DNA from: a virus | Lineage: Duplodnaviria; Heunggongvirae; Uroviricota; Caudoviricetes | Strand: one strand, 5' to 3' | Virus record (IMG/VR): IMGVR_UViG_3300046656_000613 | Coordinates: 30,167 to 94,166 of that record | Length of the DNA stretch: 64,000 nt | Shown: positions 1 to 64,000 of the stretch, piece after piece | Position numbering within the stretch: the first letter of the stretch is position 1 | Layout of the letters: each line of letters starts with the position of its first letter | Made by a program: the position numbers and the translations under genes | The notes under the pieces: generated by a model | Told to the model about the DNA's origin: nothing | The model's input: the letters and a program-made list of their open reading frames with translations, nothing else | Database searches by the model: none

Positions 1-85
1 CGGCTGCTGCGCGGCGCCTGCGCATGAGGTTGCGCATGTATAGCCTGCGGTGCTCAGACGGCATGGGGCTATTCCCTGATCTGGC

Positions 86-463
86 TCATTGGATTGCCGC
101 GCGCAAATTATCGATATCAGCCCAGATTGATGGCGCATTCTTCTCCAGTCGCGCCAGTCCGGTGCCGATGCCGTCCAGCGGCCAGATGATTGTCCGTCCT
201 CGTTGGGCGGCTTCCATCAGGCGCCGCATCGTCGGCTGCTCGGCCGCAAACCAATTGTCGTAATCATGGTCTGCGAGGAAAGCGTCAGGCTCCATCGACG
301 GCTTGCGCTTGGTAGCGATGCCGATGGCGTTGGGCTCGCCGCGCGCCTCAGCCGCCTGCCCGCCCAGGCCGTGCCGCATCATATTGTCGCCGAACACGAA
401 CAGCCAGTCGGGATGCGCCTTAATATAGGCGCGGGTGTATTTCTTGATGTAAAGCAGCGTCAC
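86..463 (-). CDS. hypothetical phage protein (125 aa)
   Basis: ORF track; sits in the compact minus-strand gene string; motif LFVFGDN; function unknown. Confidence 0.45.
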   Translation of the reverse strand: MTLLYIKKYTRAYIKAHPDWLFVFGDNMMRHGLGGQAAEARGEPNAIGIATKRKPSMEPDAFLADHDYDNWFAAEQPTMRRLMEAAQRGRTIIWPLDGIGTGLARLEKNAPSIWADIDNLRAAIQ

Positions 464-660
464 AGCCGCGCCTCCCAGCCCCGCAACCAGCGGCCGAAGG
501 TCTCCATGAAAGTGGCTTCCAGCTCGACATCGACCGGCATCATGATCAGCATCTCGCGCGTCACCATCAAGTCGAGCGCGTCGCCGCGTCCGGCCTCGGC
601 ATCGGCCTCAACATGCTGGGAATAGGGGGTGTACATCCCCTCATAATCAACGGCTGGCAT
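460..660 (-). CDS. hypothetical small protein (start at internal Met)
   Basis: ORF 460..783; N-terminal part is low-complexity, so a later start is assumed. Confidence 0.3.
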   Translation of the reverse strand: MPAVDYEGMYTPYSQHVEADAEAGRGDALDLMVTREMLIMMPVDVELEATFMETFGRWLRGWEARL

Positions 661-922
661 TGGGGTCGGCCTCCACGGCACGGATGGCGTAGGCCAGCAT
701 GCGCATCCAGGTTCTGATGAACTCGGTTTTGTCTTCCTTGGTCTCGATCGCCCCCTCGCGCTTGGCGTGGCCGGCGACGGCAAGGGCCATGATGCTGGCG
801 GCGTGGACGAGATCGTCGGTCATCGCGTCCAGAATCGTGACGATCGCCTTGGACATCACCATGTCTGCCTCGTCCTGGGCGGAGGGCCGGCTCTTCTCGA
901 TCAGTACGGATGCGTCAACCAC
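647..922 (-). CDS. hypothetical protein (91 aa)
   Basis: ORF track; same-strand neighbours. Confidence 0.35.
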   Translation of the reverse strand: MVDASVLIEKSRPSAQDEADMVMSKAIVTILDAMTDDLVHAASIMALAVAGHAKREGAIETKEDKTEFIRTWMRMLAYAIRAVEADPNASR

Positions 923-971
923 TGGACCCTCCCCATTTCACCACGCAACGTAATCGATGCGGTCCGCCCGG

Positions 972-1373
972 TCAATAGGGGATGTTGTCGAGGGTCTCCT
1001 CGGGCATGGCCGGCGCCCGGTCGCCCCCGCCGCCCTCCTTGCGGTCGAGGAAGATCACCTCGCCATGGAAGGCCGAGACAATGATCTCGGTGATGGTGCG
1101 CTTCTCGCCGTCCTTCTCATAGTCGCGGGTTTCCAGATCCCCCATGACCATGACCTTGCTGCCCGTCTTGAGGTATTTGGCGCAGGGATCGGCGATGTTC
1201 TTATTGTAGACAACAACGCGATTCCAGGAGGTCTTCTCCTGCTTCTCGCCGTCCTTGTCTTTCCACTTCCGGGTGGTGGCCACGGACAGCGAGACCACCT
1301 TATTGCCGTTGCTGAGATCGCGCACCTCGGGGTCTTGACCGAGATACCCGATAATCTGAGCCCGTGCGAGCAT
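972..1373 (-). CDS. ssb: single-stranded DNA-binding protein
   Basis: OB-fold SSB signature (IIGYLGQDPEVR...NG..VV.LSVAT...W.DK.GE..E.T.WNRVVV), Gly-rich linker and acidic C-terminal tip DNIPY. Confidence 0.9.
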   Translation of the reverse strand: MLARAQIIGYLGQDPEVRDLSNGNKVVSLSVATTRKWKDKDGEKQEKTSWNRVVVYNKNIADPCAKYLKTGSKVMVMGDLETRDYEKDGEKRTITEIIVSAFHGEVIFLDRKEGGGGDRAPAMPEETLDNIPY

Positions 1374-1374
1374 G

Positions 1375-1572
1375 TTATTTCTTTCGTTGCTTCTGTGCCT
1401 TGCGAATTGCCTTACGCATCTTATCTGCTACATCTGCCAGAAAATGAAACGTCTCTTCCTCGCCCTGCGCCATGATCAGCTCGTTGACCGCATCGCAGAC
1501 CTTCTTCTCAGGCGCCACTGATGAGCGTCGGATACGCGGGTGCTTCTTGGGAAATTGGTGAACGACCCCCAT
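1375..1572 (-). CDS. hypothetical small basic protein
   Basis: ORF track; stop abuts the ssb start. Confidence 0.35.
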   Translation of the reverse strand: MGVVHQFPKKHPRIRRSSVAPEKKVCDAVNELIMAQGEEETFHFLADVADKMRKAIRKAQKQRKK

Positions 1573-1828
1573 GCCATGCCCTCAATGCTGCTTTGGCCGC
1601 AGCGGTGCGCGTGAAGAAATGTCGGTGCCCCGGTGGCCGCGGCGCACGGAATCGCCGCCACAGCCATTCTCGCCCTTCGCCATCGACCCGGCAAACGAAA
1701 AAGAGTCCACGGGAATAATCCCCGTGGACTTCAATGCCGTACTCTGTATTGATGTATAAGTCCTGACTTACGCGGTAAAAACGGACCTTGAGCACCGTGA
1801 ATTCTGCCGGGTCCATGGTCTCTCCCTA

Positions 1829-2065
1829 TTACAACGTGCCGTCTCGTTTTCTTTGCCCCAGCCGGCGCTTGGCAGCCAAGTCGATCTCCCGGCTGCGCTC
1901 GCACCGCTTGCAGTCGGGATGGCAGGGGTATTTCGATCGACGCCCAAGGGCGCGGGTTTCCCGGAACAGAGCGACCCGCTCGTTGATCGGCCGCTCCAGA
2001 TCCTCGATCCGCTCTTTCGCCCGGCGCAGCAGCGCCGCCATATCCGATACGCCATTGCCGGTCAT
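1829..2065 (-). CDS. hypothetical Cys4 zinc-finger protein (start at internal Met)
   Basis: C-terminal CHPDCKRCERS motif; the longer ORF 1829..2248 overlaps the HAD gene, so a later start is assumed. Confidence 0.3.
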   Translation of the reverse strand: MTGNGVSDMAALLRRAKERIEDLERPINERVALFRETRALGRRSKYPCHPDCKRCERSREIDLAAKRRLGQRKRDGTL

Positions 2066-2105
2066 CTCGTAGGCCCGGATGCGCAGCTCGATTTCTTCTG
2101 CAACA

Positions 2106-2555
2106 CTAAGTGGCAACAGCATGTGTGAGTCCCAAGAGATGCTCCACCCTGGCGAGATGCTGGGGCAGCAGGCCGTGTTGGTAGCTGGTCTGCACGAAGC
2201 GGCGCGCGACGGCTCCGCGGAAAAACTGCATGTCGTCGAGGATGGCATAAGCCTGGACTTGCGGGTGCCCGGCCAGCCATGTCTCGATTTCCCGTTGCCG
2301 GCCGTCCATGCTGAGAGTGACGGAATGGAGCGGGATGCCGGCCTTCTCGATCATATCAACCAGCCGCCCGTCCAGGCGCCATGTGGAGGAGAGCGCGACG
2401 ACGACTTCCGGGTGCGCCTTCAGCCAGTTCAGCAGCAGCGCGACCAGCTTGGCGTCGAGCCCGTGCATGGCGGCCCAGATGCTGTCGCCGCCGATGCGCT
2501 CTTTTGTTGTGGCTTTGTTTAGGACACCATCAATATCCAGGAACAGGACTTTCAT
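2106..2555 (-). CDS. HAD-superfamily hydrolase (phage nucleotide phosphatase-like)
   Basis: Motif I MKVLFLDIDGVLN at the internal Met; HAD-like fold features; upstream part of ORF 2106..2675 is Arg/Ser-rich junk. Confidence 0.65.
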   Translation of the reverse strand: MKVLFLDIDGVLNKATTKERIGGDSIWAAMHGLDAKLVALLLNWLKAHPEVVVALSSTWRLDGRLVDMIEKAGIPLHSVTLSMDGRQREIETWLAGHPQVQAYAILDDMQFFRGAVARRFVQTSYQHGLLPQHLARVEHLLGLTHAVAT

Positions 2556-2801
2556 CGCCACCCAATCTGTTGACCAGAACCTCCTGGCTGACCTGCTCGG
2601 CGACCTCCGCAGGATCGCGCCCGCGGAGATCTGTGCATTTGTATTCGACGGCTTCCGCGCCGGCAGCGCCGGCACTCAGCGCCATCACTGCTGCATCGGC
2701 ATGACATTCCTCCACGGTTGGATAGCGCTTAGCCACGGACACGCCCACAGTGCTATCGAGAAAGATAACCATTACCAGCAGCCATATACCGGCACCTGAG
2801 A

Positions 2802-3158
2802 TCATTTGCCCGTTTCCCGCATTAACGCCAACTCTGGGTATTCCGTCATCAGCACGCCGACGGCGGCGTACATCGCGTTGCTTCGTGAGACCGCGAGCTG
2901 CGCGGTCAGGGCGGCATCCTGCTCGGTGTACGGCACATACATCTGATTGCCGCGGTAGCACAGCACCCAATGTCGATTCATCTTGTCGAACTTTACCGTC
3001 CAGCGGTCCAGCTCGGCGTAATAAGCCTCCACCATCTGATTAATGAGGGCGGAGGCTTTGTCCACCGTCATGCGGGCGGGGCTGCGGGCGGCGTCAGACC
3101 GGAGAACACCAGCCAGACGATAATCGCCGCGGCAACGCAGCCGGCGAGCGACCACCAC
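2802..3158 (-). CDS. hypothetical protein (118 aa)
   Basis: ORF track. Confidence 0.35.
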   Translation of the reverse strand: MVVARRLRCRGDYRLAGVLRSDAARSPARMTVDKASALINQMVEAYYAELDRWTVKFDKMNRHWVLCYRGNQMYVPYTEQDAALTAQLAVSRSNAMYAAVGVLMTEYPELALMRETGK

Positions 3159-3174
3159 AATTGCGATCGTGTCA

Positions 3175-3480
3175 TCATTGCACTTTCTCCTTTTGCCGCT
3201 TCACTGCGGCTTCCCAGATCTGCTGGATCACGCGCTTCAACGCATTGTTGTGTTTCACGATAAACTCTGCCGCAGTCTCCGGGGTATCGAGCTGCGCATC
3301 CTCGCCGGCCGCCAGGGCAAGCGCGGTGGTCAGGATCGCCAGCCGGGTGTTGGGCTGGAACTCCTGGAGCATATTGCGGATCTCAGCCGCCGCCTGTGCC
3401 GTCCTCGGATCTGCTGTCATGGCCCTGGCCTCCGTCCTGTGCAGTGCAGCCCGTGCTCCGAGCCGCCCTTCATGGTGCAT
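3175..3480 (-). CDS. hypothetical protein (101 aa)
   Basis: ORF track. Confidence 0.35.
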   Translation of the reverse strand: MHHEGRLGARAALHRTEARAMTADPRTAQAAAEIRNMLQEFQPNTRLAILTTALALAAGEDAQLDTPETAAEFIVKHNNALKRVIQQIWEAAVKRQKEKVQ

Positions 3481-3592
3481 TTCTGTTCAAGCGGCTGCTC
3501 GGGGCGGTCCCGCCAATGCGGCGCCCGGCTGAGGCCACCGAAGGTGAGCACCATGAACAGCCAGAGGAAGAGCATGGCCACGCCGAACGGCA

Positions 3593-4141
3593 TTACACCA
3601 CTCCTCCCACAGAGCGCCACTGATCGATGCGTTCCTGCCGCGCCTTGATCACCTCTTCCGATTCCTTGGAAAAAGTCGATGCCTGCACGGCGTAGCCATC
3701 GGGGATATCGTAGGCGGCACGCACCATCGCAGCGCAGACCGCGCGCGGGAGCTGAGCGCGATCGTAATGCGCGGGGGAGCTATAGCGCACCGGCTTACCA
3801 TTCGGGTAATGCCGGGCAGCATTCGACCACGGCAACCCATCGGCGGGGCCAGTCGGGATGATCTCAGCTTGCAGATGGCCGATATGCCACCACCAGTTCT
3901 CGGGGATCAGCATCAGCGCATGAGAGAGATTCGAACTCGGTGACAGCGCGCCGGATGCGCCGGCCTTCAATGCCCTGATCACCGCGGAATCGATATCGTA
4001 ACCATGCCCACCTCGCGCCAGCCGCGAGATCAGCCGGCGCACTTCTGGGTGCGGCAGATCGAGGAAGTCATATTCGGGAGCTTCGGTCACAGCGTACCCT
4101 CCTCGCGCCGCAGCCGCTGCTCGGCAGCAAGCCTCAGCCAA
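3593..4141 (-). CDS. hypothetical protein (182 aa)
   Basis: ORF track. Confidence 0.4.
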   Translation of the reverse strand: MAEACCRAAAAARGGYAVTEAPEYDFLDLPHPEVRRLISRLARGGHGYDIDSAVIRALKAGASGALSPSSNLSHALMLIPENWWWHIGHLQAEIIPTGPADGLPWSNAARHYPNGKPVRYSSPAHYDRAQLPRAVCAAMVRAAYDIPDGYAVQASTFSKESEEVIKARQERIDQWRSVGGVV

Positions 4142-4335
4142 TCGTTGATGGTCTCGCCGTTCTTATCGGCTGATTCCTTGATCCGCCGATGCAGAGATTG
4201 CGAAACATAAGAGTGCATGCCCATCTTATCCTTGCGGTTGGGCTGCACGCGCGACGCGCCATTTTTCTCACCGATCGGCATCACAGCAAAATCCATAGAG
4301 CCAGCAAAACAACGCCCAGCCCGATCATCAGCCAA
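4087..4335 (-). CDS. putative ribbon-helix-helix / HicB-like DNA-binding protein
   Basis: C-terminal SLHRRIKESADKNGETINDWLRLAAEQRL resembles RHH antitoxin-type folds; start uncertain. Confidence 0.35.
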   Translation of the reverse strand: MADDRAGRCFAGSMDFAVMPIGEKNGASRVQPNRKDKMGMHSYVSQSLHRRIKESADKNGETINDWLRLAAEQRLRREEGTL

Positions 4336-4438
4336 TCGACCGGCAGGGTGTTGGCGTCAACCCACTGGAGCTTTCGCTTCAGCCAGATGCCGACGGGGGT
4401 TAGGTTCTTGTCATCCGTGAACATTGTTTCTCTTTTCC

Positions 4439-4864
4439 TCAGTCGGCACTCTCGGCGCGCAGCCTCAGCAGATGTTCGGCGTAATAGCCGAGGCCGCCGT
4501 ATGTTTCCCCGTCCTGCTCATGAACGGCTCCGTTCGGCCACAGCAGCACGACGAACTTGTTTTCGATGCCGGCTGTGGTGATCGCCATGGGGGGCTCATA
4601 GTCCGCCGATTCCGCCACCTCCCAAGCAATCACCGGCCACTGCACCAGGATACGCAGGATGTCATCAACCGTCTTGGCGGCCTTCATCTTGTCGGTGTCG
4701 AATTCGATCACATAATACCCAGGCAGAGCCGGGATGATTACCTTCGCCACGACGGGCTCCTCTTCGATCTCGTCTTCGTCTTCATCCTGGAATATCCAGA
4801 TCAGCCACGCCGCGAACGCCGCGGTCAGCAGCACGGCGCCCGGCGACATGGTGAGGGTGATCAT
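4439..4864 (-). CDS. hypothetical membrane-anchored acidic protein
   Basis: N-terminal hydrophobic helix followed by a DEDEDEIEEE acidic run. Confidence 0.4.
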   Translation of the reverse strand: MITLTMSPGAVLLTAAFAAWLIWIFQDEDEDEIEEEPVVAKVIIPALPGYYVIEFDTDKMKAAKTVDDILRILVQWPVIAWEVAESADYEPPMAITTAGIENKFVVLLWPNGAVHEQDGETYGGLGYYAEHLLRLRAESAD

Positions 4865-5078
4865 TTTGCAAACAGCTCATAGGCAAACAGCAAGCCGCCG
4901 ATGACGATCAGCGCCCTTAGCCCAATGACAATCCAGCGCGTCCGGGTCGGGCCGGATAACCAGAACTCTGTCTTGCAGCTCGGGCACCAGATTGCCCCGA
5001 ACCTGCCGTCCCATTCCATGTCCGGGATGACGTTCGTCGAGCTGCACTTCGGACATTTTACGACTTCGATGGTCACAG
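4861..5078 (-). CDS. zinc-ribbon membrane protein
   Basis: CPKC...CPSC zinc ribbon followed by a C-terminal TM helix; start moved to an internal GTG to avoid overlap with the next gene. Confidence 0.35.
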
Positions 5079-5273
5079 CCCGCGCTCCACATACAACTGC
5101 ATCAGCATCCTCCGCAGCACGGCCTCGGTCGGCCTGCCCTTCTTGATCCTGGCGCCGCGCGCCCGCGCCGTGTCGATGAAAGCCTCGGCAAAGCGCTCCG
5201 GCGTCTCCAGGGACTTCACCCAGCGATCCAACTCGGCAATCTCCTCCTCGCGATTGAGATCGGGCGCACTCAT
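5073..5273 (-). CDS. hypothetical protein (66 aa)
   Basis: Well-formed small ORF between neighbours. Confidence 0.4.
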   Translation of the reverse strand: MSAPDLNREEEIAELDRWVKSLETPERFAEAFIDTARARGARIKKGRPTEAVLRRMLMQLYVERGL

Positions 5274-5476
5274 GCCCCACCCTCATGAATATCGCGCAGG
5301 GTATCGGAGACGCCCTCGACGGTCTCGGCCAGATTGATCATCGTGGCAACCAGCAGCTCCAGCCCCAATCCCTCGGTGGAACAACCAGACAATCTGCTGG
5401 CCCGCATGACATCCAGCTCTCGGCGTATCTCCGTTCGCTGGGCGCGCCGAAGGTTCCGCTCACGCTCACTCATCAC
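5270..5476 (-). CDS. hypothetical protein (68 aa)
   Basis: ORF track; 4-nt overlap with neighbour. Confidence 0.3.
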   Translation of the reverse strand: MMSERERNLRRAQRTEIRRELDVMRASRLSGCSTEGLGLELLVATMINLAETVEGVSDTLRDIHEGGA

Positions 5477-5859
5477 GCATCCTCATCAACATAGAACCGG
5501 GCGACAGTGCCCATCAGGATCTCGCGCTCGGCGACGCGCGTGGCCTCGCGGCGACGCAGATGGACGATCGCATTATCGAGCTGCGGGAGGAGCTGGCCGC
5601 TCCACCCGCGCTCCTCCACCCAATCCACCCAGCCCTCAGTCTCGCCGCACCAGAAGCCGACTTGGCATGAATGGCGGACATAGCTGCGATGAATGCTGCC
5701 CATGCGCAAGCCGGGCTCATTGTTGATCCGATGCCGCACGGCCTCGACGAACAGGTCCAGCTCGGCCTCGACGTCTCTCACCCCCGCCACCACCGGACCA
5801 TGGCCTCGGCGCGCTCGCAACAGCCGGGGAACAGCGAGCCGCCAGCGCAGAGGCCGCAC
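5473..5859 (-). CDS. hypothetical protein
   Basis: ORF track; start uncertain. Confidence 0.3.
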   Translation of the reverse strand: MRPLRWRLAVPRLLRARRGHGPVVAGVRDVEAELDLFVEAVRHRINNEPGLRMGSIHRSYVRHSCQVGFWCGETEGWVDWVEERGWSGQLLPQLDNAIVHLRRREATRVAEREILMGTVARFYVDEDA

Positions 5860-6016
5860 CCATCATCGGCCGCCGCCCGGCACGGCTTCAGCCCGAAGCC
5901 CATCTGCAACCAGATCAGCGGCCACATCGGCGCCAGGACGATTCCGCGCACGAGCTTGCCCGGCTTCGGCGGCTCCTGATAATCGCCCTGATAACCCGGT
6001 AATGCCTGTTCCATCG

Positions 6017-6247
6017 TCACTTTCCTTCTCTCGCCTTCAATAATCTGCGCACGGCAGGGAAGTGGTCGGCAGGGAAGTGGTCGGCACCGCAGCGCGTGCA
6101 CTCCCACCCCTCGTCCAACGACCCTCCGCACAGGACGCAAGGGCTGCCTCGCGTGTCAAAGCTCGGAGGCAGGATATCGATCTCGAAGCCCGTCCTGTTC
6201 GGCGGGTTCTCGACCCAGATCGGTTTCAGCCCGGCGACGGGTCTCAT
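6017..6247 (-). CDS. hypothetical zinc-ribbon protein
   Basis: CVLCGG...CTRCG motif; contains a 15-bp tandem duplication encoding ADHFPADHFP. Confidence 0.3.
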   Translation of the reverse strand: MRPVAGLKPIWVENPPNRTGFEIDILPPSFDTRGSPCVLCGGSLDEGWECTRCGADHFPADHFPAVRRLLKAREGK

Positions 6248-6422
6248 TTCAGCTTCCCATCCAGCACTCTTTTGCCATGTTCGATCAACTGCTGCCCGTG
6301 CCAGATGGCCTGCTGGGGGGAAAACTCCAGAACCAAAACGGCCCCAGCGCCAAGCTTGAACTCCACAGAGACATGTGGTGGATCAGGGAAATCCCCATGA
6401 ACCTGAACCAACGTATACTCGC

Positions 6423-6677
6423 TCATAGCGCCGGCACCTCGAAGCCCAATTCCTTGCAGATCCTGGCGATGTCCAGGAGGAACTCATGCTTGGCCTCGGC
6501 CGAGAACGACGTCAGGCCACCGCTGGCTTTCACGCCGATCTTCTCCAGCGCGAGCGACAGCTCCGTGATTGTCGCGGCCGGTTGAGATCTGCCAACCGGG
6601 AGAACCCCAGCTTCGCGCATCTCCGCAACGATGCCGTCGAAGAACTTATCTGTCTCGGCTTGAGAATCGCTCATCAC
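6423..6677 (-). CDS. hypothetical protein (84 aa)
   Basis: ORF track. Confidence 0.35.
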   Translation of the reverse strand: MMSDSQAETDKFFDGIVAEMREAGVLPVGRSQPAATITELSLALEKIGVKASGGLTSFSAEAKHEFLLDIARICKELGFEVPAL

Positions 6678-7054
6678 TTCAACTCCACTAAGCTTACATA
6701 CCCCTTGCTCGCCCTGATCCCATCGGCCGCCATGCCCAGCATGAGTGCGGCAACCGCTTCGGGGTCGGCGACGCTGACATCCCCGACATCCGTCGTCATG
6801 TCAAACCCAACGCCCTCCCAGCCGCTCTGGTAGGTGGGCACGACCCTGCCGGAAAAACGGACAGCACTCGTCGGTAGCTTCTGGGCGCGACATCCACCAA
6901 GATCCGTCGAAAGCCTCCAGACCTGATCCCGGTCGTTTTCATAAATGCGGCGCGGCAGGCCACGAAGCTTGGCCTCGATAATTTTCTCAACCGCCTGCGC
7001 AAACTGATGCACATCAGGCCCCAGCACCTTTGCCGCGAACTCCTCGTAGGTCAC
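6674..7054 (-). CDS. hypothetical protein (126 aa)
   Basis: ORF track. Confidence 0.4.
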   Translation of the reverse strand: MTYEEFAAKVLGPDVHQFAQAVEKIIEAKLRGLPRRIYENDRDQVWRLSTDLGGCRAQKLPTSAVRFSGRVVPTYQSGWEGVGFDMTTDVGDVSVADPEAVAALMLGMAADGIRASKGYVSLVELK

Positions 7055-7503
7055 TTCACCCTCGCCTTCTGCGCGCAGATCTCCAGCGCCAACGCATCCG
7101 TCCGCCCCTCGCCGCGCACATACCGCCCGTCAGGGTGGGTCAGCAGCCAGAACGTGTAGAATTCTCCATTCATGGTATAGTCATTGTGGATGGCGACCAT
7201 CCACCCAGCCCGGCGCAAGGCGCTCAAATGCCGGGCATGAAGCCCCTCGGTCTCAGGAAGTAATTCGTATGGCTCAACGCCGAGCGCCCCAGCCACCAAC
7301 TCCATCATCATCTGCGTTAGCCCAACCAAGCCGCGCTCAATTCGACTGATGTGCGCTTGCGTTGTGCCAATCCTGTTGGCCAGTTCAGTCGTTGAAATCC
7401 CCAGCGCCCCGCGCAGCTCCCTGACCCTATTGCCCCGCGTCGATTGGCCAAGCGATCGAGGTCGATCATGGCCATCCTCAATATCCGTGGTCTCAGCCAT
7501 CAC
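7051..7503 (-). CDS. XRE-family HTH transcriptional regulator (Cro/CI-type) with C-terminal domain
   Basis: HTH signature LRGALGISTTELANRIGTTQAHISRIERG. Confidence 0.7.
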   Translation of the reverse strand: MMAETTDIEDGHDRPRSLGQSTRGNRVRELRGALGISTTELANRIGTTQAHISRIERGLVGLTQMMMELVAGALGVEPYELLPETEGLHARHLSALRRAGWMVAIHNDYTMNGEFYTFWLLTHPDGRYVRGEGRTDALALEICAQKARVK

Positions 7504-7883
7504 TTCACCCCCAGCCGCATCTCAATCGCCGTCGCGACCCACTCTTCAAGCGTGGTCTCCGCCTGCGCAGCCTCCACCTTGACCCGAGTGGCCAGATCCT
7601 TCTCGATCCATATATTGAGCTGGCGCTTGCCGACCCGGCCCGCCTCGCGCGCCTTGCCAATCACCTCGGCCGTGCGCTTCTTCCCCTTCGTCGCCACACT
7701 CGGCGCAGGCTTGGCCGGCTTCAGATCCGGGGGAGGCGCATCAGCAACCTCAACCATCTTGCCAATGGCTCGCTGCAAATCCGTCAGCGACGCCTTCTTC
7801 TCCTCGCGCGAGGGACGCCCCTGCTCGGTATGCCGGGCCTCTCGCATCGCCCGCAGCGCTTCTGTCTTTGTCCCCTTGGTCAT
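7500..7883 (-). CDS. putative ribbon-helix-helix DNA-binding protein (candidate repressor)
   Basis: C-terminal RQLNIWIEKDLATRVKVEAAQAETTLEEWVATAIEMRL is RHH-like; start lies directly at a promoter with TCTAGA repeats. Confidence 0.45.
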   Translation of the reverse strand: MTKGTKTEALRAMREARHTEQGRPSREEKKASLTDLQRAIGKMVEVADAPPPDLKPAKPAPSVATKGKKRTAEVIGKAREAGRVGKRQLNIWIEKDLATRVKVEAAQAETTLEEWVATAIEMRLGVK

Positions 7884-7891
7884 GTCTAGAT

Positions 7892-7920
7892 GTATAGATG
7901 TCTAGATAGCTAGCTGTCAA
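7892..7920 (-). promoter_or_regulatory. sigma70-like promoter for the 7883 gene, with TCTAGA operator repeats (7884..7912) and a near-leaderless start
   Basis: Minus strand reads TTGACA, 17 nt, CTATAC; only about 8 nt from the -10 to the ATG; three CTAGATG-type repeats. Confidence 0.45.
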
Positions 7921-8012
7921 TGGCCTTTTTGGGGGAAGGGGGAAGTGAAGTAAAAATTTTTTTGATTGTGTGGGGGAGGATGGCACTATGGGCGCGCCCG
8001 TACTCCGCACGC

Positions 8013-8033
8013 GGGGGTGGGTGGGGGTGGGGG
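8013..8033 (+). other. G-quadruplex-forming motif GGGGGTGGGTGGGGGTGGGGG
   Basis: Four G3-5 tracts with 1-nt loops; further G5 tracts at 7931-7945 and an A5T8 tract at 7952-7966. Confidence 0.5.
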
Positions 8034-8453
8034 CGTGTGCACGTGGCGCGTGTGCTGCGCGCGGTGTTCTTTCGCGCGCGCATGTGCATCAGGCCATTCG
8101 CATAAGGTATCTTATGGCAAATTGGCCCCGGCTGCCAGGGGGTGCAAACCCTTGCTCACCAACGGTTTCCGGGGTGTGGCGACAGCGGACTGCCGCGACC
8201 TGTCGAGGGTGCGCATGCCACCCCGCCTCGCCACGCGCGGAGAATCGCGCACAGGCGCGTAGTAATACCCCGCTTTCGCATGCGAGGCCCGCCGACTTAG
8301 TTGAGCGACGAAGCGCATCCACAACCTGTGGCTGATACGCGCATGCGACAATCGCGTGTGAGTGTGCGCGGGTAGTCTTTCCTGGGGCTATCTGGCAATG
8401 GTCTGAGAGTTGTGCAAGGCGGCGATTTGGGCGTCAATTTTCGCGGGGATAGA

Positions 8454-8717
8454 CTACGCATGCGCGTGAGGCGCGTGAGGATGGCTACACACGGGCGCGG
8501 GCGCGGTGTCTTGGCCTAGCGACGCATCGCGGGCGAGCGCGACCAGCGCGGGATTGACTACGCACATGCGCACAAGCGTCGCGAGCGCGCCCGGAATGGG
8601 TCGCTCACCCGAGCGCCAGCGTCGCGCGCTGCGCACGGTGGTTCCTTCCCAGGCCGCGAGGTCAGCCGTTTTCAACCCAAGCGTGTGGCAGTGTGCTGTC
8701 AGTTCTGCGGCGGTCAT
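8454..8717 (-). CDS. HTH DNA-binding protein (Cro/antitoxin-like)
   Basis: LGLKTADLAAWEGTTVRSARRWRSGERPIPGALATLVRMCV is HTH-like; start placed at the sixth-codon Met. Confidence 0.5.
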   Translation of the reverse strand: MTAAELTAHCHTLGLKTADLAAWEGTTVRSARRWRSGERPIPGALATLVRMCVVNPALVALARDASLGQDTAPAPVCSHPHAPHAHA

Positions 8718-8761
8718 GCGGGAGGGCATCAAAACTCCAAGCTGAGCAACGGTTTTGTGAG

Positions 8762-8770
8762 TTATCCACA
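8762..8770 (+). promoter_or_regulatory. perfect DnaA-box consensus TTATCCACA
   Basis: Exact 9-mer, 30-45 bp upstream of the 8717 start. Confidence 0.4.
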
Positions 8771-8810
8771 GGCTATTTCAGTTTCAACCAGAGATTGGTT
8801 TACAGGACCG

Positions 8811-8838
8811 TCCGGTCCCCCTATAGTGAGGGCATAGC
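8811..8838 (-). promoter_or_regulatory. T3/T7-like single-subunit RNAP promoter core (CCCTCACTATAGGGGGA on minus strand)
   Basis: 12/12 match to CTCACTATAGGG and 16/17 to the T3/T7 core (-11 to +6); adjacent palindrome GGACCGTCCGGTCC. Confidence 0.35.
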
Positions 8839-9081
8839 AGAGACGGACCGGAAACGCTCCACTCTGCTACAAGGGCTCTGACGACGTTACCCGGCCCTAT
8901 GTCGGGACAAGTCACCCTAAAGAGATGCTGGGCACACACGACCGTGCAAGCATCCCGCAAGCGTCCGGTTAGTCCGGCCAGCGCATGCGGGCTGCACGGT
9001 GCCCAGGCTCAATATGAGCTTGGCTGTGCGTAGCATCAAGCACGTAGTGCTTCACTGGTCAGCCAGTGGAGTGTGAACTAA

Positions 9082-9306
9082 ATGGTAACATCTCAACAGC
9101 TTATCGACCTGATCAAGCCCTTGCTCGCCAAGGCGCGTGAATTGGATCGCATCGATATCCCTCATCGTTCCGACTTGCATCGCGAGGCGGCGATTGCCCT
9201 TGGGTATTCCGAAGGCATCACCAATTTCCTCGTCCTGGCGCTGCATTGGGAGAACGATATCGAGGCGTGGATTCGCCACGTCGAAGACGGCTTGATTGAG
9301 CCCTAA
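9082..9306 (+). CDS. hypothetical protein (74 aa)
   Basis: ORF track; first gene of the plus-strand block. Confidence 0.4.
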   Translation: MVTSQQLIDLIKPLLAKARELDRIDIPHRSDLHREAAIALGYSEGITNFLVLALHWENDIEAWIRHVEDGLIEP

Positions 9307-9435
9307 CACACTGCTCAGCCGCGCCATGCGGCTGACTTGTGAAGCGCTACGTGCTGGGAACCTCACGAATTCCATAGGCAGCCTAGACTCCAAATCCGCC
9401 TGATCACTCCCATGGGCAACCATTGGGGGATGACA

Positions 9436-9548
9436 TGAACCATTACACTCAGCAGCGCAAGCGCTCGGAAGCCGTGTTCGTGGCCAGCATGGTGTTCATG
9501 CTCGGCCTGACCGCGTTCATGGCCGCTTGCCTTGTCGTGCTCACATGA
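9436..9548 (+). CDS. small hydrophobic protein (37 aa)
   Basis: ATG preceded by GGGGGATGA; single predicted TM helix; below the ORF-track size cutoff. Confidence 0.25.
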
Positions 9549-9698
9549 GGGCAAATATCGCTTGGGCACTGTTCACCCTAGCTTTCCAGCTTGGCATAAT
9601 CTGGATTTTGCTTAGTCATTACAAGCACTAGCGACCGCGCAAGCGGTTGCCTTTGAGAGTGATCAGGCAGTCAAATCAACCTATGGGAGAATTGTATC

Positions 9699-10193
9699 AT
9701 GACCATTAACACCTATCGCGCTGTTTTCACGGCCTCGAACGGCCTGGAAATCATCGAAAACCGCGACTATGCCAAGCCGCTCGGCTTCGCATGGCGCGTG
9801 GAATACCACAATGCCAAAGACGAGACGCAAAAGGCCGTCAAGTTCGGCTTTTCCGCCACGCGTGAAGCCGCCGACAAGGCGACCAAACTGCCCAAACGCT
9901 GCACTGTCACGCATACGCAAGTCGTGGAAGCGCAGAACGTCGGCACCGTTGCCCTTAAGGGCAAGAAACCCGCCAAGGCCAAGGCTGTGAAGCCGTGCGC
10001 CGTCGGCGATATCGTCAGTTTCGACCTGGGCACGCATCTGCCCGGCATCGCCGCGACTGTCGCGGGTAAGGTGGCCAAGCTCGGCCGCAAATATGCATAC
10101 GTGGAAGTCGCGGGCGCCCTTGATCATATCAAGGTCGCGTTCGCGAACATTCGTCCCCTCGATTCCGCCCCTGCTCAAGCGCTCGCGGCGTGA
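9699..10193 (+). CDS. hypothetical protein (164 aa)
   Basis: Strong SD GGGAGAATTGTATC before the ATG. Confidence 0.5.
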   Translation: MTINTYRAVFTASNGLEIIENRDYAKPLGFAWRVEYHNAKDETQKAVKFGFSATREAADKATKLPKRCTVTHTQVVEAQNVGTVALKGKKPAKAKAVKPCAVGDIVSFDLGTHLPGIAATVAGKVAKLGRKYAYVEVAGALDHIKVAFANIRPLDSAPAQALAA

Positions 10194-10290
10194 TCGACAG
10201 AGCACCAATTGATGGCCACAATTGGCTGTCTCTGGAATTCGTGAGGTAACCTGTATTTGCGCCTTTCATGGGCAACCATGTGAGGCAGCT

Positions 10291-10701
10291 ATGGAAATCG
10301 ATATCACCGCACTGGTGGCGGAAGAAGACATGTCCGAGTTCTCCGCCTCCCAAGCCGAGCGCGGCCCCAATGCAGGGCCTGAAACATGGAATAACGCCAT
10401 GGATGAGGCGCGCGATAGGCCAATGCTATTGCCTGATCAACTGGACGAATTCCGCGATTACTTCCGCGGTTTCGGCGCATGGGAAGATGAGGAAATCAAT
10501 AGCTGGGATATCATCACCTGCAATGCGCTGTTCATTCAGTTCGTGGCTGGCGATATCCGGGAGGCGGAAAGCCTTTGCCCAGGCGATGGCACGGGCGGCA
10601 TCGATTGGGAAGCCTATCACGCGCTGGCGGAAGCTGGAACGTGCTCGGGCCGCATCTATCCCGGCGATGATGGCAAGGTCTATGCCTATATCGGAGACTA
10701 G
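10291..10701 (+). CDS. hypothetical acidic protein (anti-restriction-like?)
   Basis: Internal Met start (MEIDITALVAEED); highly acidic composition. Confidence 0.4.
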   Translation: MEIDITALVAEEDMSEFSASQAERGPNAGPETWNNAMDEARDRPMLLPDQLDEFRDYFRGFGAWEDEEINSWDIITCNALFIQFVAGDIREAESLCPGDGTGGIDWEAYHALAEAGTCSGRIYPGDDGKVYAYIGD

Positions 10702-10822
10702 CCTACTGCAACCCTTCGGGGTTGCCCTTGTAAGGCGCAAATACAGTTCCCTATTCCCATGATTTTCTTAGTGAAGGGCAGGTGTTACCCGTCTGAAATC
10801 CATATATGCAACGGAGTCACAC

Positions 10823-11677
10823 ATGACACTTGCTCAGCGCTTTTCTTATCAGGGTCTGCGGAAGCTCGACGGCTCGCGTGTTCTCAATGAAATCGAGATG
10901 CGCGAAGTCGCGCCGTCTATCTTCGCAGCGGAAGCTCACGAAAGCCGGTCTGATCGCTATGCGTACATTCCGACAATCGACGTGCTCCGCGAGCTTCAAA
11001 AGGCGGATTTTCAGCCCTTCATGGTCTGCCAGTCCACCTCGCGCATCCCCGGTAAGTCGGATTTCACGAAGCACATGATTCGCATGCGTCATCCTGACCA
11101 CATCGGCAAGGGCGGCGCGGCGGAAGTGATCCTGCTCAATTCCCATGACGGCACATCAGCTTACCAGATGCTTGCCGGTTATTGGGAAATGGTCTGCCAG
11201 AATGGCCTCATGGTCGGCAAGACCTATCAGGATGTGCGCGTTCGCCACTCTGGCAAAGCCATCGACGATGTTGTCGAGGGCGCGCATGAAGTCCTGAAAA
11301 CACTGCGCGTGGTCGAGGACTCTCGCGACCACATGCGGCAGATTCCTGTCAATCGTGACATGCAGATGGCGTTCGCTCGCGCGGCGCTTGAGCTGCGTTA
11401 CGATGAGGATGAATTCGGCAACTCGAAAGCCCCTATCCAGGCTGAAAAGCTGCTCACGGTTCATCGCCCCGAAGAAGGTCGCGATTTTGCCACGCTGTGG
11501 CGCACCTTTAACGTGGTCCAGGAAAACACCGTGCGCGGCGGCATTCGCGGCCGGACGGCAGACAATCGCCGCACCCGCACCCGCGAAGTCAAGGGCATCG
11601 ATCAGGCCAACAAGCTCAATCGCGCCCTCTGGACTCTGGCAGATGAGATGACAAAGATCCTCGCCAAAGCCGCATAA
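10823..11677 (+). CDS. DUF932/DUF945-family phage-plasmid protein
   Basis: 284 aa; recalled similarity to the DUF932 family that is common in leading regions of conjugative elements and in phages. Confidence 0.55.
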   Translation: MTLAQRFSYQGLRKLDGSRVLNEIEMREVAPSIFAAEAHESRSDRYAYIPTIDVLRELQKADFQPFMVCQSTSRIPGKSDFTKHMIRMRHPDHIGKGGAAEVILLNSHDGTSAYQMLAGYWEMVCQNGLMVGKTYQDVRVRHSGKAIDDVVEGAHEVLKTLRVVEDSRDHMRQIPVNRDMQMAFARAALELRYDEDEFGNSKAPIQAEKLLTVHRPEEGRDFATLWRTFNVVQENTVRGGIRGRTADNRRTRTREVKGIDQANKLNRALWTLADEMTKILAKAA

Positions 11678-11761
11678 CATAGCCTAACCGCCTGCCTGCC
11701 CTTCTCTTAGGAAATCATGGGAACCCGAATGCCTTCACGGGCAACCGTGTGAGGAAATACC

Positions 11762-12232
11762 ATGAAAGAACATGCTATTATTGCAGGCGCCTTGATCGAT
11801 GCTTGGGCCGATAGGCTCGACTCGGGCATTCCTCAAGCAAGCGGCGCAATGCGCAAACGTGGCGGGCAATGCTGTCTCGGCGTCTATGCCGATATAGCGG
11901 GCATTCCGCATAAATACGATGGCGATGTCAGCGACTGCGCCGTCTATGACTTTGGCGCTGGTCTCGGCCTTGTCAGCTTCCCTTCCGGGAGACTGATGCG
12001 CGAAATTGGCATCAGCGATACCGGCACCCCGCTGGACACCGAAGGCTGGAATGTGCCGGAAGAATTGCGTCACATGACCAGCGGCGAAGCTGTATGGGAA
12101 TATTCCCTGGCCACGCTCAACGATGGCCAGAACGATAACAGATCCTGGACCTTCCCGCAGATTGCGGCACTGCTGCGTCACAATAAGCAACGGCTCATGG
12201 AAATCGTTGACGGCCTTCACTTTGACGACTGA
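11762..12232 (+). CDS. hypothetical protein (156 aa)
   Basis: SD GAGGAAATACC before the ATG. Confidence 0.45.
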   Translation: MKEHAIIAGALIDAWADRLDSGIPQASGAMRKRGGQCCLGVYADIAGIPHKYDGDVSDCAVYDFGAGLGLVSFPSGRLMREIGISDTGTPLDTEGWNVPEELRHMTSGEAVWEYSLATLNDGQNDNRSWTFPQIAALLRHNKQRLMEIVDGLHFDD

Positions 12233-12314
12233 CAAACTCGCAACCGCTTTTGCGGTTGCCTTTGTAGGCATTCGGGAAATGCAATCTGCTCTATAAGGGC
12301 GGCTCACGCCCCCT

Positions 12315-12764
12315 ATGGAGAAGCACATGCTCAATCAATTCAACATGACTGACAGCAAGCTGCCGCAGCAGGTGCGACTCGATTGGTCGCGCCTTGTCAC
12401 GGACGATTGCGAGCAACCGCGCCCCGATGAGGCGATGGATGGCTTCTGGCCATCCGGCACCGCCAGCGAGGACGGCTATATCGGCACAGATGATCCGAAG
12501 GCGCTTGAAATCGCCTGGAATAATGCCGACGCTCGCATGGCCGCTTTCGAAAACGGCGACTGGACATGGGTGGGCGTGCAAGCGCGCGTTCGCATCATGG
12601 TCCCCGTCGGCGGCACCAGCTTTGCCTGCTACGAATTGACCTCGCCCGGCCTCTGGAGCATCGAAAGCGACAGCGGCGAAGAATACCTGTCGGAAGTCTA
12701 TGAGAACGAAAGGGCCACGCTTGAGGCGCATCTGCGCGTCATTGCCGCCGCCCTCGCCATCTAG
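12315..12764 (+). CDS. hypothetical protein (149 aa), bracketed by a 25-bp perfect inverted repeat
   Basis: ORF track; flanking IR at 12278..12302 and 12779..12803. Confidence 0.45.
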   Translation: MEKHMLNQFNMTDSKLPQQVRLDWSRLVTDDCEQPRPDEAMDGFWPSGTASEDGYIGTDDPKALEIAWNNADARMAAFENGDWTWVGVQARVRIMVPVGGTSFACYELTSPGLWSIESDSGEEYLSEVYENERATLEAHLRVIAAALAI

Positions 12765-12865
12765 TCACCCGCGCCGGGCCGCCCTTATAGAGCAGATTGC
12801 ATTCGGGAATCCCTTATTACCATTGCCCCCTTGATGTGGAGCTACCGCAACAGGGGAGAATTATC

Positions 12866-13339
12866 ATGCGCAAGACTTTCTCACTCGGAAAAGTCGATTA
12901 CAACCAAACCGGAAAAGCCAACTGCCCCGCCGAACTTGATGTTTCGTGGGATGGTGTCCGCTTTTCAGCTTCGGCAGGAATCTGGCAGCCATCGCGCCGT
13001 GACTACTACACATGTGGTCAATGCGTCGAGGAGGTCGCCGGATATTTCCCCGAAAATCAACTCGCTCAACGCATTCTCGCAATCTGGCGCGACTGGCATC
13101 TCAACGACATGCGCGCGGGAAGTCCGGCTCAACAGGCGTGGCTAAAAGCCAATCCTGTTACTTTCGTCTACCCTGAAAGCCACTATGAAAAAGCGTGCGC
13201 GGCGCTGGCCGATGTCGGGCTCAACCCTGACCCTGGCCACCTCCGCAATGGCAAGCCGTATTCATATGGCAGCGCATGGTTGACGGAAGAAATCCCGGCC
13301 GAGATTGTGAGCGAGATTGAAAGCTGGTTTGCAGCATGA
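12866..13339 (+). CDS. hypothetical protein (157 aa)
   Basis: SD GGGGAGAATTATC before the ATG, nearly identical to the context at 9699. Confidence 0.5.
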   Translation: MRKTFSLGKVDYNQTGKANCPAELDVSWDGVRFSASAGIWQPSRRDYYTCGQCVEEVAGYFPENQLAQRILAIWRDWHLNDMRAGSPAQQAWLKANPVTFVYPESHYEKACAALADVGLNPDPGHLRNGKPYSYGSAWLTEEIPAEIVSEIESWFAA

Positions 13340-13424
13340 CCTGAGTTGAGCCGCTTCCGGGCGGCTCCGCTTCAAGAGGGCAACGGTATGCATCCGTTTC
13401 GGTAAATGGAGCGGAGGAAAGAGC

Positions 13425-13604
13425 ATGGCCAAATACAGCGTAACGATTGAGGAGACGGTTCGCTACCAATTTGAAGTGGAAGCCGAATCCGAGACTGAAG
13501 CAAAGCTTGCGGCTGAAGACGCCTATGGCAATGCCGACAATCTCAATGATCATTATCTCCACAGCGAGAACCGCAAGGCAATCGACGTGGAGTTGCTGGA
13601 GTAG
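13425..13604 (+). CDS. small acidic protein (59 aa)
   Basis: SD GGAGCGGAGG; upstream box GGCTCCGCTTC is complementary to the SD. Confidence 0.4.
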   Translation: MAKYSVTIEETVRYQFEVEAESETEAKLAAEDAYGNADNLNDHYLHSENRKAIDVELLE

Positions 13605-13686
13605 CGCCTAGCGGGCTTCGGCCCGCTGCATTTCCCGAAGTGGATGCACTTCACGCCTGCCCTGCCGCGAGACAACGGAGGGCACC

Positions 13687-13860
13687 ATGGCACATTTAGA
13701 CATTCCCCTGACTGTTGGGTTCTTCCTGATCGTGACCGGCGCATTGACATGGCTGTTCATCGCCATAGCCGGATTCTGGTTCGTCATCGACGGGCTCGAA
13801 CGGCTTATCGACCGCCTTACCGGGCGCGAGCGGCCTGTCACGATCAGGGTTATTCGATAG
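13687..13860 (+). CDS. small membrane protein (57 aa)
   Basis: SD GGAGGGCACC before the ATG; two hydrophobic helices. Confidence 0.35.
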   Translation: MAHLDIPLTVGFFLIVTGALTWLFIAIAGFWFVIDGLERLIDRLTGRERPVTIRVIR

Positions 13861-13924
13861 CCACGGGCGCGGCGCGCGAGCGCCGTTGTCCCCCGCCAGG
13901 GCAGGCGATACCGGAGAACACCAA

Positions 13925-14134
13925 ATGACCGAAACAAAGTATCGATTGGTACGGGAGGAGCCCGGCCTATTCCGGGTTTTCTACCGTGCACACGGGCGGC
14001 TTTATTGCTTGCGGAATGATGGTGGCTTCGGACGTAAGGCGCTGACTTTCTACCAGTGCCGCAATGGTGAACCACGTTACGCGCTCGCCTTCATCCCCGG
14101 TGAAGACGAGTTCGATAACTACATCGAACCGTGA
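13925..14134 (+). CDS. hypothetical protein (69 aa)
   Basis: Internal ATG of ORF 13886..14134. Confidence 0.4.
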   Translation: MTETKYRLVREEPGLFRVFYRAHGRLYCLRNDGGFGRKALTFYQCRNGEPRYALAFIPGEDEFDNYIEP

Positions 14135-14140
14135 GGTTTT

Positions 14141-14329
14141 ATGAGCAATCTCGATATCGGCGACCGCATCACATACCACCCGCAAGGCGTGGTGCCCTCA
14201 TTGCGGGGGCAGCGCGGCGTCATCACTGCCATTGTCCGTAACGGCTGGTTCCTGGTCGATTTCGACAGGGGCTGGCTCAGCGTGAAGTGCAGTGACGTCA
14301 ACCTCGACAAGGAGAGCGCGGGCACCTAG
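14141..14329 (+). CDS. hypothetical protein (62 aa)
   Basis: ORF track. Confidence 0.4.
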   Translation: MSNLDIGDRITYHPQGVVPSLRGQRGVITAIVRNGWFLVDFDRGWLSVKCSDVNLDKESAGT

Positions 14330-14334
14330 CCCGC

Positions 14335-14386
14335 CTCGCCCTCACGTCGGGCTGCCCGCAAAGCAGCCTCATCTGGAGGCGAGTCC
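14335..14386 (+). promoter_or_regulatory. leader cassette: anti-SD box CTCGCCCTC, hairpin, SD GGAGGCGAG
   Basis: Box and SD are reverse complements and covary with other copies; hairpin GGGCTGC...GCAGCC lies between them. Confidence 0.5.
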
Positions 14387-14758
14387 ATGAACATTGAGAA
14401 TATCAACAAAACCATCGATTTCCTGAAAACCCGCAAATGGCATAGCGACGATTTCCTCATGCATGACGATTGCATGGTCGGAATCATCGGCGATGCCCTG
14501 CATGGAGATCGGGCGCACTCGCGTGCCGACAACAAGCCCTATGGGCTGCACTACATCGCCGATGCCTTTGATATCGGAGTGTCCGCCGCCCGCTGCCTTT
14601 ACATCATGAATCAGAGCGACGCGGCTGTTAACCCCTATGCCTCGCTCGCCACGTTTATGGGAATGCGGACCGAAAAGCAGAACCGCGTCCTGATCCGCAT
14701 GCTGGAGGGCCTTCGCGCCAGCGGCGGCACCCGTGTTTTCTGGGATTTCAATGCCTGA
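14387..14758 (+). CDS. hypothetical protein (123 aa)
   Basis: ORF track; preceded by a leader cassette. Confidence 0.5.
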   Translation: MNIENINKTIDFLKTRKWHSDDFLMHDDCMVGIIGDALHGDRAHSRADNKPYGLHYIADAFDIGVSAARCLYIMNQSDAAVNPYASLATFMGMRTEKQNRVLIRMLEGLRASGGTRVFWDFNA

Positions 14759-14782
14759 GACCGAGCGCGGGCGCAAGCCCGC

Positions 14783-14842
14783 CTCACCTTCCCGGAGGGC
14801 TGCCAACTCACACTCGGCAGCCCTTTTTGGAGGTGAGTTCCG
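14783..14842 (+). promoter_or_regulatory. leader cassette: anti-SD box CTCACCTTC, terminator-like hairpin plus T5, SD GGAGGTGAG, then an 11-codon uORF (14842..14874)
   Basis: Same architecture as the other copies; uORF is GTG-AGG-AGA-ATC-ACG-CCT-CAC-CAT-AAC-GCA-TAA. Confidence 0.45.
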
Positions 14843-14890
14843 TGAGGAGAATCACGCCTCACCATAACGCATAATAGCGAGTTGATTACG

Positions 14891-15340
14891 ATGGATTACG
14901 CAAAAGAGCACACCGCCGACCACACCCGCGCCCCCGATGCCGCCCGGCTCACCGAGCTGATCGAGTTCATCAAGGGCGCTCCGGCGAGCGAGCCGATCAC
15001 CGCCAAGAATTTCCGGCGCTGGTTGGTCGAGCTGGCCGGTGAAATGGTGCCGGACGGCGGCGCGCTCTGCCCTAACGGCAAGGATCACGCCTGCAATCGC
15101 GGCCTCGGCGAATGGCTCGGCATCGAGCCCTACGGCCAGGGCCGTGACGGTAGCGTGGCCTGGAATGAGCAGACCGGCTTCTCGTCGGAGCGATTCAACC
15201 GCTACGCCGACCCGGCGTGGGTTGCCGAACTGGTCAAGGCCCCGTTCGAAGAGCAGAAGGCGATGTATATCGCGCTGATCGAGCGCGTCCGTGATGCGGG
15301 CGAATTCGTCTATGACGCCAAGGTCGCGGTCGCGGCCTGA
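14891..15340 (+). CDS. hypothetical protein (149 aa)
   Basis: ATG 14891 (MDYAKEH); downstream of leader cassette and uORF. Confidence 0.45.
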   Translation: MDYAKEHTADHTRAPDAARLTELIEFIKGAPASEPITAKNFRRWLVELAGEMVPDGGALCPNGKDHACNRGLGEWLGIEPYGQGRDGSVAWNEQTGFSSERFNRYADPAWVAELVKAPFEEQKAMYIALIERVRDAGEFVYDAKVAVAA

Positions 15341-15388
15341 TAGCCTCGGCAATGCCAATGTGAGCGCGCGGTCCCTGTGATCGCGCGT

Positions 15389-15438
15389 CTCACCTTCGCG
15401 ATGGCCAGCTTAATCGGCTGGCTTTTCTGGAGGTGAGC
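15389..15438 (+). promoter_or_regulatory. leader cassette: anti-SD box CTCACCTTC, hairpin GGCCAGC..GCTGGC plus T-run, SD GGAGGTGAG
   Basis: Nine contiguous base pairs possible between box and SD. Confidence 0.5.
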
Positions 15439-15855
15439 ATGCCTGACAACGAACAACGGGCTGGCTGGGCGCTGGCATCCATCCAAGGCTTCAATAAGGC
15501 CAAGGGCGAGGTGCTGACCGATGCCGACCTGCCCGACGAGATCACAGATCTAATCGCCGATCTCGGCCACCTGTGCGACAGGCGCGGCATTGACTTTCTC
15601 ACTCACGCAAAGCGCGCCATCGGCACGTGGAGCGCGGAGAAAGAAAATCCCGAGCCCAGCATGAACCATACCGTGGAAATCGATCTCCACGGCAACCTGA
15701 CCGGCTTCGTCCGCATGATGGCGAACGCTGTCCCGGAAGTCGGCGGACTGGTCAACGACAACACCGGCGCACTGATGACGCCGGAGAGCATCCAGCGCAC
15801 CGCGCGCCATGTGCTCGAAGAAAGCGAAGCCTGCGATATCAGCGAACAGGACTAA
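15439..15855 (+). CDS. hypothetical protein (138 aa)
   Basis: ATG after SD GGAGGTGAGC. Confidence 0.5.
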   Translation: MPDNEQRAGWALASIQGFNKAKGEVLTDADLPDEITDLIADLGHLCDRRGIDFLTHAKRAIGTWSAEKENPEPSMNHTVEIDLHGNLTGFVRMMANAVPEVGGLVNDNTGALMTPESIQRTARHVLEESEACDISEQD

Positions 15856-15875
15856 CGGCTGGGGGCATTGCCCCC

Positions 15876-15926
15876 GCCACCTTCGCGTCGCGTCGCCATC
15901 ATCGGCGGCGTCATCTGGAGGTGAGC
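15876..15926 (+). promoter_or_regulatory. leader cassette: box CCACCTTCGCG, hairpin, SD GGAGGTGAG
   Basis: Same module, fourth copy. Confidence 0.45.
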
Positions 15927-16091
15927 ATGGCAGGAAGACGTGGACCCTACAACAACGAGAACGTGAAGCCGACCCGCGATCAGCCCGCGATCCGCGAGCG
16001 CATCGACAAGGAAGGCCCGGCGACGCCCGGCCGCAAGGAGGGCTCCAAGACAGGCCCGTACACTACGAAGACGGACAAGACGAAAGAGTGA
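15927..16091 (+). CDS. small basic protein (54 aa)
   Basis: ATG after the cassette; MAGRRGPYNNENVKP... Confidence 0.4.
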   Translation: MAGRRGPYNNENVKPTRDQPAIRERIDKEGPATPGRKEGSKTGPYTTKTDKTKE

Positions 16092-16116
16092 CAGGAGGGC
16101 GGGCCGCGTGCCCGCC

Positions 16117-16170
16117 TTCACCTTCGCGCCGAATTGGGCGAGATTCGCCCAATTTCGTTTGGAGGTGAAC
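16117..16170 (+). promoter_or_regulatory. leader cassette: box TTCACCTTC, 10-bp hairpin, SD GGAGGTGAA
   Basis: Box TTCACC covaries with SD GTGAAC, while other copies have CTCACC with GTGAGC. Confidence 0.5.
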
Positions 16171-16446
16171 ATGCCAAAAAAGCTACCCCCCATCCACATC
16201 CACCTTCCGCAAATGCCTCCGTCCATTGGGCTGGCGCACGACGCGGAGGGCCTGTCGATGGCGTTCACTGCCACTCCCGGCACGGATGAAGCCAAGCAAT
16301 TGGGAGGCGATTTCATCAATGCTGGACTCCGCTTGCTGGGCCGAACATCACCACAAGCAGCACTCCTCACGCGCGTGATCCGTAACGAACAACTGACCGT
16401 TGACGAATGGATCGCGACGGCGCGCGCCAAGGATATGATGAAGTGA
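16171..16446 (+). CDS. hypothetical protein (91 aa)
   Basis: ATG after the cassette. Confidence 0.5.
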   Translation: MPKKLPPIHIHLPQMPPSIGLAHDAEGLSMAFTATPGTDEAKQLGGDFINAGLRLLGRTSPQAALLTRVIRNEQLTVDEWIATARAKDMMK

Positions 16447-16709
16447 CCAGTAAAGACTACTGCGGCCGACGCGCCTGGGCGGAAGCCTGGGCGCAAAGGC
16501 TGGCGCCATCCGTCGGCACCGTTACCCCGGATGGACGCCGCATCACCTCTATCGTGGCTCAGCCCTATGGTGAAACATGGCGCTGGCCGCGATGGATCTA
16601 TAAGCGCTGGTGGTGCGTGGTCGAGCGCTGGGAATATGATGGCGAGCCCTCGCTGGGCACATTCGGCGAGGAGAACGCTCTCATGCTGGAGAGGAGAATG
16701 CCGCCGTGA
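16443..16709 (+). CDS. hypothetical Trp-rich protein (88 aa)
   Basis: GTG start overlapping the upstream stop (translational coupling). Confidence 0.35.
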   Translation: MTSKDYCGRRAWAEAWAQRLAPSVGTVTPDGRRITSIVAQPYGETWRWPRWIYKRWWCVVERWEYDGEPSLGTFGEENALMLERRMPP

Positions 16710-16831
16710 TGGAGTTCTTGACCGACCCGGCTGGTAGCCTGCTGATCGAGGACTTGATCACGCTGGCCGCCGTCCTTGTCTTTGCCGGGCGCAAGTGGGC
16801 GCTCGCGCGTTCATAGCATGGTGAAATGACA

Positions 16832-16869
16832 AAGGCCCCGGTTAGCCGTATAAGCTAAGCCGGGGCCTT
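16832..16869 (+). terminator. long GC-rich hairpin terminator
   Basis: AAGGCCCCGG...CCGGGGCCTT 10-bp stem with inner 5-bp stem, followed by TTGTTGT. Confidence 0.5.
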
Positions 16870-16891
16870 GTTGTATGTGGAAAGGAAAACA

Positions 16892-17050
16892 ATGACTCAG
16901 AAAGACAACCCGACGCCGCCGAGCCGTGAGGATGTGGTCCGCGAGGACTACGAAAAAGATCCGGGCGGCTTTGAGGACAAGTGGGGCGTAGACCCCAGCG
17001 CGCCGCCACCCGAGACGCAAGATCCGGGCGCGCCGGGCAAACGACACTAA
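16892..17050 (+). CDS. hypothetical Pro-rich small protein (52 aa)
   Basis: ATG after AAAGGAAAACA. Confidence 0.35.
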   Translation: MTQKDNPTPPSREDVVREDYEKDPGGFEDKWGVDPSAPPPETQDPGAPGKRH

Positions 17051-17076
17051 CCTACCGGGGCGGCCTTTCGGGGCCG

Positions 17077-17132
17077 CTCCTCCCGTGATGCGCTGCCTGT
17101 CCGTATCAGGCGGCGTTTTTTGGGAGGAGTTT
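17077..17132 (+). promoter_or_regulatory. leader cassette: anti-SD box CTCCTCCC, intrinsic terminator hairpin plus T6, SD GGGAGGAG
   Basis: Perfect 8-nt complementarity between box and SD; different sequence but same logic as the 14.3-16.2 kb copies. Confidence 0.5.
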
Positions 17133-17312
17133 ATGCCTGCCGATTATCACCTTCGGCCTGATCTGATCGGGCCGCTGATCGACGCCATCGCCTTCTCCGG
17201 CGACCCGCGCCTGGATGAGCTGATGGAGGAGCTGGACAGCATCCGCAAGGAAACGGAAGCCGGTCGCAACGTCATCGTCTCCATAGGCCACACCAATGAG
17301 GCGAGCACATGA
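17133..17312 (+). CDS. hypothetical protein (59 aa)
   Basis: ATG after SD GGGAGGAG. Confidence 0.4.
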   Translation: MPADYHLRPDLIGPLIDAIAFSGDPRLDELMEELDSIRKETEAGRNVIVSIGHTNEAST

Positions 17313-17524
17313 CAACCTGGATGCTGTTGATTCTCTTCGCCTACTCCAACAGCGGGCCGAACGACCCTGGCAGCGTGGCATTGCAAAGCGAGAAGATCGA
17401 TTTCTTCTCGAAGGAGGAATGCAACGCCGCCAAGCAATCGATCAGCGCCGCCGCCGAGAAGGCGGGATACCGGCGCACCATTGCCGTGTGCTTCCAGCGC
17501 GGCAGCAGCCTGATGGATAAATAG
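17309..17524 (+). CDS. hypothetical secreted or lipoprotein-like protein (71 aa)
   Basis: N-terminal hydrophobic signal-like segment. Confidence 0.4.
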   Translation: MTTWMLLILFAYSNSGPNDPGSVALQSEKIDFFSKEECNAAKQSISAAAEKAGYRRTIAVCFQRGSSLMDK

Positions 17525-17526
17525 CC

Positions 17527-17715
17527 ATGCAAGGCTATCTGTTCGGATACGCCTACGATGGCAGCCAAATGGGCCGAGTCTTCTATGGGCTGGACGGCCC
17601 GCTGACGGAAGCCAAGATCCTGGAGATCGAAGCGGATCTCGAAGGGGAAGGCATGAAGAACGTCTGCGTTATGTTCGTCACCAAAATCGACGGGGACATC
17701 ATCCCCGCACGATAG
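17527..17715 (+). CDS. hypothetical protein (62 aa)
   Basis: ORF track. Confidence 0.35.
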   Translation: MQGYLFGYAYDGSQMGRVFYGLDGPLTEAKILEIEADLEGEGMKNVCVMFVTKIDGDIIPAR

Positions 17716-17817
17716 CACCTAGGCCGGGGGAAACCCCGGCCGCCTTCCCAGATCATTTCAACACCGGCGTTAAAATGATCTGGGTGGGCGGCTGAAACGC
17801 CCAGGTAGGAGAGTCCT

Positions 17818-17991
17818 ATGAACGTAGTGCGAGTCACCGCTACGCTCGACGTCACAGTCCCCGGAGACGGGGGCTGCACTGACGCCGCGCGCACTGCGGT
17901 AACGAATGCCCTGACCCGGATCGTTGATCCGATGAAGGCAGGGATCACGATCTCCGGCGCGTCCGTGGATCGTGTGGAGCGCCTGACGTAA
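17818..17991 (+). CDS. hypothetical protein (57 aa)
   Basis: SD AGGAGAG before the ATG; preceded by a 12-bp palindrome at 17738..17778. Confidence 0.3.
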   Translation: MNVVRVTATLDVTVPGDGGCTDAARTAVTNALTRIVDPMKAGITISGASVDRVERLT

Positions 17992-18190
17992 TCGCAGCCG
18001 GACAGGCCACCTGGACCCCCGCGGGGTGAACGATGGTAGCCGGCAAGATGAAGACTACAAGGGGCGCTCGCGGCATCCGTCCGCTTGCGTCCCCAACGCA
18101 TACCACTGCGTAAACTGACCCCGGCCGAACAGCGCGGGGCGAGTACCGCTCCGCCCGGCCGGGGATCGTCCCCTGTGACCGGAGACAATC

Positions 18191-19066
18191 ATGAAAATCC
18201 TGATCGTCGCATTCCCGCGTGTCGTCTGCGGGCTATGCGCCCTCGCGCTTGGCTATTTCTGCGTAGCCAGCGCCTGGGAGGCCGGGATTGATTTTGCTGG
18301 CCTGCCCGCTGCCCTGGGCTTCTCGGCCCTGGCGGCGGGCTGCTGGTTCATCCCGTCCATCATCAGCACGACCACCTTTGCCAACCAAGTGCTGGGCTGG
18401 GTGGTGTTTGCCGTCGGCACCCTCATGGTGCTGACCACCTCCATGGGCAACGCGGCCAAACACCGCTCGGCCAATGTGGGGAGCGCGCAGACCACCATCA
18501 CCGCCTACACTCAGGCCGAGGCCGATCTGGCTCGCCTCACCCGCGAGCTGGACACCATGCGCGTCAATCCCAAGCGGCCCGGAGAAGCCCATCGGCTCTG
18601 GACCGCTACGGCGGGCTGCTCGAACGACACCCTGCCGGAAAGCAAGGACTACTGCCAAGCGGTGCGGCGCACTCAGCGTGAGCTGGGCGTGGCACGCGAC
18701 ACCATCGGCCGGGGGCGCCCTGTCTCTGCCGATCCTCAAGCTGCATCCCTGCGCAAGTTCATCGACGCGACGCCGGATCAGATCAACGAATGGATGCCGA
18801 TTCTCCTCGCCATCGCGCTGGAGATCGGCGCCACCGGCCTCATGTCCCTGGCCTTCGCGCCCATCAAGCTCCCAGGACGCCCTGGGAAGCCCCAGGAAGC
18901 CCCCATGCTGCCGCCGCCCGGCGATCCGGCATGGCTGTCATCCACGCCGCTCAGCGGCGACGTGATGCCTCGCTACACGCGGGCGCACCCGATCGGCCGT
19001 ATCGATGGCCGCAAGCTGCGCTGGCTTCCAACAAATCCCCGTCTCAACGACAACGAGGCGGCGTAG
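18191..19066 (+). CDS. multi-pass membrane protein (291 aa)
   Basis: Four or more hydrophobic helices in the N-terminal half; Pro-rich C-terminus. Confidence 0.5.
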   Translation: MKILIVAFPRVVCGLCALALGYFCVASAWEAGIDFAGLPAALGFSALAAGCWFIPSIISTTTFANQVLGWVVFAVGTLMVLTTSMGNAAKHRSANVGSAQTTITAYTQAEADLARLTRELDTMRVNPKRPGEAHRLWTATAGCSNDTLPESKDYCQAVRRTQRELGVARDTIGRGRPVSADPQAASLRKFIDATPDQINEWMPILLAIALEIGATGLMSLAFAPIKLPGRPGKPQEAPMLPPPGDPAWLSSTPLSGDVMPRYTRAHPIGRIDGRKLRWLPTNPRLNDNEAA

Positions 19067-19070
19067 GCAT

Positions 19071-19104
19071 GAAAAAACCCTGGCTGGAGAGACCCGGCCA
19101 GGGT
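19071..19104 (-). terminator. bidirectional intrinsic terminator (hairpin CCCTGGC...GCCAGGG with A6/T6 flank)
   Basis: 9-bp stem; T-run on the minus strand ends the leftward tRNA operon; also follows the plus-strand gene. Confidence 0.5.
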
Positions 19105-19149
19105 TAGTTTCGTGCAACCGTCGTCACCACATACGCACTGAAAACTCAT

Positions 19150-19241
19150 TGGCGGATAGGGCAGGATTCGAACCTGCGGGCCACGCTTTCGCGGACCAAC
19201 GATTTAGCAAACCGCCGCAATCGGCCTCTCTGCCACCTATC
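19150..19241 (-). tRNA. tRNA-Ser (GCT), type II
   Basis: Acceptor GGATAGG/CCTATCC, anticodon loop TTGCTAA, long variable arm, T-loop TTCGAAT, CCA encoded. Confidence 0.7.
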
Positions 19242-19311
19242 CAGGCTTCCCGATGGAATCCTGTCCTTAGACTCGCATCCCAACCTTATCGCACATATTC
19301 CACCCTGGCAA

Positions 19312-19406
19312 TGGCGGAGGAGGTAGGATTTGAACCCACGGGGCGCACTCTCGTGTCCCGACGGTTTTCAAGACCGCTGCCTTAAGCCAGACTCAGCCAC
19401 TCCTCC
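19312..19406 (-). tRNA. tRNA-Ser (TGA), type II
   Basis: Acceptor GGAGGAG with complementary CTCCTCC; a one-base anchor conflict forces a G-U at the 7:66 pair, possibly hiding an off-by-one in the gene or in the ORF track; anticodon loop CTTGAAA; long variable arm. Confidence 0.7.
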
Positions 19407-19630
19407 AACTCAAACAGGGCGCTGGCGACGGGGCGTTACCCCGTTGGCTCGATTGACTTGTGCACGTCGTGCAAGCGCGCCAGCATTAACTCGATACGGG
19501 TCTAGAGGACATGGGGATTGTACCTCCAGTTGCGATTCTTCGCGTTTGCGCCTCTTCGCCGGTTCCCTAAACCGAACCCGCTCTGGCCGATCACTTCCAT
19601 CGACCGGGGCCGGTCTTTCAGGCCCGTGTT

Positions 19631-19706
19631 TGGTAGCGGGAGTCGGATTTGAACCGACGACCTCCAGTTTATGAGACTGGCGAGCACTCCGCTGCTCTAT
19701 CCCGCA
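19631..19706 (-). tRNA. tRNA-Met (CAT), U1:U72 mismatch (initiator-like or elongator unresolved)
   Basis: Anticodon loop CTCATAA; perfect anticodon stem CCAGT/ACTGG; T-loop TTCAAAT. Confidence 0.7.
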
Positions 19707-19712
19707 ATAATT

Positions 19713-19789
19713 TGGTGCCACCGGCACGGTTTTGAACCTGCGACCTGCCGCTTACAAGGCGGCTGCTCTACCATCTGAGCTACGGCGGC
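19713..19789 (-). tRNA. tRNA-Thr (TGT)
   Basis: Acceptor GCCGCCG; anticodon stem GCCGC/GCGGC with loop CTTGTAA; T-stem has a 1-nt bulge. Confidence 0.7.
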
Positions 19790-19795
19790 GAAACT

Positions 19796-19869
19796 GGTTC
19801 TCCCTCAAGGATTCGAACCTCAACCTTTGCGTCCAGAGCGCAACGTCACTACCGTTAGACGAAGGGAGA
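19796..19869 (-). tRNA. tRNA-Gln (CTG)
   Basis: Anticodon loop CTCTGGA; D-arm similar to enterobacterial tRNA-Gln; T-loop TTCGAAT. Confidence 0.65.
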
Positions 19870-19872
19870 CCT

Positions 19873-19947
19873 TGGTCCTGAAGGCCAGAATTGAACTGGC
19901 GTTTCGCGGTCCACAGCCGCGCGTCCTAGCCACTGAACGACATCAGG
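19873..19947 (-). tRNA. tRNA-His (GTG) with no encoded G-1 and A73 discriminator
   Basis: Anticodon stem CGCGG/CCGCG with loop CTGTGGA; base before position 1 is C, not G. Confidence 0.65.
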
Positions 19948-19949
19948 GT

Positions 19950-20024
19950 TGGTCTGCGCGGCCTGGGTCGAACAGGCGGTCTCCTGATCCCAAATCAGGC
20001 GGATTACCTCTTTCCTACGCGCAG
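19950..20024 (-). tRNA. tRNA-Pro (TGG)
   Basis: C1:G72 acceptor CTGCGCG/CGCGCAG; anticodon stem CCTGA/TCAGG with loop TTTGGGA. Confidence 0.75.
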
Positions 20025-20358
20025 CAATAGCAGCGCCCCTCTCGGAGCGTTTACCGTTGATGCTGTCGCGGTCGGAAAGTCCACATAGGTCGAATTCCTT
20101 AAAAGAGTATGAGCCGCTCGCCATTCATCATGTCAGCGAGGAATGAGTCTCTTCCAACAACCGGGGTTGCTAAATTTGCCTCAGCGAGCGGCCCTGAGAC
20201 ATTTCATAGCGCATTATGCAGAAGTGTGCAAGCACCCATCGGCGCCCAAGCCAATAGGGTGTTGATAATTTCAAATTATCGGGGGTGAATTGGACTGGCG
20301 GTTGCGTGCCCGCGCAGTTCTGCATCTTGGGGAAAGATAGCAGGCCCCGACCGTTGGG

Positions 20359-20955
20359 TCAAGCCTGCTCGTGCTCCAGCAGCAATTGCGCCAAAGTGCT
20401 GATCCGCCCCCTGGTGTCGATCAGGTGGTGACTGATGCCGTAATGCTGGCAAAGCTCCGCGCCCATCAGCTCCAGCACCATGCCGGCCTTGGCCGATTGC
20501 GTCTGCGCACCCAGATTGGGCGCGTAGTGCTGGCCAAGCGTGGAGAGCGGCGCGCTCTCGCCGAGCGTGGACACCACCCATTCCAGCGCCAGCTTGAAGA
20601 TCGGCGGCACGGCGAGGATGGCGCGCTCGGTCTCGCGAGCGTAGTGGATGCGCTGTGTCAGATAATCGGCGGAACCATTGGCGCCCGGCGACGTTTTTTC
20701 CCTATAGCCGAACGCTTTGGGAGAGGCATACAGGCCCAGGTAATACTCGCGCAAAAAACGACAAAATGCTGCGTGCGAGTCCGAGCTGATCGTTTTGCGT
20801 CTTTTCAGCTCCTGGAGAACGGGGGAGATGCGCCAATGGCGTTCCTCCCCCGAACCCCATTCCTCGATCCCCAAGCCGGCCTCAGCAGCCCGCAAAATGC
20901 GCTGAGGGGTTGGGCCGATGGATTCCCCCGTCTGCACCTTAGCCCGCACCCCCAT
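20359..20955 (-). CDS. hypothetical protein (198 aa)
   Basis: Internal ATG with SD GGGGAG; the upstream part of ORF 20359..21141 is Arg-rich junk. Confidence 0.4.
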   Translation of the reverse strand: MGVRAKVQTGESIGPTPQRILRAAEAGLGIEEWGSGEERHWRISPVLQELKRRKTISSDSHAAFCRFLREYYLGLYASPKAFGYREKTSPGANGSADYLTQRIHYARETERAILAVPPIFKLALEWVVSTLGESAPLSTLGQHYAPNLGAQTQSAKAGMVLELMGAELCQHYGISHHLIDTRGRISTLAQLLLEHEQA

Positions 20956-21433
20956 CGTTACTCCCCGCCCCCGCATTCCCCTTAACGATCTCGGATTCCA
21001 AAAGACCGTGCAAGTCCATCGACGCCGCAATCGCCGGGAAATCCTCAGCAAACTGTTCGAGCGACCGCCGCGCGAGCTTATGCTGATCTCTCGGGAACAG
21101 CCGCAGCGGCCGATTTGCCGCCCCGGCGATGGAGGTGACAACCTGATGCAGGAACAGCATCGCCCGTCGATACTCCGCCGCCTTCTTCTCGGCCTCGGCG
21201 CGCGCGTTGCGCGCTACGACAATCTCCGGCGCTTCCTTGGGCTGGAGCCAGCCACCGTCCGCAGCCTCGTTGTCCTGGATCGGCGTCGGCTCGCGCGTGA
21301 TGCAATCCGGGCAGATCTGGCTGCCGTTGAAGCTGTCAAAGCCCTGCGCGCACAGCGGACAGATGAACCGACCGACGCGCCCTGACGCGAGGCGCCGGTC
21401 CAGGGGATCAAGCTCGAACACGCCTTGCCTCAT
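20939..21433 (-). CDS. hypothetical zinc-ribbon protein
   Basis: CPLC...CPDC motifs; internal Met start. Confidence 0.35.
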   Translation of the reverse strand: MRQGVFELDPLDRRLASGRVGRFICPLCAQGFDSFNGSQICPDCITREPTPIQDNEAADGGWLQPKEAPEIVVARNARAEAEKKAAEYRRAMLFLHQVVTSIAGAANRPLRLFPRDQHKLARRSLEQFAEDFPAIAASMDLHGLLESEIVKGNAGAGSNDGGAG

Positions 21434-21615
21434 GAACGGTCCACAGCCGCTCCATGCGCTCCTGCTGCGTCTCCTGCCGCGGCACCAGCCCGTAGCGCTC
21501 GCTATCAGCCGCCGCATTGCGCAGCCTGACCAGCACCTCCTGGGTGTAGCCAAGCGTCTCGCAGCTCATGGCCAGCGCCTTGCAGCGCTCCCGGCGATCC
21601 TCTCGCGTCTCCATC

Positions 21616-22191
21616 TCACCCCGCTAGGCTGATAATTTGCGCGTGTAAGGTTGCGTTGGCCCTGGCGTTGCGGACCTGCTCGCGGAAATGCTCCTCGCGC
21701 ATCGGCTGCTGGAGCTTGAGGATCTTCTCCATCAGCTCCGGCACGCTCTCGGGCGGCAGGATGATCTGCTTGCGCACCACGGGCGCGAAGTGAACAAAGT
21801 CATCGATTCGCTTCGGCCGATCAATGGGCCGCATTTGCGGATAGGGATCAACGGGGCGCCAGCGCATGTCGTCAACGCCGAATGCTTGCCGCGTAAAGAT
21901 CTGCCGGCCCATGCGATCGACCTTCAGGCCAGTAGTGCGGGTAGGGGCGCCGTCCCATCCACCATGATATGGGTCAAGCAGGCGGCGATAATTCCACTTC
22001 TCAGCATAGGTGATGCCGCGAATGTCGCTTTCCTCATGCTGGAAGGCCACCGTCAGCTCATCGCGCTCGAAATGCTCGCTGGCGCTGATTTGCCAGCCAT
22101 GGTGCGCCAGCCGCAGCGTGTCGGTCTCCCACCCCATCCAGTGGATCGGGATGGGCTCGGACAAGGTGTATTGTCCAAGCCCCGACGGCAT
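21616..22191 (-). CDS. hypothetical protein (191 aa)
   Basis: ORF track. Confidence 0.4.
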   Translation of the reverse strand: MPSGLGQYTLSEPIPIHWMGWETDTLRLAHHGWQISASEHFERDELTVAFQHEESDIRGITYAEKWNYRRLLDPYHGGWDGAPTRTTGLKVDRMGRQIFTRQAFGVDDMRWRPVDPYPQMRPIDRPKRIDDFVHFAPVVRKQIILPPESVPELMEKILKLQQPMREEHFREQVRNARANATLHAQIISLAG

Positions 22192-22394
22192 TAGCGAGCC
22201 TGCGCGCGCAGATCGCGCTGAAGCGCTGCGTATTCCAGCTCCAGATTGGCGACAATGCGCTTGGCATCAGCGATCTGGCGCAGCTTGCCCAGGAGCTGCC
22301 GGGTGGCTCCCTTGCTGAGTTCCTCGGCCATTTCCTTCTCGGCCTGGGCAATTGCCGCCGTGATCGGATCGATGGAAGTGATATTGTCGGTCAT
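22191..22394 (-). CDS. small coiled-coil protein (67 aa)
   Basis: Internal ATG; heptad-like sequence. Confidence 0.3.
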   Translation of the reverse strand: MTDNITSIDPITAAIAQAEKEMAEELSKGATRQLLGKLRQIADAKRIVANLELEYAALQRDLRAQAR

Positions 22395-22502
22395 GTCTCG
22401 CCTTGCTTCATAAAAACGCCGTCCGAGGTCTCCCCCGAACGGCGCCGCGTGCCCGCGTCTTGGAAACCAGAGCACAAATCTATGATCACGGCACCATGCC
22501 GA

Positions 22503-22841
22503 TCACCGTGAAACCCTAGCCGCCCGCGCCCGCCGCTTCAAGCGCTTTTTGCGTAGTGCACGGATCAGGAGCTTGTCGCCAGCGGGAATATAATAATTGC
22601 AAATTTCGCAATCTCCCTCGCGCAGCTCCCAGCTTCCGTTCTGCCGGCGCAGCGGCGGCGGCAATTCCTCGTGCTCAAAAAACTGGCATGTGTAGACTTC
22701 GGGGCACACCTCAATTTTTGGCTTGAGATGCGGCTGATTATCCTCAAATGGGATAAATTCAATTTCTTGAACTTGGCGTGCAAAAGCACATGTGCCGAGC
22801 CTGCTCATGTCATCCCTACCTAGCCCGCCATACCAAGCCAC
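22503..22841 (-). CDS. hypothetical Cys-containing protein
   Basis: ORF track; start borders the repeat tract. Confidence 0.3.
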   Translation of the reverse strand: MAWYGGLGRDDMSRLGTCAFARQVQEIEFIPFEDNQPHLKPKIEVCPEVYTCQFFEHEELPPPLRRQNGSWELREGDCEICNYYIPAGDKLLIRALRKKRLKRRARAARVSR

Positions 22842-23462
22842 GACTTGCCCAACCGAACCATACCACGCCCGCCACGCCTAGCCTAACCGGAACCAGCCCT
22901 GCCTCAACCAGACTCGCCCCGCCTCGCCTGCCATGCCTTGCCGTGCCGAAGCTTGCCCTACCCTGCCCGCCCTACCCGGCCTTGCCAGAACAGGCCAAGA
23001 CCTACCGCGCCAGAACTCACCATACCAAGCCTGCCTTACCAGGACATGCCTCGCCGCACAATACCATGCCGCGCCATGCCTGCCGTGCCCTGCCTTAACG
23101 CACCATGCCTCGCCGGGCCTTGCCTAGCCCGCCTTGCCTTAACTTGCCAAGCCCTGCCCTGCCTCACCCGCCCTGCCATGCCTGCCCGGCCGAGCCAGAA
23201 CCCGCCGCGCCTTACCATATCATGCCTGCCCAGCCCCAACCTGCCGAGCAGCACCGAACCCTGCCACGCCAGCCTTAACACGCCTTGCCCCGCCGCGCCT
23301 TGCCCTGCCATGCCTGCCCCGCCGAGCCGCGCCCTGTCCTGCCGCGCCGTGCCATGCCTGCCGCGCCACGCCGTAACGGAACGAGCCTTGCCGCACCCCG
23401 CCTGCCCTGCCGGGCCAGAACAAAACCAACCGGACCCCACCGTGCCTAGCCTGCCCTGCCAA
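22842..23462. repeat. 620-bp degenerate hexamer-repeat tract: (C/A)(C/A/T)TGCC on plus, GGCA(A/T/G)G on minus
   Basis: About 50 copies of CCTGCC, CATGCC, CTTGCC and CCAGCC-type units; longer recurring words CCAGAAC (4 copies) and CCTTAAC (3 copies); unit period not a multiple of 3. Confidence 0.8.
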
Positions 23463-23921
23463 TCAGTCCGCGCCCTTCAGTGCAAAATATCGGGCTAATT
23501 TTGCATGAAGCTGCTCGGCCTGCTTGAGGATATCTTGCTGATACGCTTCATCAAGATGCCGCTCGGAAACAATGCGATTCATCGGAATCCAGGTTTCCCT
23601 GACGAATTCGACTGCGCGCACCTCGATCACCCTATTGCGAACAACATGGGGCACGATCAAGCTGGACACAACCTTGCGCGCGAATTCCATTCGGCCACGC
23701 GTCGCCCAAGCCTCATCTCCATCGGACCAAAAAGCCTCGTGCAAAACATGCGACGGATCTTTTGATGCGTGAAAAAGCTTTTCAGGAGAATGGGCGCCAG
23801 CCTCCTGCATGGACCGCCACACCGCGACGGCGGAAACCCCCTTGGGGGCATGAAAGCCGTCCGCCCAGCGAACGGCCTCATCGCCCTCCACGGGCTTTAG
23901 ATATGATGTTCCTGCCGCCAT
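23463..23921 (-). CDS. hypothetical protein (152 aa)
   Basis: ORF track. Confidence 0.4.
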   Translation of the reverse strand: MAAGTSYLKPVEGDEAVRWADGFHAPKGVSAVAVWRSMQEAGAHSPEKLFHASKDPSHVLHEAFWSDGDEAWATRGRMEFARKVVSSLIVPHVVRNRVIEVRAVEFVRETWIPMNRIVSERHLDEAYQQDILKQAEQLHAKLARYFALKGAD

Positions 23922-24586
23922 ACCAGAAAATCTCCTTCATTGACCACGCGAAACGTACCGCAGTCCCCGTCTTTCTCGGGGCGGTAATCACCAATGCCAA
24001 CACCGTGGCCGGCTGCATCAAACATCGTCATCATCTGCTCGATGCTGATCACTTGCGGATTCAGGCTGACGTTCAATTCCACGCCCCAGGTAGAATACTC
24101 CGGCCGATAGCGCATCTCAGGCGGCCGGCCGGGGCCAGACAGCCGCGCGACGTCCTCACGCATAACAGGCGCCTTGGCAATCAGGGGCACCAACGCAGTA
24201 CGCACGAATGAGCCCTCAAGAACACCGGGCCTATCCATGGAAATGCCGCTGACGCGAAACGCCTGCCGCGCTGCGACCTTGGTGATATCGGAGAGCGATG
24301 TGCAAGCTGTCACTGCGGCGGCCTTGAAGCCGATTGCCGGGAACCCATCACCAGCATGGGGCTCCGGGAGCGGATAGCGCGACGCCTCCATTTCGGCGTA
24401 AGGATCGCGCGCGTCCCGGCCACCCTTGGCGATCTTGCGCTGCTTATCGAGCATCTCTTTCCGGGCTTTCTCGGGAAAGGCGTGGACGATGAGCGGGGCG
24501 GTGCCGATCAGAAACACCTTAACTTCTTGCACTTTAAAATCGGGCAGGGTAATGGTTCCGCCGACGGCGGGTTTTGCCTTCACCAT
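23897..24586 (-). CDS. hypothetical protein (229 aa, starts MVKAKP)
   Basis: Internal Met; the N-terminal LLLLLL segment of the longer ORF is rejected. Confidence 0.4.
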   Translation of the reverse strand: MVKAKPAVGGTITLPDFKVQEVKVFLIGTAPLIVHAFPEKARKEMLDKQRKIAKGGRDARDPYAEMEASRYPLPEPHAGDGFPAIGFKAAAVTACTSLSDITKVAARQAFRVSGISMDRPGVLEGSFVRTALVPLIAKAPVMREDVARLSGPGRPPEMRYRPEYSTWGVELNVSLNPQVISIEQMMTMFDAAGHGVGIGDYRPEKDGDCGTFRVVNEGDFLVWRQEHHI

Positions 24587-24682
24587 ATCTGTTCTCCACA
24601 GCAGATTTCTATCGTCAGGGGGCGTTGGCGCGCCCTCTGATAATTTCGTTGTAGAGTGACATAGCAATAATAGCAAGAGCAA

Positions 24683-25474
24683 TTACGCGAAGCGGCGCCG
24701 GGCCTTAAAAGCGCTCCCGATGGTCTTGAGCGATTCCTTGCGCGACAGGCCGATCGATGCCGCGGCCTGGGCGAGCATCTCGGCGGTGGCCTCATCGGCG
24801 TAGCCGCCTTCCGCAGCCCGACAGGCCGCCCAATACAGACAGGAATTGCGCTGGCTCTCGGCGGCGTTGGTGACAAACTTCGCCAGCCCTGACAAGGCAG
24901 CGTTGGCGTCGCGAATGCCTTCCTTGCGGACGAAGACGGCATTCTCCTTGGGCTTGAGCGCCATGCTCGCCCAGATCGGCATGCGCGCGATATCCGCTCC
25001 CAAGGGCGCGAGATGCCAGCGATAGAAGCGCCCGCCATCGAGCACGCTCGGCGGCGCCACGACATAGCCCCCGGTGGTGCGGATGTCGATCCCCTTCCCC
25101 AGCAGCGACTTGGAATTCAGCACCTGCGGCACGTAGCCGTAATAAAGGTGCCAGCCCCCCGACGGCGTGCGCGCGCTGACCGTCGGCTTGAAGATTCGGC
25201 CGAGCGCCTTCATCTGCCGCACCGTGTCATTCGATCCGGCCTTGGGATCTAAATCAACGACAGTCAGCCCCGACACCGCGCCGCAGGCGATGCCAACATT
25301 GGCGTGCGGGAAGCGGCGCGCCCATTCCCGAATCTGATCCAGGCTCTTGGAGGCATCGAGCACGCCCTGGCCGCCCGCCTTCTTCGAGATCGCCGGCAAC
25401 TTCGAGCCCGGCGACAGCGGGAACACGGCCCAATCCAACTCCAGCAACCGCTGCGCTGCATCCAGAAATTTCAT
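24683..25474 (-). CDS. bifunctional DNA primase/polymerase (PrimPol-like)
   Basis: Resemblance to the archaeo-eukaryotic primase PrimPol N-domain (AVFPLSPGSKLP, ANVGIACGAVSGLTVVDLDPK, GGWHLYY) of phage/plasmid replication proteins. Confidence 0.55.
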   Translation of the reverse strand: MKFLDAAQRLLELDWAVFPLSPGSKLPAISKKAGGQGVLDASKSLDQIREWARRFPHANVGIACGAVSGLTVVDLDPKAGSNDTVRQMKALGRIFKPTVSARTPSGGWHLYYGYVPQVLNSKSLLGKGIDIRTTGGYVVAPPSVLDGGRFYRWHLAPLGADIARMPIWASMALKPKENAVFVRKEGIRDANAALSGLAKFVTNAAESQRNSCLYWAACRAAEGGYADEATAEMLAQAAASIGLSRKESLKTIGSAFKARRRFA

Positions 25475-25477
25475 GGC

Positions 25478-26578
25478 TCAATCCTTCCAGATGTCCTTGA
25501 CCTGCTCGGTCGCGTAAGCGTCATATTCCATATGGAAATTTGCGGTGTCGAACCGCGAAGCCACCGTGCCGCGGATGCCCATTTTCTCCTCCACCTTGGA
25601 CTTATCCAGGCGCCAGATCGTATGGCCGCGGGTGGCCTCCCATTTCTTGCTGCGCACAATGCACAGGCCGCGATCGGCCTTGTTGCCGAAATTGCCCGAG
25701 CCGAAACTGTGCGCGATCTTGAACGGCTGAATGCTGCCGTCGCCGTTGATCATTTTTGCCGGGACGTGGGTGCCAATCGCGCTGATGATCCGGTTCGTAT
25801 CCACGGACCGTCGGAACATTCGCATGGCATCGCGAATGTATTCGGTCTCGATCTGCCTGACGTCCTTTTTGTGATCCATCTCGTTCCATGGATCAAGGAC
25901 GTGAAAAAGCGCGTTATACTTGCGCGTATAGAAATCGACCAGCTCGATATACCAGTCAACTTGGCGATCCTTATCTGGAGCACGACAGACGTAATGGATT
26001 CTGTCAAGCATATGATCGAGATTCGCCTTGTAGAGGTGCTCGTAATACTTGATGAAACGCTCCAGATTGCGCCGCATGTCGGCCGCCTCGTCTTCCCAGG
26101 CGCAGATCAGCGCCGAGCAATCGCCCAGCTCAGCACCGTTGACCCTGACGAACTGAAACGCCAATTGCTGCAAAACGGTGGACTTGCCCGAGGCGTAGGG
26201 GCCAGCCACAACCATCAGCTCGCGCAGACGCCACCGCCATCCCAAGTTCTTATCCAGGAACCCGATTCCCGAGGGGTAGGTCTGGAAAGTGTCGGCACTC
26301 GGCGCCCGGCGCAGCGACTGTGCGTCCCTGAAAAACAGGTGCCTGACCCGATTGCCATCATCGGATGAGCAGATCGACACCCGGCTGGCTGGCAGCCCCT
26401 GCCCGACCAGCTTCCAGGCTTCGGCCTCGACGCCTTCGAGGACAGTGCCGACAAGAACCAGATCACGGTCTCCGAGGATGTCCGGCCCCAGCTCATTGAG
26501 CGAGACATGCTGTTGCTCGGCCCTGTCGAGGGCTTCGTGAGCGGCGAGGTTGATTGTGACAAAGAGACGATCGGTCAC
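25478..26578 (-). CDS. P-loop NTPase, replicative helicase-like
   Basis: Walker A AGPYASGKST, Walker B-like VLDPWNE; lies between the PrimPol-like gene and the replication-initiator gene. Confidence 0.6.
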   Translation of the reverse strand: MTDRLFVTINLAAHEALDRAEQQHVSLNELGPDILGDRDLVLVGTVLEGVEAEAWKLVGQGLPASRVSICSSDDGNRVRHLFFRDAQSLRRAPSADTFQTYPSGIGFLDKNLGWRWRLRELMVVAGPYASGKSTVLQQLAFQFVRVNGAELGDCSALICAWEDEAADMRRNLERFIKYYEHLYKANLDHMLDRIHYVCRAPDKDRQVDWYIELVDFYTRKYNALFHVLDPWNEMDHKKDVRQIETEYIRDAMRMFRRSVDTNRIISAIGTHVPAKMINGDGSIQPFKIAHSFGSGNFGNKADRGLCIVRSKKWEATRGHTIWRLDKSKVEEKMGIRGTVASRFDTANFHMEYDAYATEQVKDIWKD

Positions 26579-27579
26579 AGCAGCGCTCCGACATACGAAC
26601 CATTGGCAGAATAGTTGGACTGACGCTTGCCTCCGCGCTCATAGCCGCCCTCCATCAGCCGAACGAAGCTTTTCGACTGAAGCAGGAAATCGAAATCAGC
26701 TTTCCAGCCCCGTTCGTTGTCGCCAAGCAGGAAGCCGGACTTCTCGACCTTGGCCATCACCTCCAAGAATTTCTGAAGTGAACCGGCATCCCTGATCCGG
26801 GCGACAATGGCCGCGCCACGGGTGGTCGTGAGCTTCTCCATCTTCGCCAATCCGCAGCGTCCGGCCAGTTCGTTCCAGGCCCTAGCGACGATGCGCGCCG
26901 CCTCGATCGCATCGATCATTTTTGGCGCCTCGACGGGAGGGGCGTCAGACGGCCCGGATGACGAGTCCTCGTTAGAGGACTTCTTCTCTAAGGGAATGGG
27001 AATGGGAATGGGAAGCATTGCCGTCGCATCCTCTGCGACCTTGATTTTATTGACTTTTTTCGCTGTCTTTCGCGGAAGTTTGCTCGAAGTTTGGGGCAAA
27101 CTTGGCTCAAACTTGGCGGAAACTTCCTCGGAACTGCGGTTTGCCTGCCAGCGCGCATGGGCATTTGCGGCAGCCTGTTTGATACGCTCGGCCCGCTTAA
27201 TTCGCTCCCGCTCGAAGCGGGCATTTGTCAGACAGCCGGCGCGAATAATCACCTTCCCGGCCGACACCAGGACTTCCTTAATCCGCTTCCAGACGCGCAG
27301 CGACAGGCCCATGGAAACCGACATAAAGCGGTCATCATCCGGCAGGGGCTTTCCACGCTGATAGAGGCGATTGAGGAACCGGCAATAGGCGCCCTCCAGC
27401 TCCAGGCTGAGACCCATGGTCCCGCCGAGCCAGTCGCCGATGTGCCAGTCAATATGATGGAATTGGACGATCTCGTCGGGACTCGAAACAGACGAGTCAA
27501 CAGGTTCCCCAGACTCTGTGGGAAACACGTGTGAAACAGGGCTTGCATCCATTAGGGAGCGCATGTATATATACCCCAT
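26575..27579 (-). CDS. phage replication initiation/organizer protein
   Basis: N-terminal YCRFLNRLYQRG motif as in DUF1376-type replication proteins; contains a PIPIPIP run from a (GGAATG)3 tandem repeat. Confidence 0.45.
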   Translation of the reverse strand: MGYIYMRSLMDASPVSHVFPTESGEPVDSSVSSPDEIVQFHHIDWHIGDWLGGTMGLSLELEGAYCRFLNRLYQRGKPLPDDDRFMSVSMGLSLRVWKRIKEVLVSAGKVIIRAGCLTNARFERERIKRAERIKQAAANAHARWQANRSSEEVSAKFEPSLPQTSSKLPRKTAKKVNKIKVAEDATAMLPIPIPIPLEKKSSNEDSSSGPSDAPPVEAPKMIDAIEAARIVARAWNELAGRCGLAKMEKLTTTRGAAIVARIRDAGSLQKFLEVMAKVEKSGFLLGDNERGWKADFDFLLQSKSFVRLMEGGYERGGKRQSNYSANGSYVGALL

Positions 27580-27894
27580 GTCGTCGCGCCCCCCGCTTCG
27601 ACATGCGAAAGGCGGCCCCGGAAAACGCTTAGCGTCCCAGGTGGTTGTCAGTAAACCGGATGGAAGCCACAGGCGTGGCAGCAGGAGCTTCTTCCCGGAT
27701 CGCCCCCTTCCGATATTGCGACGGCCCCTTCGGGGGTCGTTTGCATTTCGGGGAGGTTTCCCCTTGTCTCACAGACTCGGGATGGGAGCAAGCCGGGAAT
27801 CTCTTGAAATTGGCCGCGGATCGGCATACATTCTCCAGCACGATATGCGGTTGAACTTGCCGTCATCGCTTAAAATGAGGTGGCGGTTTTTCTT

Positions 27895-27935
27895 GTTGAC
27901 AGGGGTTGCATGATGCAATAGAAACTGTCTCACAG
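27895..27935 (+). promoter_or_regulatory. sigma70-like promoter TTGACA, 17 nt, TAGAAA, overlapped by palindrome TTGCATGATGCAA
   Basis: Located 20-55 bp upstream of the 27953 ATG; the perfect 6-bp-arm inverted repeat is a likely operator. Confidence 0.45.
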
Positions 27936-27952
27936 AAGGCGAGACACACATC

Positions 27953-28684
27953 ATGAAACTGAATCAGATTATCGCGATCGAGAAGGGCGTGAAGGCGCGC
28001 GCCCAGGAAACCCTCGATGTTCTCTACAAAGTCGTGCAGAAGCCGGCCCTGTTCGAGGGCATGACGCGCGTCTACCGCCCCAAAAACGATGAGGGCGATA
28101 AGCTGCCGGGCGAGCGGAAGGTGGTGCAGTATCGCGTTGACGATGCGCTCAGCACGATCCGGCTGGCGGAGACCGAGGCGATCAATGTGACGGCCCAGAA
28201 AGAGCAGGCCAACACTGTGGCAGCCGCGCCGGTACTTGTCGATGGGAAACTGGTCATCGGCAAGGTTCCCGCGACGACGCTGCTGTTCCTGGAGCGCCGG
28301 CTGACGAATCTGCGCACGTTTCTGGAAGCGCTGCCCGAGCTGGACATCGGCGAGGAATGGGAGCCCGACTATGATTCCGGGCTGAGCCGCACGGCGCCGG
28401 TGGAGACCCAGCGCACCGTGAAGCTCCAGCGCCCGCTCGTGCTGTTCCCGGCGACCGACAAGCATCCGGCGCAGACCCAGGTTGTTACCGAGGACGTCCT
28501 GGCCGGCTTCTGGAACACCACGCGGCAGTCCGGCGCCATCGCCAAGACCCGCAAGCTGGAGCTGATCGATCGGGTGGACAAGCTGCTGATCGGCGTCAAG
28601 GAGGCCCGCGAGGAGGCCAACAGCGTGGATGCTGGCGAGCGCGCCAATATCGGCGGCGCCATTTTTGAGTTTCTCCTGAAATAG
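27953..28684 (+). CDS. hypothetical protein (243 aa)
   Basis: ORF track; immediately followed by the tRNA-like cluster. Confidence 0.45.
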   Translation: MKLNQIIAIEKGVKARAQETLDVLYKVVQKPALFEGMTRVYRPKNDEGDKLPGERKVVQYRVDDALSTIRLAETEAINVTAQKEQANTVAAAPVLVDGKLVIGKVPATTLLFLERRLTNLRTFLEALPELDIGEEWEPDYDSGLSRTAPVETQRTVKLQRPLVLFPATDKHPAQTQVVTEDVLAGFWNTTRQSGAIAKTRKLELIDRVDKLLIGVKEAREEANSVDAGERANIGGAIFEFLLK

Positions 28685-28689
28685 GAGTC

Positions 28690-29080
28690 CGAAAGTCTTA
28701 GACTGGTCTTTAGGCTAAAGCAGTGACGTGCTGGTTCGAGTCCAGCCCCCGGCACCAACCTATGCCGGGGTGGCGAAATGGTAGACGCAGCGGTTCCCAG
28801 GATCGTGTCACTTCAGATTTAGACTATTCCAACCAGACTGAGCAGATGCCGTGCCGGACCTATCGACCGGCTCCACAATGAAACGATAGACAGGAGTTCG
28901 AATCTCCTCCGGCTCGCCAAATCCTTATGAGCCGGTAGTCTAGTTGGTATGACGATCGTTATAAGCTTAAGTGGAGTCTAAACTGCCGAGGTCTGGAGTG
29001 AGCGGTTTAGGTAGCTCAATGGGTAGAGCAACACCCTTGTAAGGTGTCGGTAGCAGGTTCAAATCCTGCCCTATATCAAA
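28690..29080 (+). other. cluster of chimeric or permuted tRNA-like segments (three units) ending in a tRNA-Thr(TGT)-like gene with no CCA (29007..29078)
   Basis: Perfect T-arms GCTGGTTCGAGTCCAGC and AGGAGTTCGAATCTCCT; D-arms TGGCGAAATGGTAGACGC and TAGTCTAGTTGGTATGAC; each 3' acceptor strand pairs with the 5' acceptor of the next unit rather than its own. Confidence 0.5.
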
Positions 29081-29136
29081 CGGGCCGTCGGGGCAGGCTA
29101 GTCCCCGGCGGCCTTCATTGCGACCGGATACAGCAG

Positions 29137-29334
29137 ATGAAGCAGGAAGACTTTCGACGAGCCGGCGAGACCCTATACGGCGAAAAATGGCGAGAACCCC
29201 TCTCCAAGGCCCTCGACATCAGCCCCTCGACAGCATGGCGCTATTGGCGCGGCAAGCTACCCATTCCCACCAAAGTTGAACTGGCCGTCCAGAAGCTTCT
29301 CGACAATGCAGAACGCGAAAAAGCCCGGCACTGA
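29137..29334 (+). CDS. small putative DNA-binding protein (65 aa)
   Basis: Internal ATG of ORF 29044..29334; basic, Trp-containing helix-rich sequence. Confidence 0.3.
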   Translation: MKQEDFRRAGETLYGEKWREPLSKALDISPSTAWRYWRGKLPIPTKVELAVQKLLDNAEREKARH

Positions 29335-29351
29335 CGCCGGGCTTTCGTGTT

Positions 29352-30209
29352 TTAAAGATCCAGGCTGCCCTGCTTTGGCGATTGCTGCTCCTGGCTAAAA
29401 TGTTGCTTTAATTCTTCTTCGCGATGCTGTTGGCCGAATTTATACAGCAGCACCATGGCGCCCTTCCACGTCAGCCGAATTCCCATGCACATCCTGCCAT
29501 TGATCACTTCGCGCCACCGAACGACATAGGGCTTTTTCAGGCGGGCCTTGTTTTCGGTCGGCACCCATGTCCCATCGAGCCTGTAGGCCCAGCCCTCCGC
29601 CTTGATGGCGGGGAACAGCTCTGTGCGCGGATGAATTCCAAGCCATTTTGCCATCCATGTAACGGTGACGGTTCCCTCCTGATCCTTGATGGCGTGGAGC
29701 GTGGCGTGCGACGGCTCGGTGATTTCCAGCCGCTTGTCTTTATGCTCGGACGCGGCCTCGGCGATCTCAGCGCGCTCGATGGCAATCCTGCGCTCCTTCT
29801 CGATCTGCCCAGCCAGGATCAGCGCGTCGCCGAGATTGTCGGGGATCTGGAATTTTGGCTTAACGCTATAGGAGCCGGTTTTGCGGATCGACGGCAGCAC
29901 CTCGCCGGCCAGCCATTTCTGGATTGGCAGTGCCTTCGGCATGTCGGAGCGGATCAGGTAGAAATTGACGCCCTCTTCGGTGAGAACCAGCATTTGCTGT
30001 GATCCGCCAGGGGTCCATACAGAGTGGACCCCTTGCCACTCCTGCGGAACATGCCGAATGCTCTCTCCAGCTTTCCACACCGCCCCGACGCTCTCCACCA
30101 CATCCTTGGCGACGAACAACGGAATGCCGCCATCCCCCGCGGCCACCCGAACCTCGATTTCTTCCAACCGATAAACGGTCGGGACATTCCCAGCAGTCCC
30201 CATTGACAC
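29352..30209 (-). CDS. phage antirepressor (Bro-N / KilA-C domains)
   Basis: N-terminal FVAKDVVESVG Bro-N-like region and a C-terminal KilA-C-like region. Confidence 0.65.
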   Translation of the reverse strand: MSMGTAGNVPTVYRLEEIEVRVAAGDGGIPLFVAKDVVESVGAVWKAGESIRHVPQEWQGVHSVWTPGGSQQMLVLTEEGVNFYLIRSDMPKALPIQKWLAGEVLPSIRKTGSYSVKPKFQIPDNLGDALILAGQIEKERRIAIERAEIAEAASEHKDKRLEITEPSHATLHAIKDQEGTVTVTWMAKWLGIHPRTELFPAIKAEGWAYRLDGTWVPTENKARLKKPYVVRWREVINGRMCMGIRLTWKGAMVLLYKFGQQHREEELKQHFSQEQQSPKQGSLDL

Positions 30210-30356
30210 CCTCCTGATATCAGATATCGTGTGTCCATATGGTTTTGAGACACTCCGAATGATTGCAAAGATTGCCGATTTGGGCTCGGCAATCTCTTGC
30301 TTTTACCACACCTGTGACAATAAAAAAGCCCGGCTCATCACCGGGCCTTCGTGTTT

Positions 30357-30851
30357 TCAGGGCCTGCGCTGGATGCCCTCTTCCGGGCTGAGGCTGTCCC
30401 AGAAATCAATCGGCAGCGCGCAGGAGCTGTCGTGCTTGCAGGCGATCCGCACAGCCGTCATGGCGTTGGCTCCGCCCTCCATGGCGCCGATGGCATACTC
30501 CGAACCCGAGCCGATCCCAGCCGGCGCGCCCAGCTTCCAGGGATAGGGCGCGCAATAGGCAATGCACCAGCACTGCCAATGCGCGGCGTCCGCGGAAATC
30601 ACCAAAAAATTGCCGAAGTTTTCGGTGTTGCCCTGGCCGATCCCCGGCATCTCCCCGATCCCCGCGCCGTCCCGCCACCACTCGGCCAGCTTGCTCAGAT
30701 GCGTATCGACGATCCGGCCGCTCGCGCCATAGGCCCGGCCGTCGGCATAGAGCAGCTTCGAGTCCGGGGTGCCCTGGACGATGCCCGTCCCGCCGACGCT
30801 GAAGCGCGTATCGGCCGCCAGGAAGCGGCCATCCCAAGCAATAACCGTCAT
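30357..30851 (-). CDS. Ntn-hydrolase family protease (HslV/proteasome-beta-like)
   Basis: MTVIAWDGRFLAADTR with Thr directly after the initiator Met, then G-rich strands typical of HslV-like folds; internal Met start. Confidence 0.5.
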   Translation of the reverse strand: MTVIAWDGRFLAADTRFSVGGTGIVQGTPDSKLLYADGRAYGASGRIVDTHLSKLAEWWRDGAGIGEMPGIGQGNTENFGNFLVISADAAHWQCWCIAYCAPYPWKLGAPAGIGSGSEYAIGAMEGGANAMTAVRIACKHDSSCALPIDFWDSLSPEEGIQRRP

Positions 30852-31276
30852 GCCACGGCCCGCAGGGTTTCCGTCGGCACCGCCAGTACGAGGCCGGTGA
30901 AGGCTTTCCCATGCGTGCCGACCCTGGCCGCTACCCCGCGGATGAACTTGCCCTTGCTGAGCGGCATCAGCTCCTCGGCCCGGCACCATGCCAGATAATT
31001 CTTCCAGGCATTGTCATACGGGCAGGGAAGGCTTACATCAGAAATACTGGTGCATTCGTCCAGCCAATGAGCAGCGCGGCCGACGGTGCGGTGCTTGTGT
31101 CTCTCCCGGCGCGGGGCCTGGGCGCGCTTGGCGGCTGGCGGCGCGAATTCGGGGTGGAACGCGGAAGCGTAAGTGGGCATCTTCGCCGCAGGCGCGGTGG
31201 CCGATTTGGCCGCGGGAACAACAAGTTTCGGTGTTTTCTTAGCTGGCAGCATCCATGAGAAAAGGAAACGGAACAT
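30848..31276 (-). CDS. hypothetical protein
   Basis: ORF track; start uncertain. Confidence 0.3.
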   Translation of the reverse strand: MFRFLFSWMLPAKKTPKLVVPAAKSATAPAAKMPTYASAFHPEFAPPAAKRAQAPRRERHKHRTVGRAAHWLDECTSISDVSLPCPYDNAWKNYLAWCRAEELMPLSKGKFIRGVAARVGTHGKAFTGLVLAVPTETLRAVA

Positions 31277-31378
31277 AGTCCACCTTCGGATTGTAGTTTC
31301 GGATAACTCCTCACGCAACGCACTGATTTCACACGATTTTTTATAATAGTTTGGCGATACCGGGGCAGGATCGAATTC

Positions 31379-31834
31379 CTACCCGAGGTAATCCGTGTTG
31401 TGTTTCTCCTCAAATTCTCGGCGCTCGCTCTCCTCCTCAAATCTATTGAGGTAGAGTTCGATCAAGCGCTCCTCATTGCGTCGCCATTGCAGCCGCATGA
31501 TCGCGCTAGGCGACAGAGACCGGAGAGCAGCAAGATCTGGATCAAGCAGCCGGCTCTCCCGCGCAGTGCGATGAAATTGCCGCGCTTTCCAGGCTGGCAG
31601 GCCGCGTTTCCTAAAGAAGGCCGAAAGCATGCGGCCGGCGAGCCGCCCAATCCCGCCCTCGCTATGCCCATTTACATAGGGCTCCGCGACGGGATAGGCA
31701 GCCGGACCGAGGCTGCCCTGGACGCCGGCCCCGATGCGCGCCAAGCCATGGGCCTGGATCTCCGCAGCGGCCGAGCGCGCCACGAGCGTGGCGGCCGGCA
31801 CTGCCCGGAAGAATGCCCTCCGAGTAAAATTCAT
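31379..31834 (-). CDS. hypothetical exported protein with Tat-like signal
   Basis: N-terminal RRAFFRAVPAATLVARSAAA. Confidence 0.4.
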   Translation of the reverse strand: MNFTRRAFFRAVPAATLVARSAAAEIQAHGLARIGAGVQGSLGPAAYPVAEPYVNGHSEGGIGRLAGRMLSAFFRKRGLPAWKARQFHRTARESRLLDPDLAALRSLSPSAIMRLQWRRNEERLIELYLNRFEEESERREFEEKHNTDYLG

Positions 31835-32367
31835 GGCTGGCAGGGCCTTCCCTCGGCCGTGCAGCGCTTATTGATTCCGCGGTCGCCGATGATCCGGCAC
31901 TTGCCGACGGTGAAGCCCTGGGCGTAGCGCTCATCGACATAGTTTTCGTTGAGGCTGAGGCGAACCTGCTTGCGCCATTCCTTCAGCGCCGAGCCGCGCG
32001 CAAGCCCTTCTGTCCAGCGCGCATCGCCCTTCACCGCGATGTACGGGCCGCAGCGGCTGGCAGAGCGGACCCGCACCGGCCGGCTATCATCGACATAGCG
32101 GGCGGCAGCCTGACGGCGCGGCGTGTAGGAGGCGACACGGCGGCGGGCCTCACGCTCGGCCTGGATGCGCCGGCACTCGCGCCGGGTGAACTCGGGAGGG
32201 CAGGCCCAGCCGCGCAGGGGAGCCGCCTGATAGCTGTAGGCGCGCCGCGCGGGCGCCGGGCCGTCCTTGTAGCCTCCGCAGTCCTGGTGGCGCGGATTGC
32301 AGCCGTCAGCCTGCGCGGGGGCCGCCAGGAGCAGCAGCGCGAGCGCGGCGAATGTCGTCTTGAACAT
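31831..32367 (-). CDS. secreted Cys-rich protein
   Basis: Signal peptide MFKTTFAALALLLLAAPAQA; several Cys residues. Confidence 0.45.
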   Translation of the reverse strand: MFKTTFAALALLLLAAPAQADGCNPRHQDCGGYKDGPAPARRAYSYQAAPLRGWACPPEFTRRECRRIQAEREARRRVASYTPRRQAAARYVDDSRPVRVRSASRCGPYIAVKGDARWTEGLARGSALKEWRKQVRLSLNENYVDERYAQGFTVGKCRIIGDRGINKRCTAEGRPCQP

Positions 32368-32524
32368 GGAATGATCTCCGGTTCTTCATATTACAGTCAG
32401 ATTCGGGGCGTTAAACAAGAAGGGGCCGGTGACAACACCCCGCTGTCACCGGCCCCCATTCGAAGATGCCCTCTTCGAGAAAATCACCCGGCGCTTGGTA
32501 TCGCGTGCGCCGGGTTTTTTGTGA

Positions 32525-33352
32525 CTATTCGAGGCCGGGGATGGTCCCGCCGATGCGATAGTTGAGGCCGGCGCGGATCACATCGAAATTCAAATCCGAT
32601 TCGAAGCTATCCGTGTTGAAGGGCTGGCCAGTGGCGGTCTTGCCCTTGAAGGCGTAGTCTTCGGTGCCGAGATCGACGTGAAGATACTCGATCTTGAATG
32701 TCCAGCCGCTGCCGATGACAGTCTCGATGCCTGCGCCGGCAACCCAACCGACATGGGTTTCTTCTGCACTGGCGTTTGAGGTCTTGCCCTTGGGACCGTA
32801 GCAGGGCGGGCACGGATAGCTGATTTCCAGATCTGCTTCTGTCTGCGCCCAGGCCAGACCGCCTGTGACATACGGCATGAACCGGCCGGCGTCGTAGCCG
32901 AGCCGAGCGCGCACGGTGCCGAAATATTCCATGGACAGATCGTGCTTTTTGACGAAGCCGCCCTTGTAATCGTCGGTTGTGAAGGTGTCGCCACCCTCAA
33001 AATCGGTAGCCGAGACATCGGCCTCAAGGCCGAGAACGATCTTGCCGATCTGTCTGTTCGCGCCGATTGTCAGCCCGGCATTCCAGCCATCCCCGTCGAT
33101 TGAACGATTGGGGTTGTCAAATCCCGCGTCGTCGGTCTTGCCTGTTTTGGGATCGGTATAAGCAAGGGTGCCGTCCCACTCGCCGGTTGCCCAGCCGCCC
33201 GTGACGCCAACATAGAAGCCAGTCCAGGTGATGGCGGGCATATAAGACGCCGGGGCGTCCTTCGTGGAATTCCCATAGATATCGGCACCATAGGCGGCGC
33301 CGCTGCTTGCCAGCGCGACTGCCAGCGCCGCGATTCCGATTGTACGTTTCAT
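32525..33352 (-). CDS. outer-membrane beta-barrel protein (Omp25/Omp31/RopB-type)
   Basis: Signal peptide MKRTIGIAALAVALASSGAAYGA; alternating beta-strands; C-terminal aromatic barrel motif LNYRIG. Confidence 0.7.
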   Translation of the reverse strand: MKRTIGIAALAVALASSGAAYGADIYGNSTKDAPASYMPAITWTGFYVGVTGGWATGEWDGTLAYTDPKTGKTDDAGFDNPNRSIDGDGWNAGLTIGANRQIGKIVLGLEADVSATDFEGGDTFTTDDYKGGFVKKHDLSMEYFGTVRARLGYDAGRFMPYVTGGLAWAQTEADLEISYPCPPCYGPKGKTSNASAEETHVGWVAGAGIETVIGSGWTFKIEYLHVDLGTEDYAFKGKTATGQPFNTDSFESDLNFDVIRAGLNYRIGGTIPGLE

Positions 33353-33484
33353 AATAACCCCTTCCGATTTGCGCCGATCTTGCGAGTCGGCAGACATTGC
33401 GTAGCACAATGAAAAAGGCCGCGGGAAGCGGCCTCTGTCGTTTTCCGCTAAGTAATGGATGGTATTGTGGTGTTTACGCCACAG

Positions 33485-33670
33485 CTATCGCCACTGCCCA
33501 TGTGCGTTTTTCCGCAGCGGACTGCGCTGATAGAGGCCGCAACTGTCACAAAAGTCTTCGGTGATACCGTTCGTCCAGGTGCGCGGTGCGATCTGGGGAT
33601 TCTTGCAGCAGGGCTTGTCGAGCAGGCGGAGAACCCGTTCCGCTATCAGATCATAGAGGGCGCGTATCAT
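33485..33670 (-). CDS. hypothetical protein (61 aa)
   Basis: ORF track. Confidence 0.25.
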   Translation of the reverse strand: MIRALYDLIAERVLRLLDKPCCKNPQIAPRTWTNGITEDFCDSCGLYQRSPLRKNAHGQWR

Positions 33671-33891
33671 TTAACCTCCACAGGCGGATGATAGCCAAAG
33701 TCCCATTCCTGGATGAGAAAGTCCAGCGCGCGCCATTCTTCCTCGGTCGGCTCATGTCCGGTCGGATGGTTATAATACCATGTCTCCGACAGGTGCCAGC
33801 CCTTCTCTTTGAGGAAGGCCATCGCCTTGTCTTCGCCGATGCCATCCTGCCCGCCCCACTCGGCGCGCAGTTCATCGCTGGCGCTGGGCAT
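33667..33891 (-). CDS. hypothetical protein (74 aa)
   Basis: ORF track. Confidence 0.35.
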   Translation of the reverse strand: MPSASDELRAEWGGQDGIGEDKAMAFLKEKGWHLSETWYYNHPTGHEPTEEEWRALDFLIQEWDFGYHPPVEVK

Positions 33892-34421
33892 CAGTCGGGC
33901 CGATCCGCTTCCATAACGGTGACGTCGCCGATAGTGACATCGGGGGCGTTACCGGCCGCCTCGTATTCCGCGGCTTCCTGGGCGGTCATCTCCTGATTGA
34001 ACGTGTCCTCGGGAAGATTGATGCGCTCGGGCTTGAAGATGGCGCGATTGATCGCCATGAACGCCTGTTCGATGTGGGTGCGGCCAATGGCCAGCCAGCG
34101 CTGATCAACAAGCTCATCGCCCTTGAAATCATCAAGGCGCCGGAGGACTCGCTCCTCAAGCTGCTTGTTGATGTTGACGACGGCGATTCGACTGTCGGGC
34201 TGCGCCGTGTAGCCGGCGACGGGAAGGGGGCTGTGGGTGGCCGGAGGATCGAGCGCATCGGCCGCCGCGCCGATCTGCTTTGCCAGGGTCAGCGAGATGA
34301 GTTCGCTGCCCAGGCTAGGGAACACCAGCTCGACCACAGGCCCCTGTGCGTTTTCGTATTCCTCCGAGCCTCTGTTGTGAGTGACGATCGTGAAATCGTC
34401 GGCCGTGTAAACTCTCTTCAT
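33891..34421 (-). CDS. hypothetical protein (176 aa)
   Basis: ORF track. Confidence 0.45.
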   Translation of the reverse strand: MKRVYTADDFTIVTHNRGSEEYENAQGPVVELVFPSLGSELISLTLAKQIGAAADALDPPATHSPLPVAGYTAQPDSRIAVVNINKQLEERVLRRLDDFKGDELVDQRWLAIGRTHIEQAFMAINRAIFKPERINLPEDTFNQEMTAQEAAEYEAAGNAPDVTIGDVTVMEADRPD

Positions 34422-34425
34422 GATC

Positions 34426-34773
34426 CTACCAGTAATAGCAGTGTTTATCGTGACTCTTCGGCCATACCGCGCCGTCGGGATCGATCTTGCCGATCATGAC
34501 GTTGCGGGTGATCTGCTTCGCCCTGCGCCGCGCCGGGCGCGTGTGGAACAGAATATCCCACCAGCGAGGCCAGTTGCGTCCGAACCAGTGGCCGTCAGGC
34601 CAGTAATGCCGGCGCTCCTCGCGGTAGCGCAGATACTCCAGGGTGTTGTGCGGCGGCGCGTCCTTCCAATCAGGAAGGATAAAGGGCTTGAGCCCGTGGC
34701 GTTTCCGCATTGAAGTCGTGCTCGTGTGCGCCCCGCCTGTCGTGCGGGGCCGCTTGCGCTTGTAATGCGCCAT
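34426..34773 (-). CDS. hypothetical basic Trp-rich protein
   Basis: ORF track. Confidence 0.35.
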   Translation of the reverse strand: MAHYKRKRPRTTGGAHTSTTSMRKRHGLKPFILPDWKDAPPHNTLEYLRYREERRHYWPDGHWFGRNWPRWWDILFHTRPARRRAKQITRNVMIGKIDPDGAVWPKSHDKHCYYW

Positions 34774-34795
34774 AATAGGTCTCCATGATGGTTAC

Positions 34796-34987
34796 TTAAT
34801 TCATGGCGGCCTCCTTAATCTTGAATCCATTGGCGTTGCACTTGCCGCAGATCAGCCGGTCGCCCAGCAGGGTGATGAACTGATCGCCCCGGCGCAGGAC
34901 TTGCCCGCATCCGATGGCCTCACAGGCGCCGATCACTTGATCGCCGGCCACGGTGCCGAGCTTGGGATAGGGCGACTTGCGTTTCAT
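34796..34987 (-). CDS. small zinc-ribbon protein
   Basis: CEAIGCG...CGKC motif. Confidence 0.35.
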   Translation of the reverse strand: MKRKSPYPKLGTVAGDQVIGACEAIGCGQVLRRGDQFITLLGDRLICGKCNANGFKIKEAAMN

Positions 34988-35400
34988 GGCGCAATGCTGC
35001 TCAATTTATAGGTTTGATGCGGCACATTGTCAATCAGCCGGTCGCCCGCGCCGAGCAGCAGCCCCTCCTCGATCATCCGCTGGATGCGGCTGTCGGGCAG
35101 GCGCTTGGGCGTGTTGAGCGGACGGCCCAGCGAGTCCATCGAGACGAAGCCGCCCAGCCGGCGAATGGTCTCGGCCGCCTCCTTCATCCGCTCCGGCTCC
35201 ATCGCGCGCATCTCGGTGATGTGCAGCTCGACCGCCAGCACGGTGAGCTTGCACGGGCGCCTCTTCCCGTCCAGCAGCCCATGGACGAAGCCGTTATAGG
35301 TCACGGCGTCGATGGAGTTCCGGCTGGCGCCGAATTCCCTCAAGAACGTCTCGACCACTTCGGCGAGCGGATGCCGCTCGATAGGTTGCTCACTCATCAC
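34984..35400 (-). CDS. hypothetical protein (138 aa)
   Basis: ORF track. Confidence 0.4.
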   Translation of the reverse strand: MMSEQPIERHPLAEVVETFLREFGASRNSIDAVTYNGFVHGLLDGKRRPCKLTVLAVELHITEMRAMEPERMKEAAETIRRLGGFVSMDSLGRPLNTPKRLPDSRIQRMIEEGLLLGAGDRLIDNVPHQTYKLSSIAP

Positions 35401-35433
35401 GCCTTGCCCTTATACCTGATTTTGGTGTTGGCC

Positions 35434-36138
35434 TTATGCTCCGCCTTCAGCCGGGTCGAGACGTCCAGCTTGGCCATCTGCGCCTTCTTGTCCGGCACGA
35501 TCCGGGTCTTGCCGTCCGGCCCCTTCACTTCCTTGAACCCCGACCCGATCGATTTTGTCGGCACTGCTGCTCTCCACGTAATAGGCGATCGTCGCCGGAC
35601 CGCGATGGGTCCAGTCCCAGATCCACCAACTGTGATTCACCGACGGCGAAGCCTTGGGCTTGCCGGTGAGGGGATCGACAAACCAGACGATGCGCCGGGT
35701 CAGCACGAGCCGCTTGGCGAACCAGTCGTCATCAAACAGGAAGCGCCGGCTCTTGGCGTGATCGAAGTCGGCACGCAGCAGCATGGCGACGAAGCCGTGC
35801 TCGCGGCGCGTCAGCTCCAGGGCGCGCTCAATGAACTCCTGCGCCAGATGGAAGGGCGGATTGGTGACAATCCCCGGCGCGTGAAAGACGCTGCTTTCGT
35901 TGAGGAAGTCCACCGAGCCCTTGGCGGTGGGCATGCCGTTGCCCGGTCGCAGATCGGTGGCAATGGTGACGAAGCCGACATCGCGCAGCACATTGGCCAT
36001 CGCGCCCTCGCCGGCTGCCGGCTCCCAGATCGTCTTGATCCGCGGCGGGATATGCGGGATCAGCGCCCGCGTCACCCAGGCCGGGGTCGCGTAGTTGTCG
36101 GCCTCTTGTCGGGCGTAGCCGGATGGGCGCTGAGACAA
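35434..36138 (-). CDS. DNA N6-adenine (or N4-cytosine) methyltransferase, orphan
   Basis: Motif I IWEPAAGEGAMANVL and motif IV TNPPF; no nuclease neighbour. Confidence 0.7.
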   Translation of the reverse strand: MSQRPSGYARQEADNYATPAWVTRALIPHIPPRIKTIWEPAAGEGAMANVLRDVGFVTIATDLRPGNGMPTAKGSVDFLNESSVFHAPGIVTNPPFHLAQEFIERALELTRREHGFVAMLLRADFDHAKSRRFLFDDDWFAKRLVLTRRIVWFVDPLTGKPKASPSVNHSWWIWDWTHRGPATIAYYVESSSADKIDRVGVQGSEGAGRQDPDRAGQEGADGQAGRLDPAEGGA

Positions 36139-36147
36139 AGGCGATCC

Positions 36148-36528
36148 TCACTTGTGAAAATATTCCCGGATGGGCTTGGTATACTTATCCGATTTGCACT
36201 CAACCTCGATCAGTGTGAGCCAAATCTCAATGTCGCCGAGCGCAATGCGCCGTCCCTGCTCAAACGCCAATTGTGCCTGGATGCCAAGAATCTCTGCGAG
36301 CGCGTCTCGCCCTTGATCCTCAAGAGAATAGGCGAGATTTTCCGCACTCAGCGCCTGCTCGACCGGCAAAGAGCAGGCTCGCTCACGCCCGCCGATCTGC
36401 AACCCATCCCAAGGAATATCCTTGTCCGCCCTGCGCCGCTTCATTTCATAGGCAAAGCGGATCGCCCTGGCAATTGGCCGAGTCAGATCTTCAAACGAAA
36501 CCGGCTTCCCGCCCTTCGGCCATTCCAT
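36148..36528 (-). CDS. hypothetical protein (126 aa)
   Basis: ORF track. Confidence 0.4.
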   Translation of the reverse strand: MEWPKGGKPVSFEDLTRPIARAIRFAYEMKRRRADKDIPWDGLQIGGRERACSLPVEQALSAENLAYSLEDQGRDALAEILGIQAQLAFEQGRRIALGDIEIWLTLIEVECKSDKYTKPIREYFHK

Positions 36529-36737
36529 CAGGCTGCCTTCCGCATCAGCGCGCCATAAGCCGGCACGGTCCGCACGACGCGGCGCCGGTGCTCATCACAC
36601 CACATCCAGCGCTGATAGGTGCCGTCGGCCTTGCGGGCGCGCGGGGCGCGGCAATAGCACCACTCCCCGGTCTCGATCTCACCGAGCACCCAGCGACAGT
36701 GGTCCTCGGTCAGCCCGTCCAACTGATCATTCGGCAT
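36528..36737 (-). CDS. hypothetical Cys/Trp-rich protein (69 aa)
   Basis: ORF track. Confidence 0.3.
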   Translation of the reverse strand: MPNDQLDGLTEDHCRWVLGEIETGEWCYCRAPRARKADGTYQRWMWCDEHRRRVVRTVPAYGALMRKAA

Positions 36738-36748
36738 ATCGATCCCCG

Positions 36749-36958
36749 CTAGGAGTCCACATCCACCCTCGACCAGTCCTTCAAGCCTACGCGGCCACCT
36801 GTTTGCCTATGAATTTCCTGGATCAGTTCGAGCGAGGGGACGCGCTTCCCTCGTGACAATTTTGATACCATAGAGGAACTGATGCCCAGCTTCCTGGCCA
36901 GTTCCGTCTGCTTCATGTTACGGCTCTTAAGCCACTCGGACAGTTTCATGATTCCCAT
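36749..36958 (-). CDS. Cro-like XRE-family HTH regulator
   Basis: MKQTELARKLGISSSMVSKLSRGKR is an HTH; sits at a divergent promoter region. Confidence 0.65.
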   Translation of the reverse strand: MGIMKLSEWLKSRNMKQTELARKLGISSSMVSKLSRGKRVPSLELIQEIHRQTGGRVGLKDWSRVDVDS

Positions 36959-37317
36959 CCTACCACCAGAGAAATGGGACGGAAAGTCCCTCTCTATGCG
37001 GTGCTATTGCAAGACGGCAACATGCCACAGGATAATGCGAATGTGACTGTGAGTACCAGATTAGCATTGACTCACGCAATGGAATCCCCTACAGTTCCCT
37101 GGTGACGCATGAGAACTTTCATGCTTCCTCTCCCAGAACCTGGGCCGCTTGCTTTCCCGTCGGCGGCCCCTCTTTTGGGTCAGAATTCAACCGTTACCCT
37201 CAGCGCGTATGGATCGCGTAGCGCGGAGGTGCCTGGGGCCGGTAAGGATCGTCCCCCCGTCCTGCGCAGGGCCGCCCCATTGCCCCTCGCGCCGGCCCCA
37301 GGCAATTAGGAGGCGGC

Positions 37318-37689
37318 ATGGCCATCATTCTTCCCTTCCCGCAAAGACGGCCCATGCCCGTGTCGCCGAGAACGATCGCGCAGGATTCAGATTATTTCCG
37401 CCACGCCCGCCAGCAAGTCCGCACGGCTATTCTGGGGGCTCTGGTCTGCGCGATCGTTTCGGTATTGTGTGGCGCAATGGCTTATGCTTTCATAAGCGTC
37501 GCATACCTCGCAAATTCTGTGGTTTTTCTCATACTTGGCATCGCCGCTGCCGTTATAGGCGGCTGCTTTGCTCATTGGGGAAAACGCGAATGGGATGAAT
37601 ACCGCACGCAACGGAGTTGTTATCGTGACCGCCGAAGCTGCGCTCAAAGAGCGCCTGCATCGCCTTACCGAAGATTCAACCGACCATAA
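37318..37689 (+). CDS. small membrane protein (end uncertain)
   Basis: Two hydrophobic helices; SD AGGAGG before the ATG. Confidence 0.3.
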   Translation: MAIILPFPQRRPMPVSPRTIAQDSDYFRHARQQVRTAILGALVCAIVSVLCGAMAYAFISVAYLANSVVFLILGIAAAVIGGCFAHWGKREWDEYRTQRSCYRDRRSCAQRAPASPYRRFNRP

Positions 37690-37921
37690 CGAAGTCGCTG
37701 CCGTCAACCTCCTGGCCGCTGGAGTCTCACTCCTGATTGCTGCCAAGGGGCATCACGCAACGATTGAAATGTTGGAGCGTACAATCGCTTTTGCTGAAGA
37801 GGATCGAGCGGCGCGCTTAACGGAGCGTGTTCCACTTGCCACCAAGCCAACCATTCCGACCCAAACTGGCGGAAACCTTTCGCTATTGGGAATGCGCCGT
37901 CGCGGCGCGCTACGCAACTGA
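37595..37921 (+). CDS. hypothetical protein
   Basis: Internal ATG of ORF 37568..37921. Confidence 0.3.
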   Translation: MNTARNGVVIVTAEAALKERLHRLTEDSTDHNEVAAVNLLAAGVSLLIAAKGHHATIEMLERTIAFAEEDRAARLTERVPLATKPTIPTQTGGNLSLLGMRRRGALRN

Positions 37922-37973
37922 CGACGACGAACGCAAGCGGATCTGGACCTTTTCCACCATTCCAGATCCGCTG

Positions 37974-38765
37974 ATGCAATTGCCAGCGCCGCAATGCGGC
38001 TACTGGAAGGTGCGGTGGACGTCGGCCGGCGTCAAGGTGTGGAAACCCGTCGCCATCTGGATGGAAGACGGCCAGATGCTCGGCAGTGTCGGCACCTCGC
38101 GCCAGCACGATCTCGACCGCCTCTGGCAGCGCTGCGGCACCGAGCCGATCACCTATGAGACCTATAAATATGCCTATGAAAATGGGCATTTCCCAGGCGA
38201 GATCGATGTCCTCGCGCTGAAGCTGGACAACTACGCCGACGATCCTGGCGCCAAGCTGCGCGACGATCTGATCGAGCTGGTCGGCCGGGTCGAGATCTAT
38301 ATCAAGAAATGCGGTGAGCCCCTCACCGATGAAGCCGCCAACTCCCTCGCCAATTACCTCGACATGATCCGCATGGCCGAGAAGATGGCCGGCGAGACCC
38401 TCACCACCGAGATCGAGCAGCAGAAGGCCGAGATCGCCCGCAGGCGGGAGATCTGGTCGGCCCCCATCGATGCCGCCCAGGAGATGGCCAAGCGGCTGCG
38501 CGGCCTCCTGACGCCCTTCCTCAAGGCCAAGAAGGACGCCGGCCAGGAGACCAAGCTCGGCGGGCAGGCGAGCAAGCGCGTCGGCCTACGCACGGTCTGG
38601 AGGGCGCGCGTCACCAATTGGGATCTGGTGATGGCCGAATACCACAATGACGCCGCGGTGCGCGCGCTGATCCAGAAGCTGCTTGACGCTCGCGCACGCT
38701 CGGCTGACCGTGACGGGCTCGCGATCGCGGGCGCTGAATTTTACGAAGATGGAGTGGCAGGATGA
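37974..38765 (+). CDS. hypothetical protein (possible nuclease partner of RecT)
   Basis: Position upstream of the RecT-like gene; DDLIELVGRVEIYIKK could be a PD-(D/E)xK-like element but this is unverified. Confidence 0.35.
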   Translation: MQLPAPQCGYWKVRWTSAGVKVWKPVAIWMEDGQMLGSVGTSRQHDLDRLWQRCGTEPITYETYKYAYENGHFPGEIDVLALKLDNYADDPGAKLRDDLIELVGRVEIYIKKCGEPLTDEAANSLANYLDMIRMAEKMAGETLTTEIEQQKAEIARRREIWSAPIDAAQEMAKRLRGLLTPFLKAKKDAGQETKLGGQASKRVGLRTVWRARVTNWDLVMAEYHNDAAVRALIQKLLDARARSADRDGLAIAGAEFYEDGVAG

Positions 38766-39073
38766 GCGCCAAACACTGGAACGACATGGCCCGGCTTGCC
38801 GCCCACGGCATGTTTGCGCATTGCAACGGCAGCCGCGAGCATGACGGCGGCCACGTCAGCCAATGCGATGAGATGACCCTGGTCATCGCTGCGAAACTGC
38901 AATCCATGACATATCGCGATGATGTGCATCGCGAGCTGATGGATGTGCGCGGACTGCTCTCCGACCTCATGACCATGATCTATGACCAGGGCGCTATGAC
39001 GATGTTCAACAAAGCGCCCTACACCCGCGCTTTCACCTACCTGGAAACTCTGAAAGTCCCCGAGGACAAATGA
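38762..39073 (+). CDS. hypothetical protein (103 aa)
   Basis: ORF track. Confidence 0.35.
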   Translation: MSAKHWNDMARLAAHGMFAHCNGSREHDGGHVSQCDEMTLVIAAKLQSMTYRDDVHRELMDVRGLLSDLMTMIYDQGAMTMFNKAPYTRAFTYLETLKVPEDK

Positions 39074-39426
39074 CATACCAAGAAGGCGTCGATAAATGGC
39101 TGCTCGCATGCTTTGGCGAGGAGATCGCCCGCGACAAGGCCGAGCGCAGTCACCGCTTCATCGAAGAAGCGCTGGAGCTGGTCCAGGCGGCCGGCTGTTC
39201 GAAGGAGGAGACGCTGGCGCTGGTTGATTATGTCTATGGCCGCGATGTTGGCGAAATCAAGCAGGAGGTTGGCGGCGTAATGAACACGCTGGCCGCGCTC
39301 TGCCTTGCTTATGGCATTGACATGACCATCGCCGCCGAAGCCGAGATGGCGCGTTGCTGGCTATTGGTGGATAAAATTCGCGCCAAACAGGCCGCCAAGC
39401 CGAAATTTTCACCGCTCCCACAATGA
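39070..39426 (+). CDS. MazG-like nucleotide pyrophosphohydrolase (putative)
   Basis: All-alpha protein with EEALELVQA...GRDVGEIKQE arrangement reminiscent of MazG/HisE. Confidence 0.4.
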   Translation: MTYQEGVDKWLLACFGEEIARDKAERSHRFIEEALELVQAAGCSKEETLALVDYVYGRDVGEIKQEVGGVMNTLAALCLAYGIDMTIAAEAEMARCWLLVDKIRAKQAAKPKFSPLPQ

Positions 39427-39433
39427 GGGTCGC

Positions 39434-40465
39434 ATGAACGAACTGACCACGGCGGCCCCTGGCCGCGCCCTCCAGGACATCCCCATCGGCGGCCCGGCAC
39501 CCATGCCGCGCATCCTGATTCCCGATGAGGTGATCGATAACGCGCTGCGCATCGCGCGGATTGCCGTCGGCTCGGGGCTGATGAAGGCCACCGACGGCGA
39601 TGCCGTCGCGATAGCCACGATGATCATCTTGAAGGGCCGCGATCTGGACATGAGTCCGACGACGGCGCTGGATTCCATCGCGCTGATCAATGGCCGCACA
39701 TGCGTCTGGGGCAAGGCGGTGCCGGCCCTGGTGCGCTCGCGCGGCCACCGCATCCGCGAATGGGAGACCGGCACGCGGATGGCCGACGACTGGACCTTCT
39801 ATTGCGAGATCACCCGCGGCGACACCGGCGAGATCGTCACCCGGTCCTTCAGCGTCACCGACGCCAAGCAGGCCCAGCTCTGGAATCAGGAGCCGATCCT
39901 CAAGAAGCGCGGGCGCGACGGCCCCTATGAAAAGCCGAACGACAGCCCGTGGTTTAGATATCCGCAGCGCATGCTGCCCGCTCGCGCCCGCGGCTACGCT
40001 GCCGCCGACGGCGCGTCGGAGGCGCTTCTGGGAATGTACACCGTCGAGGAGATGCAAGATGTGGCGCGGGTCGAAGGGGAAATGGAGGAAATCCGTGGAA
40101 CGCTTGTCACTGCGCCGCCACCGCCACCTCTCCTTGACCAAGAGCAAGCACAAGATCAGAATGATGAAAATCCGGCCGTGGATGCAGCCGGGCCGCAGCC
40201 CGCTGAGGTCGATCGGCCGGGCGACAGCGTATCCGACACCGCGCCCGAGACGCCGGCCGATCAAGCCGAAGAGACTCTCGGAGCCGTCGAGGTGGCTGCG
40301 GTGGCATGCGCTGGCGCGATGAGCCAAGCCAAGACGGTCGATCGGCTGGACAAGCTGATGGACGCCTTCAACGCCAAGTATGATGGCGAGATCACCATCA
40401 AGATTTCCACCCAACTCGAAATGATCTATAACCAGAACAAGGATCGGATCGAGAACCCGAAATGA
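39434..40465 (+). CDS. RecT-like single-strand annealing protein
   Basis: Sits next to a NinB/Orf homologue; the N-terminal half resembles RecT-family proteins; acidic low-complexity C-terminus. Confidence 0.45.
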   Translation: MNELTTAAPGRALQDIPIGGPAPMPRILIPDEVIDNALRIARIAVGSGLMKATDGDAVAIATMIILKGRDLDMSPTTALDSIALINGRTCVWGKAVPALVRSRGHRIREWETGTRMADDWTFYCEITRGDTGEIVTRSFSVTDAKQAQLWNQEPILKKRGRDGPYEKPNDSPWFRYPQRMLPARARGYAAADGASEALLGMYTVEEMQDVARVEGEMEEIRGTLVTAPPPPPLLDQEQAQDQNDENPAVDAAGPQPAEVDRPGDSVSDTAPETPADQAEETLGAVEVAAVACAGAMSQAKTVDRLDKLMDAFNAKYDGEITIKISTQLEMIYNQNKDRIENPK

Positions 40466-40869
40466 GCCGCTACGTCTTCATCCTCAACACGCCGGCCGAT
40501 CGGGAGCGCGCGAGCAAGTACATCGCCGCCGCGCCGCCCGGCACGCGCGTCGAGGTGAAGGCGGCCCGGCGCACCGCGCCACAGAATGATCGCATGTGGG
40601 CCATGCTCACCGACATCGCTGAGCAGCTTCCCTGGCACGGAGTCCGCTTGCGTGCCGACGATTGGAAGCTGCTGTTTATGAATGCGCTCCAGCGCGAGAT
40701 CGAGCCGGTGCCCAATCTCGATGGCACCGGCTTTGTCAATTTGGGCACGGCATCATCGGATCTCAGCAAGATGGAAATGTCGGGAATGATCGACCTGATG
40801 TTCGAATTCGGCGGCCGGCATGGTGTGATCTGGAGCGATCCGACAGCACCGCAGGAGCGGGATGGTTGA
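40462..40869 (+). CDS. ninB: NinB/Orf recombination mediator
   Basis: Recalled similarity to lambda Orf (NinB), e.g. TAPQNDRMWAMLTDIAEQLPWHG...VPNLDGTGFVNLG...GVIWSDP. Confidence 0.8.
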   Translation: MSRYVFILNTPADRERASKYIAAAPPGTRVEVKAARRTAPQNDRMWAMLTDIAEQLPWHGVRLRADDWKLLFMNALQREIEPVPNLDGTGFVNLGTASSDLSKMEMSGMIDLMFEFGGRHGVIWSDPTAPQERDG

Positions 40870-41266
40870 CCGGCTAGAATTTACCAAAAAGGTCAAGATC
40901 GAGATCTTCAAACGGGCCGGTGGCCCCGAGAACCCGCAGTGCGAGAACCCGCAGTGCGGGATTTCTGTTAAGAACAAGCCGTTTGACATCGATCACATCA
41001 TCGAGGAATGGGAAAAAGAGGATATCCAGCACGGCCTGCGCCCGCCGCTCTGCGCCAATGATGGGCAGTTGCTGTGCAAGGCATGCCATGCGATCAAGAG
41101 CGGCAAGAAGTCCGGCGAGCGCGCTCATGGCGTGCGGATCATCGCCAAGCAGGCCAAGGCCGACAAGAAGAAGGGCGGCGGCTTCTCCCAGCGCTATAAG
41201 CGCAAGATGGACGGCACGGTCGTGGACCGCGAGACCGGCGAGATAGTTAAACGAGGCGCGAGATGA
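40862..41266 (+). CDS. HNH endonuclease
   Basis: CENPQCG...DIDHII...CKACHAIKS is an HNH/zinc-finger motif. Confidence 0.7.
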   Translation: MVDRLEFTKKVKIEIFKRAGGPENPQCENPQCGISVKNKPFDIDHIIEEWEKEDIQHGLRPPLCANDGQLLCKACHAIKSGKKSGERAHGVRIIAKQAKADKKKGGGFSQRYKRKMDGTVVDRETGEIVKRGAR

Positions 41267-41535
41267 CGCAAGACTGCCTTCATTGCAAACTAATGGATGC
41301 AATCGACGCCTGGGTAGAGGAGAACGAGGAGGGCGACGCTCGCGATATCCTTGAAGTATTGGCACACTGCTGCGGTGAGATTATGTCTCGGGCAGACTTT
41401 GGCCGCCATGGACCGATCTCAGGGCCTCTGTCATACATTACTTTCTGCATTTCAGATTCTTTCGCTCGTGCCGAGGCCACCAAGGGAGGGGAGGGCGAGG
41501 ATGGGGCGTCGGCGCCCAGGGGCGCTGTGCATTGA
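41263..41535 (+). CDS. hypothetical Cys-rich protein (90 aa)
   Basis: ORF track. Confidence 0.35.
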   Translation: MTQDCLHCKLMDAIDAWVEENEEGDARDILEVLAHCCGEIMSRADFGRHGPISGPLSYITFCISDSFARAEATKGGEGEDGASAPRGAVH

Positions 41536-41825
41536 GGGCGGAGTGGCAGCGCCGGCTGCTGGCCATCACCTATGCCGCGACCTTTGCCGGCATTTCCCGG
41601 CGCTGGGAAAAAGCCTATGAGGCGATAGGCTTAGATCCGGTGTGGATAACCCGGATTATTGCTATTGCGCTGCTGATCATCTGTTTCAAACTGGCAGACA
41701 AGATCCCCGATGATTCGTGGCCGAGATGGGAGCTACGTATGCCATTGGCTTACGGTCTCTATATCATACTGCTAGCGATCTGGCTCTCGGTGCTTCTCGG
41801 CCTTTTTATGGGAGGAGCCCATTGA
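41532..41825 (+). CDS. membrane protein (97 aa)
   Basis: Two or three hydrophobic helices. Confidence 0.4.
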   Translation: MRAEWQRRLLAITYAATFAGISRRWEKAYEAIGLDPVWITRIIAIALLIICFKLADKIPDDSWPRWELRMPLAYGLYIILLAIWLSVLLGLFMGGAH

Positions 41826-42103
41826 CAGCGGACGTAACATTTCATATAAATATCGGACCACCTGTATTATGGTGCGCCGCCCTCTGGATCTTCGGATGGG
41901 CGCTGTGCTTTGTCTGGAACGTCGCGACGATAAAACAACAAATGAGTAACGCGCGACACGTTGAAAGCCTTGTGTATCAGCAGGCCGAATCGCCCTGGCA
42001 GGCACCGCAGCCGGCAGTCCTGGTGCAGCGGGTCGATCCGAAGACGGCGAACATCATTCGCCATTGGGGCGCGGAAGAGGAGGATATCGATGACGCCGCT
42101 TGA
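41822..42103 (+). CDS. membrane protein (TTG start)
   Basis: Hydrophobic helices; start uncertain. Confidence 0.3.
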   Translation: MTADVTFHINIGPPVLWCAALWIFGWALCFVWNVATIKQQMSNARHVESLVYQQAESPWQAPQPAVLVQRVDPKTANIIRHWGAEEEDIDDAA

Positions 42104-42338
42104 ACGCATCGAGCTGGAGCACAAATATTTCGATTCCTGTGCGAGGCGATCTGGGTTTGATGTCAGGCTTCACGTCTTCTCTTCCGGCTTGAGCTTCTCG
42201 ATCGCCGATCCCAGCAGTGGCGCCGAATGGTATCGCACCGCCCCCGCCCTGCCGAATTCGCCCTTCCATTTCTGCAAGATGCTCGACGACGCGCTTGCCA
42301 CCGCCCGGCTGTGCGCCGAGCTTGGCATTCGCGCGTAA
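42090..42338 (+). CDS. hypothetical protein (82 aa)
   Basis: SD GAGGAGG before the ATG. Confidence 0.4.
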   Translation: MTPLERIELEHKYFDSCARRSGFDVRLHVFSSGLSFSIADPSSGAEWYRTAPALPNSPFHFCKMLDDALATARLCAELGIRA

Positions 42339-42373
42339 GTTCACCATAATTCAGATTATGCGAATCCAGATCC

Positions 42374-42679
42374 ATGCGAAAACGCGGTCAATCGAAGGAC
42401 GTGAAAAAGACCCTGCCAAAGGGGTATCTCACTGAGGCGATGAAGGCGGCGGACTACCCACTCATGCTGCGCTCCTTCGTCCCCGACACAGAGCGCCGCG
42501 TCGTTACGGCCTATATGTGCGGGGTGGATTGGGAATGCGAAATTGGCCAGCACTGCCACGGGGTCGAGATTTATCGCTCGATCGAAGACTTAAGAGCCAA
42601 TAAAACCTGCACTCATGAATGCGGGATCGTTGAAGTCGAAGTTACCATCAAGAAGACCGTTCAACCACAGGACATATAG
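42374..42679 (+). CDS. hypothetical protein (101 aa)
   Basis: ORF track. Confidence 0.4.
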   Translation: MRKRGQSKDVKKTLPKGYLTEAMKAADYPLMLRSFVPDTERRVVTAYMCGVDWECEIGQHCHGVEIYRSIEDLRANKTCTHECGIVEVEVTIKKTVQPQDI

Positions 42680-42682
42680 CAC

Positions 42683-43687
42683 ATGACCAAATCTGTCAGC
42701 TTCGCCGTACCGAAATCGCATCTTGCCCGCGTGCCCCCCAAGGCCGCTGCGCCCCAGCCGCCCATGGCCGTCGCCCCGGCCTCGCCGCAGGACATCGAGA
42801 CCTTCACCGGCCCGACGCCGAATTTCGTCACCACCACGACCCAGGGCGCCAGCGACTGGTTCGAATACCATCTGCGCAAGGCGCGCGTCATCGGTATCTT
42901 CACCGTCCAGGAGATCTTCACCGCCGCAATGGCGCGCTGGCTGCTGGAGAACAACCCGGAAAACCGCCACGTCTCGGCAATGAAGGTGGCCGAGATGGTC
43001 GCCGACATGAAGCGCGGCACCTTTGACAGCCTCAACGGCCAGACCATCCAGGTCGCCCAGGATGGCCTGATGAACGACGGCCAGCACCGCTCGCATGCCA
43101 AACTGGAAAGCGGCATCGATCTGCCGTTCCTGTTTATGTTCGGCGTGCGCCGCGAGGCCCGGCTGACCATCGACCAGGGCCGCCCGCGCACCGCCGCCGA
43201 CTATTTGACGATGAGCAAGTTTAGCCACGGCACCAAGGCTTCGGCTATTGCAACGCTGCTGTATCTGCACCGGCGCCGCGGCAATATCAAGGATCTGGGC
43301 GGCAAGAACATCGACCGTCCCAGCACCTCACAGCGCGCCGACTATACCCGCGCCAATTTCGAGCAGATCAAGGCCACGATCGATGCGGTCGGGCAGAAGC
43401 CCGGCATGGTCATGCTCGGCGGCTATGCGCTCATCGCCTTTTGCCATCTTCTGTTCGCGGAAAAGCACGCGGCCGGCGCCACCGAGTTCATCAACAAGCT
43501 GATCACCGGCAATGATCTGTCGGATACCTCGCCGATCAACACGCTGCGGCGGCGGTTGCTGTCGGAGCGGCGCCTCAAGCGCGAGGAGCGGCTGGAGCTG
43601 ATCATCCGCGGCTGGAACGCCTATCGCAGCGGCGCGACACCCAAGACGCTGCTGATCAACAAGCACATCCCGGAGATCGCCGACTAA
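42683..43687 (+). CDS. DGQHR-domain protein (DndB-like / ParB-like fold)
   Basis: Motif MNDGQHRSHA in the central region; Ala/Pro-rich N-terminus. Confidence 0.55.
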   Translation: MTKSVSFAVPKSHLARVPPKAAAPQPPMAVAPASPQDIETFTGPTPNFVTTTTQGASDWFEYHLRKARVIGIFTVQEIFTAAMARWLLENNPENRHVSAMKVAEMVADMKRGTFDSLNGQTIQVAQDGLMNDGQHRSHAKLESGIDLPFLFMFGVRREARLTIDQGRPRTAADYLTMSKFSHGTKASAIATLLYLHRRRGNIKDLGGKNIDRPSTSQRADYTRANFEQIKATIDAVGQKPGMVMLGGYALIAFCHLLFAEKHAAGATEFINKLITGNDLSDTSPINTLRRRLLSERRLKREERLELIIRGWNAYRSGATPKTLLINKHIPEIAD

Positions 43688-43690
43688 GGG

Positions 43691-43975
43691 ATGCTGACCA
43701 GCAAGCAGGCCAGGGTTCTTGAGCTGATTGAAGCGGGCATCGCCGAGACAGGCGGTGCCCCGACCTATCGCGAGATCGCCGCGATGCTGGGATCAAACTC
43801 AATCAGCAATATTTATAACATCGTCAAGGCGCTAGAGGCGCGCGGGTTCGTCGAAAGAATCGGTGTCGAGCACGGACACCGGCAGATCAAAGTAATACGG
43901 CCCCAGACCCACCTTAATCCCGAATATCTGCGCGGGTATCAAGATGGGTATGAGGCCGGAAAGGCGAAGACATGA
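43691..43975 (+). CDS. LexA-like winged-helix DNA-binding protein (N-domain only)
   Basis: MLTSKQARVLELIEAGIAETGGAPTYREIAAMLG...KALEARGFVER resembles the LexA DNA-binding domain; no peptidase domain. Confidence 0.6.
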   Translation: MLTSKQARVLELIEAGIAETGGAPTYREIAAMLGSNSISNIYNIVKALEARGFVERIGVEHGHRQIKVIRPQTHLNPEYLRGYQDGYEAGKAKT

Positions 43976-44142
43976 CGGACATCCCCATCACCATTGAGCG
44001 GGGGAAGCACGGGCTGTATTACGGCACCAGCCCTGCCTTAAGGGGATTGCTGGTCGCCGGGAAAAGCATTAAAGATGTGATGGCAAGGATACCGCAAGCT
44101 ATCACCGAACTTCGGACGGCTCAGCAGACCCCTTCTGAATGA
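43972..44142 (+). CDS. HicB-like (UPF0150) small protein
   Basis: 56 aa; TIERGKHGLYYGTSPAL.GL..G.S..DVMA resembles the HicB N-domain; below the ORF-track size cutoff. Confidence 0.35.
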   Translation: MTDIPITIERGKHGLYYGTSPALRGLLVAGKSIKDVMARIPQAITELRTAQQTPSE

Positions 44143-44304
44143 CGGTCACGGTCGGCACCACGCGGATTGCCGGCCGTTTCTGTTCCTGGGCCACGATGGG
44201 CGCGGCAGCGCGCTTGATCGCCCACTCCGCCACGTAAAACGTCCCCTTGCCCACGGTGAGCAGGGTGAGCGCGATCAGCGCCGCCCGCGTGCTCTGATCC
44301 AGGA

Positions 44305-44616
44305 TCAGCGCAGCACGAGCGAAATAGCCTCCTTGAGATCGATATTGGCCAATCCCAGGATGGCGATAGCTGCGATCCGAAGCCACCACGTGTCCATGAT
44401 CTGCCGAAAGGCGATCGGCTGGGTCTCCAGCCTCTTCTCTAAACCCTTCAGATCGCGGCGCAGTTCCCGGATAAGCGTTGTCGTCTCGCGGCGATCCGCC
44501 AACGAGGCGAGTTTGATGCGCTGCTCGATAACGCTCACGCTCGCGCTCAATCGCGCGAGCCGCTCGCTCAGCAAACGTGTCTCCCGGAGGAGAGCCGTAA
44601 GCATGTCCGTTGCCAT
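44305..44616 (-). CDS. coiled-coil protein with C-terminal TM (spanin or holin accessory?)
   Basis: Downstream of the lysozyme gene; C-terminal helix WWLRIAAIAILGLANI. Confidence 0.35.
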   Translation of the reverse strand: MATDMLTALLRETRLLSERLARLSASVSVIEQRIKLASLADRRETTTLIRELRRDLKGLEKRLETQPIAFRQIMDTWWLRIAAIAILGLANIDLKEAISLVLR

Positions 44617-44777
44617 GAAGAATCATTCCCGCCATCAGGCCGCCATCCTTTAGACATGAGTTTGAGCTTAGCCATGGGCGGGGCCGTCTACTAGCAGGCA
44701 GCATTTGCTGGTAGGCGTAAAACGGAGCGGTGCGGGCTGCCGGCCCGGCCGCTCCTGCCCTGGCGGGGGAGGAAACG

Positions 44778-45389
44778 TTAGGCTGGGCTGGGACGCGCCA
44801 GCCCGTCGAGCAGACCACGAACAACTTGTTGCCACCATGAGCCGCCCGCTACGGCGCTGACCGCGGCGACAGGCTTGGATGGCGCGGGAGCCGGCGCCGT
44901 GAGAAGCTGGGCGACACCGCGCATGAATAGCGCAGCCTCATCCTTGCGCCGGGACAGCAGCCCGGTGAGCACCCGGCCGCCGCCGATTTTGTAGCGGCAG
45001 AACGCCTCGGTGCAGCCGCTCCACTCGCGCGCATTGATGCGGCGCGCCAGGGTGGATTTGGCGAAGGCGCCGGTGCCGATATTATAGGCCAGCGAGATGC
45101 AGGCGGCGCGCATCCAGGGATGCATGGGCACCTTGATCGCGCGATCGACGCAATCGGCATAGGTCTGAAGTTGGCGCAGCAGGAGCTGCCGGCCCACCTC
45201 CTTGGTGATCGCGTCGTCGGAGAGCTTCACCTTGCGCCCGTCGGTCCAGTATGTCGTGCCGAATCCGATGGTCGGCACCTTCGCCGGGCACAGATACGGC
45301 TTCGCCCGGCCGTCGGGAAGGGCCTTGTGCCAGCCCTCCCATTTTTCGCACAGGGCGACACCTTCGGTCGGGGTTGCCGCGCCAGCCAT
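44778..45389 (-). CDS. phage lysozyme (GH24 endolysin)
   Basis: CEKWEGWHKALPDGRAKPYLCPAKVPTIGFGTT is a lambda R / T4 E-type catalytic motif. Confidence 0.8.
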   Translation of the reverse strand: MAGAATPTEGVALCEKWEGWHKALPDGRAKPYLCPAKVPTIGFGTTYWTDGRKVKLSDDAITKEVGRQLLLRQLQTYADCVDRAIKVPMHPWMRAACISLAYNIGTGAFAKSTLARRINAREWSGCTEAFCRYKIGGGRVLTGLLSRRKDEAALFMRGVAQLLTAPAPAPSKPVAAVSAVAGGSWWQQVVRGLLDGLARPSPA

Positions 45390-45877
45390 TACGCTACCGC
45401 CATCTTCTTCGAGCTGGCCACCGCGCGGGCGCCGAACATGAAGCCGATCACCGCCTGGACGGCCTCGGAGAACAGCGCGATCAGCGAGGTGCCGAAGGCG
45501 TCGTTATGCACGAGGCCGAAGCTGTAGCCGCACAGGCCGACGGCGAACATGAACACGAAGATCAGCGCCGTCATCGGGCGGATCAGCGCGTTGAAGCCGT
45601 CGATCCAGGCGATGCCGGTGTGATAAGAACCCTGGACGGTGATTGCCGTGATAAGCTGCTCCTTGGCCGCGGAAACCTCGGCGCGGAAGGAGTCCTCGCG
45701 GCTCTCCTCCAGCTTGGCCGACACTTCCATTTTGGCGCGCTCCAGGGCGAGCTGATGGTTGAGGGTGGTGAATTCGATTTCGCGCTTATGCGCGCGGCTT
45801 TCCTTGAACTCCTTGAGGAGATCCGGGGCAAGGCCCGACAGGATGCCCGTCACTGCGCTAACCAGTGCCGTAATCAT
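45389..45877 (-). CDS. holin-like membrane protein
   Basis: Two C-terminal TM helices; stop-start ATGA overlap with the lysozyme gene. Confidence 0.45.
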   Translation of the reverse strand: MITALVSAVTGILSGLAPDLLKEFKESRAHKREIEFTTLNHQLALERAKMEVSAKLEESREDSFRAEVSAAKEQLITAITVQGSYHTGIAWIDGFNALIRPMTALIFVFMFAVGLCGYSFGLVHNDAFGTSLIALFSEAVQAVIGFMFGARAVASSKKMAVA

Positions 45878-45954
45878 GCTTGCATTCTCCGTTGCGTGGT
45901 GCTATGAAGTGGTCTCGGCGCAGTGCCGATAGCTCTTTGACATTTGAAAATTTT

Positions 45955-46029
45955 GCTGGGGTAGCTCAGTGGTAGAGCGTCGCGTTGAAGGCGCGAGCGT
46001 CGGTGGTTCAACCCCATCCCCCAGCACCA
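45955..46029 (+). tRNA. tRNA-Phe (GAA)
   Basis: Perfect acceptor GCTGGGG/CCCCAGC; anticodon stem TCGCG/CGCGA with loop TTGAAGG; CCA encoded. Confidence 0.85.
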
Positions 46030-46031
46030 AT

Positions 46032-46106
46032 TGGCATGAAGCACAGCGGTTGTGCATCTGGCTGTTAACCAGGGGGCCGCAGGTTCGAATCCTGCCTTGC
46101 CAGCCA
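46032..46106 (+). tRNA. tRNA-Asn (GTT)
   Basis: Anticodon stem TCTGG/CCAGG with loop CTGTTAA; T-loop TTCGAAT; one U:U in the acceptor. Confidence 0.7.
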
Positions 46107-46111
46107 TATTC

Positions 46112-46185
46112 GGGGATATAGCTCAGTGGCAGAGCATTGCTCTTGCAAAGCAACGACCGGGGTTCGATTCCCCGTTTCTCCACCA
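46112..46185 (+). tRNA. tRNA-Ala (TGC)
   Basis: G3:U70 wobble present; anticodon loop CTTGCAA. Confidence 0.75.
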
Positions 46186-46190
46186 AATTC

Positions 46191-46264
46191 GGGAGTGTAG
46201 CTTAGTGGTAAAGCGGCGGTCTCCAAAACCGCTGGCCGCGGTTCGATTCCGCGCTCTCCCGCCA
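46191..46264 (+). tRNA. tRNA-Trp (CCA)
   Basis: Anticodon stem GCGGT/ACCGC with loop CTCCAAA. Confidence 0.7.
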
Positions 46265-46265
46265 T

Positions 46266-46340
46266 GGTCCCTTCGTCTAAAGGTCAGGATTGCGCACTTT
46301 CACTGCGCCGGTGTCGGGTTCGAGTCCCACAGGGATCACC
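46266..46340 (+). tRNA. tRNA-Glu (TTC)-like, weak T-stem
   Basis: Resembles enterobacterial tRNA-Glu (GTCCCTTCGTCTA...); anticodon loop CTTTCAC; T-stem only 3 bp. Confidence 0.5.
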
Positions 46341-46448
46341 AAAGTTAGCTGTGTCGTGGTCCGCGAAAGCCTGGACGGGCACTGGCGGAGAACGGCAAGC
46401 GGTTAGCAGCCACGAGGCTGCGCAAGCAAGCTGTTCCCGCCCCGGATT

Positions 46449-46522
46449 GCGAATGTAGCTTAATGGTAGAGCAGGGCGTTGCCAACGCTCAGACGCGAGT
46501 TCGATTCTCGCCCTTCGCTCCA
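46449..46522 (+). tRNA. tRNA-Gly (GCC)
   Basis: Anticodon loop TTGCCAA; T-arm GCGAGTTCGATTCTCGC. Confidence 0.7.
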
Positions 46523-46528
46523 GTTTCC

Positions 46529-46603
46529 GCGAACATAGCTCAGCGGCAGAGCGCCACGCTTCCAACGTGGGCGTCGGGAGTTCGATCCTCCCTGTTCGCT
46601 CCA
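46529..46603 (+). tRNA. tRNA-Gly (TCC)
   Basis: Perfect acceptor GCGAACA/TGTTCGC; anticodon stem CACGC/GCGTG with loop TTCCAAC. Confidence 0.8.
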
Positions 46604-46610
46604 AACTTAT

Positions 46611-46713
46611 GCGGGAATAGTGTAAAGCGCACGCCGGTTAACCGGAAGTACGGTATAGATGGTCAATCCGCGGTAGCGGCCATCGTCGGGGCGGTTCCCC
46701 GTTTCCCGCTCCA
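46611..46713 (+). tRNA. atypical 103-nt tRNA-like element (perfect acceptor GCGGGAA/TTCCCGC plus CCA)
   Basis: Acceptor pairing and CCA present but the body is too long and the T-arm non-canonical; possible intron-containing gene or pseudo-tRNA. Confidence 0.35.
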
Positions 46714-46718
46714 GTCAT

Positions 46719-46796
46719 GCCCCCGTAGCTCAGTGGAACAAGAGCGCTGGCCTACGAAGCCGGATGTCGCAGGTTCGAATCCTGCCGGGGGCTCCA
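46719..46796 (+). tRNA. tRNA-Arg (ACG)
   Basis: Perfect acceptor GCCCCCG/CGGGGGC; anticodon loop CTACGAA. Confidence 0.8.
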
Positions 46797-46854
46797 ATAT
46801 CGCACCAGGATCTACTTGTCGTCAACAAGTATTGGTGCTATATATTACTACAGT

Positions 46855-46931
46855 GCCCCTCTGGGCAAATGGTAAAGTCGCTGGACCCAGACTCCAGAGT
46901 TATCCCGGTTCGAGTCCGGGGAGGGGCACCA
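46855..46931 (+). tRNA. tRNA with anticodon CAG (Leu-type) but a short variable arm
   Basis: Perfect acceptor GCCCCTC/GAGGGGC; anticodon stem CTGGA/TCCAG with loop CCCAGAC (C33 unusual); class-I length. Confidence 0.45.
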
Positions 46932-46936
46932 CTCTC

Positions 46937-47013
46937 GCGCGGGTGGGCAAACGGTAAAGTCGCTGCCTTGAGGTGGCAGAGCACTGCGGGTTCGAATCCC
47001 GCTCCGCGCACCA
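46937..47013 (+). tRNA. tRNA with anticodon GAG (Leu-type) but a short variable arm
   Basis: Anticodon stem CTGCC/GGCAG with loop TTGAGGT (U33, G37); T-arm GCGGGTTCGAATCCCGC; 77 nt. Confidence 0.5.
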
Positions 47014-47017
47014 ATAC

Positions 47018-47094
47018 GGACCCGTCGCCAAGTGGTTTACGGCACCTGACTCTTAATCAGGCATGCGCTGGTTCGAATCCAGCCGGGTCTACCA
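47018..47094 (+). tRNA. tRNA-Lys (CTT)
   Basis: Anticodon stem CCTGA/TCAGG with loop CTCTTAA. Confidence 0.8.
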
Positions 47095-47101
47095 TTCTTA
47101 C

Positions 47102-47190
47102 GGGCTCTTTTCCCTTCGGCGGGCTGTAAACCCGTTGGCTATGAAATAGAGGGGTCGGTGCCGAGCAGTTCAAATCTGCGGGAGCCCACC
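47102..47190 (+). tRNA. tRNA-Tyr (GTA)-like, type II length, aberrant D-arm
   Basis: Anticodon loop CTGTAAA identical to bacterial tRNA-Tyr; acceptor GGGCTCT/GGAGCCC pairs; 89 nt; D-arm cannot be folded confidently. Confidence 0.4.
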
Positions 47191-47219
47191 ATTCACGGAA
47201 ACCAAAGGCGAGAACTAAC

Positions 47220-48161
47220 ATGAGACAAATCTCTGACGGCGGCCCGAGCGGACAAGGCAGCAGCCTGATGCTCGGCGGCTGGCTGACCATCGGCGCGGTG
47301 GTGGTCAGCATCCTGATCGCATTCTGGAGCTATTACACCGTGGACGCCGGCCATGTGGCGGTGATCAAGCGCTTCGGCGCGGTGCAAGAGGGCTATTACG
47401 GCCCCGGCCTGCATTTCAAGAACCCGCTGCTCGACAGCGTGGTCCACGTCAACACTCAGCTCAGCAGCGTCGAGGCCAAGGCCGGCGCCGCCTCCAAGGA
47501 CATGCAGGTTGTCACCACCGAGGTGAGCGTGCCTTATTACCTGCAAGACCCGCAGGTGCCGACGATGATCAATGCGCTCGGCTCGCGCGAGGTGCTGGCC
47601 AAGAGCGTCCTGGCGACCGCCATTCAGGAGTCCGTCAAGAGCGCCACGGCCGGCTATACGGCCGAGGAGCTGCTCACCCGGCGCAATGAGGTGAAAGCCA
47701 AGATCGTCTCCGGCATCGTCGCCTACGTCAACGACACCCTGCGCGCCAAGAAAATCGAAGGGCTGGTCGGCATCGCCAATGTCGGCATCACCGACTTCGA
47801 CTTCTCCCCCGACTTCAACAAGGCCATCGAACAGAAGGTCCGCATGCAGCAGGACGCTCTGCGCGCCGAGATCGAGAAGACCAAGCGCATCACCGAGGCC
47901 GAGGCGAAATTTGCCGAAGCGAAGCTGAGTGCCGACGGCGAAGCCTACAAGACCAAGACCGAGGCGGAAGCCCGGATCTTCGCGATCGAGGGCGAGGGCA
48001 AGGCGATCCGCGAGAACCCCGGCATCGTGCCGCTGCGTATCGCCGAACGCTGGGATGGCACTCTGCCGAAATATAACAGCTCGACACTGCCCATGTTCAT
48101 GATGCAGGCTGAGCCCGAGACCGCCACACCGACGTCGCCGACGCGCGCGGCCACCCGGTAG
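47220..48161 (+). CDS. SPFH/band-7 (prohibitin/HflK-like) membrane protein
   Basis: N-terminal TM then GHVAVIKRFGAV...GLHFKNPLLDSVVHVNTQ... SPFH core and a coiled-coil C-terminus; embedded in the tRNA array. Confidence 0.8.
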   Translation: MRQISDGGPSGQGSSLMLGGWLTIGAVVVSILIAFWSYYTVDAGHVAVIKRFGAVQEGYYGPGLHFKNPLLDSVVHVNTQLSSVEAKAGAASKDMQVVTTEVSVPYYLQDPQVPTMINALGSREVLAKSVLATAIQESVKSATAGYTAEELLTRRNEVKAKIVSGIVAYVNDTLRAKKIEGLVGIANVGITDFDFSPDFNKAIEQKVRMQQDALRAEIEKTKRITEAEAKFAEAKLSADGEAYKTKTEAEARIFAIEGEGKAIRENPGIVPLRIAERWDGTLPKYNSSTLPMFMMQAEPETATPTSPTRAATR

Positions 48162-48168
48162 CAAGACT

Positions 48169-48243
48169 GGTTCTGTAGCTCAGCGGTAGAGCGTGCGCCA
48201 TATAAGCGCTTGGTCCCAGGTTCGATCCCTGGCAGAACTACCA
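48169..48243 (+). tRNA. tRNA with anticodon loop CATATAA (Ile- or Met-like, unresolved)
   Basis: Acceptor GGTTCTG/CAGAACT; T-arm CCAGGTTCGATCCCTGG; coordinates adjusted +1 to match the ORF track. Confidence 0.5.
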
Positions 48244-48246
48244 GAC

Positions 48247-48322
48247 GGTCCCGTAGCTCAATGGACAGAGCGCCGGCTTCCGAAGCCGAAGGTTGCAGGT
48301 TCGAGTCCTGCCGGGATCGCCA
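48247..48322 (+). tRNA. tRNA-Arg (CCG)
   Basis: Anticodon loop TTCCGAA; T-arm GCAGGTTCGAGTCCTGC. Confidence 0.7.
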
Positions 48323-48339
48323 TCAATCAGGAGAGACGC

Positions 48340-48549
48340 ATGACCACGCAGCGCGTGCGGGGCAAGACGGAACGCAGTTGGACATGGCGCGTCTTCAAGC
48401 GCTATGCGCTTCTGGACAATTCCAGGATCTTCTTTGCGATTGTTGCCCGGTTTCCGCCCCGGCGCGATCTGTGGTGCTGGCTCCATCGTTGGCCGGAGGG
48501 CATCGACATCAGGGTGTGGCCGGTCGATTTATTTATTAAGCGCGCCTAG
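48340..48549 (+). CDS. small hypothetical protein (69 aa) inside the tRNA array
   Basis: ATG after SD CAGGAGAG; Trp/Arg-rich. Confidence 0.3.
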   Translation: MTTQRVRGKTERSWTWRVFKRYALLDNSRIFFAIVARFPPRRDLWCWLHRWPEGIDIRVWPVDLFIKRA

Positions 48550-48615
48550 CCCAACGGGAGAGGCAACACCGTTAAGCCGTGTAAAGTGTCAGTTCGAATC
48601 TGACGGCGCGTACCA
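48540..48615 (+). tRNA. tRNA with anticodon TAA (Leu-type) but class-I length
   Basis: Acceptor GCGCGCC/GGCGCGT; anticodon loop GTTAAGC; T-arm GTCAGTTCGAATCTGAC; 76 nt. Confidence 0.45.
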
Positions 48616-48619
48616 AATA

Positions 48620-48696
48620 AGGTGTGGGAGCCAGACGGCAGCGGCGCTTGGTTGCAACCCAAGAGATAGCCGGTTCAATTCCGGCCCACACTTCCA
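48620..48696 (+). tRNA. tRNA-Cys (GCA)
   Basis: Perfect anticodon stem CTTGG/CCAAG with loop TTGCAAC. Confidence 0.75.
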
Positions 48697-48788
48697 AAAT
48701 CGCAGTTAGAGGGTCGCGCCCTGTCGGGTTTCTGGGCGGTTCTGGCAAGCAATCCTCTATGCAAAGCTGGCTCGGGGCGCTGCGATAC

Positions 48789-48825
48789 GCTCTTGACACG
48801 TTTCGCTATGCAATATATGGTTCTG
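48789..48825 (+). promoter_or_regulatory. sigma70-like promoter (CTTGACA, 16-17 nt, TATATG) inside the tRNA array
   Basis: Good -35/-10 with canonical spacing, upstream of tRNA-Asp. Confidence 0.4.
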
Positions 48826-48948
48826 TTGTCCCCGGCTCGCATGGGCGCGGTGCACCGGATTTGCGTAGCCCTAGCCTTGTGCCTACAATATGGCCGTAAA
48901 CATGATAAGCCGGCTGAGGAAGCATAGTAAACCGGGGGCACCCCTTAT

Positions 48949-49023
48949 GGTCTGTTAGCTCAGTGGTAGAGCGCCGGCTTGTCACGTCGTAGGTCGCGGG
49001 TTCAATTCCCGCACAGATCGCCA
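48949..49023 (+). tRNA. tRNA-Asp (GTC)
   Basis: Anticodon loop TTGTCAC; T-arm GCGGGTTCAATTCCCGC. Confidence 0.8.
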
Positions 49024-49025
49024 AT

Positions 49026-49102
49026 GGTCCCGTAGCTCAGTTGGTAGAGCGCCCGTTTTACATGCGGAAGGTCGCAGGTTCAAATCCGTGCCGGGACTAC
49101 CA
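49026..49102 (+). tRNA. tRNA-Val (TAC), bulged T-stem
   Basis: Anticodon loop TTTACAT; acceptor GGTCCCG/CGGGACT. Confidence 0.6.
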
Positions 49103-49107
49103 TTTTC

Positions 49108-49182
49108 GCCCTTGTAGCTCATCGGCAGAGCACGTCATTGGTGATGACGGGGCAGCAGGTTCAATTCCTGCCTGGGGCACCA
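49108..49182 (+). tRNA. tRNA-Thr (GGT)
   Basis: Perfect anticodon stem CGTCA/TGACG with loop TTGGTGA. Confidence 0.7.
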
Positions 49183-49198
49183 TTATAGGAGTGGAGTT

Positions 49199-49471
49199 AT
49201 GGCAGCGGCAGCGGTCACATGTAGAGCATTTCTTGAAGCCAGACCGGGCATCAGCGTCATTGATCTCGCAACCGAGGCTGTTGCCGATCACATCGAGAAG
49301 AACGGCTGCGCCTTTGAGGACAACGCCCCGGCTCGCGCCGTTGAGCTGCTCGGAATCGACCCACACAGCGTGGCGACGGCGCTTCCGCCCGAGATTTTGA
49401 AGCGCCTTGAAGATGCGCTGGAAGACATGGAGACATATTGTCCCCACCGGACGCTTGGCCAAGTGGCTTAA
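49199..49471 (+). CDS. small hypothetical protein (90 aa) whose 3' end overlaps tRNA-Lys
   Basis: SD AGGAGTGGAG before the ATG; overlaps the next tRNA by about 23 nt. Confidence 0.3.
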   Translation: MAAAAVTCRAFLEARPGISVIDLATEAVADHIEKNGCAFEDNAPARAVELLGIDPHSVATALPPEILKRLEDALEDMETYCPHRTLGQVA

Positions 49472-49525
49472 GGCACCCGACTTTTAATCGGAAGATCCTG
49501 GGTTCGAATCCCAGAGCGTCCACCA
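49449..49525 (+). tRNA. tRNA-Lys (TTT)
   Basis: Perfect acceptor GGACGCT/AGCGTCC; anticodon loop CTTTTAA. Confidence 0.75.
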
Positions 49526-49526
49526 T

Positions 49527-49600
49527 GGTCTCGTAGCTCAACGGTAGAGCATCCGACCGATAATCGGCCGACCGTGGTTCAACTCCACGCGAGACTACCA
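49527..49600 (+). tRNA. tRNA-Ile (GAT)
   Basis: Anticodon loop CCGATAA; T-arm CGTGGTTCAACTCCACG. Confidence 0.65.
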
Positions 49601-49602
49601 TC

Positions 49603-49679
49603 GGCCCCGTAGTTCAATGGAATAGAACGCCCGTCTTCTAAGCGGGATGTTGCGGGTTCGACTCCTGCCGGGGCCACCA
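49603..49679 (+). tRNA. tRNA-Arg (TCT)
   Basis: Perfect acceptor GGCCCCG/CGGGGCC; anticodon loop CTTCTAA. Confidence 0.8.
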
Positions 49680-49689
49680 ATAAGCGGTT

Positions 49690-49742
49690 AGTGGGGGATG
49701 AGCAGCGCAACTTGATGCTCCACTGTAACAAGATCCCCCACT
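49690..49742. terminator. large hairpin (AGTGGGGGAT...ATCCCCCACT) between convergent transcription units
   Basis: 10-bp GC-rich stem with an inner stem; lies between the end of the tRNA array and the stop of the giant minus-strand gene. Confidence 0.4.
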
Positions 49743-49768
49743 AGGTAAGGCGAGGGCGCGCGCCGCTC

Positions 49769-52700
49769 CTATTCCCCGATCACCGGACCATACAGATCGC
49801 TGACGTCGGCATCCTTGCGCTGGCTATTGATGCGCTCGCGCACCTTGCCCCAGACCTTGGCGAGGTGCTTGCCGTCCTGGACCTTCTCCTTCTTCATCCG
49901 GCGCAGCATCTCATCATAGACTTCCGGGGCGCCGGCTTTGAGCACCTTCAGCCGGGCGTCCACATCCATCAGCTTCTGCTGGCCCCAGCCGTCGATCCCC
50001 ATGATCTGGAGGGCGTTCTGGGCCATGCCCTTGCGAATGTGCGCAATCTCATTGCGGGCAAAGCGCATCTGCTCGCGGTCCATCTTCTTGCGCGCCTCGC
50101 CCTTCTCGTCCTTGTCCTGGATCAGCTCGCCGGTGACGATCTCCTTCATGATCGCGTTGGTGATCTTGACGGATTCGCTGGCGTTGATCATCGGATGCAG
50201 ATTGCGATATTTGCCCTTGGTGCGGCCCTTGAAGTCATTCTCCAGCACCGCGAAGGCGCGCTGATCCGGGTTAATCTGGCCGAGGAATTCCGAGGCCCGA
50301 ATGCTGTTCTCACCGCCCGAGTCGATCATCTTTTTGTAGGTGTTCGAGGCCGAGTGGAATGAGCGCGCGTCCTCGCTGACCGTATCCCAGAACCACTTGT
50401 TCAGCCCCTCGCCGTCGGTCATCATATTGTAGAACTTCGACAGCGAGTTCGAGGTTTTGCCTGCATTGTAAGTGAACCGGCGCGCCACCGGGTATTCTGC
50501 GATCGACGGCATCGGCCCCTCGCCAAGCGCCGCATCCAGGCCAGACGCTGCGTCCTGGCCCACCGAGGTGGTCAGATTGCGGATCAGGAAGTCCGCATAA
50601 TACGGCGACATGTTGAGCGCTTCGCCGATCTGCTTGGCCGCCCATGAGGTGTACGGGCCGAACTGCTGCTGACGCTCAACCTCCTCGGGGCCTTTCTCCC
50701 AGATCGGCACGATGTCGTTGCCGGAATACATATCCTTTCCTGACGCGAAACCATAAACCAGATCCAGCGCCGAGATCGAATGCGGCGGCAGCAGCGTGGT
50801 GAAGAAGTCGCTGACCATGCCGGCCGCCGCGCGCGGATCGTGATCGACCAGATAGTCCCAGCTCCGCTCGACCGCATTGGCGAACCATGCGATTTCGAAG
50901 GGCTTGGGAATGCGCATCATCCAATCGGTCTTCTCATCCTCGCCGGCCAGGAAGACGCGCATGTCTTTGGGCAGCAGGTACAGCACGCCATTGAGCGACA
51001 GCCGCCAATGGGTGGCGCGCACGCTGTCCGGCACCTCCTTCATGTCGTCATCGTCGGCACCCAGCATGCAGAACAGCAGCGACAGGCCGCCGAGCACGAC
51101 GGTGGAGATCATCCACGCCTTGCCGGCCTGCCCGAGCGCGCGCTGCTCATTGACCGACAGCGGCAGGCCACGGCTGTGCCGATCCCAGATCTGGATCAGG
51201 TTGCCGTAGTCATTGGCGCCGGTCATGGTCTTGGCATATTTGTAGACACCCTGGAGCGCGGCATTGAAGAACGGGATGACGCGCCGGAAGGCTTCGGTTT
51301 TTGAGCCGTGCTGGCTGAAGTCCATCACGTCATGAGCGTAGTGCCCGGCCTCGATCGCCGCCTCGAACTCGGTCATGCCGTCGGCCTGGGCAGATAGCAT
51401 GGCGTTGCGGAAGATGCCAACGCGGGTGGCGGTCTCAGAGAATTCGCCAACCTGGAACACCAGCTTGACCAGATCCTTGATGCTACGCGGCACCCGCACA
51501 TTGAAGCCGCGCAAGCGCAGCCCCTCGATGTCGCGCTGGATCGACTGATCCGTGAGCGAGGCGTGGCCGGCGCCACCCATCATGCCGGCGTAGCGGTTAT
51601 ACAGATGCAGATAGGGTCCGCCGCGGACGATCTCGCGCATGCCGCGCGCCTGGGTGAGAAATGGCCGAGCATAGGGCGAGTTCACCCAGGACGCGATCGA
51701 GTCGGTGATGATGTTGCGGATCATGAAGCCGAACGAGAAGGTCACGCCGGTGCGCACCACGCTGGTGGTGATGGCCATGGCGTCCATAAGCTGACCCATA
51801 TTGCGCTGGCCGACGGCAGTCAGACCCTCGAACATCATCTGCCCGAGCGTGCCATCGGGGAGCTGCGCCGGGATCGGCTTGCCGTTCTCGAAGAACCAGA
51901 CGATCTTCTCGCCCTTCTCATTGGCCTGCGCCTGGGTGAACATGGTCGTGACCACGTTCTGGCCGATCTGGGTCTCGACATTGGCGAGCATGATCGCAGT
52001 GTCCTGCGCCGTCATGCCGGCCGCGCGCGCCGCCTGCCGGAGCTGCTCGCGAATCCGCACTTCGACCGCCCGTGCCTCGGTGGGCGGCAGCCGCTCGAAG
52101 ATCTCGTTGCCCGCCTGCCCGGCCTGCCGGGCGATGCGATCCATAGCGCGCAGCGTGTCATTGATCGCGGCGCGCAGCCGGATCTCGAACATGGTCTGCA
52201 CTGTGGACTGGATCGGGTTGATGATATCGCGCATCGAGCCTTCGAGCTGGCGATAGACATCATACTTATTGATCTTGTCGCGCCCACGTCCCGGCCGCTT
52301 CGAGGTGGCATCCGTGCCATCCACCGTCTCGCGATCGGACATGTTGCGCTGGAACGGACAGTAATCCCGGTCCTGCTGGTACTCATTGCGCTCATCGAGG
52401 GTGATCAGACCCTTCTCGTACATCAGCTCGATGATGTCTTTGTTGAAGCGATAATACAGCTCGGCCGCCTGCCGGAACTGCGGGTTCTGTTGCTCATGGC
52501 GCAGCAGCCGATTGAGGTGCTCATACAGCGCCTCGGCGGTCGGTGGATTGGCCAGATCCGAGACGGTGTTGGTCGGCAGCCGCTGGAGCAGGAATGCCAT
52601 CTGCGGGTTGGCGGCCACGAACTGCTGGATCTGCACACGGAACTGCGGCCGATAGCGGACATAGAGCAGGATCGCGCGCCGGCTGATCAGATAGTCGCCG

Positions 52701-55700
52701 AACGCGCGCGCCCGCGCCTCATTCCAACTGCGCCGATTGGTGTTGCCGAAGGCTGTCGCCAGCACCTGATGCATCGATACGCCGCCGACGCCATTGGGCC
52801 GCGAGCGCAGCGCAACCCCCTCCTTGAGATCCTGCATCGCCCATGCCTGGGTGTGCGAGGTCATCTTCAGCAGCTTGTTGGGATTGTCGGCCGCCGCCAG
52901 GGTGACGCGCTGGCCGGTGACGCGATTGATTTCTTCGAGCAGCGCCCGCGTCGCCATCCACCAGCCATGGCGCTTGTCGAAGACGTTCATGACGAAGCCA
53001 TGATGCAGATCATACAGCCGATCGGCCATGGTCGAGACGAAGCCGTCGCGCTCGGCGTCTTGCAGGAAGCGCCGGGCGGCATTCGGGGTGCGGGTGAGCA
53101 TGGTCTGCTGCGCGGCGCCGCGATCGAGCGGGTCGCCAAGCAGGAAATTGTCGTACTCATCCTGGATGTCCTGCATCGCCCAGAACAGCCGCGGGTCTTC
53201 CGCCTCGACCAGATTCTCAAAGGTGCGATAGAAATTCGGCGCCTGCTGGCGCGCCGCGGTCTCGTTGGTCAGATAGCGGCGGAAGAATTCGGCAAAGCCC
53301 TCCGACAGATTGGTGTTGCCCTGGCCGGCGACCACGCCGGCCAGCGGCGACAGCTCGTGCGAGAACGCCACCATGGCCGCGCGCAGTCGGGCGCCCAGCG
53401 TGCGCTCCAGATGATGGCCCGCCTCATGGGCGAAGGTGTCGAAGTCGATCTGCACGCGCAGGCGAGCGCGACCATTATACTGGCCGTTGACTTGCCCGCC
53501 GCCCGCCGCGGTCGCCTGCCGCTGGAGCGCCGGGTCGATGCGCCCGGTCGCCACCGACAACCCGGCCGCGCGGCGGAAGTCCGCCATCAGCTCAGAGAGC
53601 GCCTTGAGAGGCCGCTGGCGGGGCAGGAAGCGCTGCACGACGTTCTGGGCCATGCTGCGCGGCGCTGCCGTCTGCCGTGCCCTGGTGGCGCCTGGGGCCG
53701 TGGCGATGCCGCGCGCGTCGGCGAGCACGCCCGCGCGGATCATCGCCTGGGTGTTCACCTTCTCAGTGCGGCCATAGATCTCCTCATAACGACGCTTCAG
53801 CTCGCCCTGATCGACCTTCTGGAAAATATCCTCCCATGTCTGGGAGCCATTGCCCTTGATGCCGTTGACCAAGCGGGCCATGAAGTCGCTCAGTCGCTTG
53901 AAGGCAATCCGCACGATCCCCTTGGGGGCATACTGGTCGGCACGATAGCGGCCGAACATCTCCATGATCGATTCCTTGAGGATCAGATCCTGGAGTTGTC
54001 GCGGCCCCATGGTTTTGCCATAGCGCTTGGTGTAGGCGCGGGCGACGCCGGTCTTGCGAACCCAGCCCTCTTTCTGCGCGGCGGCCTGGAGTGCCGACCA
54101 TTCGGCTGCGGTGATCATGTCGTGCGCCAGGAAGAACTCCAGCGCCTCATGCCGCACCGTGGTCTTGGTGATCTCGGCCATGGACTGGCCGGTGGCGCGG
54201 GCCTTCTCCTCGATGGCCTTGGCGCCGATCGAGATCATCTCCGCGCGTGGGTCGGTCTGGCCGAGTGCGCGAACAATGGCGTTGTCGATATTTTCATTGC
54301 TGTCGTCGAGGGAGAACAGCTCGTCGAGCACTTCCTGCTGCTCGCCGGCCTCCATCGGCTCACCGTTTTTATGGGTGATCCTGACGGAGCTGTCGTCGAA
54401 CACCACAATGTTGCGCGTGCCGTCGGCCTGCTTCACATCGGCGGCCTGGACTTCCAGGATCTGGTCGAGCGTAGCCTGGGCGTCGCGGAGCCGTTCGGCG
54501 GTCAGCCGCTGATGGTTCGGCGGGACGAATGGCGAGAAGTCTTCCGACTCCTTGTCGCCGCGGCGCATCTCGAAATTGAGCTTTTCGACATGCTCGCGGT
54601 ATTTCTGCTCGGTCTCGTCGAGCGAGCCGTCAAGCTTCTGCTGCGCCCAGCCCCAGAGCTGGTCGGGGACAGGCTTGCCGTTCAGGCTGATGGTGCGCGA
54701 CGACGCATCGAGATAACGCAGGCCGGGGACGCCGGCCGCGTGAAGCGCTGCCGAAGCCTCTTGATCTGTGTAGAAACGGCGCCTCAGCTCATCGATAACA
54801 TGGCGTCCGTCGCGATAATCGACGGCATCAAACCCAAGCGCTTTCAGTTTTTCTTGGACGCCCGCAGGCTGCTTGCTCAGCGGCTTATCCCAATCCAGGA
54901 GCTGCTCAGGCTCAAGATCGATCTCGACCTGATAGAGCATGCCCTTGTCGATCTCGGGCTGTGGGAAGCGAATCTGCTTGCCGTACAGCCCCTTGAGCCA
55001 CTCGATGGCTTCCTTTGCCGCCTTGCGCTCATCCAGGCTCAGAGTTTCGCCGAAGGAATCCATCCCGGCGTCCAAATCAACCTGGATAATTGCGGTATAT
55101 TCCTGGATCATCCCCAACGGGATGACGCCGCCCGCCTTGGGAAGATCATCCTTAAGCTGACTGCCCAGCCAATGGATCATATCATTGCCGGTGATGTCCG
55201 TTTCCTGATCATCGATAAACATGATGTCAGGCACAACGGTCTGCTGCCGAGCGGCGCCTGATAGCGCCTCGCGATAATAGTCGGCGATGCCCTTATTCTC
55301 AGCAAAATACAGGCCATACCCATAAGCCTGCGCGCCCTCGCCGGTGCCGATCGCATCCATGCTGAAGCGGTCAAAGCGGTGCGGCGTGCCGTGGAACGCC
55401 GTCAGCGAGAACATATTCGGGGTCTCGGCGCGGGCCTCAACGGGCATCTTCGACCACAGCTTGATCAGCTCACCGCGTTCCTTGCGCGCGTTGGTCAGAT
55501 CGAATGCCTTGTTCTCATCGTCCGGTCGCGCCGCGATTGCTCGCAGCTCTTTGCCAATAAAATCAAGGTTGTCCTTGATCCGTCGCGGCGAAATATAATA
55601 CCCCTCAAACTCGGACCACTGATGCCATTTCACGCTCTCGGGTGAGCGCTTTTTCCACATGGCATAGCCTTCTTCCGACAGAATGCCGGAAGGCGACATC

Positions 55701-58700
55701 TTGATGCCCAGGTCTTTCTCGATCGCGGCGTACAACTTGCCGGACATGCCGCGCGGAGCTGTGCCGCTTCGTGCGGTGCGCTCCACCATGGAGACTTCCC
55801 AGGTGCCGTCCAGGTGCTGAGAGACGCGCGCCCAGATCAACGGCCGGTGGACCGTTGTCCCCGACTGGAACATGGGCGCGAAGTTCTTGATATTTTTGAG
55901 AGTGGCTGCGTCAATCTCGGCGGACTCGTCATACATCCGATAGGTGAGCGTCGTCAGCCGGTACTCGGATGGGCGGGCATTGCGCTCCCGCAGTCGGTCA
56001 TGATCGGCGGCGCGGCCGGCGCTGACTACGCCCTTAAATCCATCGATATCGAACAGCTCAAAGCTATCGACCTTCTGGATCTCTCCTGCATTCGATGCGC
56101 GAGCATCAGCAGATCGGCTCGCTGAGGAGATTCGGCCGGCAATGATTGAGCCGTCGTCTCGTAATGTTGCGCTCTCCTGGCGTAGTATGCGGCCTTCACC
56201 TGTTGCGCCGCCAACAGCCGCGCCGCCTCCGCGAGTTGCCGCAGTGCCTGCCGGCGTTCCACGCTCGGATGCACCATCGCCTTCTTGTCCAGCGCCTCGG
56301 CTATCGCCCGATAATTCATCGCTCGCCTCCGTTTCTGACATAATATCAGAGCGCGATGAACGCAATGCAAACAGCTCATCCTCGCGGGCGAGCCGGCCGA
56401 TCTCGATATTGGCCTTGACGTCCACGCGCACGCTGGCCGGCAGGATGCCGTCGGCCGCCTCATCGGCGACGCGCTGGAGCGCTTCGGCTTTGCTCTCGGC
56501 CTGAGGGGTGAGCATCACCTCTTCATTGGCGACGCGGCCCGGCGCGATGAACGCGGCTGTGCCGCGAGCGCCGGCCGTCAGCACGGCGGCTTTGCGACGA
56601 CTGTCGGCGATATTGGTGATCCGCGCATTGATTAAGGCGATGATCTTGGGGCGCGATGAGCCCTCGCTTTTCTTGACGGTACGACCGACCAGCTTGCTGG
56701 CGACCTTTTGCACATCAGCTAGCGGCAATCTGCCAAGTCCAGCCACGATCATCGTCGCGCGCGCATGCCAATTGTCCACGGCCTTGATGACGGGCGCGCC
56801 ATTCTTATCCAGCGGCATGGCTTCGTCGAGCAGTGCATCGAACTCAGCCGAAATACCCTTGACGTCCTTGACCTGATCCACTGGCGCCCGGCGCACCACG
56901 CCGCGCTTGTCGTAAGCGAGAATGCCGGCCTGGACCGCCTCGGTGACGGCGATATGCATCTGATGTGGCTGAAGCCCAAGCGATGCCGCCCACTGATCGC
57001 GCGGCATCTTGGAGTTGGCGAGCCTGATGATCTCCTGCATGAGATCACGCTCGGGCGCGGGCTCGGCTTCGGCCGTCGGCACCTCCGCTTTCGCGGGCGC
57101 CGGTGCTTTCCCGGCCTTCTCGGTAGCCTTCTGCGCCGCGCGCTCGATCGCGGCCTTCTCGCCGCCGATGGTGAAGCGCTTCTTGAAGCTGTCGTAATCT
57201 TCGGTCTGCCGGGTGTCGCCATGCTTCTCGGCGACCGCATTCTCCGCGACCAGCGGGTAGTTGTCATCCAGACGGTAGGCGCGAGCGTATTCCTCGACGC
57301 TGACGCCCTCTTTTTTCAGGTGCCTGCGCAGATCGGTATGCTTGCTGCCGTCGATCAGCGAGGCGATGTATTCGGGCTGGACGGACTGCTGCACCGGCAC
57401 GGCGGGGTCGCCGCCCAGCTTGGTGTCTGCGCGCTCGCCGCCTGCCAGCGCTGGAGTAGCGCCCGCAGGATTGGTCTGGGCGTCGCGGATCGCCTTGAAA
57501 TAGCTGGCCTTGGTGCCCTTCTTCGGCGCCTTGCCGATGAAGTCGGTGGCGATCAGATAAGCGTCGTCTTTCAGGATCTTACGATCCCGCTCCAGCTCGC
57601 CCATGGCCAGCTCAAACGCGGCGGGATCGCCGGCCATTCCCTTCAGCCGGACGCCCATATTGCGCACCAGCTCGGGCGGCTCATCACCGGCACGGCGCGC
57701 GGGCTCGCGCGGCACACGCGGGCGCCGGGTCGGGAGCCCTTCCAGCATTTTATCGAAGGCGACCAGCAGATCGGGCTGCTGCTGTGCGATCAGCTCGCGG
57801 ATGCGGCCGACCAGCTCGGGATTAGGACCGTAGGCCGCGACCATCGCCTGGACGGCCTCGACGTTTATATTGCGCGCAACGATCTCTTCGATGACGTTGA
57901 GGGGATCTTCGCCCTTGCGCACCGCCTCGATCACCTCGATGCGCTCATCGGGGGCGAGCTTGCGGTAAACTTGGCTCAGCGTCGGATCGCCGGTCTCTTC
58001 CTCGAACACCTCGATTGCCGGCAGCACAAACTGCTTCTCGGCCCAATCGAGCTGCTTCTGCGGATCGCTGCTGTCCAGCGACGCCTCGAAATCGCGATCC
58101 TCCTGCTGTTCGGCCAGCGGCACGATGCGCTCGCCGGCTACGGCGCGCTGGATGAGGTCGAGCACGTCATCGCTATTGCTCAGCGACGCCTGATCCGGGC
58201 CGCTCTCTTCGAGATAGCCGGCCTCCACCAGGGCCTCGCGCACCTCCTCCAGGCTCTTGCCGTTCTCGTTGACCAGACCGGGGAAGCGCTGGCCGTCGAT
58301 GGTGTCCAGCTCACCGATCGGCTGCACACCGCCGATCGACTGGATGAACTTAAGCGCGCCCTGCCCCTTGGTCGCCTCGGCCGGATTGGGCGTGGGATCG
58401 ACGGACGGATCTTCCATTGGCGGCTGGATGCCGGGCTCCTCGGAGGCATCCACCGGCGCGAGCGGTGCCTCGGGCTCGCTGCCCTCTGCGGCCGGGCCGG
58501 CACCAGGGATCTCAGCGGCCTTCTTGGCGTCACGCACATCGCGATAGGCTTCAACGCTGGAGCCGGGCAACGCCATGCCGCCCGCGCCGATAATGGTGCG
58601 CAACGCAATCTCAGGCGCGGTCTCGGTGGCAAATTTCTGCACGTCGCTGCCGGTGATGCCCTTGCCGGCCATCGCCTTCGAGCCCAGCTCAGTCAGCCCT

Positions 58701-59668
58701 TCCTGGGCCAGCTCAGTCGGCAGCTCCACCAGGATGGTGTCCTTGACCAGCGACTTGCCGAACTGCTTGGTGAACTCGGCCGCGGTGCGCATCTTGCCGC
58801 CCTGCGCAAGGTTCTGCGCCAGCTTCTGCGCCACCCGGTCGGCGAGCTGCTTGCGCGCGAAGCCGCCGATCTTGGCCGCTTGCAGCGCAGGGAATGCGGC
58901 ATCCAGGCTGACCAGAATGGCCGCGCCCATATTGGTGTAGTTGACCAGATTTTGGTCGGATACGCCCTCTTTTTTCAGGGCGTTGCGCATGTCGCTGGTG
59001 TGAAGGTGGATCGAGCCCAGCGCCGAGCCGGTCAGTGCGCCGACGGTGCCGCCGACCATGGCGCCGGTCTTGCCGCCCGCGATCTGTCCCTGGGTGGCGC
59101 CGATGCCGCCGAGCGCTGCCGCGCCGACGATCGAGGGCGCCATCACGCCGACCTGCTGGCCGACGGTCTCCTTCACATATCCCCAGAAATCGCGGATGCC
59201 GCCGATCTGCTGGTAGCTCTGATAGACCGGCCGGTAGCTGGAGCCGTCCTGCTTGAGGCTGGCGCGGACGGATTCCGCCTTGCGCGACCACCATTTATCC
59301 CCGGTCCAATCGGACAGATGATCCATGGTGTCAGCGAAGGCTTCGATATTCTGGTTGCCCAGCGCATGCTCCATCGAACCCCAGAAGGACGCCTCCTCCG
59401 GGGTCTCCATGCGCGGGTTCATCTTCTCGGCCTGGGTGCGGGCGCGCGCGGATTCGCGGGCGTTGTCGATCGACACCCCGTCCATCAGATCGTCGCGCCA
59501 CGACCGGCCCGGCGTGGTCTTGGGCACGATGGTCTCGTTGGCGCCCGGCCGGGCCGGCGCCTGCCCGACTTCCTCATCGAAGAAGTTTTCCGGGGCCTTG
59601 ACATGCGTCGAGGCCGCTGATGGAGCAACGGCCTCGTCTTCGTACTGGTCAAAGAAATTTTCGGCCAT
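49769..59668 (-). CDS. giant virion-associated polyvalent protein (3299 aa) with ART-like and HExxH metallopeptidase-like motifs
   Basis: Single uninterrupted ORF; Gly-rich N-terminal region; H-Y-E ADP-ribosyltransferase-like triad context (FHGTPHRFDRF, GYGLYFAE); zincin motif FAHEAGHHLE; C-terminal hydrophobic helices; start couples to the upstream gene by ATGA overlap. Confidence 0.8.
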   Translation of the reverse strand: MAENFFDQYEDEAVAPSAASTHVKAPENFFDEEVGQAPARPGANETIVPKTTPGRSWRDDLMDGVSIDNARESARARTQAEKMNPRMETPEEASFWGSMEHALGNQNIEAFADTMDHLSDWTGDKWWSRKAESVRASLKQDGSSYRPVYQSYQQIGGIRDFWGYVKETVGQQVGVMAPSIVGAAALGGIGATQGQIAGGKTGAMVGGTVGALTGSALGSIHLHTSDMRNALKKEGVSDQNLVNYTNMGAAILVSLDAAFPALQAAKIGGFARKQLADRVAQKLAQNLAQGGKMRTAAEFTKQFGKSLVKDTILVELPTELAQEGLTELGSKAMAGKGITGSDVQKFATETAPEIALRTIIGAGGMALPGSSVEAYRDVRDAKKAAEIPGAGPAAEGSEPEAPLAPVDASEEPGIQPPMEDPSVDPTPNPAEATKGQGALKFIQSIGGVQPIGELDTIDGQRFPGLVNENGKSLEEVREALVEAGYLEESGPDQASLSNSDDVLDLIQRAVAGERIVPLAEQQEDRDFEASLDSSDPQKQLDWAEKQFVLPAIEVFEEETGDPTLSQVYRKLAPDERIEVIEAVRKGEDPLNVIEEIVARNINVEAVQAMVAAYGPNPELVGRIRELIAQQQPDLLVAFDKMLEGLPTRRPRVPREPARRAGDEPPELVRNMGVRLKGMAGDPAAFELAMGELERDRKILKDDAYLIATDFIGKAPKKGTKASYFKAIRDAQTNPAGATPALAGGERADTKLGGDPAVPVQQSVQPEYIASLIDGSKHTDLRRHLKKEGVSVEEYARAYRLDDNYPLVAENAVAEKHGDTRQTEDYDSFKKRFTIGGEKAAIERAAQKATEKAGKAPAPAKAEVPTAEAEPAPERDLMQEIIRLANSKMPRDQWAASLGLQPHQMHIAVTEAVQAGILAYDKRGVVRRAPVDQVKDVKGISAEFDALLDEAMPLDKNGAPVIKAVDNWHARATMIVAGLGRLPLADVQKVASKLVGRTVKKSEGSSRPKIIALINARITNIADSRRKAAVLTAGARGTAAFIAPGRVANEEVMLTPQAESKAEALQRVADEAADGILPASVRVDVKANIEIGRLAREDELFALRSSRSDIMSETEASDELSGDSRGAGQEGDGASERGTPAGTAATRGGGAAVGGATGEGRILRQESATLRDDGSIIAGRISSASRSADARASNAGEIQKVDSFELFDIDGFKGVVSAGRAADHDRLRERNARPSEYRLTTLTYRMYDESAEIDAATLKNIKNFAPMFQSGTTVHRPLIWARVSQHLDGTWEVSMVERTARSGTAPRGMSGKLYAAIEKDLGIKMSPSGILSEEGYAMWKKRSPESVKWHQWSEFEGYYISPRRIKDNLDFIGKELRAIAARPDDENKAFDLTNARKERGELIKLWSKMPVEARAETPNMFSLTAFHGTPHRFDRFSMDAIGTGEGAQAYGYGLYFAENKGIADYYREALSGAARQQTVVPDIMFIDDQETDITGNDMIHWLGSQLKDDLPKAGGVIPLGMIQEYTAIIQVDLDAGMDSFGETLSLDERKAAKEAIEWLKGLYGKQIRFPQPEIDKGMLYQVEIDLEPEQLLDWDKPLSKQPAGVQEKLKALGFDAVDYRDGRHVIDELRRRFYTDQEASAALHAAGVPGLRYLDASSRTISLNGKPVPDQLWGWAQQKLDGSLDETEQKYREHVEKLNFEMRRGDKESEDFSPFVPPNHQRLTAERLRDAQATLDQILEVQAADVKQADGTRNIVVFDDSSVRITHKNGEPMEAGEQQEVLDELFSLDDSNENIDNAIVRALGQTDPRAEMISIGAKAIEEKARATGQSMAEITKTTVRHEALEFFLAHDMITAAEWSALQAAAQKEGWVRKTGVARAYTKRYGKTMGPRQLQDLILKESIMEMFGRYRADQYAPKGIVRIAFKRLSDFMARLVNGIKGNGSQTWEDIFQKVDQGELKRRYEEIYGRTEKVNTQAMIRAGVLADARGIATAPGATRARQTAAPRSMAQNVVQRFLPRQRPLKALSELMADFRRAAGLSVATGRIDPALQRQATAAGGGQVNGQYNGRARLRVQIDFDTFAHEAGHHLERTLGARLRAAMVAFSHELSPLAGVVAGQGNTNLSEGFAEFFRRYLTNETAARQQAPNFYRTFENLVEAEDPRLFWAMQDIQDEYDNFLLGDPLDRGAAQQTMLTRTPNAARRFLQDAERDGFVSTMADRLYDLHHGFVMNVFDKRHGWWMATRALLEEINRVTGQRVTLAAADNPNKLLKMTSHTQAWAMQDLKEGVALRSRPNGVGGVSMHQVLATAFGNTNRRSWNEARARAFGDYLISRRAILLYVRYRPQFRVQIQQFVAANPQMAFLLQRLPTNTVSDLANPPTAEALYEHLNRLLRHEQQNPQFRQAAELYYRFNKDIIELMYEKGLITLDERNEYQQDRDYCPFQRNMSDRETVDGTDATSKRPGRGRDKINKYDVYRQLEGSMRDIINPIQSTVQTMFEIRLRAAINDTLRAMDRIARQAGQAGNEIFERLPPTEARAVEVRIREQLRQAARAAGMTAQDTAIMLANVETQIGQNVVTTMFTQAQANEKGEKIVWFFENGKPIPAQLPDGTLGQMMFEGLTAVGQRNMGQLMDAMAITTSVVRTGVTFSFGFMIRNIITDSIASWVNSPYARPFLTQARGMREIVRGGPYLHLYNRYAGMMGGAGHASLTDQSIQRDIEGLRLRGFNVRVPRSIKDLVKLVFQVGEFSETATRVGIFRNAMLSAQADGMTEFEAAIEAGHYAHDVMDFSQHGSKTEAFRRVIPFFNAALQGVYKYAKTMTGANDYGNLIQIWDRHSRGLPLSVNEQRALGQAGKAWMISTVVLGGLSLLFCMLGADDDDMKEVPDSVRATHWRLSLNGVLYLLPKDMRVFLAGEDEKTDWMMRIPKPFEIAWFANAVERSWDYLVDHDPRAAAGMVSDFFTTLLPPHSISALDLVYGFASGKDMYSGNDIVPIWEKGPEEVERQQQFGPYTSWAAKQIGEALNMSPYYADFLIRNLTTSVGQDAASGLDAALGEGPMPSIAEYPVARRFTYNAGKTSNSLSKFYNMMTDGEGLNKWFWDTVSEDARSFHSASNTYKKMIDSGGENSIRASEFLGQINPDQRAFAVLENDFKGRTKGKYRNLHPMINASESVKITNAIMKEIVTGELIQDKDEKGEARKKMDREQMRFARNEIAHIRKGMAQNALQIMGIDGWGQQKLMDVDARLKVLKAGAPEVYDEMLRRMKKEKVQDGKHLAKVWGKVRERINSQRKDADVSDLYGPVIGE

Positions 59669-59670
59669 GA

Positions 59671-62331
59671 TTACCTTGGCTCGGCAAGAATCTCCTCAGC
59701 GGAACCTTGCCCATATTTCTGATTGAATTCTGACGCCAACGCAGGGTTGCCCTTGAGGGCACTGATCGCAGTCTGGGAAGGTTTGGGCATACCGTAATAG
59801 GCATTCGGGTCGCCCTGCATGGGGATCGCAGGGGCATCGTCACCGAGACGATTGCCGAATGACTGGAAAGCGCGCTCTGCGGCGCCGCTTTCATTCAGGT
59901 AGCGGATACGATTTGCTATCACGCCTGAGACGGGAAGTCCATCAAGACTTCTTTTGATCTGTGAATGAACTGCTTCGGCGAGTTCTCTATTCTGCACCAT
60001 GTGTTCGACTGCCGCAACCCCCGCCGCGCGCGCATAGGGGCCGTATTGCTGCTCCATGCCGGCGAGCACGCCGCTCATGGCGTCGGTCAGCGACTTGCCT
60101 TCGAGCCCGCGGATCGGCGCCATGATCACCCGCGCCTCGCTCTTGGTGATCGGCGAGCGCCGGTCCTCGGGCACGCCGACCTTGCCCTGCGCCTCGATGC
60201 GCACGCGCGACAGCTCCTGGATCGCGGCCGGATCACCGGGATTGGCATTGGCCAGCTCGGCGGCGGCCTTGACGTCCGGCAGCATGTCCACTGAGCGGGC
60301 CGGGTCGGTATCGCGCCATTCGATCAGATCGTCAGCCATCTTCTTGGCCTTGTCATAGACCTTGGCCTTCATCTCGAAATTGGCTTCGCCCGGCTTGGGC
60401 GCGATGCTGGCCAGCCGGCCATAGACCTGATCGGTCGGCATGGTCGGCAGATCGCTGAGCGCGTCGTGTTCGAGCTGCGCCTCCTGGCGCTGAAGGAAAT
60501 AGCGGTTGATCTGGTTCGGCTCCAGCACACGCCGGGCCATCTCCAGATCCGGGGCGGAGGCTTGGCCGGTGCGACGGATCGACTCCACATCGTCGTCGAG
60601 CGACTGCTTGAGCTGCTCGCGATGCGCCTCGAACTTGGTGCGGTGGGCGCGCTCGGCCTCATTGAGAAATTTGGCGCGCTCCAGCGGCGAGAGCATCGCA
60701 TATTTGCCCTCGGCCTGCTGGGTGCCCTCTTCACCCATCGCCATGGCCATGGAATAGCGGCCATACAGGCGGGTGTTGTGACCCTTGGCGGAGTAGACGC
60801 CGCTCGCGAGTGCCGACGGGAAATCGTCTTTCAGCTTGCCGCGATCGGCCTCGGTCATCCGCGCCAGGAAGTCGCGCACATCCTTGGCGCCGCTGGCCGC
60901 GCCCGCGACGCGCTCGGCGTGGTTGGCGATCGAGGCTGGACCCTGCTGAATCTTCCGGTCCGCAAAATAGGCGATGACACGGGGATCGCTGGCCAGTTCG
61001 GTCGGCACCCCCGCGGTTTCGAGGTCGCTCTGCGTTGGCGCCAGAATGTTCTTTTGGTGCCAGTCCTTCTCGGCGGCGATGAGCCCCTGCGGATCGGCGC
61101 GGGACACTGCCTCCCAGGACGAGTCGAACTCAGCGGTCCCCGGCTTGCCCTTCAGCCCGAGCGCCGAGCCATATTCGCGCATGAACTGCTGTGCCGAGCC
61201 GCCCTCCTGGCTGTTGAGGCCGAGATTGCCGTAGGACTTGGTGCCCTTGCTGTCCTTGGAGATGTTCTTGACGCCCTCGACCGGATTGGTCTTGCCGGTT
61301 TCCAGGCGCCCGGTGATGTCTTGGGGGCTCGCGCCCTTGTAGGTTTTGAACGCCTTGCCCTGGCGCTCGGACAGATTCTTCGCCCAGGTGGTGGCGTTCT
61401 CGCGGCTGTCGAATTTGCCCAGATGCTGGCCGGTGCCGAGATAGCGCTCGATCGACTCTTCCTCGGTCATCTCCTTGCCGTTCTCGTCGATCGTCGGAAT
61501 CAGGACTTCGCGCCCGTCTTCCTCGATTGAGATCGACTTGATGGTGGAGATGCTGCCGTCCTCGTTGCGCACCACGGGCCGCTTGTCGAGTTCGATGTTG
61601 CCCGGCTCCAGCTCGCCCACCGGCGCAGTCGCGCCGAGCAGCTCGCGGCGCAGCCCCTCGGGGTCATCGAGCTTGCGACGCTCGGCCTCCTGGAGCACGG
61701 CGCCCTTGACGTATTGCTCATCGAGCTTGGCCTGCTGCGCGGGCGACAGCATGCCGGCCCGCTGGCCAAGCTGGATCGAGGTGCGCATCTGATCGATGAT
61801 GCGGCCCCGCTCGGTGTCCGGCGTGCGCGGGTCGCTATAGTCGTCGCGGTACTTCTCCAGCGTCGATTCGAGCTGGACGAAGCGCTCCTGCCGGCCGTAT
61901 TCGTCGGCGCGCTTCATCAGCCGCTCGCGCCCGGCGAGCACGTCATTGCCGGCCTTGAGCTGCCATTTCTGGCGCATATCCGGGTTGCGGATCAGTCCGG
62001 CCGCCTGTGTATTGATCTCCTGGGCGACGGGAGTGTAGCGCTGATCGTGGGTCGAATAGTCGCCATCATTGTCCAGCGCGCGCTCGGCATCGAACAGCCC
62101 CTGGCGCTGCGCGGCGTCGGCCTTGATCAGATCGAGCGCGTCCTGTTCGCGCTTGGCCTTCTCCTGGCCGCGGTTGAGGGCGTCGATGCCCTGCTCGGCG
62201 CCGCGACCAAGCGACGCCAGCCCCCGGCCGACCGCAGAGGCATCGACATCCGAAGCTGAGACGATGCCGCGGCCCGAGCGCAGCGATTCCGCGCCGCCCT
62301 GGAGCTGGCTTTTATCAGGCATTTTTGGCAT
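59671..62331 (-). CDS. large virion internal/ejection-like protein (886 aa)
   Basis: Size and position in a small, medium, giant gene series analogous to podovirus internal virion proteins; Ala/Gln-rich coiled segments. Confidence 0.45.
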   Translation of the reverse strand: MPKMPDKSQLQGGAESLRSGRGIVSASDVDASAVGRGLASLGRGAEQGIDALNRGQEKAKREQDALDLIKADAAQRQGLFDAERALDNDGDYSTHDQRYTPVAQEINTQAAGLIRNPDMRQKWQLKAGNDVLAGRERLMKRADEYGRQERFVQLESTLEKYRDDYSDPRTPDTERGRIIDQMRTSIQLGQRAGMLSPAQQAKLDEQYVKGAVLQEAERRKLDDPEGLRRELLGATAPVGELEPGNIELDKRPVVRNEDGSISTIKSISIEEDGREVLIPTIDENGKEMTEEESIERYLGTGQHLGKFDSRENATTWAKNLSERQGKAFKTYKGASPQDITGRLETGKTNPVEGVKNISKDSKGTKSYGNLGLNSQEGGSAQQFMREYGSALGLKGKPGTAEFDSSWEAVSRADPQGLIAAEKDWHQKNILAPTQSDLETAGVPTELASDPRVIAYFADRKIQQGPASIANHAERVAGAASGAKDVRDFLARMTEADRGKLKDDFPSALASGVYSAKGHNTRLYGRYSMAMAMGEEGTQQAEGKYAMLSPLERAKFLNEAERAHRTKFEAHREQLKQSLDDDVESIRRTGQASAPDLEMARRVLEPNQINRYFLQRQEAQLEHDALSDLPTMPTDQVYGRLASIAPKPGEANFEMKAKVYDKAKKMADDLIEWRDTDPARSVDMLPDVKAAAELANANPGDPAAIQELSRVRIEAQGKVGVPEDRRSPITKSEARVIMAPIRGLEGKSLTDAMSGVLAGMEQQYGPYARAAGVAAVEHMVQNRELAEAVHSQIKRSLDGLPVSGVIANRIRYLNESGAAERAFQSFGNRLGDDAPAIPMQGDPNAYYGMPKPSQTAISALKGNPALASEFNQKYGQGSAEEILAEPR

Positions 62332-62337
62332 GAATGA

Positions 62338-62766
62338 TTATCCGTAAGCGCCGCCGCCAGGGGCGGGAGCTGGAGCACCAAAGGCTTTGCCGACGCCGCT
62401 GAGGAACTGGCCGCCCGCTTCGAGCAGCGAGCCCTTATAAGCGGCCTTGCCCTTGAAGCGCGCTGCGTTGGCCTGGGAGAGCTGACCGCGCGCGCGACTC
62501 TCGCCGCCATAGAGCGCGGTCTGAGCGTTGTATTCGCCGGTCTGTGCGGTCTCGCCATAGATGTCGAGGATCGAGGGGTTGACCACACCGGCGCCGCCCG
62601 ACGCCGCCAGGGCGACCTGCCGGGACATCAGCCGCTCGGCATCGCCGCGCTTGGTGATGGCGTCGCGCTGCGAGGCGGCACGCTCCTCTGCGGCCACGCG
62701 CTCGCGTTCATTGGCCTCATAATTGAGGGCGGCTTGCTGGGCGCGCCCCTGCTGGAGCGTGCCCAT
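62338..62766 (-). CDS. small virion internal protein-like (start uncertain)
   Basis: Ala/Gly-rich protein with an N-terminal hydrophobic segment; start chosen at the Met that gives a TGATG coupling with the GNAT gene. Confidence 0.4.
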   Translation of the reverse strand: MGTLQQGRAQQAALNYEANERERVAAEERAASQRDAITKRGDAERLMSRQVALAASGGAGVVNPSILDIYGETAQTGEYNAQTALYGGESRARGQLSQANAARFKGKAAYKGSLLEAGGQFLSGVGKAFGAPAPAPGGGAYG

Positions 62767-63215
62767 CACCTGGAGGCCGGTCGCGCCGAGCGAGGCAACC
62801 ATGGCGATGGCGGGGAGGGCTGCCATTCCCAAATCCTTAGTTTGCGGTTGGGATCTCGAAAGTCTGACATCACCTTCTCGGTCCGCTTGAATCCGATGGC
62901 GGCGAGAAGTCGGTGGGAGGTGGGGTGAGCATCATCCTGCTGGACGATGATCGGATCGGTCTGCTCTTTGAGGAAATGTCGCATGGCCACGACGACTTGC
63001 CAGCCAAGCGGGGGAGCCGTTTCGGAAACGGAGAGGAAGGCGATCCAGCGGCCATCATCTTCAAAGATCGAACCAAAATAGCTGGGATCTTTGTACAGGC
63101 CGGACATGGCGACCACGGTGCCGTCGATGATGGCGCAGCGCAGCGACCGAATAGCCGGATCACTCTTTCCGAAAAACGCCCTCTCCTCATCGGGGGTAGC
63201 GTCACGGATCTGCAT
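62766..63215 (-). CDS. GNAT-family acetyltransferase-like protein
   Basis: About 150 aa with an acetyl-CoA-site-like beta-alpha pattern; start overlaps the upstream stop (TAATG). Confidence 0.4.
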   Translation of the reverse strand: MQIRDATPDEERAFFGKSDPAIRSLRCAIIDGTVVAMSGLYKDPSYFGSIFEDDGRWIAFLSVSETAPPLGWQVVVAMRHFLKEQTDPIIVQQDDAHPTSHRLLAAIGFKRTEKVMSDFRDPNRKLRIWEWQPSPPSPWLPRSARPASR

Positions 63216-64000
63216 TACTTTTCCTTGGTCTCGATGCCGACCAACATGGCGCTGAGGCCGGCAGAATGCCCTGCTTTGATTTTGATGTGCACGCGGGCGT
63301 CGGTGTCCCAATTGCCGGGGAAGGACTGGATCTCCTCCTCGACCGAACGATCGAAATACGTGACCACGCCGCGGGCCAGCCCATCACCCTGGATCTCGGG
63401 AAGCTCCGACATCTCAGCTTCGACGAAGCTCTGGCCGAACAGCAGTCCGCGAGGATGGGTATCGAGCAGGGCCAGACCGACATGCTCGATGTTCTTCTTT
63501 TGCAGCAGCGCCGTGCCAGCCTGCCCGGCAAAAGCCAACTTGGCGGATTTGTAGAAGCCCTCATAGGGCAGCCCAACGCAGACCGTCCCCTCAACGCCCT
63601 CTTCGGTGGCGATCGCGCCATCCTCGACCGTATAGGCTGTCCCGGTCGGGCCAAAGCTGCCGTCGGCCTGGGCGCCGATGATGATCACCTCGCGTCCCTC
63701 AAGATGATCGAGTCCGCTGATGACCTGCCCGATGCCACCCAATCCCTCTACCTCGATGAAGCTGTCCACCAGCCGCGTGCCATTTTTGACGATGGCCTTC
63801 TGCTGGACTGGATCAAAGACGCGGGTGAAGGTTTCCTTGTGGCGGGCCAGTCGTTCAATGTAATAATCTGTTGTCGTTCCGCCAGCGCCGTCGGAGATCA
63901 TGCGCTCAACGGCGGCGAATACAGCATCTTCACCCAACTGCGGGAGAATCACAACAGAAACAATGCGATCTGCTGTACGATTTACATCGAGGCTGCCGAT
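63215..64000 (-). CDS. virion structural protein (tail/tubular-like), 5'-partial because the ORF runs off the window end
   Basis: ORF stays open to position 64000; beta-rich Gly/Thr composition. Confidence 0.45.
   Translation of the reverse strand: MGSLDVNRTADRIVSVVILPQLGEDAVFAAVERMISDGAGGTTTDYYIERLARHKETFTRVFDPVQQKAIVKNGTRLVDSFIEVEGLGGIGQVISGLDHLEGREVIIIGAQADGSFGPTGTAYTVEDGAIATEEGVEGTVCVGLPYEGFYKSAKLAFAGQAGTALLQKKNIEHVGLALLDTHPRGLLFGQSFVEAEMSELPEIQGDGLARGVVTYFDRSVEEEIQSFPGNWDTDARVHIKIKAGHSAGLSAMLVGIETKEK

What the first reader, a model, noticed from the sequence alone, without database searches (positions are those of the whole stretch)
14335..17132. Recurring leader cassette in which an anti-SD box can pair with the ribosome-binding site across a hairpin
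At least six consecutive small genes are each preceded by the same module. At 14.33, 14.78, 15.39, 15.88 and 16.12 kb it reads CTCACCTTC(GCG), a GC hairpin (often with a T-run), GGAGGTGAG(C), then ATG. The copy at 17.08 kb has different sequence but the same logic, and the 13.4 kb gene fits as well. The upstream box is the reverse complement of the unusually extended SD, allowing about 9 contiguous pairs including one U-G. The two elements covary between copies: CTCACC with GTGAGC, TTCACC with GTGAAC, CTCGCC with GGCGAG, CTCCTCCC with GGGAGGAG, and GGCTCCGCTTC with GGAGCGGAGG. Such compensatory changes argue for a functional RNA structure that hides the ribosome-binding site, with an internal terminator or attenuator hairpin. 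One copy also carries an 11-codon uORF. This looks like a coordinated translational and transcriptional control system for an early or accessory gene array, possibly a thermosensor, factor-dependent or ssDNA-entry-dependent switch.
Basis: seen in the sequence. Interest (0 to 1): 0.85.

Follow-up and report, generated by a model that had tools for sequence, protein, structure and literature searches.

The report
Repeated RNA hairpin hiding ribosome-binding sites
Six small genes in the likely early operon of an uncultured phage are each preceded by the same two-hairpin RNA cassette, whose long stem pairs the gene's ribosome-binding site with an upstream copy of its complement; this is a real, evolutionarily maintained structure, and it looks like a combined RNA-processing and translation lock.

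Summary

- **Copies found.** A covariance model finds exactly six copies in the window (14335-17135). It finds 33 more across seven related metagenomic contigs. All lie on the gene-sense strand.
- **Pairing is maintained.** In the 35-row alignment (33 copies), 96% of cells are paired. 17 of 20 pairs show changes on both sides that keep the pair. None of 500 shuffles matches this.
- **Anatomy.** The order is: stop codon; a GC clamp hairpin (HP1, often with a cUUCGg loop); a 9-10 bp basal stem in which the box pairs with an extended SD; a conserved hinge; an 8-13 bp apical stem; then ATG 1-5 nt after the stem. The hinge reads Y·Y mismatch, invariant G·U, one covarying pair, then usually a C·C mismatch. 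The whole helix is about 22 bp.
- **It acts as RNA.** G·U pairs far outnumber A·C, the sense strand folds better in 31 of 33 copies, and the clamp loops are RNA-type tetraloops. The predicted chance that the SD is unpaired is about 0.004.
- **Readings not supported.** The thermosensor, ssDNA-entry and upstream-ribosome coupling readings are not supported. The terminator reading fits only the copies that carry a U-run.
- **Best mechanism (inferred).** The cassette punctuates a polycistronic early transcript. The SD stays locked until the central hinge is cut, most plausibly by RNase III. The clamp hairpin then protects the upstream mRNA's 3' end.
- **Mosaic boundaries.** The cassettes also mark the points where homology between related phages breaks.

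I classify it as a new variant of a known kind.

The parts
14318..14334 (+). HP1 clamp hairpin of copy 1 (GCGGGC-acCTAg-GCCCGC). The stop codon of the upstream gene (TAG, 14327-14329) lies in its loop.
   Evidence: RNAfold; sequence read
14335..14383 (+). Copy 1 long hairpin. Box CTCGCC(C)TCA pairs with TGG(A)GGCGAG (the SD). Hinge CGTC/CATC. ATG of the 123-aa gene at 14387.
   Evidence: CM hit, 61.6 bits, E=1e-15; fold
14767..14782 (+). HP1 of copy 2 (GCGGGC-GCAA-GCCCGC, GNRA loop)
14783..14837 (+). Copy 2 long hairpin. Box CTCACCTTC pairs with GGAGGTGAG. The apical stem is followed by TTTTT. This copy is followed by a non-conserved 11-codon uORF (14842-14874) and a second hairpin before the ATG of the 149-aa gene at 14891.
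   Evidence: CM hit, 31.1 bits, not in the training set; fold
15364..15388 (+). HP1 of copy 3 (GCGCGCGGTC-cctgt-GATCGCGCGT)
15389..15437 (+). Copy 3 long hairpin. Box CTCACCTTCG pairs with TGGAGGTGAG. Hinge CGAT/TTTC. ATG at 15439.
   Evidence: CM hit, 54.5 bits; fold
15861..15875 (+). HP1 of copy 4 (GGGGGC-att-GCCCCC)
15877..15925 (+). Copy 4 long hairpin. Box CCACCTTCG pairs with TGGAGGTGAG. Hinge CGTC/CATC. ATG at 15927. The same apical stem occurs in L010 11881-11934, where it is flanked by unrelated genes.
   Evidence: CM hit, 57.6 bits
16097..16116 (+). HP1 of copy 5 (GGGCGGGC-cgcgt-GCCCGCC)
16117..16169 (+). Copy 5 long hairpin. Box TTCACCTTCG pairs with TGGAGGTGAA. Hinge CGCC/CGTT. ATG at 16171.
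   Evidence: CM hit, 38.4 bits, not in the training set; fold
17059..17077 (+). HP1 of copy 6 (GGCGGCC-tttc-GGGGCCGC)
17077..17129 (+). Copy 6 long hairpin. Box CTCCTCCCG pairs with TGGGAGGAG. The apical stem is followed by TTTTTT and is terminator-like. ATG at 17133.
   Evidence: CM hit, 33.8 bits, not in the training set; terminator scan

Best explanation
**What it is (shown).** This is a family of intercistronic RNA cassettes in the long + strand operon (about 8.8-19 kb), the likely early operon, of an uncultured, tRNA-rich phage. Each cassette is two abutting hairpins on the mRNA.
- HP1 is a short GC clamp starting a few bases after the upstream stop codon. It often has a cUUCGg or GCAA tetraloop.
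- HP2 is a helix of about 22 bp. Its 9-10 bp base pairs an upstream box (consensus CUCACCUUCG) with the next gene's extended Shine-Dalgarno sequence (UGGAGGUGAG). A conserved U·G wobble makes the box a slightly weaker copy of the 16S rRNA 3' end.
- The centre of HP2 is a conserved hinge: a Y·Y mismatch, an invariant G·U, one covarying pair, then usually a C·C mismatch. The top is a stem of free sequence.

**How it most likely works (inferred).**
1. On the polycistronic transcript every such SD is locked as soon as it is made.
2. A double-strand-specific endonuclease, most plausibly host RNase III, cuts at the distorted centre of the two-turn helix.
3. That cut separates the box from the SD, so the downstream cistron becomes translatable.
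4. It also leaves HP1 as a protective 3' hairpin on the upstream cistron, as at the RNase III sites of T7 early mRNA and as in adhE and lambda cIII.
5. Copies whose hinge strand is a U-run may also terminate some transcripts.

**Side effect.** Because the cassette ends are conserved while the genes are not, the cassettes coincide with the recombination boundaries of a hypervariable gene array.
For: **Shown**
- Six copies in the window and 33 in relatives, all on the sense strand.
- Pairing kept through compensatory change: 96.2% of cells paired, 17 of 20 pairs with two-sided changes, 138 compensatory cells, 0 of 500 shuffles as high, and slid controls at 39-53%. RNAalifold gives the same helix.
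- Copies at the same position next to the conserved 149-aa gene in four phages have different but paired stems.
- RNA level: 127 G·U cells against about 10 A·C or C·A cells. Sense folds average -30.2 kcal/mol against -23.8 for antisense, and sense is more stable in 31 of 33. HP1 loops are cUUCGg in at least 13 of 39 and GCAA in at least 3.
- SD masking: median predicted P(unpaired SD) is 0.004. Exposing the SD costs 7-13 kcal/mol in the window copies.

**Pointing to processing rather than bare masking**
- The hinge is nearly invariant: G·U in 32 of 33, Y·Y in 33 of 33, and C·C in 21 of 33.
- It sits at the centre of a helix of median 22 bp-equivalents, with a lower stem of 9-10 bp and an upper stem of median 8 bp.
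- This matches the idealised two-turn RNase III substrate. Mismatches at the target site are the feature that gives single-strand cuts and stabilising 3' hairpins (PMC3867540).
- The same operon masks other SDs with plain 9-bp mini-hairpins. Masking alone therefore does not need the extra anatomy.
- HP1 abuts HP2, ending 0-2 nt before it in most copies.
- In relative L011 a real tRNA (55 bits) sits immediately after the box CTCACCTTC. RNase P processing there would sever the box from the SD at the proposed cut region.
- Precedents for RBS release by RNase III cleavage: adhE and lambda cIII (PMC5371410). Precedent for intercistronic sites: the five sites in the T7 early precursor (PMC3867540).
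Against: - No cleavage data exist. RNase III is inferred from geometry only.
- Upper-stem length varies from 7 to 13 bp, so the cut could not be measured from the loop.
- About 5 of 33 copies close the second hinge mismatch with an A-U pair.
- A 9-10 bp box:SD duplex would still have to dissociate after a cut.
- The unusually long SD (8-9 nt of complementarity to 16S rRNA) could by itself offset a 7-13 kcal/mol unfolding cost. If so, translation may proceed without any cleavage (my inference and from de Smit and van Duin's work, recalled from memory).
- No candidate phage-encoded RNA-binding protein or nuclease was found in the operon.
- The 'early operon' label is inferred from gene content and position, not from data.
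Confidence: 0.4

Rival explanations
1. Pure translational tuner with no cleavage. The box:SD helix stays in equilibrium with ribosome binding. The extended SD and the weakening U·G and hinge let 30S subunits (via S1 or standby binding on the pyrimidine-rich hinge strand) open it at a low, uniform rate. This keeps potent accessory proteins at low dose.
For: - The SD is masked.
- The SDs are unusually long.
- A conserved U·G (26 of 33) makes the box weaker than the 16S anti-SD.
- The hinge 3' strand is pyrimidine-rich just 5' of the SD.
- Other genes of the operon use simple SD-masking mini-hairpins.
- The operon-wide accessibility shift.
Against: It does not explain the constant 22-bp length, the near-invariant hinge, the abutting HP1 clamp with RNA tetraloops, or the tolerated tRNA insertion.
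Confidence: 0.3
2. Intrinsic terminators or attenuators whose stems happen to extend into the SD. The apical hairpin plus U-run stops a fraction of transcripts before each gene and so sets a polarity gradient.
For: - Four of the six window copies and 14 of 33 overall have at least 5 T in the 9 nt after the apical stem.
- The copy at 17090-17116 passes the terminator scan.
Against: - Most copies read CAUCU or CGUCU instead of a U-run.
- Terminator-like sites in the region are not above the shuffle expectation (14 against 11.3).
- A terminator does not need a covarying basal stem that ends exactly at the SD.
Confidence: 0.1
3. Primarily a DNA-level recombination linker. Conserved cassette ends serve as short homologies for gene-cassette exchange between related phages, possibly through the phage's own RecT/exonuclease. 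The RNA fold would then be secondary.
For: - Homology with relatives starts or stops at the box or at the ATG: 14780-15441, 14759-15443 and 14891-15400.
- There are module-only islands at 15870-15929 and 16101-16179.
- The same module variant is flanked by unrelated genes.
- A RecT-like gene lies at 39326-40465.
Against: A linker needs sequence identity, not compensatory pairing, G·U strand bias or RNA tetraloops. Mosaic breaks at gene boundaries are common in phages without any such element (my own knowledge).
Confidence: 0.1
4. Translational coupling. The ribosome terminating on the upstream gene melts the structure and frees the SD.
For: HP1 begins 2-9 nt after the stop codon in many copies. 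In copy 1 the stop codon lies inside HP1, only 5 nt from the box.
Against: The box usually starts 19-30 nt after the stop. Forcing everything up to stop+13 to be unpaired raises P(unpaired SD) more than tenfold to above 0.2 in only 1 of 31 copies (median 0.0029 before, 0.0018 after).
Confidence: 0.05
5. RNA thermometer, or a single-stranded-DNA hairpin promoter that acts on DNA entry.
For: The SD is paired, as in ROSE and fourU elements. The DUF932 and DpnD/PcfM-like genes nearby are typical of regions that enter a cell first.
Against: - The hairpins are far too stable (-30 kcal/mol; exposure cost 9.8 kcal/mol median at 37 C and 12.0 at 25 C).
- No Rfam thermometer matches.
- The structure favours the sense strand and carries RNA-type loops.
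- The stems are too short and too GC-rich to hold -35 and -10 boxes, and no promoter-like site lies in the array.
Confidence: 0.03

Closest known systems
RNase III processing sites between the early genes of phage T7 (R0.3, R0.5, R1, R1.1, R1.3), and RNase III-activated translation of adhE and lambda cIII
   Same: - Intercistronic hairpins in a polycistronic early transcript.
- A two-turn helix interrupted at its centre.
- A cut leaves a stabilising 3' hairpin on the upstream RNA.
- In adhE and cIII the RBS is occluded until the cut is made (PMC3867540, PMC5371410).
   Different: - No sequence relation to those sites.
- Here the basal stem is the SD itself at every copy.
- A separate clamp hairpin precedes the long hairpin.
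- The hinge is two 1x1 pyrimidine mismatches around a G·U rather than a larger asymmetric loop (the T7 loop anatomy is from my memory).
- Cleavage is untested here.
SD-sequestering hairpins of T4 genes e, soc, 49 and I-TevI
   Same: The SD or AUG is locked in a helix on long read-through transcripts, which cuts translation about 100-fold (PMC3014915).
   Different: In T4 the lock is bypassed by a late promoter inside the hairpin, and each case is unique. Here the element is a repeated cassette, and no promoter-like sequence lies between box and SD.
Start-associated sequences (SAS and extended SAS) of cluster K mycobacteriophages
   Same: A repeated motif that contains the SD, 3-7 bp before the start codons of non-structural genes with long intergenic gaps. 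About half also have upstream inverted repeats, and the function is unknown (PMC3203893).
   Different: The ESAS inverted repeats do not covary as RNA pairs and do not pair with the SD; the authors favour DNA-binding sites. Here the pairing covaries strongly and includes the SD.
Integron attC sites and their effect on cassette translation
   Same: Arrays of small genes in one orientation, separated by imperfect palindromes with conserved ends and variable centres. The palindromes mark cassette boundaries and, as mRNA hairpins, can impede translation of the next cassette (my own knowledge, Jacquier et al. 2009).
   Different: There is no RYYYAAC/GTTRRRY core and no integrase was seen. The palindrome lies at the 5' end of a gene and includes its SD, and it is selected on the sense RNA strand.
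T4 RegB endoribonuclease system
   Same: A global control of phage early mRNAs that acts on GGAG Shine-Dalgarno sequences in intergenic regions. RNA secondary structure protects sites from the nuclease (PMC3014915).
   Different: RegB inactivates mRNAs by cutting an unpaired SD. Here the SD is paired, and a cut elsewhere is proposed to activate it. No RegB-like protein was found.

Membership tests
RNase III intercistronic processing site (T7 type) | Located between cistrons of a polycistronic phage early transcript | tested here: met
   All copies lie between same-strand genes. No promoter-like site lies on the + strand within 13.3-17.2 kb, and the nearest strong one is at 8799-8827. That the region is co-transcribed is inferred.
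RNase III intercistronic processing site (T7 type) | Double helix of about two turns (about 20-22 bp) with an internal loop or mismatches at the target site | tested here: met
   Median 22 bp-equivalents (range 18-26). A conserved mismatch-flanked hinge lies 9-10 bp above the base. The criterion comes from PMC3867540.
RNase III intercistronic processing site (T7 type) | Cleaved by RNase III in vivo or in vitro | not testable with these tools
   No transcript-end or enzymatic data are available.
SD-sequestering translational operator (cis anti-SD hairpin) | The SD is base-paired with an upstream complementary segment in the favoured fold | tested here: met
   Minimum-energy folds pair box and SD in 6 of 6 window copies. 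Median P(unpaired SD) is 0.004.
SD-sequestering translational operator (cis anti-SD hairpin) | The pairing is maintained by compensatory substitutions | tested here: met
   Lower-stem pairs occur as AU/UA/GC/CG, CG/UA/UG and UA/CG, for example. 17 of 20 pairs change on both sides, and 0 of 500 shuffles match.
SD-sequestering translational operator (cis anti-SD hairpin) | Disrupting the pairing raises translation | not testable with these tools
   This needs reporter fusions or toeprinting.
Intrinsic (Rho-independent) terminator | GC-rich stem-loop immediately followed by a U-run | tested here: inconclusive
   Met by a minority. 5 of 33 copies have 6 T and 14 of 33 have at least 5 T in the 9 nt before the SD. 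Only 17090-17116 passes the scan. Most copies read CAUCU or CGUCU.
RNA thermometer (ROSE, fourU) | A marginally stable SD helix with non-canonical pairs that melts at physiological temperature, and a match to the family model | tested here: not met
   No Rfam match at E<=1. Mean hairpin energy is -30 kcal/mol. Exposure costs 9.8 kcal/mol (median) at 37 C.
Integron attC recombination site | Conserved inverse core and core sites RYYYAAC ... GTTRRRY at the ends of the palindrome | tested here: not met
   The ends read CTCACCTTCG ... TGGAGGTGAG, with no GTT core. No integrase search was run.
Cluster K start-associated sequence (SAS/ESAS) | 13-bp motif GGGATAGGAGCCC 3-7 bp before the start; 17-bp inverted repeats that do not covary | tested here: not met
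   The motif is different, and here the repeats covary and include the SD (PMC3203893).
Single-stranded DNA hairpin promoter (Frpo/ssi, or N4 type) | The hairpin forms on the template strand and carries promoter elements | tested here: not met
   The antisense strand folds worse in 31 of 33 copies. G·U pairs in the sense strand become A·C mismatches on the template strand. No promoter-like hexamers were found.

The most novel reading that the evidence does not exclude
A phage lineage has evolved a standard 'RNA punctuation' cassette that does three jobs at once.
- It locks each accessory gene's ribosome-binding site until a dsRNA nuclease cuts a dedicated hinge, so expression depends on processing.
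- It caps the upstream message with a tetraloop clamp.
- Because its ends are conserved while the genes are not, it works as a plug-in socket through which unrelated accessory genes (plausibly anti-defence genes, though none is annotated as such) are swapped between phages. The result would be an integron-like cassette array without an integrase.
Probability: 0.2. Interest if true: 0.8.

Novelty: new variant of a known kind. Interest (0 to 1): 0.6.

Why it matters
If the cassette works as proposed, it is a compact natural part about 75 nt long. It would insulate neighbouring genes on one transcript, set their translation through a single processing step, and stabilise the upstream message. It would show that whole phage accessory-gene arrays can be gated after transcription by one host enzyme. 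It would also give a sequence signature for locating hypervariable accessory-gene islands in uncultured phages. The 39 natural variants found here already form a ready-made mutational series for testing the rules of SD masking and of dsRNA-nuclease site choice outside E. coli.

Tried and rejected
**Searches that found nothing useful**
- Nucleotide searches of the region against GenBank phages and PLSDB plasmids, near and distant modes: no match.
- Exact-pattern scans of IMG/VR: only chance coding hits, then nothing.
- Pattern scan of GTDB genomes: one chance hit in an Anaerolineae gene.
- The 138-aa gene after copy 3 has almost no homologues. A protein-based scan of viral contigs found nothing.
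- Pfam and PADLOC scans of 20 or more operon proteins gave only DUF932 and a DpnD/PcfM-like hit.
- tblastn of the RecT-like gene and of the 149-aa gene against GenBank phages found no close relative.

**Methods dropped**
- A hand-written stem detector and a contiguous-pair scan were too noisy and missed true copies. They were replaced by the covariance model.

**Ideas rejected**
- A trans-acting RNA complementary to the box: the only other GAAGGTGA sites lie inside coding sequence.
- A further copy at 62.87 kb: rejected, because it lies in coding sequence and the model does not detect it.
- Translational coupling, thermosensor, ssDNA promoter, attC site and SAS/ESAS membership.
- Reading the window as a conjugative-plasmid leading region, suggested by DUF932: set aside because the window carries 29 tRNA genes and phage-type replication and antirepressor genes.

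Full report
**Context**

The window is 61% G+C. It has no nucleotide relative in GenBank phages or PLSDB plasmids. It carries the following:
- 29 tRNA genes;
- a prim-pol/helicase pair, a RecT-like gene, and Bro-N/ANT and DUF1376 proteins;
- a 3308-aa polyvalent protein with LPD38 and Ros/MucR domains.

I read it as an uncultured phage, plausibly of an alpha-proteobacterium, though the host is only inferred. Identical sequence occurs in Logan and JGI metagenome contigs.

Genes from about 9.08 kb to 19.07 kb all lie on the + strand, downstream of a 352-nt divergent region. That region holds the best sigma-70-like site of the area, at 8799-8827. The operon starts with a DUF932 protein and contains a DpnD/PcfM-like protein. 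Otherwise its products are small proteins with no known family. I call it the early or accessory operon by inference from this content.

Yes. Reading the sequence and folding each intergenic region shows the described box, hairpin, SD and ATG arrangement before the genes starting at 14387, 15439, 15927, 16171 and 17133. It also occurs in the leader of the gene at 14891.

I built a covariance model from 14 copies, three from the window and eleven from relatives.
- With filters off it finds exactly six matches in the 64 kb. All are on the + strand, at 31-62 bits. The next match scores 13.8 bits.
- Three of the six were not in the training set.
It is not a member, though: it folds into a different local SD-masking hairpin that is itself conserved in relatives.
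- The 11-codon uORF is not conserved.

**Relatives**

The 149-aa gene at 14891 has 15 homologues.
- Contigs L010, L011 and L012 (77-83% protein identity) are syntenic relatives. L009 is a fragment of another relative.
- A second group of contigs, L013-L018, carries a homologue in a different phage backbone and served as a control.
- The model finds 27 further copies in L009-L012 and L018, all on the sense strand. It finds 6 more in two metagenome contigs recovered by a pattern scan.
- IMG/VR has none.

**Covariation**

In the model-guided alignment (35 rows: 33 copies and two partial hits), 96.2% of cells form standard pairs. Shuffles give 75%, and sliding the partners gives 39-53%.
- 17 of 20 pairs change on both sides, for 138 compensatory cells. 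No shuffle of 500 reaches any observed measure.
- The alignment was fitted to the model, which inflates such counts. However, RNAalifold predicts the same helix unaided, with 15 of 18 pairs compensated.
- Box and SD variants are plainly different words: TTTCTCCCG/TGGGAGAAA, CTCGTCTTCC/GGAGACGAG, TTTCCTTCG/TGGAGGAAA and CTCGCCTTCC/GGAAGGCGAG.
- Copies at the same position beside the conserved 149-aa gene in four phages have different, paired stems.

**Anatomy**

1. HP1 is a GC clamp present in at least 36 of 39 copies. It ends 0-2 nt before the long hairpin in most. Its loop is cUUCGg in at least 13 copies and GCAA in at least 3.
2. The lower stem is 9-10 bp and is the box:SD pairing. It contains a U·G wobble in 26 of 33 copies. 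This makes the box, which resembles the 16S rRNA 3' end, a slightly weaker partner than the ribosome (inference).
3. The hinge has four positions:
   - pyrimidine opposite pyrimidine (33 of 33);
   - G·U (32 of 33);
   - a freely covarying pair;
   - C opposite C (21 of 33), or another mismatch, or A-U in U-run copies.
4. The upper stem has free sequence, median 8 bp (range 7-13), with a loop of 3-11 nt.
5. The whole helix has a median of 22 bp-equivalents (range 18-26). The ATG follows the stem by 1-5 nt.

**RNA or DNA?**

RNA, in the sense orientation.
- G·U pairs fill 127 of 664 cells, while A·C or C·A cells number about ten.
- The sense strand folds better than the antisense strand in 31 of 33 copies, at -30.2 against -23.8 kcal/mol.
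- The HP1 loops are the RNA-specific stable tetraloops.
- No Rfam family matches the cassettes.

**Does it hide the SD?**

In the predicted ensemble, yes.
- Median P(unpaired SD) is 0.004 for the cassettes.
- Across all genes of the operon in the five related contigs the median is 0.079, and 47% fall below 0.05.
- The other phage group gives 0.46 with 5% below 0.05 (Mann-Whitney p = 4e-15).
- A rough set of 22 other genes in this window gives 0.44.
- Genes of the operon without the cassette often use other SD-masking hairpins. One is a mini-hairpin, CCTTCAYGG-GCAA-CCRTGTGAGG.
- Exposing a 9-nt SD footprint costs 7-13 kcal/mol in the window copies. The median over all copies is 9.8 at 37 C and 12.0 at 25 C.
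- That cost is large, but the SDs are unusually long. The degree of repression therefore cannot be stated from sequence alone.

**Mechanism**

A terminating ribosome does not help. The box usually starts 19-30 nt after the stop codon, and modelling a ribosome footprint opens the SD in only 1 of 31 copies.

A thermometer is excluded by stability. An ssDNA promoter is excluded by strand bias and by the lack of promoter elements. Termination can apply only to the U-run subset.

Bare masking does not explain four features: the fixed two-turn length, the near-invariant distorted centre, the abutting clamp, and the use of much simpler hairpins for other genes of the same operon. Those features are what a site for a double-strand-specific endonuclease would look like.
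- The idealised RNase III substrate is 22 bp.
- Mismatches at the target site favour single-strand cuts, which leave stabilising 3' hairpins.
- T7 cuts its polycistronic early RNA at five such sites (PMC3867540).
- RNase III cleavage is known to free an occluded RBS in adhE and lambda cIII (PMC5371410).

One natural variant fits this reading. In L011 a bona fide tRNA (55 bits) sits directly after the box, so tRNA processing would sever the box from the SD at the same place.

I therefore favour 'locked SD, unlocked by a cut at the hinge, with HP1 protecting the upstream 3' end'. The cut is inference.

My confidence by step:

| Claim | Confidence |
|---|---|
| The structure exists | about 0.9 |
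| It functionally masks the SD | about 0.7 |
| The unlocking step is RNase III-type processing | about 0.35-0.4 |

**Mosaicism**

BLASTN against relatives shows that homology blocks start or stop at the box or at the ATG: 14759-15443, 14780-15441, 14891-15400, and from 17139 onward. Two islands of 60-79 bp cover only a cassette (15870-15929 and 16101-16179), between unrelated genes. The genes after copies 3, 4 and 5 have no homologue in L010-L012; the one after copy 3 has a partial match in the L009 fragment. So the cassettes frame a hypervariable part of the array. Whether they promote exchange or merely survive it cannot be told from these data.

**Comparison and novelty**

SD-masking hairpins are known (T4 e, soc, 49 and I-TevI; PMC3014915). 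So are RNase III intercistronic sites (T7). So are repeated start-associated motifs (cluster K SAS/ESAS, PMC3203893). None combines all of the following: a repeated, covarying SD-locking helix; a conserved central hinge; and an adjoining clamp, reused before many unrelated genes. I rate it a new variant of a known kind, with moderate to high interest.

Noticed in passing
window 9404-9434, 10260-10290, 11729-11761 (loop motif at 9413, 10269, 11738): A second repeated leader occurs in the upstream half of the same operon. It is a mini-hairpin, CCTTCAYGG-GCAA-CCRTGTGAGG, whose 3' arm is the SD. Its GNRA loop sits about 22 nt before the starts at 9435, 10291 and 11762. The motif YGGGCAACCR occurs 5 times against 0.67 expected, and it recurs in L010 and L012.
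   Followed up: partly
window 13393-13416 and 13661-13683: The leaders of the genes at 13425 and 13687 use two further local SD-masking hairpins: TCCGTTTCG/TGGAGCGGA and GCCCTGCCG...CGGAGGGC. Both are conserved, with compensatory changes, in L009, L010 and L012.
   Followed up: partly
L011 2509-2612: A tRNA (Rfam 55 bits; anticodon loop reads UAA, with a very long variable arm; ARAGORN missed it) lies inside a cassette. It starts immediately after the box CTCACCTTC and is followed by the apical hairpin, a U-run and the SD.
   Followed up: partly
window 19150-20024 (-), 29004-29078 (+), 45955-49679 (+): There are 29 tRNA genes in three clusters, which is unusually many for 64 kb. The minus-strand cluster directly abuts the end of the + strand operon and is conserved in L010.
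   Followed up: no
window 49769-59695 (-) and 59671-62337 (-): A 3308-aa open reading frame carries a Ros/MucR-type domain (residues 756-823) and an LPD38 polyvalent-protein domain. It is followed by an 888-aa protein with a weak VgrG3-C-like match.
   Followed up: no
window 17716-17817 and 17992-18190: Two long, highly structured intergenic regions. The first has a near-perfect 12-bp inverted repeat (CCCAGATCATTT...AAATGATCTGGG) nested in GCCGCC/GGCGGC. The second is a roughly 200-nt region before the gene at 18191 that is conserved in L010 and L011. Either could be a non-coding RNA.
   Followed up: no
window 16826-16866: A large terminator-like hairpin (AAAGGCCCCGG...CCGGGGCCTT) follows the gene ending at 16816. 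It is conserved at 88% in L010 and L012, where a cassette follows it within 3-9 nt.
   Followed up: no
window 15439, 16171, 17133; L012 6110, 6479: Unrelated proteins downstream of cassettes often begin Met-Pro (ATGCC). Sequence conservation of the cassette therefore runs a few bases into the coding region.
   Followed up: no
window 14838-14890; L010 9961-10000; L012 5521-5560: The cassette before the conserved 149-aa gene is followed by an extra 40-60 nt leader with its own hairpin. The true start at 14891 has no obvious SD, so in this copy the locked 'SD' does not directly serve a conserved ORF.
   Followed up: partly
L021 591-655 and L026 842-906: Two metagenome contigs with lower G+C (44-50%) carry a cassette-like hairpin (18.5 bits) without a clamp hairpin. 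Whether it belongs to this family is unclear.
   Followed up: no

What the first reader, a model, noticed from the sequence alone, without database searches (positions are those of the whole stretch)
22842..23462. 620-bp degenerate hexamer-repeat tract between two minus-strand genes
A long run of CCTGCC, CATGCC, CTTGCC and CCAGCC units (GGCAGG, GGCATG, GGCAAG on the other strand) is interspersed with recurring 7-mers CCAGAAC and CCTTAAC. The period is not a multiple of three, so the long ORFs across it on both strands are almost certainly translation artefacts (Pro/Cys-rich or Gly/Arg-rich). It lies upstream of gene 22503..22841. Such dense low-complexity arrays could act as protein-binding iterons or a centromere-like site, a replication or recombination hotspot, or a transcriptional insulator.
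Basis: seen in the sequence. Interest (0 to 1): 0.65.

Follow-up and report, generated by a model that had tools for sequence, protein, structure and literature searches.

The report
Phage VIPR guide-RNA repeat array
The odd repeat tract is a chain of about 14 guide RNAs built from five-base GGY-NN units, lying just behind the small CRISPR-like (RAMP) protein that reads them; it is a new example of the phage "VIPR" RNA-guided DNA-silencing systems first described in 2026 preprints, not an unknown kind of element.

Summary
The tract is real (window about 22816-23474), but its period is 5 bases, not 6. On the minus strand, which is the strand of the flanking genes, it reads (GGY-NN)n. There are 132 units: G1 98%, G2 85%, Y3 100%, and N4 and N5 are essentially random. 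One-base phase slips (GGCA|GGCAT) cut it into about 14 modules of 8-13 units, including five consecutive 44-nt modules.

This matches the VIPR systems of bioRxiv 10.64898/2026.04.26.720920, specifically their tail-less "staggered" vrRNA arrays. Two relatives with identical Vipr share only the edge modules of their arrays, so guides turn over quickly.

No natural target was found, so what it silences is unknown. The DNA-iteron/centromere idea is not supported. The call that the ORFs are artefacts is right. Verdict: a new member of a very recently described kind.

The parts
23897..24586 (-). vipr: 229-aa minimal RAMP (Cas7-like) protein, identical to P0001. The 261-aa TTG ORF 23897..24682 is the mechanical ORF; the ATG at 24586 (MVKAKP...) is the start called in public assemblies.
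23463..23921 (-). vap-like accessory gene, 152 aa, overlapping the end of vipr by 25 nt. Its function is unknown.
22816..23474 (-). vrRNA array: about 132 GGY-NN pentamers with no spacers or tails between them, forming about 14 modules.
   Evidence: Information per position is 1.89, 1.27, 1.13, 0.20 and 0.04 bits. 110 of 132 units are GGY and 127 of 132 are G[G/T]Y. GC skew is -0.40 on the + strand. There is no Rfam hit and no more RNA structure than in shuffles (z = -0.05).
23403..23451 (-). module M1 (10 units, 49 nt)
   Evidence: Segmentation at 4-nt units.
23359..23402 (-). module M2 (9 units, 44 nt)
23315..23358 (-). module M3 (9 units, 44 nt)
23271..23314 (-). module M4 (9 units, 44 nt)
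23227..23270 (-). module M5 (9 units, 44 nt)
23183..23226 (-). module M6 (9 units, 44 nt)
23130..23182 (-). modules M7 (3 units, 14 nt, probably a remnant) and M8 (8 units, 39 nt)
23081..23129 (-). module M9 (10 units, 49 nt)
23032..23080 (-). module M10 (10 units, 49 nt)
22968..23031 (-). module M11 (13 units, 64 nt)
22929..22967 (-). module M12 (8 units, 39 nt)
22870..22928 (-). module M13 (12 units, 59 nt)
22826..22869 (-). module M14 (9 units, 44 nt)
22503..22841 (-). Downstream Cys-rich small ORF: 112 aa from the GTG inside the array, or 101 aa from the ATG at 22808. It is possibly associated with the system, but membership is uncertain.
   Evidence: Its only homologue among the fetched loci (L002 5427-5726, 55% identical) also lies directly after a GGYNN array, the small one upstream of vipr. 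It has no Pfam, PHROG or PADLOC hit.

Best explanation
The tract is the guide-RNA (vrRNA) array of a phage-encoded VIPR system (Viral Interference Programmable Repeat; bioRxiv 10.64898/2026.04.26.720920 and 10.64898/2026.04.26.720927).

Shown here:
- A minimal RAMP-fold protein homologous to Vipr (23897-24586, minus strand) and a conserved 152-aa partner gene (23463-23921, minus strand) are followed on the same strand by about 132 GGY-NN pentamers.
- GGY is conserved and NN is free.
- One-base phase slips (GGCR|GGCAT) divide the array into about 14 modules of 8-13 units.
- The same three-part module recurs in distant phages.
- Module content turns over between near-identical phages.

Inferred by homology to the SUSP1 and P. 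fulva experiments and the cryo-EM structures:
- The array is transcribed with vipr and vap from the minus strand and resolved at the slip junctions into about 40-65-nt vrRNAs (a 'staggered' array).
- One Vipr protomer binds each pentamer. G1 is read by H35 and D200, G2 by R161 and Y201, and Y3 sits in the R202 pocket.
- The filament displays the NN dinucleotides, which pair with double-stranded DNA that carries the same dinucleotides separated by one skipped base (a 3-nt, codon-like register).
- Binding forms an R-loop/triplex that blocks transcription of a competing phage, prophage or satellite.

Neither vipr nor the 152-aa partner gene shows a recognisable nuclease or helicase domain, so silencing is more likely than cleavage. 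The targets of these guides are not known.
For: (1) Repeat anatomy equals the published vrRNA definition, which is tandem YNNGG / GGY-NN with 9-16 units per vrRNA and internal degeneracy common. Here there are 132 units with position information of 1.89, 1.27, 1.13, 0.20 and 0.04 bits. Modules hold 8-13 units.

(2) The phase slips fit the paper's 'staggered vrRNA arrays', in which individual vrRNAs derive from positions that overlap by 1 nt (legend of fig. S18). Module lengths are 39, 44, 49, 59 and 64 nt, which is 5k-1. The same GGCA|GG junction is found in Saal, UmaThurman and all alphaproteobacterial relatives.

(4) There is sequence homology to the Vipr of the experimentally studied Suspvirus clade (tblastn E about 1e-3 against the database, pairwise E 2e-10). 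The SUSP2 locus shows GGTNN vrRNAs with tails, as published. The residues reported to contact G1, G2 and Y3 (H17, R138, D177, R179) are invariant, and W178 becomes Y.

(5) Co-occurrence. The order vipr, about 150-aa gene, same-strand GGYNN array is present in all eight relatives whose fetched contig reaches past the about-150-aa gene: L002, L003, L004, L005, L007, L030, L031 and L033, plus the prophage L034 (which carries the same two modules as L005). In L006 the contig ends before an array could appear. Saal has the array upstream of vipr, and UmaThurman has it directly downstream of vipr.

(6) Guide-like evolution. L002 and L003 encode the identical Vipr and are 99.6% identical through vipr, vap and the first 125 nt of the array. 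The array interior is then unalignable apart from one module, after which identity resumes. Shared modules keep NN 100% identical while GGY varies between C and T.

(7) There is no self-target in the 64-kb window under any skip rule (best 14-15 of 18-20 bases), as reported for VIPR.

(8) The context is a phage: an O-like initiator, a DnaB-like ATPase, Prim-Pol, RecT, NinB, a Bro/ANT antirepressor and a large polyvalent protein.
Against: - There are no expression or processing data for this locus. The module boundaries are inferred from phase slips only, and the paper did not confirm staggered arrays by sRNA-seq.
- No natural target was found. Seven exact xNN scans of public collections were run: five with window modules (three of viral contigs, one of metagenomes, one of genomes) and two with Saal modules (viral contigs). 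A local scan of 55 modules against 194 kb of related loci was also run. All gave only chance-level matches, and the 1-nt skip rule was not enriched over skips of 0, 2 or 3.
- No conserved structured 3' tail follows the modules, unlike the characterised type II vrRNAs.
- 17% of units depart from GGY, mostly to GTY. In SUSP1, GGY>GAY and GGY>AGY substitutions abolished silencing (fig. S12 legend).
- The partner gene is not similar to SUSP2's partner gene, and its fold is unassigned.
- The VIPR type (I-VII) could not be assigned, because the figures and data tables are not held.
- No sigma-70-like promoter or intrinsic terminator was detected on the minus strand near the array.
Confidence: 0.88

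Rival explanations
1. DNA-level protein-binding array (iterons, a centromere-like parS, an origin or an insulator): a phage DNA-binding protein coats the double-stranded repeats in cis.
For: The tract lies at the end of the replication module: O-like initiator, helicase, Prim-Pol. It is dense with short repeats.
Against: - Only 3 of 5 bases per unit are conserved, and there is no longer repeated consensus.
- The orientation relative to the RAMP gene is fixed in all relatives.
- In relatives the module sits in quite different neighbourhoods, next to capsid or portal genes, an integrase, or a repressor, so it travels with the RAMP gene and not with a replication module.
- The interior is replaced wholesale between phages that are 99.6% identical. 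That fits variable guides, not a cis site that must match a fixed binding protein.
- There is no partition ATPase, and no Pfam HTH or RHH domain was detected in the two adjacent genes.
Confidence: 0.03
2. R-loop or G-quadruplex-forming element. The G-rich non-template strand, with GG every 5 nt, forms a stable R-loop or two-tetrad G4s on transcription and serves as a replication primer site or a recombination hotspot, like ColE1 or Ig switch regions.
For: There is strong strand asymmetry: on the transcribed-sense strand G is 48% and C is 21%, with GC skew -0.40. A Prim-Pol gene lies 1.2 kb upstream. Ig switch regions are also pentamer repeats (general knowledge).
Against: This does not explain the strict G-G-Y versus free N-N pattern, the -1 slip modules, the obligatory RAMP neighbour, or the occurrence in loci that lack any replication genes nearby. 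The G-richness follows automatically from the GGY scaffold.
Confidence: 0.03
3. A decayed array, or a decoy array. The repeats derive from a VIPR array but no longer make working guides, or they act as a sponge for a competitor's Vipr.
For: 17% of units are degenerate, there is a 3-unit remnant module (M7), and no targets were found.
Against: - The vipr and partner genes are intact, and the key residues are conserved.
- 83% of units are canonical GGY, and internal degeneracy is described as usual for vrRNAs.
- Relatives carry equally long arrays.
- Failure to find targets is expected for an uncultivated phage whose competitors are poorly sampled.
Confidence: 0.04
4. Protein-coding low-complexity gene: a Pro/Cys-rich protein of 186 aa on the + strand, or Gly/Arg-rich proteins of 134 and 80 aa on the - strand.
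For: Long ORFs are open on both strands. Equivalent tracts are annotated as CDS in some actinophage records, for example UmaThurman gp40 and BobaPhett gp51.
Against: The period is 5 nt with no 3-nt signal. Frequent 4-nt units shift the frame. There are no family hits. There is no conserved frame or sequence in relatives that are 99.6% identical in the flanks.
Confidence: 0.01

Closest known systems
VIPR systems with 'staggered' vrRNA arrays (bioRxiv 10.64898/2026.04.26.720920, fig. S18)
   Same: A phage-borne minimal RAMP (Vipr) plus a small accessory gene plus tandem GGY/NN pentamers. Adjacent vrRNAs follow each other without tails and overlap by 1 nt, which here shows up as a -1 phase slip every 8-13 units.
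   Different: The figure and data tables could not be read, so identity with the published example or type is not verified. This array is long (about 14 modules, about 660 nt). It shows a conserved GGCR|GGCAT junction and recurrent GTY units, neither of which is mentioned in the text available. The paper did not validate staggered arrays experimentally.
Type II VIPR of Escherichia phage SUSP1 and the P. fulva prophage (experimentally characterised; cryo-EM in 10.64898/2026.04.26.720927)
   Same: A homologous Vipr, sharing the motif RYRP...W...AG..G(V/I)GD(W/Y)RP and the H, R, D and R contacts to GGY. The pentamer code is the same. The layout is a two-gene operon plus flanking non-coding RNAs. 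The setting is a phage.
   Different: SUSP-type vrRNAs are separate units of about 100 nt, each with a conserved pseudoknotted 3' tail, and use GGT-rich units (seen in SUSP2). Here the units are GGC-rich, there are no tails, and the modules are contiguous. This Vipr is 229 aa against 195 aa, and similarity is detectable only over the C-terminal third. The accessory genes are unrelated.
Class 1 CRISPR-Cas backbone (Cas7/Csm3/Cmr4 filament on crRNA)
   Same: A RAMP fold with a G-loop and a thumb. One protomer binds per fixed RNA step, and the thumb interrupts pairing periodically. An array of variable guides turns over quickly.
   Different: There are no 23-50-nt identical repeats alternating with spacers. 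No cas, nuclease or helicase domain was found in the nine neighbouring genes scanned. The step is 5 nt with only 2 informative bases, instead of 6 nt with 5. The target is read in a gapped register. The system is carried by the virus.
Iterons and parS centromere repeats of plasmids and phages
   Same: Many short direct repeats in an intergenic region next to replication genes.
   Different: Iterons and parS are 13-22-bp near-identical double-stranded DNA sites bound by Rep or ParB. Here only GGY is conserved, the strand is fixed relative to a RAMP gene, and the content is hypervariable.

Membership tests
VIPR system (Vipr + vrRNA) | A RAMP-fold Vipr protein (RRM core, glycine-rich loop, thumb), about 20 kDa, encoded next to the repeats | tested here: met
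VIPR system (Vipr + vrRNA) | Homology to experimentally characterised Vipr, with conservation of the GGY-contacting residues (SUSP1 H17, R138, D177, W178, R179) | tested here: met
   The comparison was with SUSP2 gp040, a Suspvirus relative whose numbering matches. Pairwise E is 2e-10 over the C-terminal 46 aa. H, R, D and R are invariant, and W becomes Y (aromatic kept) in the window clade while remaining W in Saal (residue roles). SUSP1 itself was not fetched.
VIPR system (Vipr + vrRNA) | Tandem GGY/NN (YNNGG) pentamers, at least 4 units, near vipr | tested here: met
   There are 132 units, of which 110 are GGY and 127 are G[G/T]Y, on the same strand as vipr.
VIPR system (Vipr + vrRNA) | GGY conserved while NN is hypervariable, within arrays and between related loci | tested here: met
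   Information is 1.89, 1.27 and 1.13 bits at GGY against 0.20 and 0.04 bits at NN. No window module is shared with any relative. L002 and L003, with identical Vipr, share only 2-3 modules.
VIPR system (Vipr + vrRNA) | Individual vrRNAs of 9-16 repeats | tested here: inconclusive
   Modules delimited by -1 slips hold 8-13 units here and 7-13 units (one of 17) in relatives. This fits, but the real RNA ends are unknown.
VIPR system (Vipr + vrRNA) | An invariant structured 3' tail after each repeat tract (type II architecture) | tested here: not met
   There is no spacer or tail between modules and no conserved sequence after the arrays of relatives. Folding is no better than for shuffles. This is not a universal VIPR feature: tail-less staggered arrays are described. 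It argues against type II specifically.
VIPR system (Vipr + vrRNA) | An adjacent accessory gene (vap) forming a minimal two-gene locus | tested here: met
   A 152-aa gene overlaps the end of vipr. Its homologues hold the same position in 9 relatives and in Saal. Which of vap1-6 it is, and whether it binds DNA, remain undetermined.
VIPR system (Vipr + vrRNA) | A non-CRISPR context (no CRISPR array, no other cas genes), usually viral or proviral | tested here: met
   The neighbours are phage replication and recombination genes. Tandem-repeat and Rfam scans of a few kb around the tract show no CRISPR repeats, and PADLOC gave no hit for vipr, the partner gene or orf112. Relatives lie in phage contigs or in a prophage next to an integrase.
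VIPR system (Vipr + vrRNA) | vrRNAs are expressed and co-purify with Vipr | not testable with these tools
   This needs sRNA-seq and a pull-down.
VIPR system (Vipr + vrRNA) | Natural targets that match the NN string with a 1-nt skip (xNN), typically in competing phages, with no self-targets | tested here: inconclusive
   There is no self-target. Exact scans of the viral, metagenome and genome collections, and a mismatch-tolerant local scan, gave only chance-level hits, with skip 1 not enriched. A mismatch-tolerant search of large collections was not possible.
CRISPR-Cas (class 1) | Identical 23-50-nt direct repeats alternating with unique spacers; cas1/cas2 or an effector cas operon | tested here: not met
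   Only 5-nt units are present, and no cas gene families were found in the neighbouring genes scanned.
Iteron / parS DNA-binding repeat arrays | Several near-identical copies of a 13-22-bp site, with the cognate Rep or ParB encoded nearby | tested here: not met
   No such consensus exists. Only GGY is conserved, and module content is replaced between near-identical phages.

The most novel reading that the evidence does not exclude
In this Vipr clade (alphaproteobacterial, mycobacterial and Gordonia phages) the guides are not separate genes with tails. They form one continuous multi-guide transcript whose units are delimited only by a conserved -1 phase slip (GGCR|GGCAT). That junction would serve two roles. 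It would be the ruler or processing mark for Vipr filament assembly. It would also be the micro-homology at which whole guide modules are swapped between phages. The result would be a CRISPR-like, rapidly renewable repertoire without Cas1/Cas2, as suggested by L002 and L003, whose arrays differ completely in the interior between flanks that are 99.6% identical. The GTY units that recur at module positions 4-9 (mostly 5-8) could be a second structural signal.
Probability: 0.3. Interest if true: 0.6.

Novelty: new member of a known kind. Interest (0 to 1): 0.45.

Why it matters
VIPR is a months-old discovery: an RNA-guided DNA-recognition system with a gapped, codon-like code, proposed to be older than CRISPR. 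This window adds a well-resolved natural example of its least-characterised architecture.
- It is a tail-less 'staggered' array of about 14 guides, in an alphaproteobacterial phage.
- The same architecture and junction occur in cultured, genetically tractable SEA-PHAGES actinophages (Saal and other Cheoctovirus phages; Gordonia phage UmaThurman). There the arrays are unannotated or mis-annotated as proteins, so processing, targeting and guide turnover could be tested directly.
- For annotation pipelines, long C-rich or G-rich 5-nt-periodic 'low-complexity' tracts next to a roughly 200-250-aa hypothetical gene should be called vrRNA arrays, not ORFs.
- For this phage, the element is probably a weapon against competing phages or prophages whose identity remains to be found.

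Tried and rejected
- Rfam at E <= 1 on 20000-27000 gave no family.
- The sigma-70 promoter and intrinsic-terminator scan found nothing on the minus strand around the array, so the transcription unit is only inferred.
- RNA folding of six modules gave z = -0.05 against shuffles, so there is no structured element.
- Pfam, PHROGs and PADLOC for vipr, the partner gene, orf112 and the tract ORFs returned only phrog_4652 (unknown function) for vipr and a marginal hit to phrog_15946 (unknown function, E 0.0013) for the partner gene.
- Target search within the window showed no self-target under skips 0-2.
- Target search in collections used exact xNN scans with:
  - module M3 in viral contigs: 0 hits;
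  - a seed from M11: 17 hits, and a seed from M13: 3 hits; extension was at chance and the best hit lay in AT-rich contigs;
  - M9 in metagenomes: 1 hit, not in an ORF;
  - M10 in genomes: 2 hits in organisms of 32-36% GC, in unrelated genes;
  - Saal modules S2 and S3 in viral contigs: 0 hits.
- A scan of 55 modules from ten arrays against 194 kb of related loci showed no enrichment of skip 1 over skips 0, 2 or 3.
- The search for related loci in genome contigs returned nothing because of the pattern chosen.
- The afdb50 fold library was unavailable, so the paper's seed UniProt entries could not be matched directly.
- The paper's supplementary tables are not held, so no type assignment was possible.
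- Two other weak 'chains' of GGY in the window (343-419 and 54161-54225) are ordinary coding sequence.
- Considered before the literature hit and dropped as primary explanations: a TRAP-like or CsrA-like RNA sponge, a Rho rut site on the antisense C-rich strand, and an Ig-switch-like R-loop.
Full report
OBSERVATION

Reading 22300-23900 shows a C-rich tract on the + strand between two minus-strand ORFs, 23463..23921 and 22503..22841.

The tract does not have a hexamer period. Base autocorrelation peaks at lag 5 (0.555) and its multiples, with troughs at lags 2, 3, 7 and 8. Against shuffles the lag-5 value has z = 14, and the twelve best 200-nt windows in the whole 64 kb all lie in 22751-23500.

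A dynamic-programming segmentation gives 122 units of 5 nt and 16 units of 4 nt. On the + strand the unit is NN[G/A][C/A]C: 89 of 139 units end in GCC, 22 in ACC and 13 in AAC. On the minus strand, the strand of both flanking genes, the unit is GGYNN. Over 132 units:
- G1 is 130 of 132;
- position 2 is G in 112 and T in 17;
- position 3 is C in 94 and T in 38;
- positions 4 and 5 carry 0.20 and 0.04 bits.

Its 7-mers CCAGAAC and CCTTAAC are the degenerate units GTTCT and GTTAA plus the GG of the following unit.

The + strand is 48% C and 21% G, with GC skew -0.40.

There is also a higher-order period at lags 44, 39, 49 and 88. It arises because every 8-13 units one unit has only 4 nt (GGCA or GGCG, usually followed by GGCAT). 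This shifts the phase by -1 and divides the array into about 14 modules of 39, 44, 49, 59 or 64 nt. Five consecutive modules of exactly 44 nt start at 23402, 23358, 23314, 23270 and 23226.

The array begins at the stop codon of the upstream gene, at about 23474. It ends at about 22816, just before an ATG at 22808 of the downstream ORF. An independent assembly (Logan, SRR26075051) is 100% identical over 2690 nt, including 566 nt of the tract.

SURROUNDINGS

The minus-strand gene row upstream is a phage replication module:
- an O-like/DnaD-like initiator with DUF1376 (26575..27579);
- a DnaB/KaiC-like ATPase (25478..26578);
- Prim-Pol (24683..25474).

These are followed by a protein with only a PHROG of unknown function (23897..24682; the real start is at 24586, giving 229 aa) and a 152-aa ORF with only a marginal match (E 0.0013) to another PHROG of unknown function.

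Elsewhere the window has RecT, NinB, an exonuclease, a Bro-N/ANT antirepressor and a 3299-aa large polyvalent protein with LPD38 and Ros/MucR domains. The element is therefore a phage or prophage, probably of an alphaproteobacterium. The closest named relative of the 229-aa protein is in Fodinicurvata sediminis.

Rfam finds nothing. The consensus promoter and terminator scan finds nothing on the minus strand near the tract.

THE LEAD

A sensitive blastn of 21600-25500 against 50,697 phage records hit only inside the tract. All hits were to Cheoctovirus mycobacteriophages: Saal, BobaPhett, Gorge, SwagPigglett, DRBy19, James and Mattes.

Saal carries a 250-nt intergenic run of the same NNGCC pentamers, including the TGCC-ATGCC slip. 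It lies between genes 50 and 51 and is oriented so that the transcript reads GGCNN. Saal gp51, which abuts that run, is 35% identical (E 2e-26) to the window's 229-aa protein. Saal gp52 is homologous to the window's 152-aa protein (E 9e-8).

A protein pair plus a repeat array, shared between an actinophage and a proteobacterial phage, pointed to a functional module.

A full-text search for 'pentanucleotide repeat' with 'phage' then returned a 2026 preprint describing exactly such a module.

WHAT IS KNOWN

The following is taken from the papers, read.

VIPR systems (bioRxiv 10.64898/2026.04.26.720920) consist of:
- Vipr, a minimal RAMP protein of about 20 kDa with an RRM core, a G-loop and a thumb;
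- usually one accessory gene (vap);
- vrRNAs made of 9-16 tandem YNNGG (GGY/NN) pentamers.

GGY is conserved and NN is hypervariable. The NN dinucleotides read double-stranded DNA with one skipped base between them, usually the codon wobble position. Binding silences transcription. Natural targets are competing phages, prophages and satellites, and no self-targets were found.

Seven types exist. Array architectures include tailed vrRNAs (type II: SUSP1 and P. fulva), hammerhead-interspersed arrays, single vrRNAs, and 'staggered arrays' in which adjacent vrRNAs overlap by 1 nt. The staggered arrays were not among the architectures confirmed by sRNA-seq.

The companion cryo-EM paper (10.64898/2026.04.26.720927) shows one Vipr protomer per repeat. 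G1 is read by H17 and D177. G2 is read by R138 and W178. Y3 sits in a pocket that includes R179.

TESTS OF MEMBERSHIP

(b) Sequence. tblastn of the protein against phages hits 158 records. Mycobacterium and Gordonia phages score E 1e-19 to 1e-26. About 110 Felixounavirus and Suspvirus phages, including SUSP2, score E about 1e-3 over residues 158-227.

In SUSP2 the hit is gp040 (195 aa; pairwise E 2e-10). It is followed by a 146-aa gene and flanked by GGTNN repeat RNAs with tails, which is the published type II layout.

In a joint alignment, SUSP2 positions H17, K30, Y137, R138, W144, G170, G174, G176, D177, R179 and P180 are invariant in the window protein and Saal gp51. W178 is Y in the window clade (GDYRP) and W in Saal. 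In the window protein these correspond to H35, R161, D200, Y201 and R202.

(c) Association. Every relative whose fetched contig reaches past the about-150-aa gene has the order vipr, about 150-aa gene, same-strand GGYNN array:
- L002, L003 and L004 (81% identical protein; arrays of about 600-690 nt; L002 and L004 also have a 123-nt array upstream of vipr);
- L005 and L007 (about 100 nt);
- L030, L031 and L033;
- L034, a Fodinicurvata sediminis prophage beside an integrase, which carries the same two modules as L005.

L006 has vipr and part of the partner gene, but the contig ends there.

Gordonia phage UmaThurman has a 62-unit array directly after its vipr homologue. All of these arrays show the same GGCA|GG slip junction and modules of length 5k-1.

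The protein family is large. There are 3,876 50%-identity representatives at E <= 1e-3 and 2,093 at E <= 1e-10.

(d) Variability. None of the window's modules matches a module of any relative at >= 80% NN identity.

L002 and L003 encode the identical Vipr. Their DNA is 99.6% identical through vipr, the partner gene and the first about 125 nt of the array. The array interiors (about 460 and 550 nt) are unalignable except for one 58-nt module. Identity then resumes at 93-99%.

In the shared modules NN is 100% identical while a few GGY positions differ. This is what is expected if NN carries the information.

TARGETS

Applying the published rule (replace GGY by one wildcard), no site in the 64-kb window matches any module better than 14-15 of 18-20 bases under skips 0, 1 or 2. 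This agrees with the reported absence of self-targeting.

Exact-pattern scans of public collections gave only chance-level results:
- viral contigs with module M3: 0 hits;
- a seed from M11: 17 hits;
- a seed from M13: 3 hits;
- metagenomes with M9: 1 hit;
- species genomes with M10: 2 hits.

Extension into the remaining units was random. The best case (22 of 26 bases) lies in AT-rich contigs, and the genome hits are in organisms of 32-36% GC, in unrelated genes.

Two Saal modules gave no exact hit in viral contigs.

A mismatch-tolerant scan of 55 modules from ten arrays against 194 kb of the related loci showed no excess for skip 1 over skips 0, 2 or 3.

The targets therefore remain unknown. 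The tools allowed only exact matching in the large collections, and the competitors of an uncultivated phage may not be sampled, so this result is inconclusive rather than negative.

MECHANISM (most likely)

Shown: the anatomy of the array, the RAMP fold and the Vipr homology of the neighbouring protein, the conserved three-part module, and guide-like turnover.

Inferred:
- The array is co-transcribed with vipr and its partner gene.
- The transcript is resolved at the slip junctions into vrRNAs of 8-13 pentamers.
- One protomer binds per pentamer.
- The NN string reads DNA in an xNN register.
- Binding represses transcription in a competing mobile element.

Silencing is favoured over cleavage because neither vipr nor its partner gene shows a recognisable nuclease or helicase domain.

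RIVALS

A DNA iteron or centromere array, an R-loop or G4 element, a decayed or decoy array, and a low-complexity protein were each considered. None explains all four of the following together:
- the G-G-Y against N-N information pattern;
- the fixed strand relative to a RAMP gene across phyla;
- the mobility of the module between quite different genomic neighbourhoods;
- the wholesale replacement of the interior between near-identical phages.

COMPARISON AND NOVELTY

It works like, and by the tests above is a member of, the VIPR family. Architecturally it corresponds to the 'staggered' arrays mentioned in the preprint, not to the characterised type II.

It is therefore a new member of a known, though months-old, kind.

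Possibly new details are the conserved GGCR|GGCAT junction, the GTY units that recur at positions 4-9 (mostly 5-8) within modules, the cassette-like turnover, and the presence of the same architecture in cultured actinophages, where the arrays are unannotated or annotated as proteins.

VERDICT

Confidence that this is a VIPR vrRNA array is 0.88. Interest is 0.45.

Noticed in passing
L001 (Mycobacterium phage Saal NC_023580) 3939-4205; L039 (Gordonia phage UmaThurman KU963251) 3089-3407: Cultured SEA-PHAGES actinophages carry the same vipr-like gene plus a staggered GGYNN array, in the early or immunity region. In Saal it lies between genes 50 and 51, near the repressor, antirepressor and Xis genes. 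In UmaThurman it lies after gp39, near the integrase and repressor genes. The arrays are unannotated in Saal, and are annotated as 'hypothetical protein' CDS in UmaThurman (gp40) and apparently in BobaPhett (gp51), Gorge (gp53) and DRBy19 (gp51).
   Followed up: partly
L002 7254-7715 versus L003 1386-1935: Two metagenomic phages with identical Vipr protein and flanks 99.6% identical have array interiors that cannot be aligned, apart from one shared 58-nt module. Only the first two to three modules and the last module are common. This looks like cassette-style replacement of guides.
   Followed up: yes
L002 5357-5479 (also L004 1946-2068): A second, small GGYNN array of 21 units lies upstream of vipr, between the DnaB-like gene and a homologue of the window's orf112. 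It is partly called as a 47-aa gene in the public gene calls.
   Followed up: partly
window 22503-22841 (-): This is a Cys-rich small ORF (CPEVYTC...CEIC) whose proposed GTG start lies inside the array; an ATG at 22808 is the alternative start. Its only homologue among the fetched loci (L002 5427-5726) also lies immediately after a GGYNN array. It may be a further accessory gene or a coincidence.
   Followed up: partly
window 22816-23474 (-), units within modules: Seventeen of 132 units have T instead of G at position 2 (GTT x13, GTC x4). They fall at units 4-9 of a module, mostly units 5-8, never at either edge. The same GTY units recur in relatives' arrays. In SUSP1, changing G1 or G2 of GGY to A abolished activity; a T at position 2 was not among the substitutions reported. 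The tolerance or role of these units is unexplained.
   Followed up: no
window 22816-23474 (-), positions 4 and 5 of the units: N4 is purine-rich (A 45%, G 27%) while N5 is nearly even. If the skipped base is the wobble position, this resembles codon position 1 of sense strands, which hints that most guides have the sense of their target genes. Part of the bias comes from the conserved AG and AT at module edges.
   Followed up: no
window 49769-59668 (-); L030 12712-20696; L034 1-8694: The window and two relatives that carry the vipr module each encode a giant 'large polyvalent protein' of 3299, 6336 and 3983 aa, with LPD38 and other LPD domains. The window's copy also has a Ros/MucR domain. 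The VIPR-bearing phages sampled may therefore belong to one broader group.
   Followed up: no
L008 (Escherichia phage SUSP2 NC_028935) 1790-1990 and 3180-3400: The SUSP2 intergenic regions flanking gp040 and gp039 hold GGTNN repeat tracts, each followed by a similar tail (GGGTAGTTA...CAGCTAC...). These match the published SUSP1 vrRNA description. They are unannotated in the record.
   Followed up: partly
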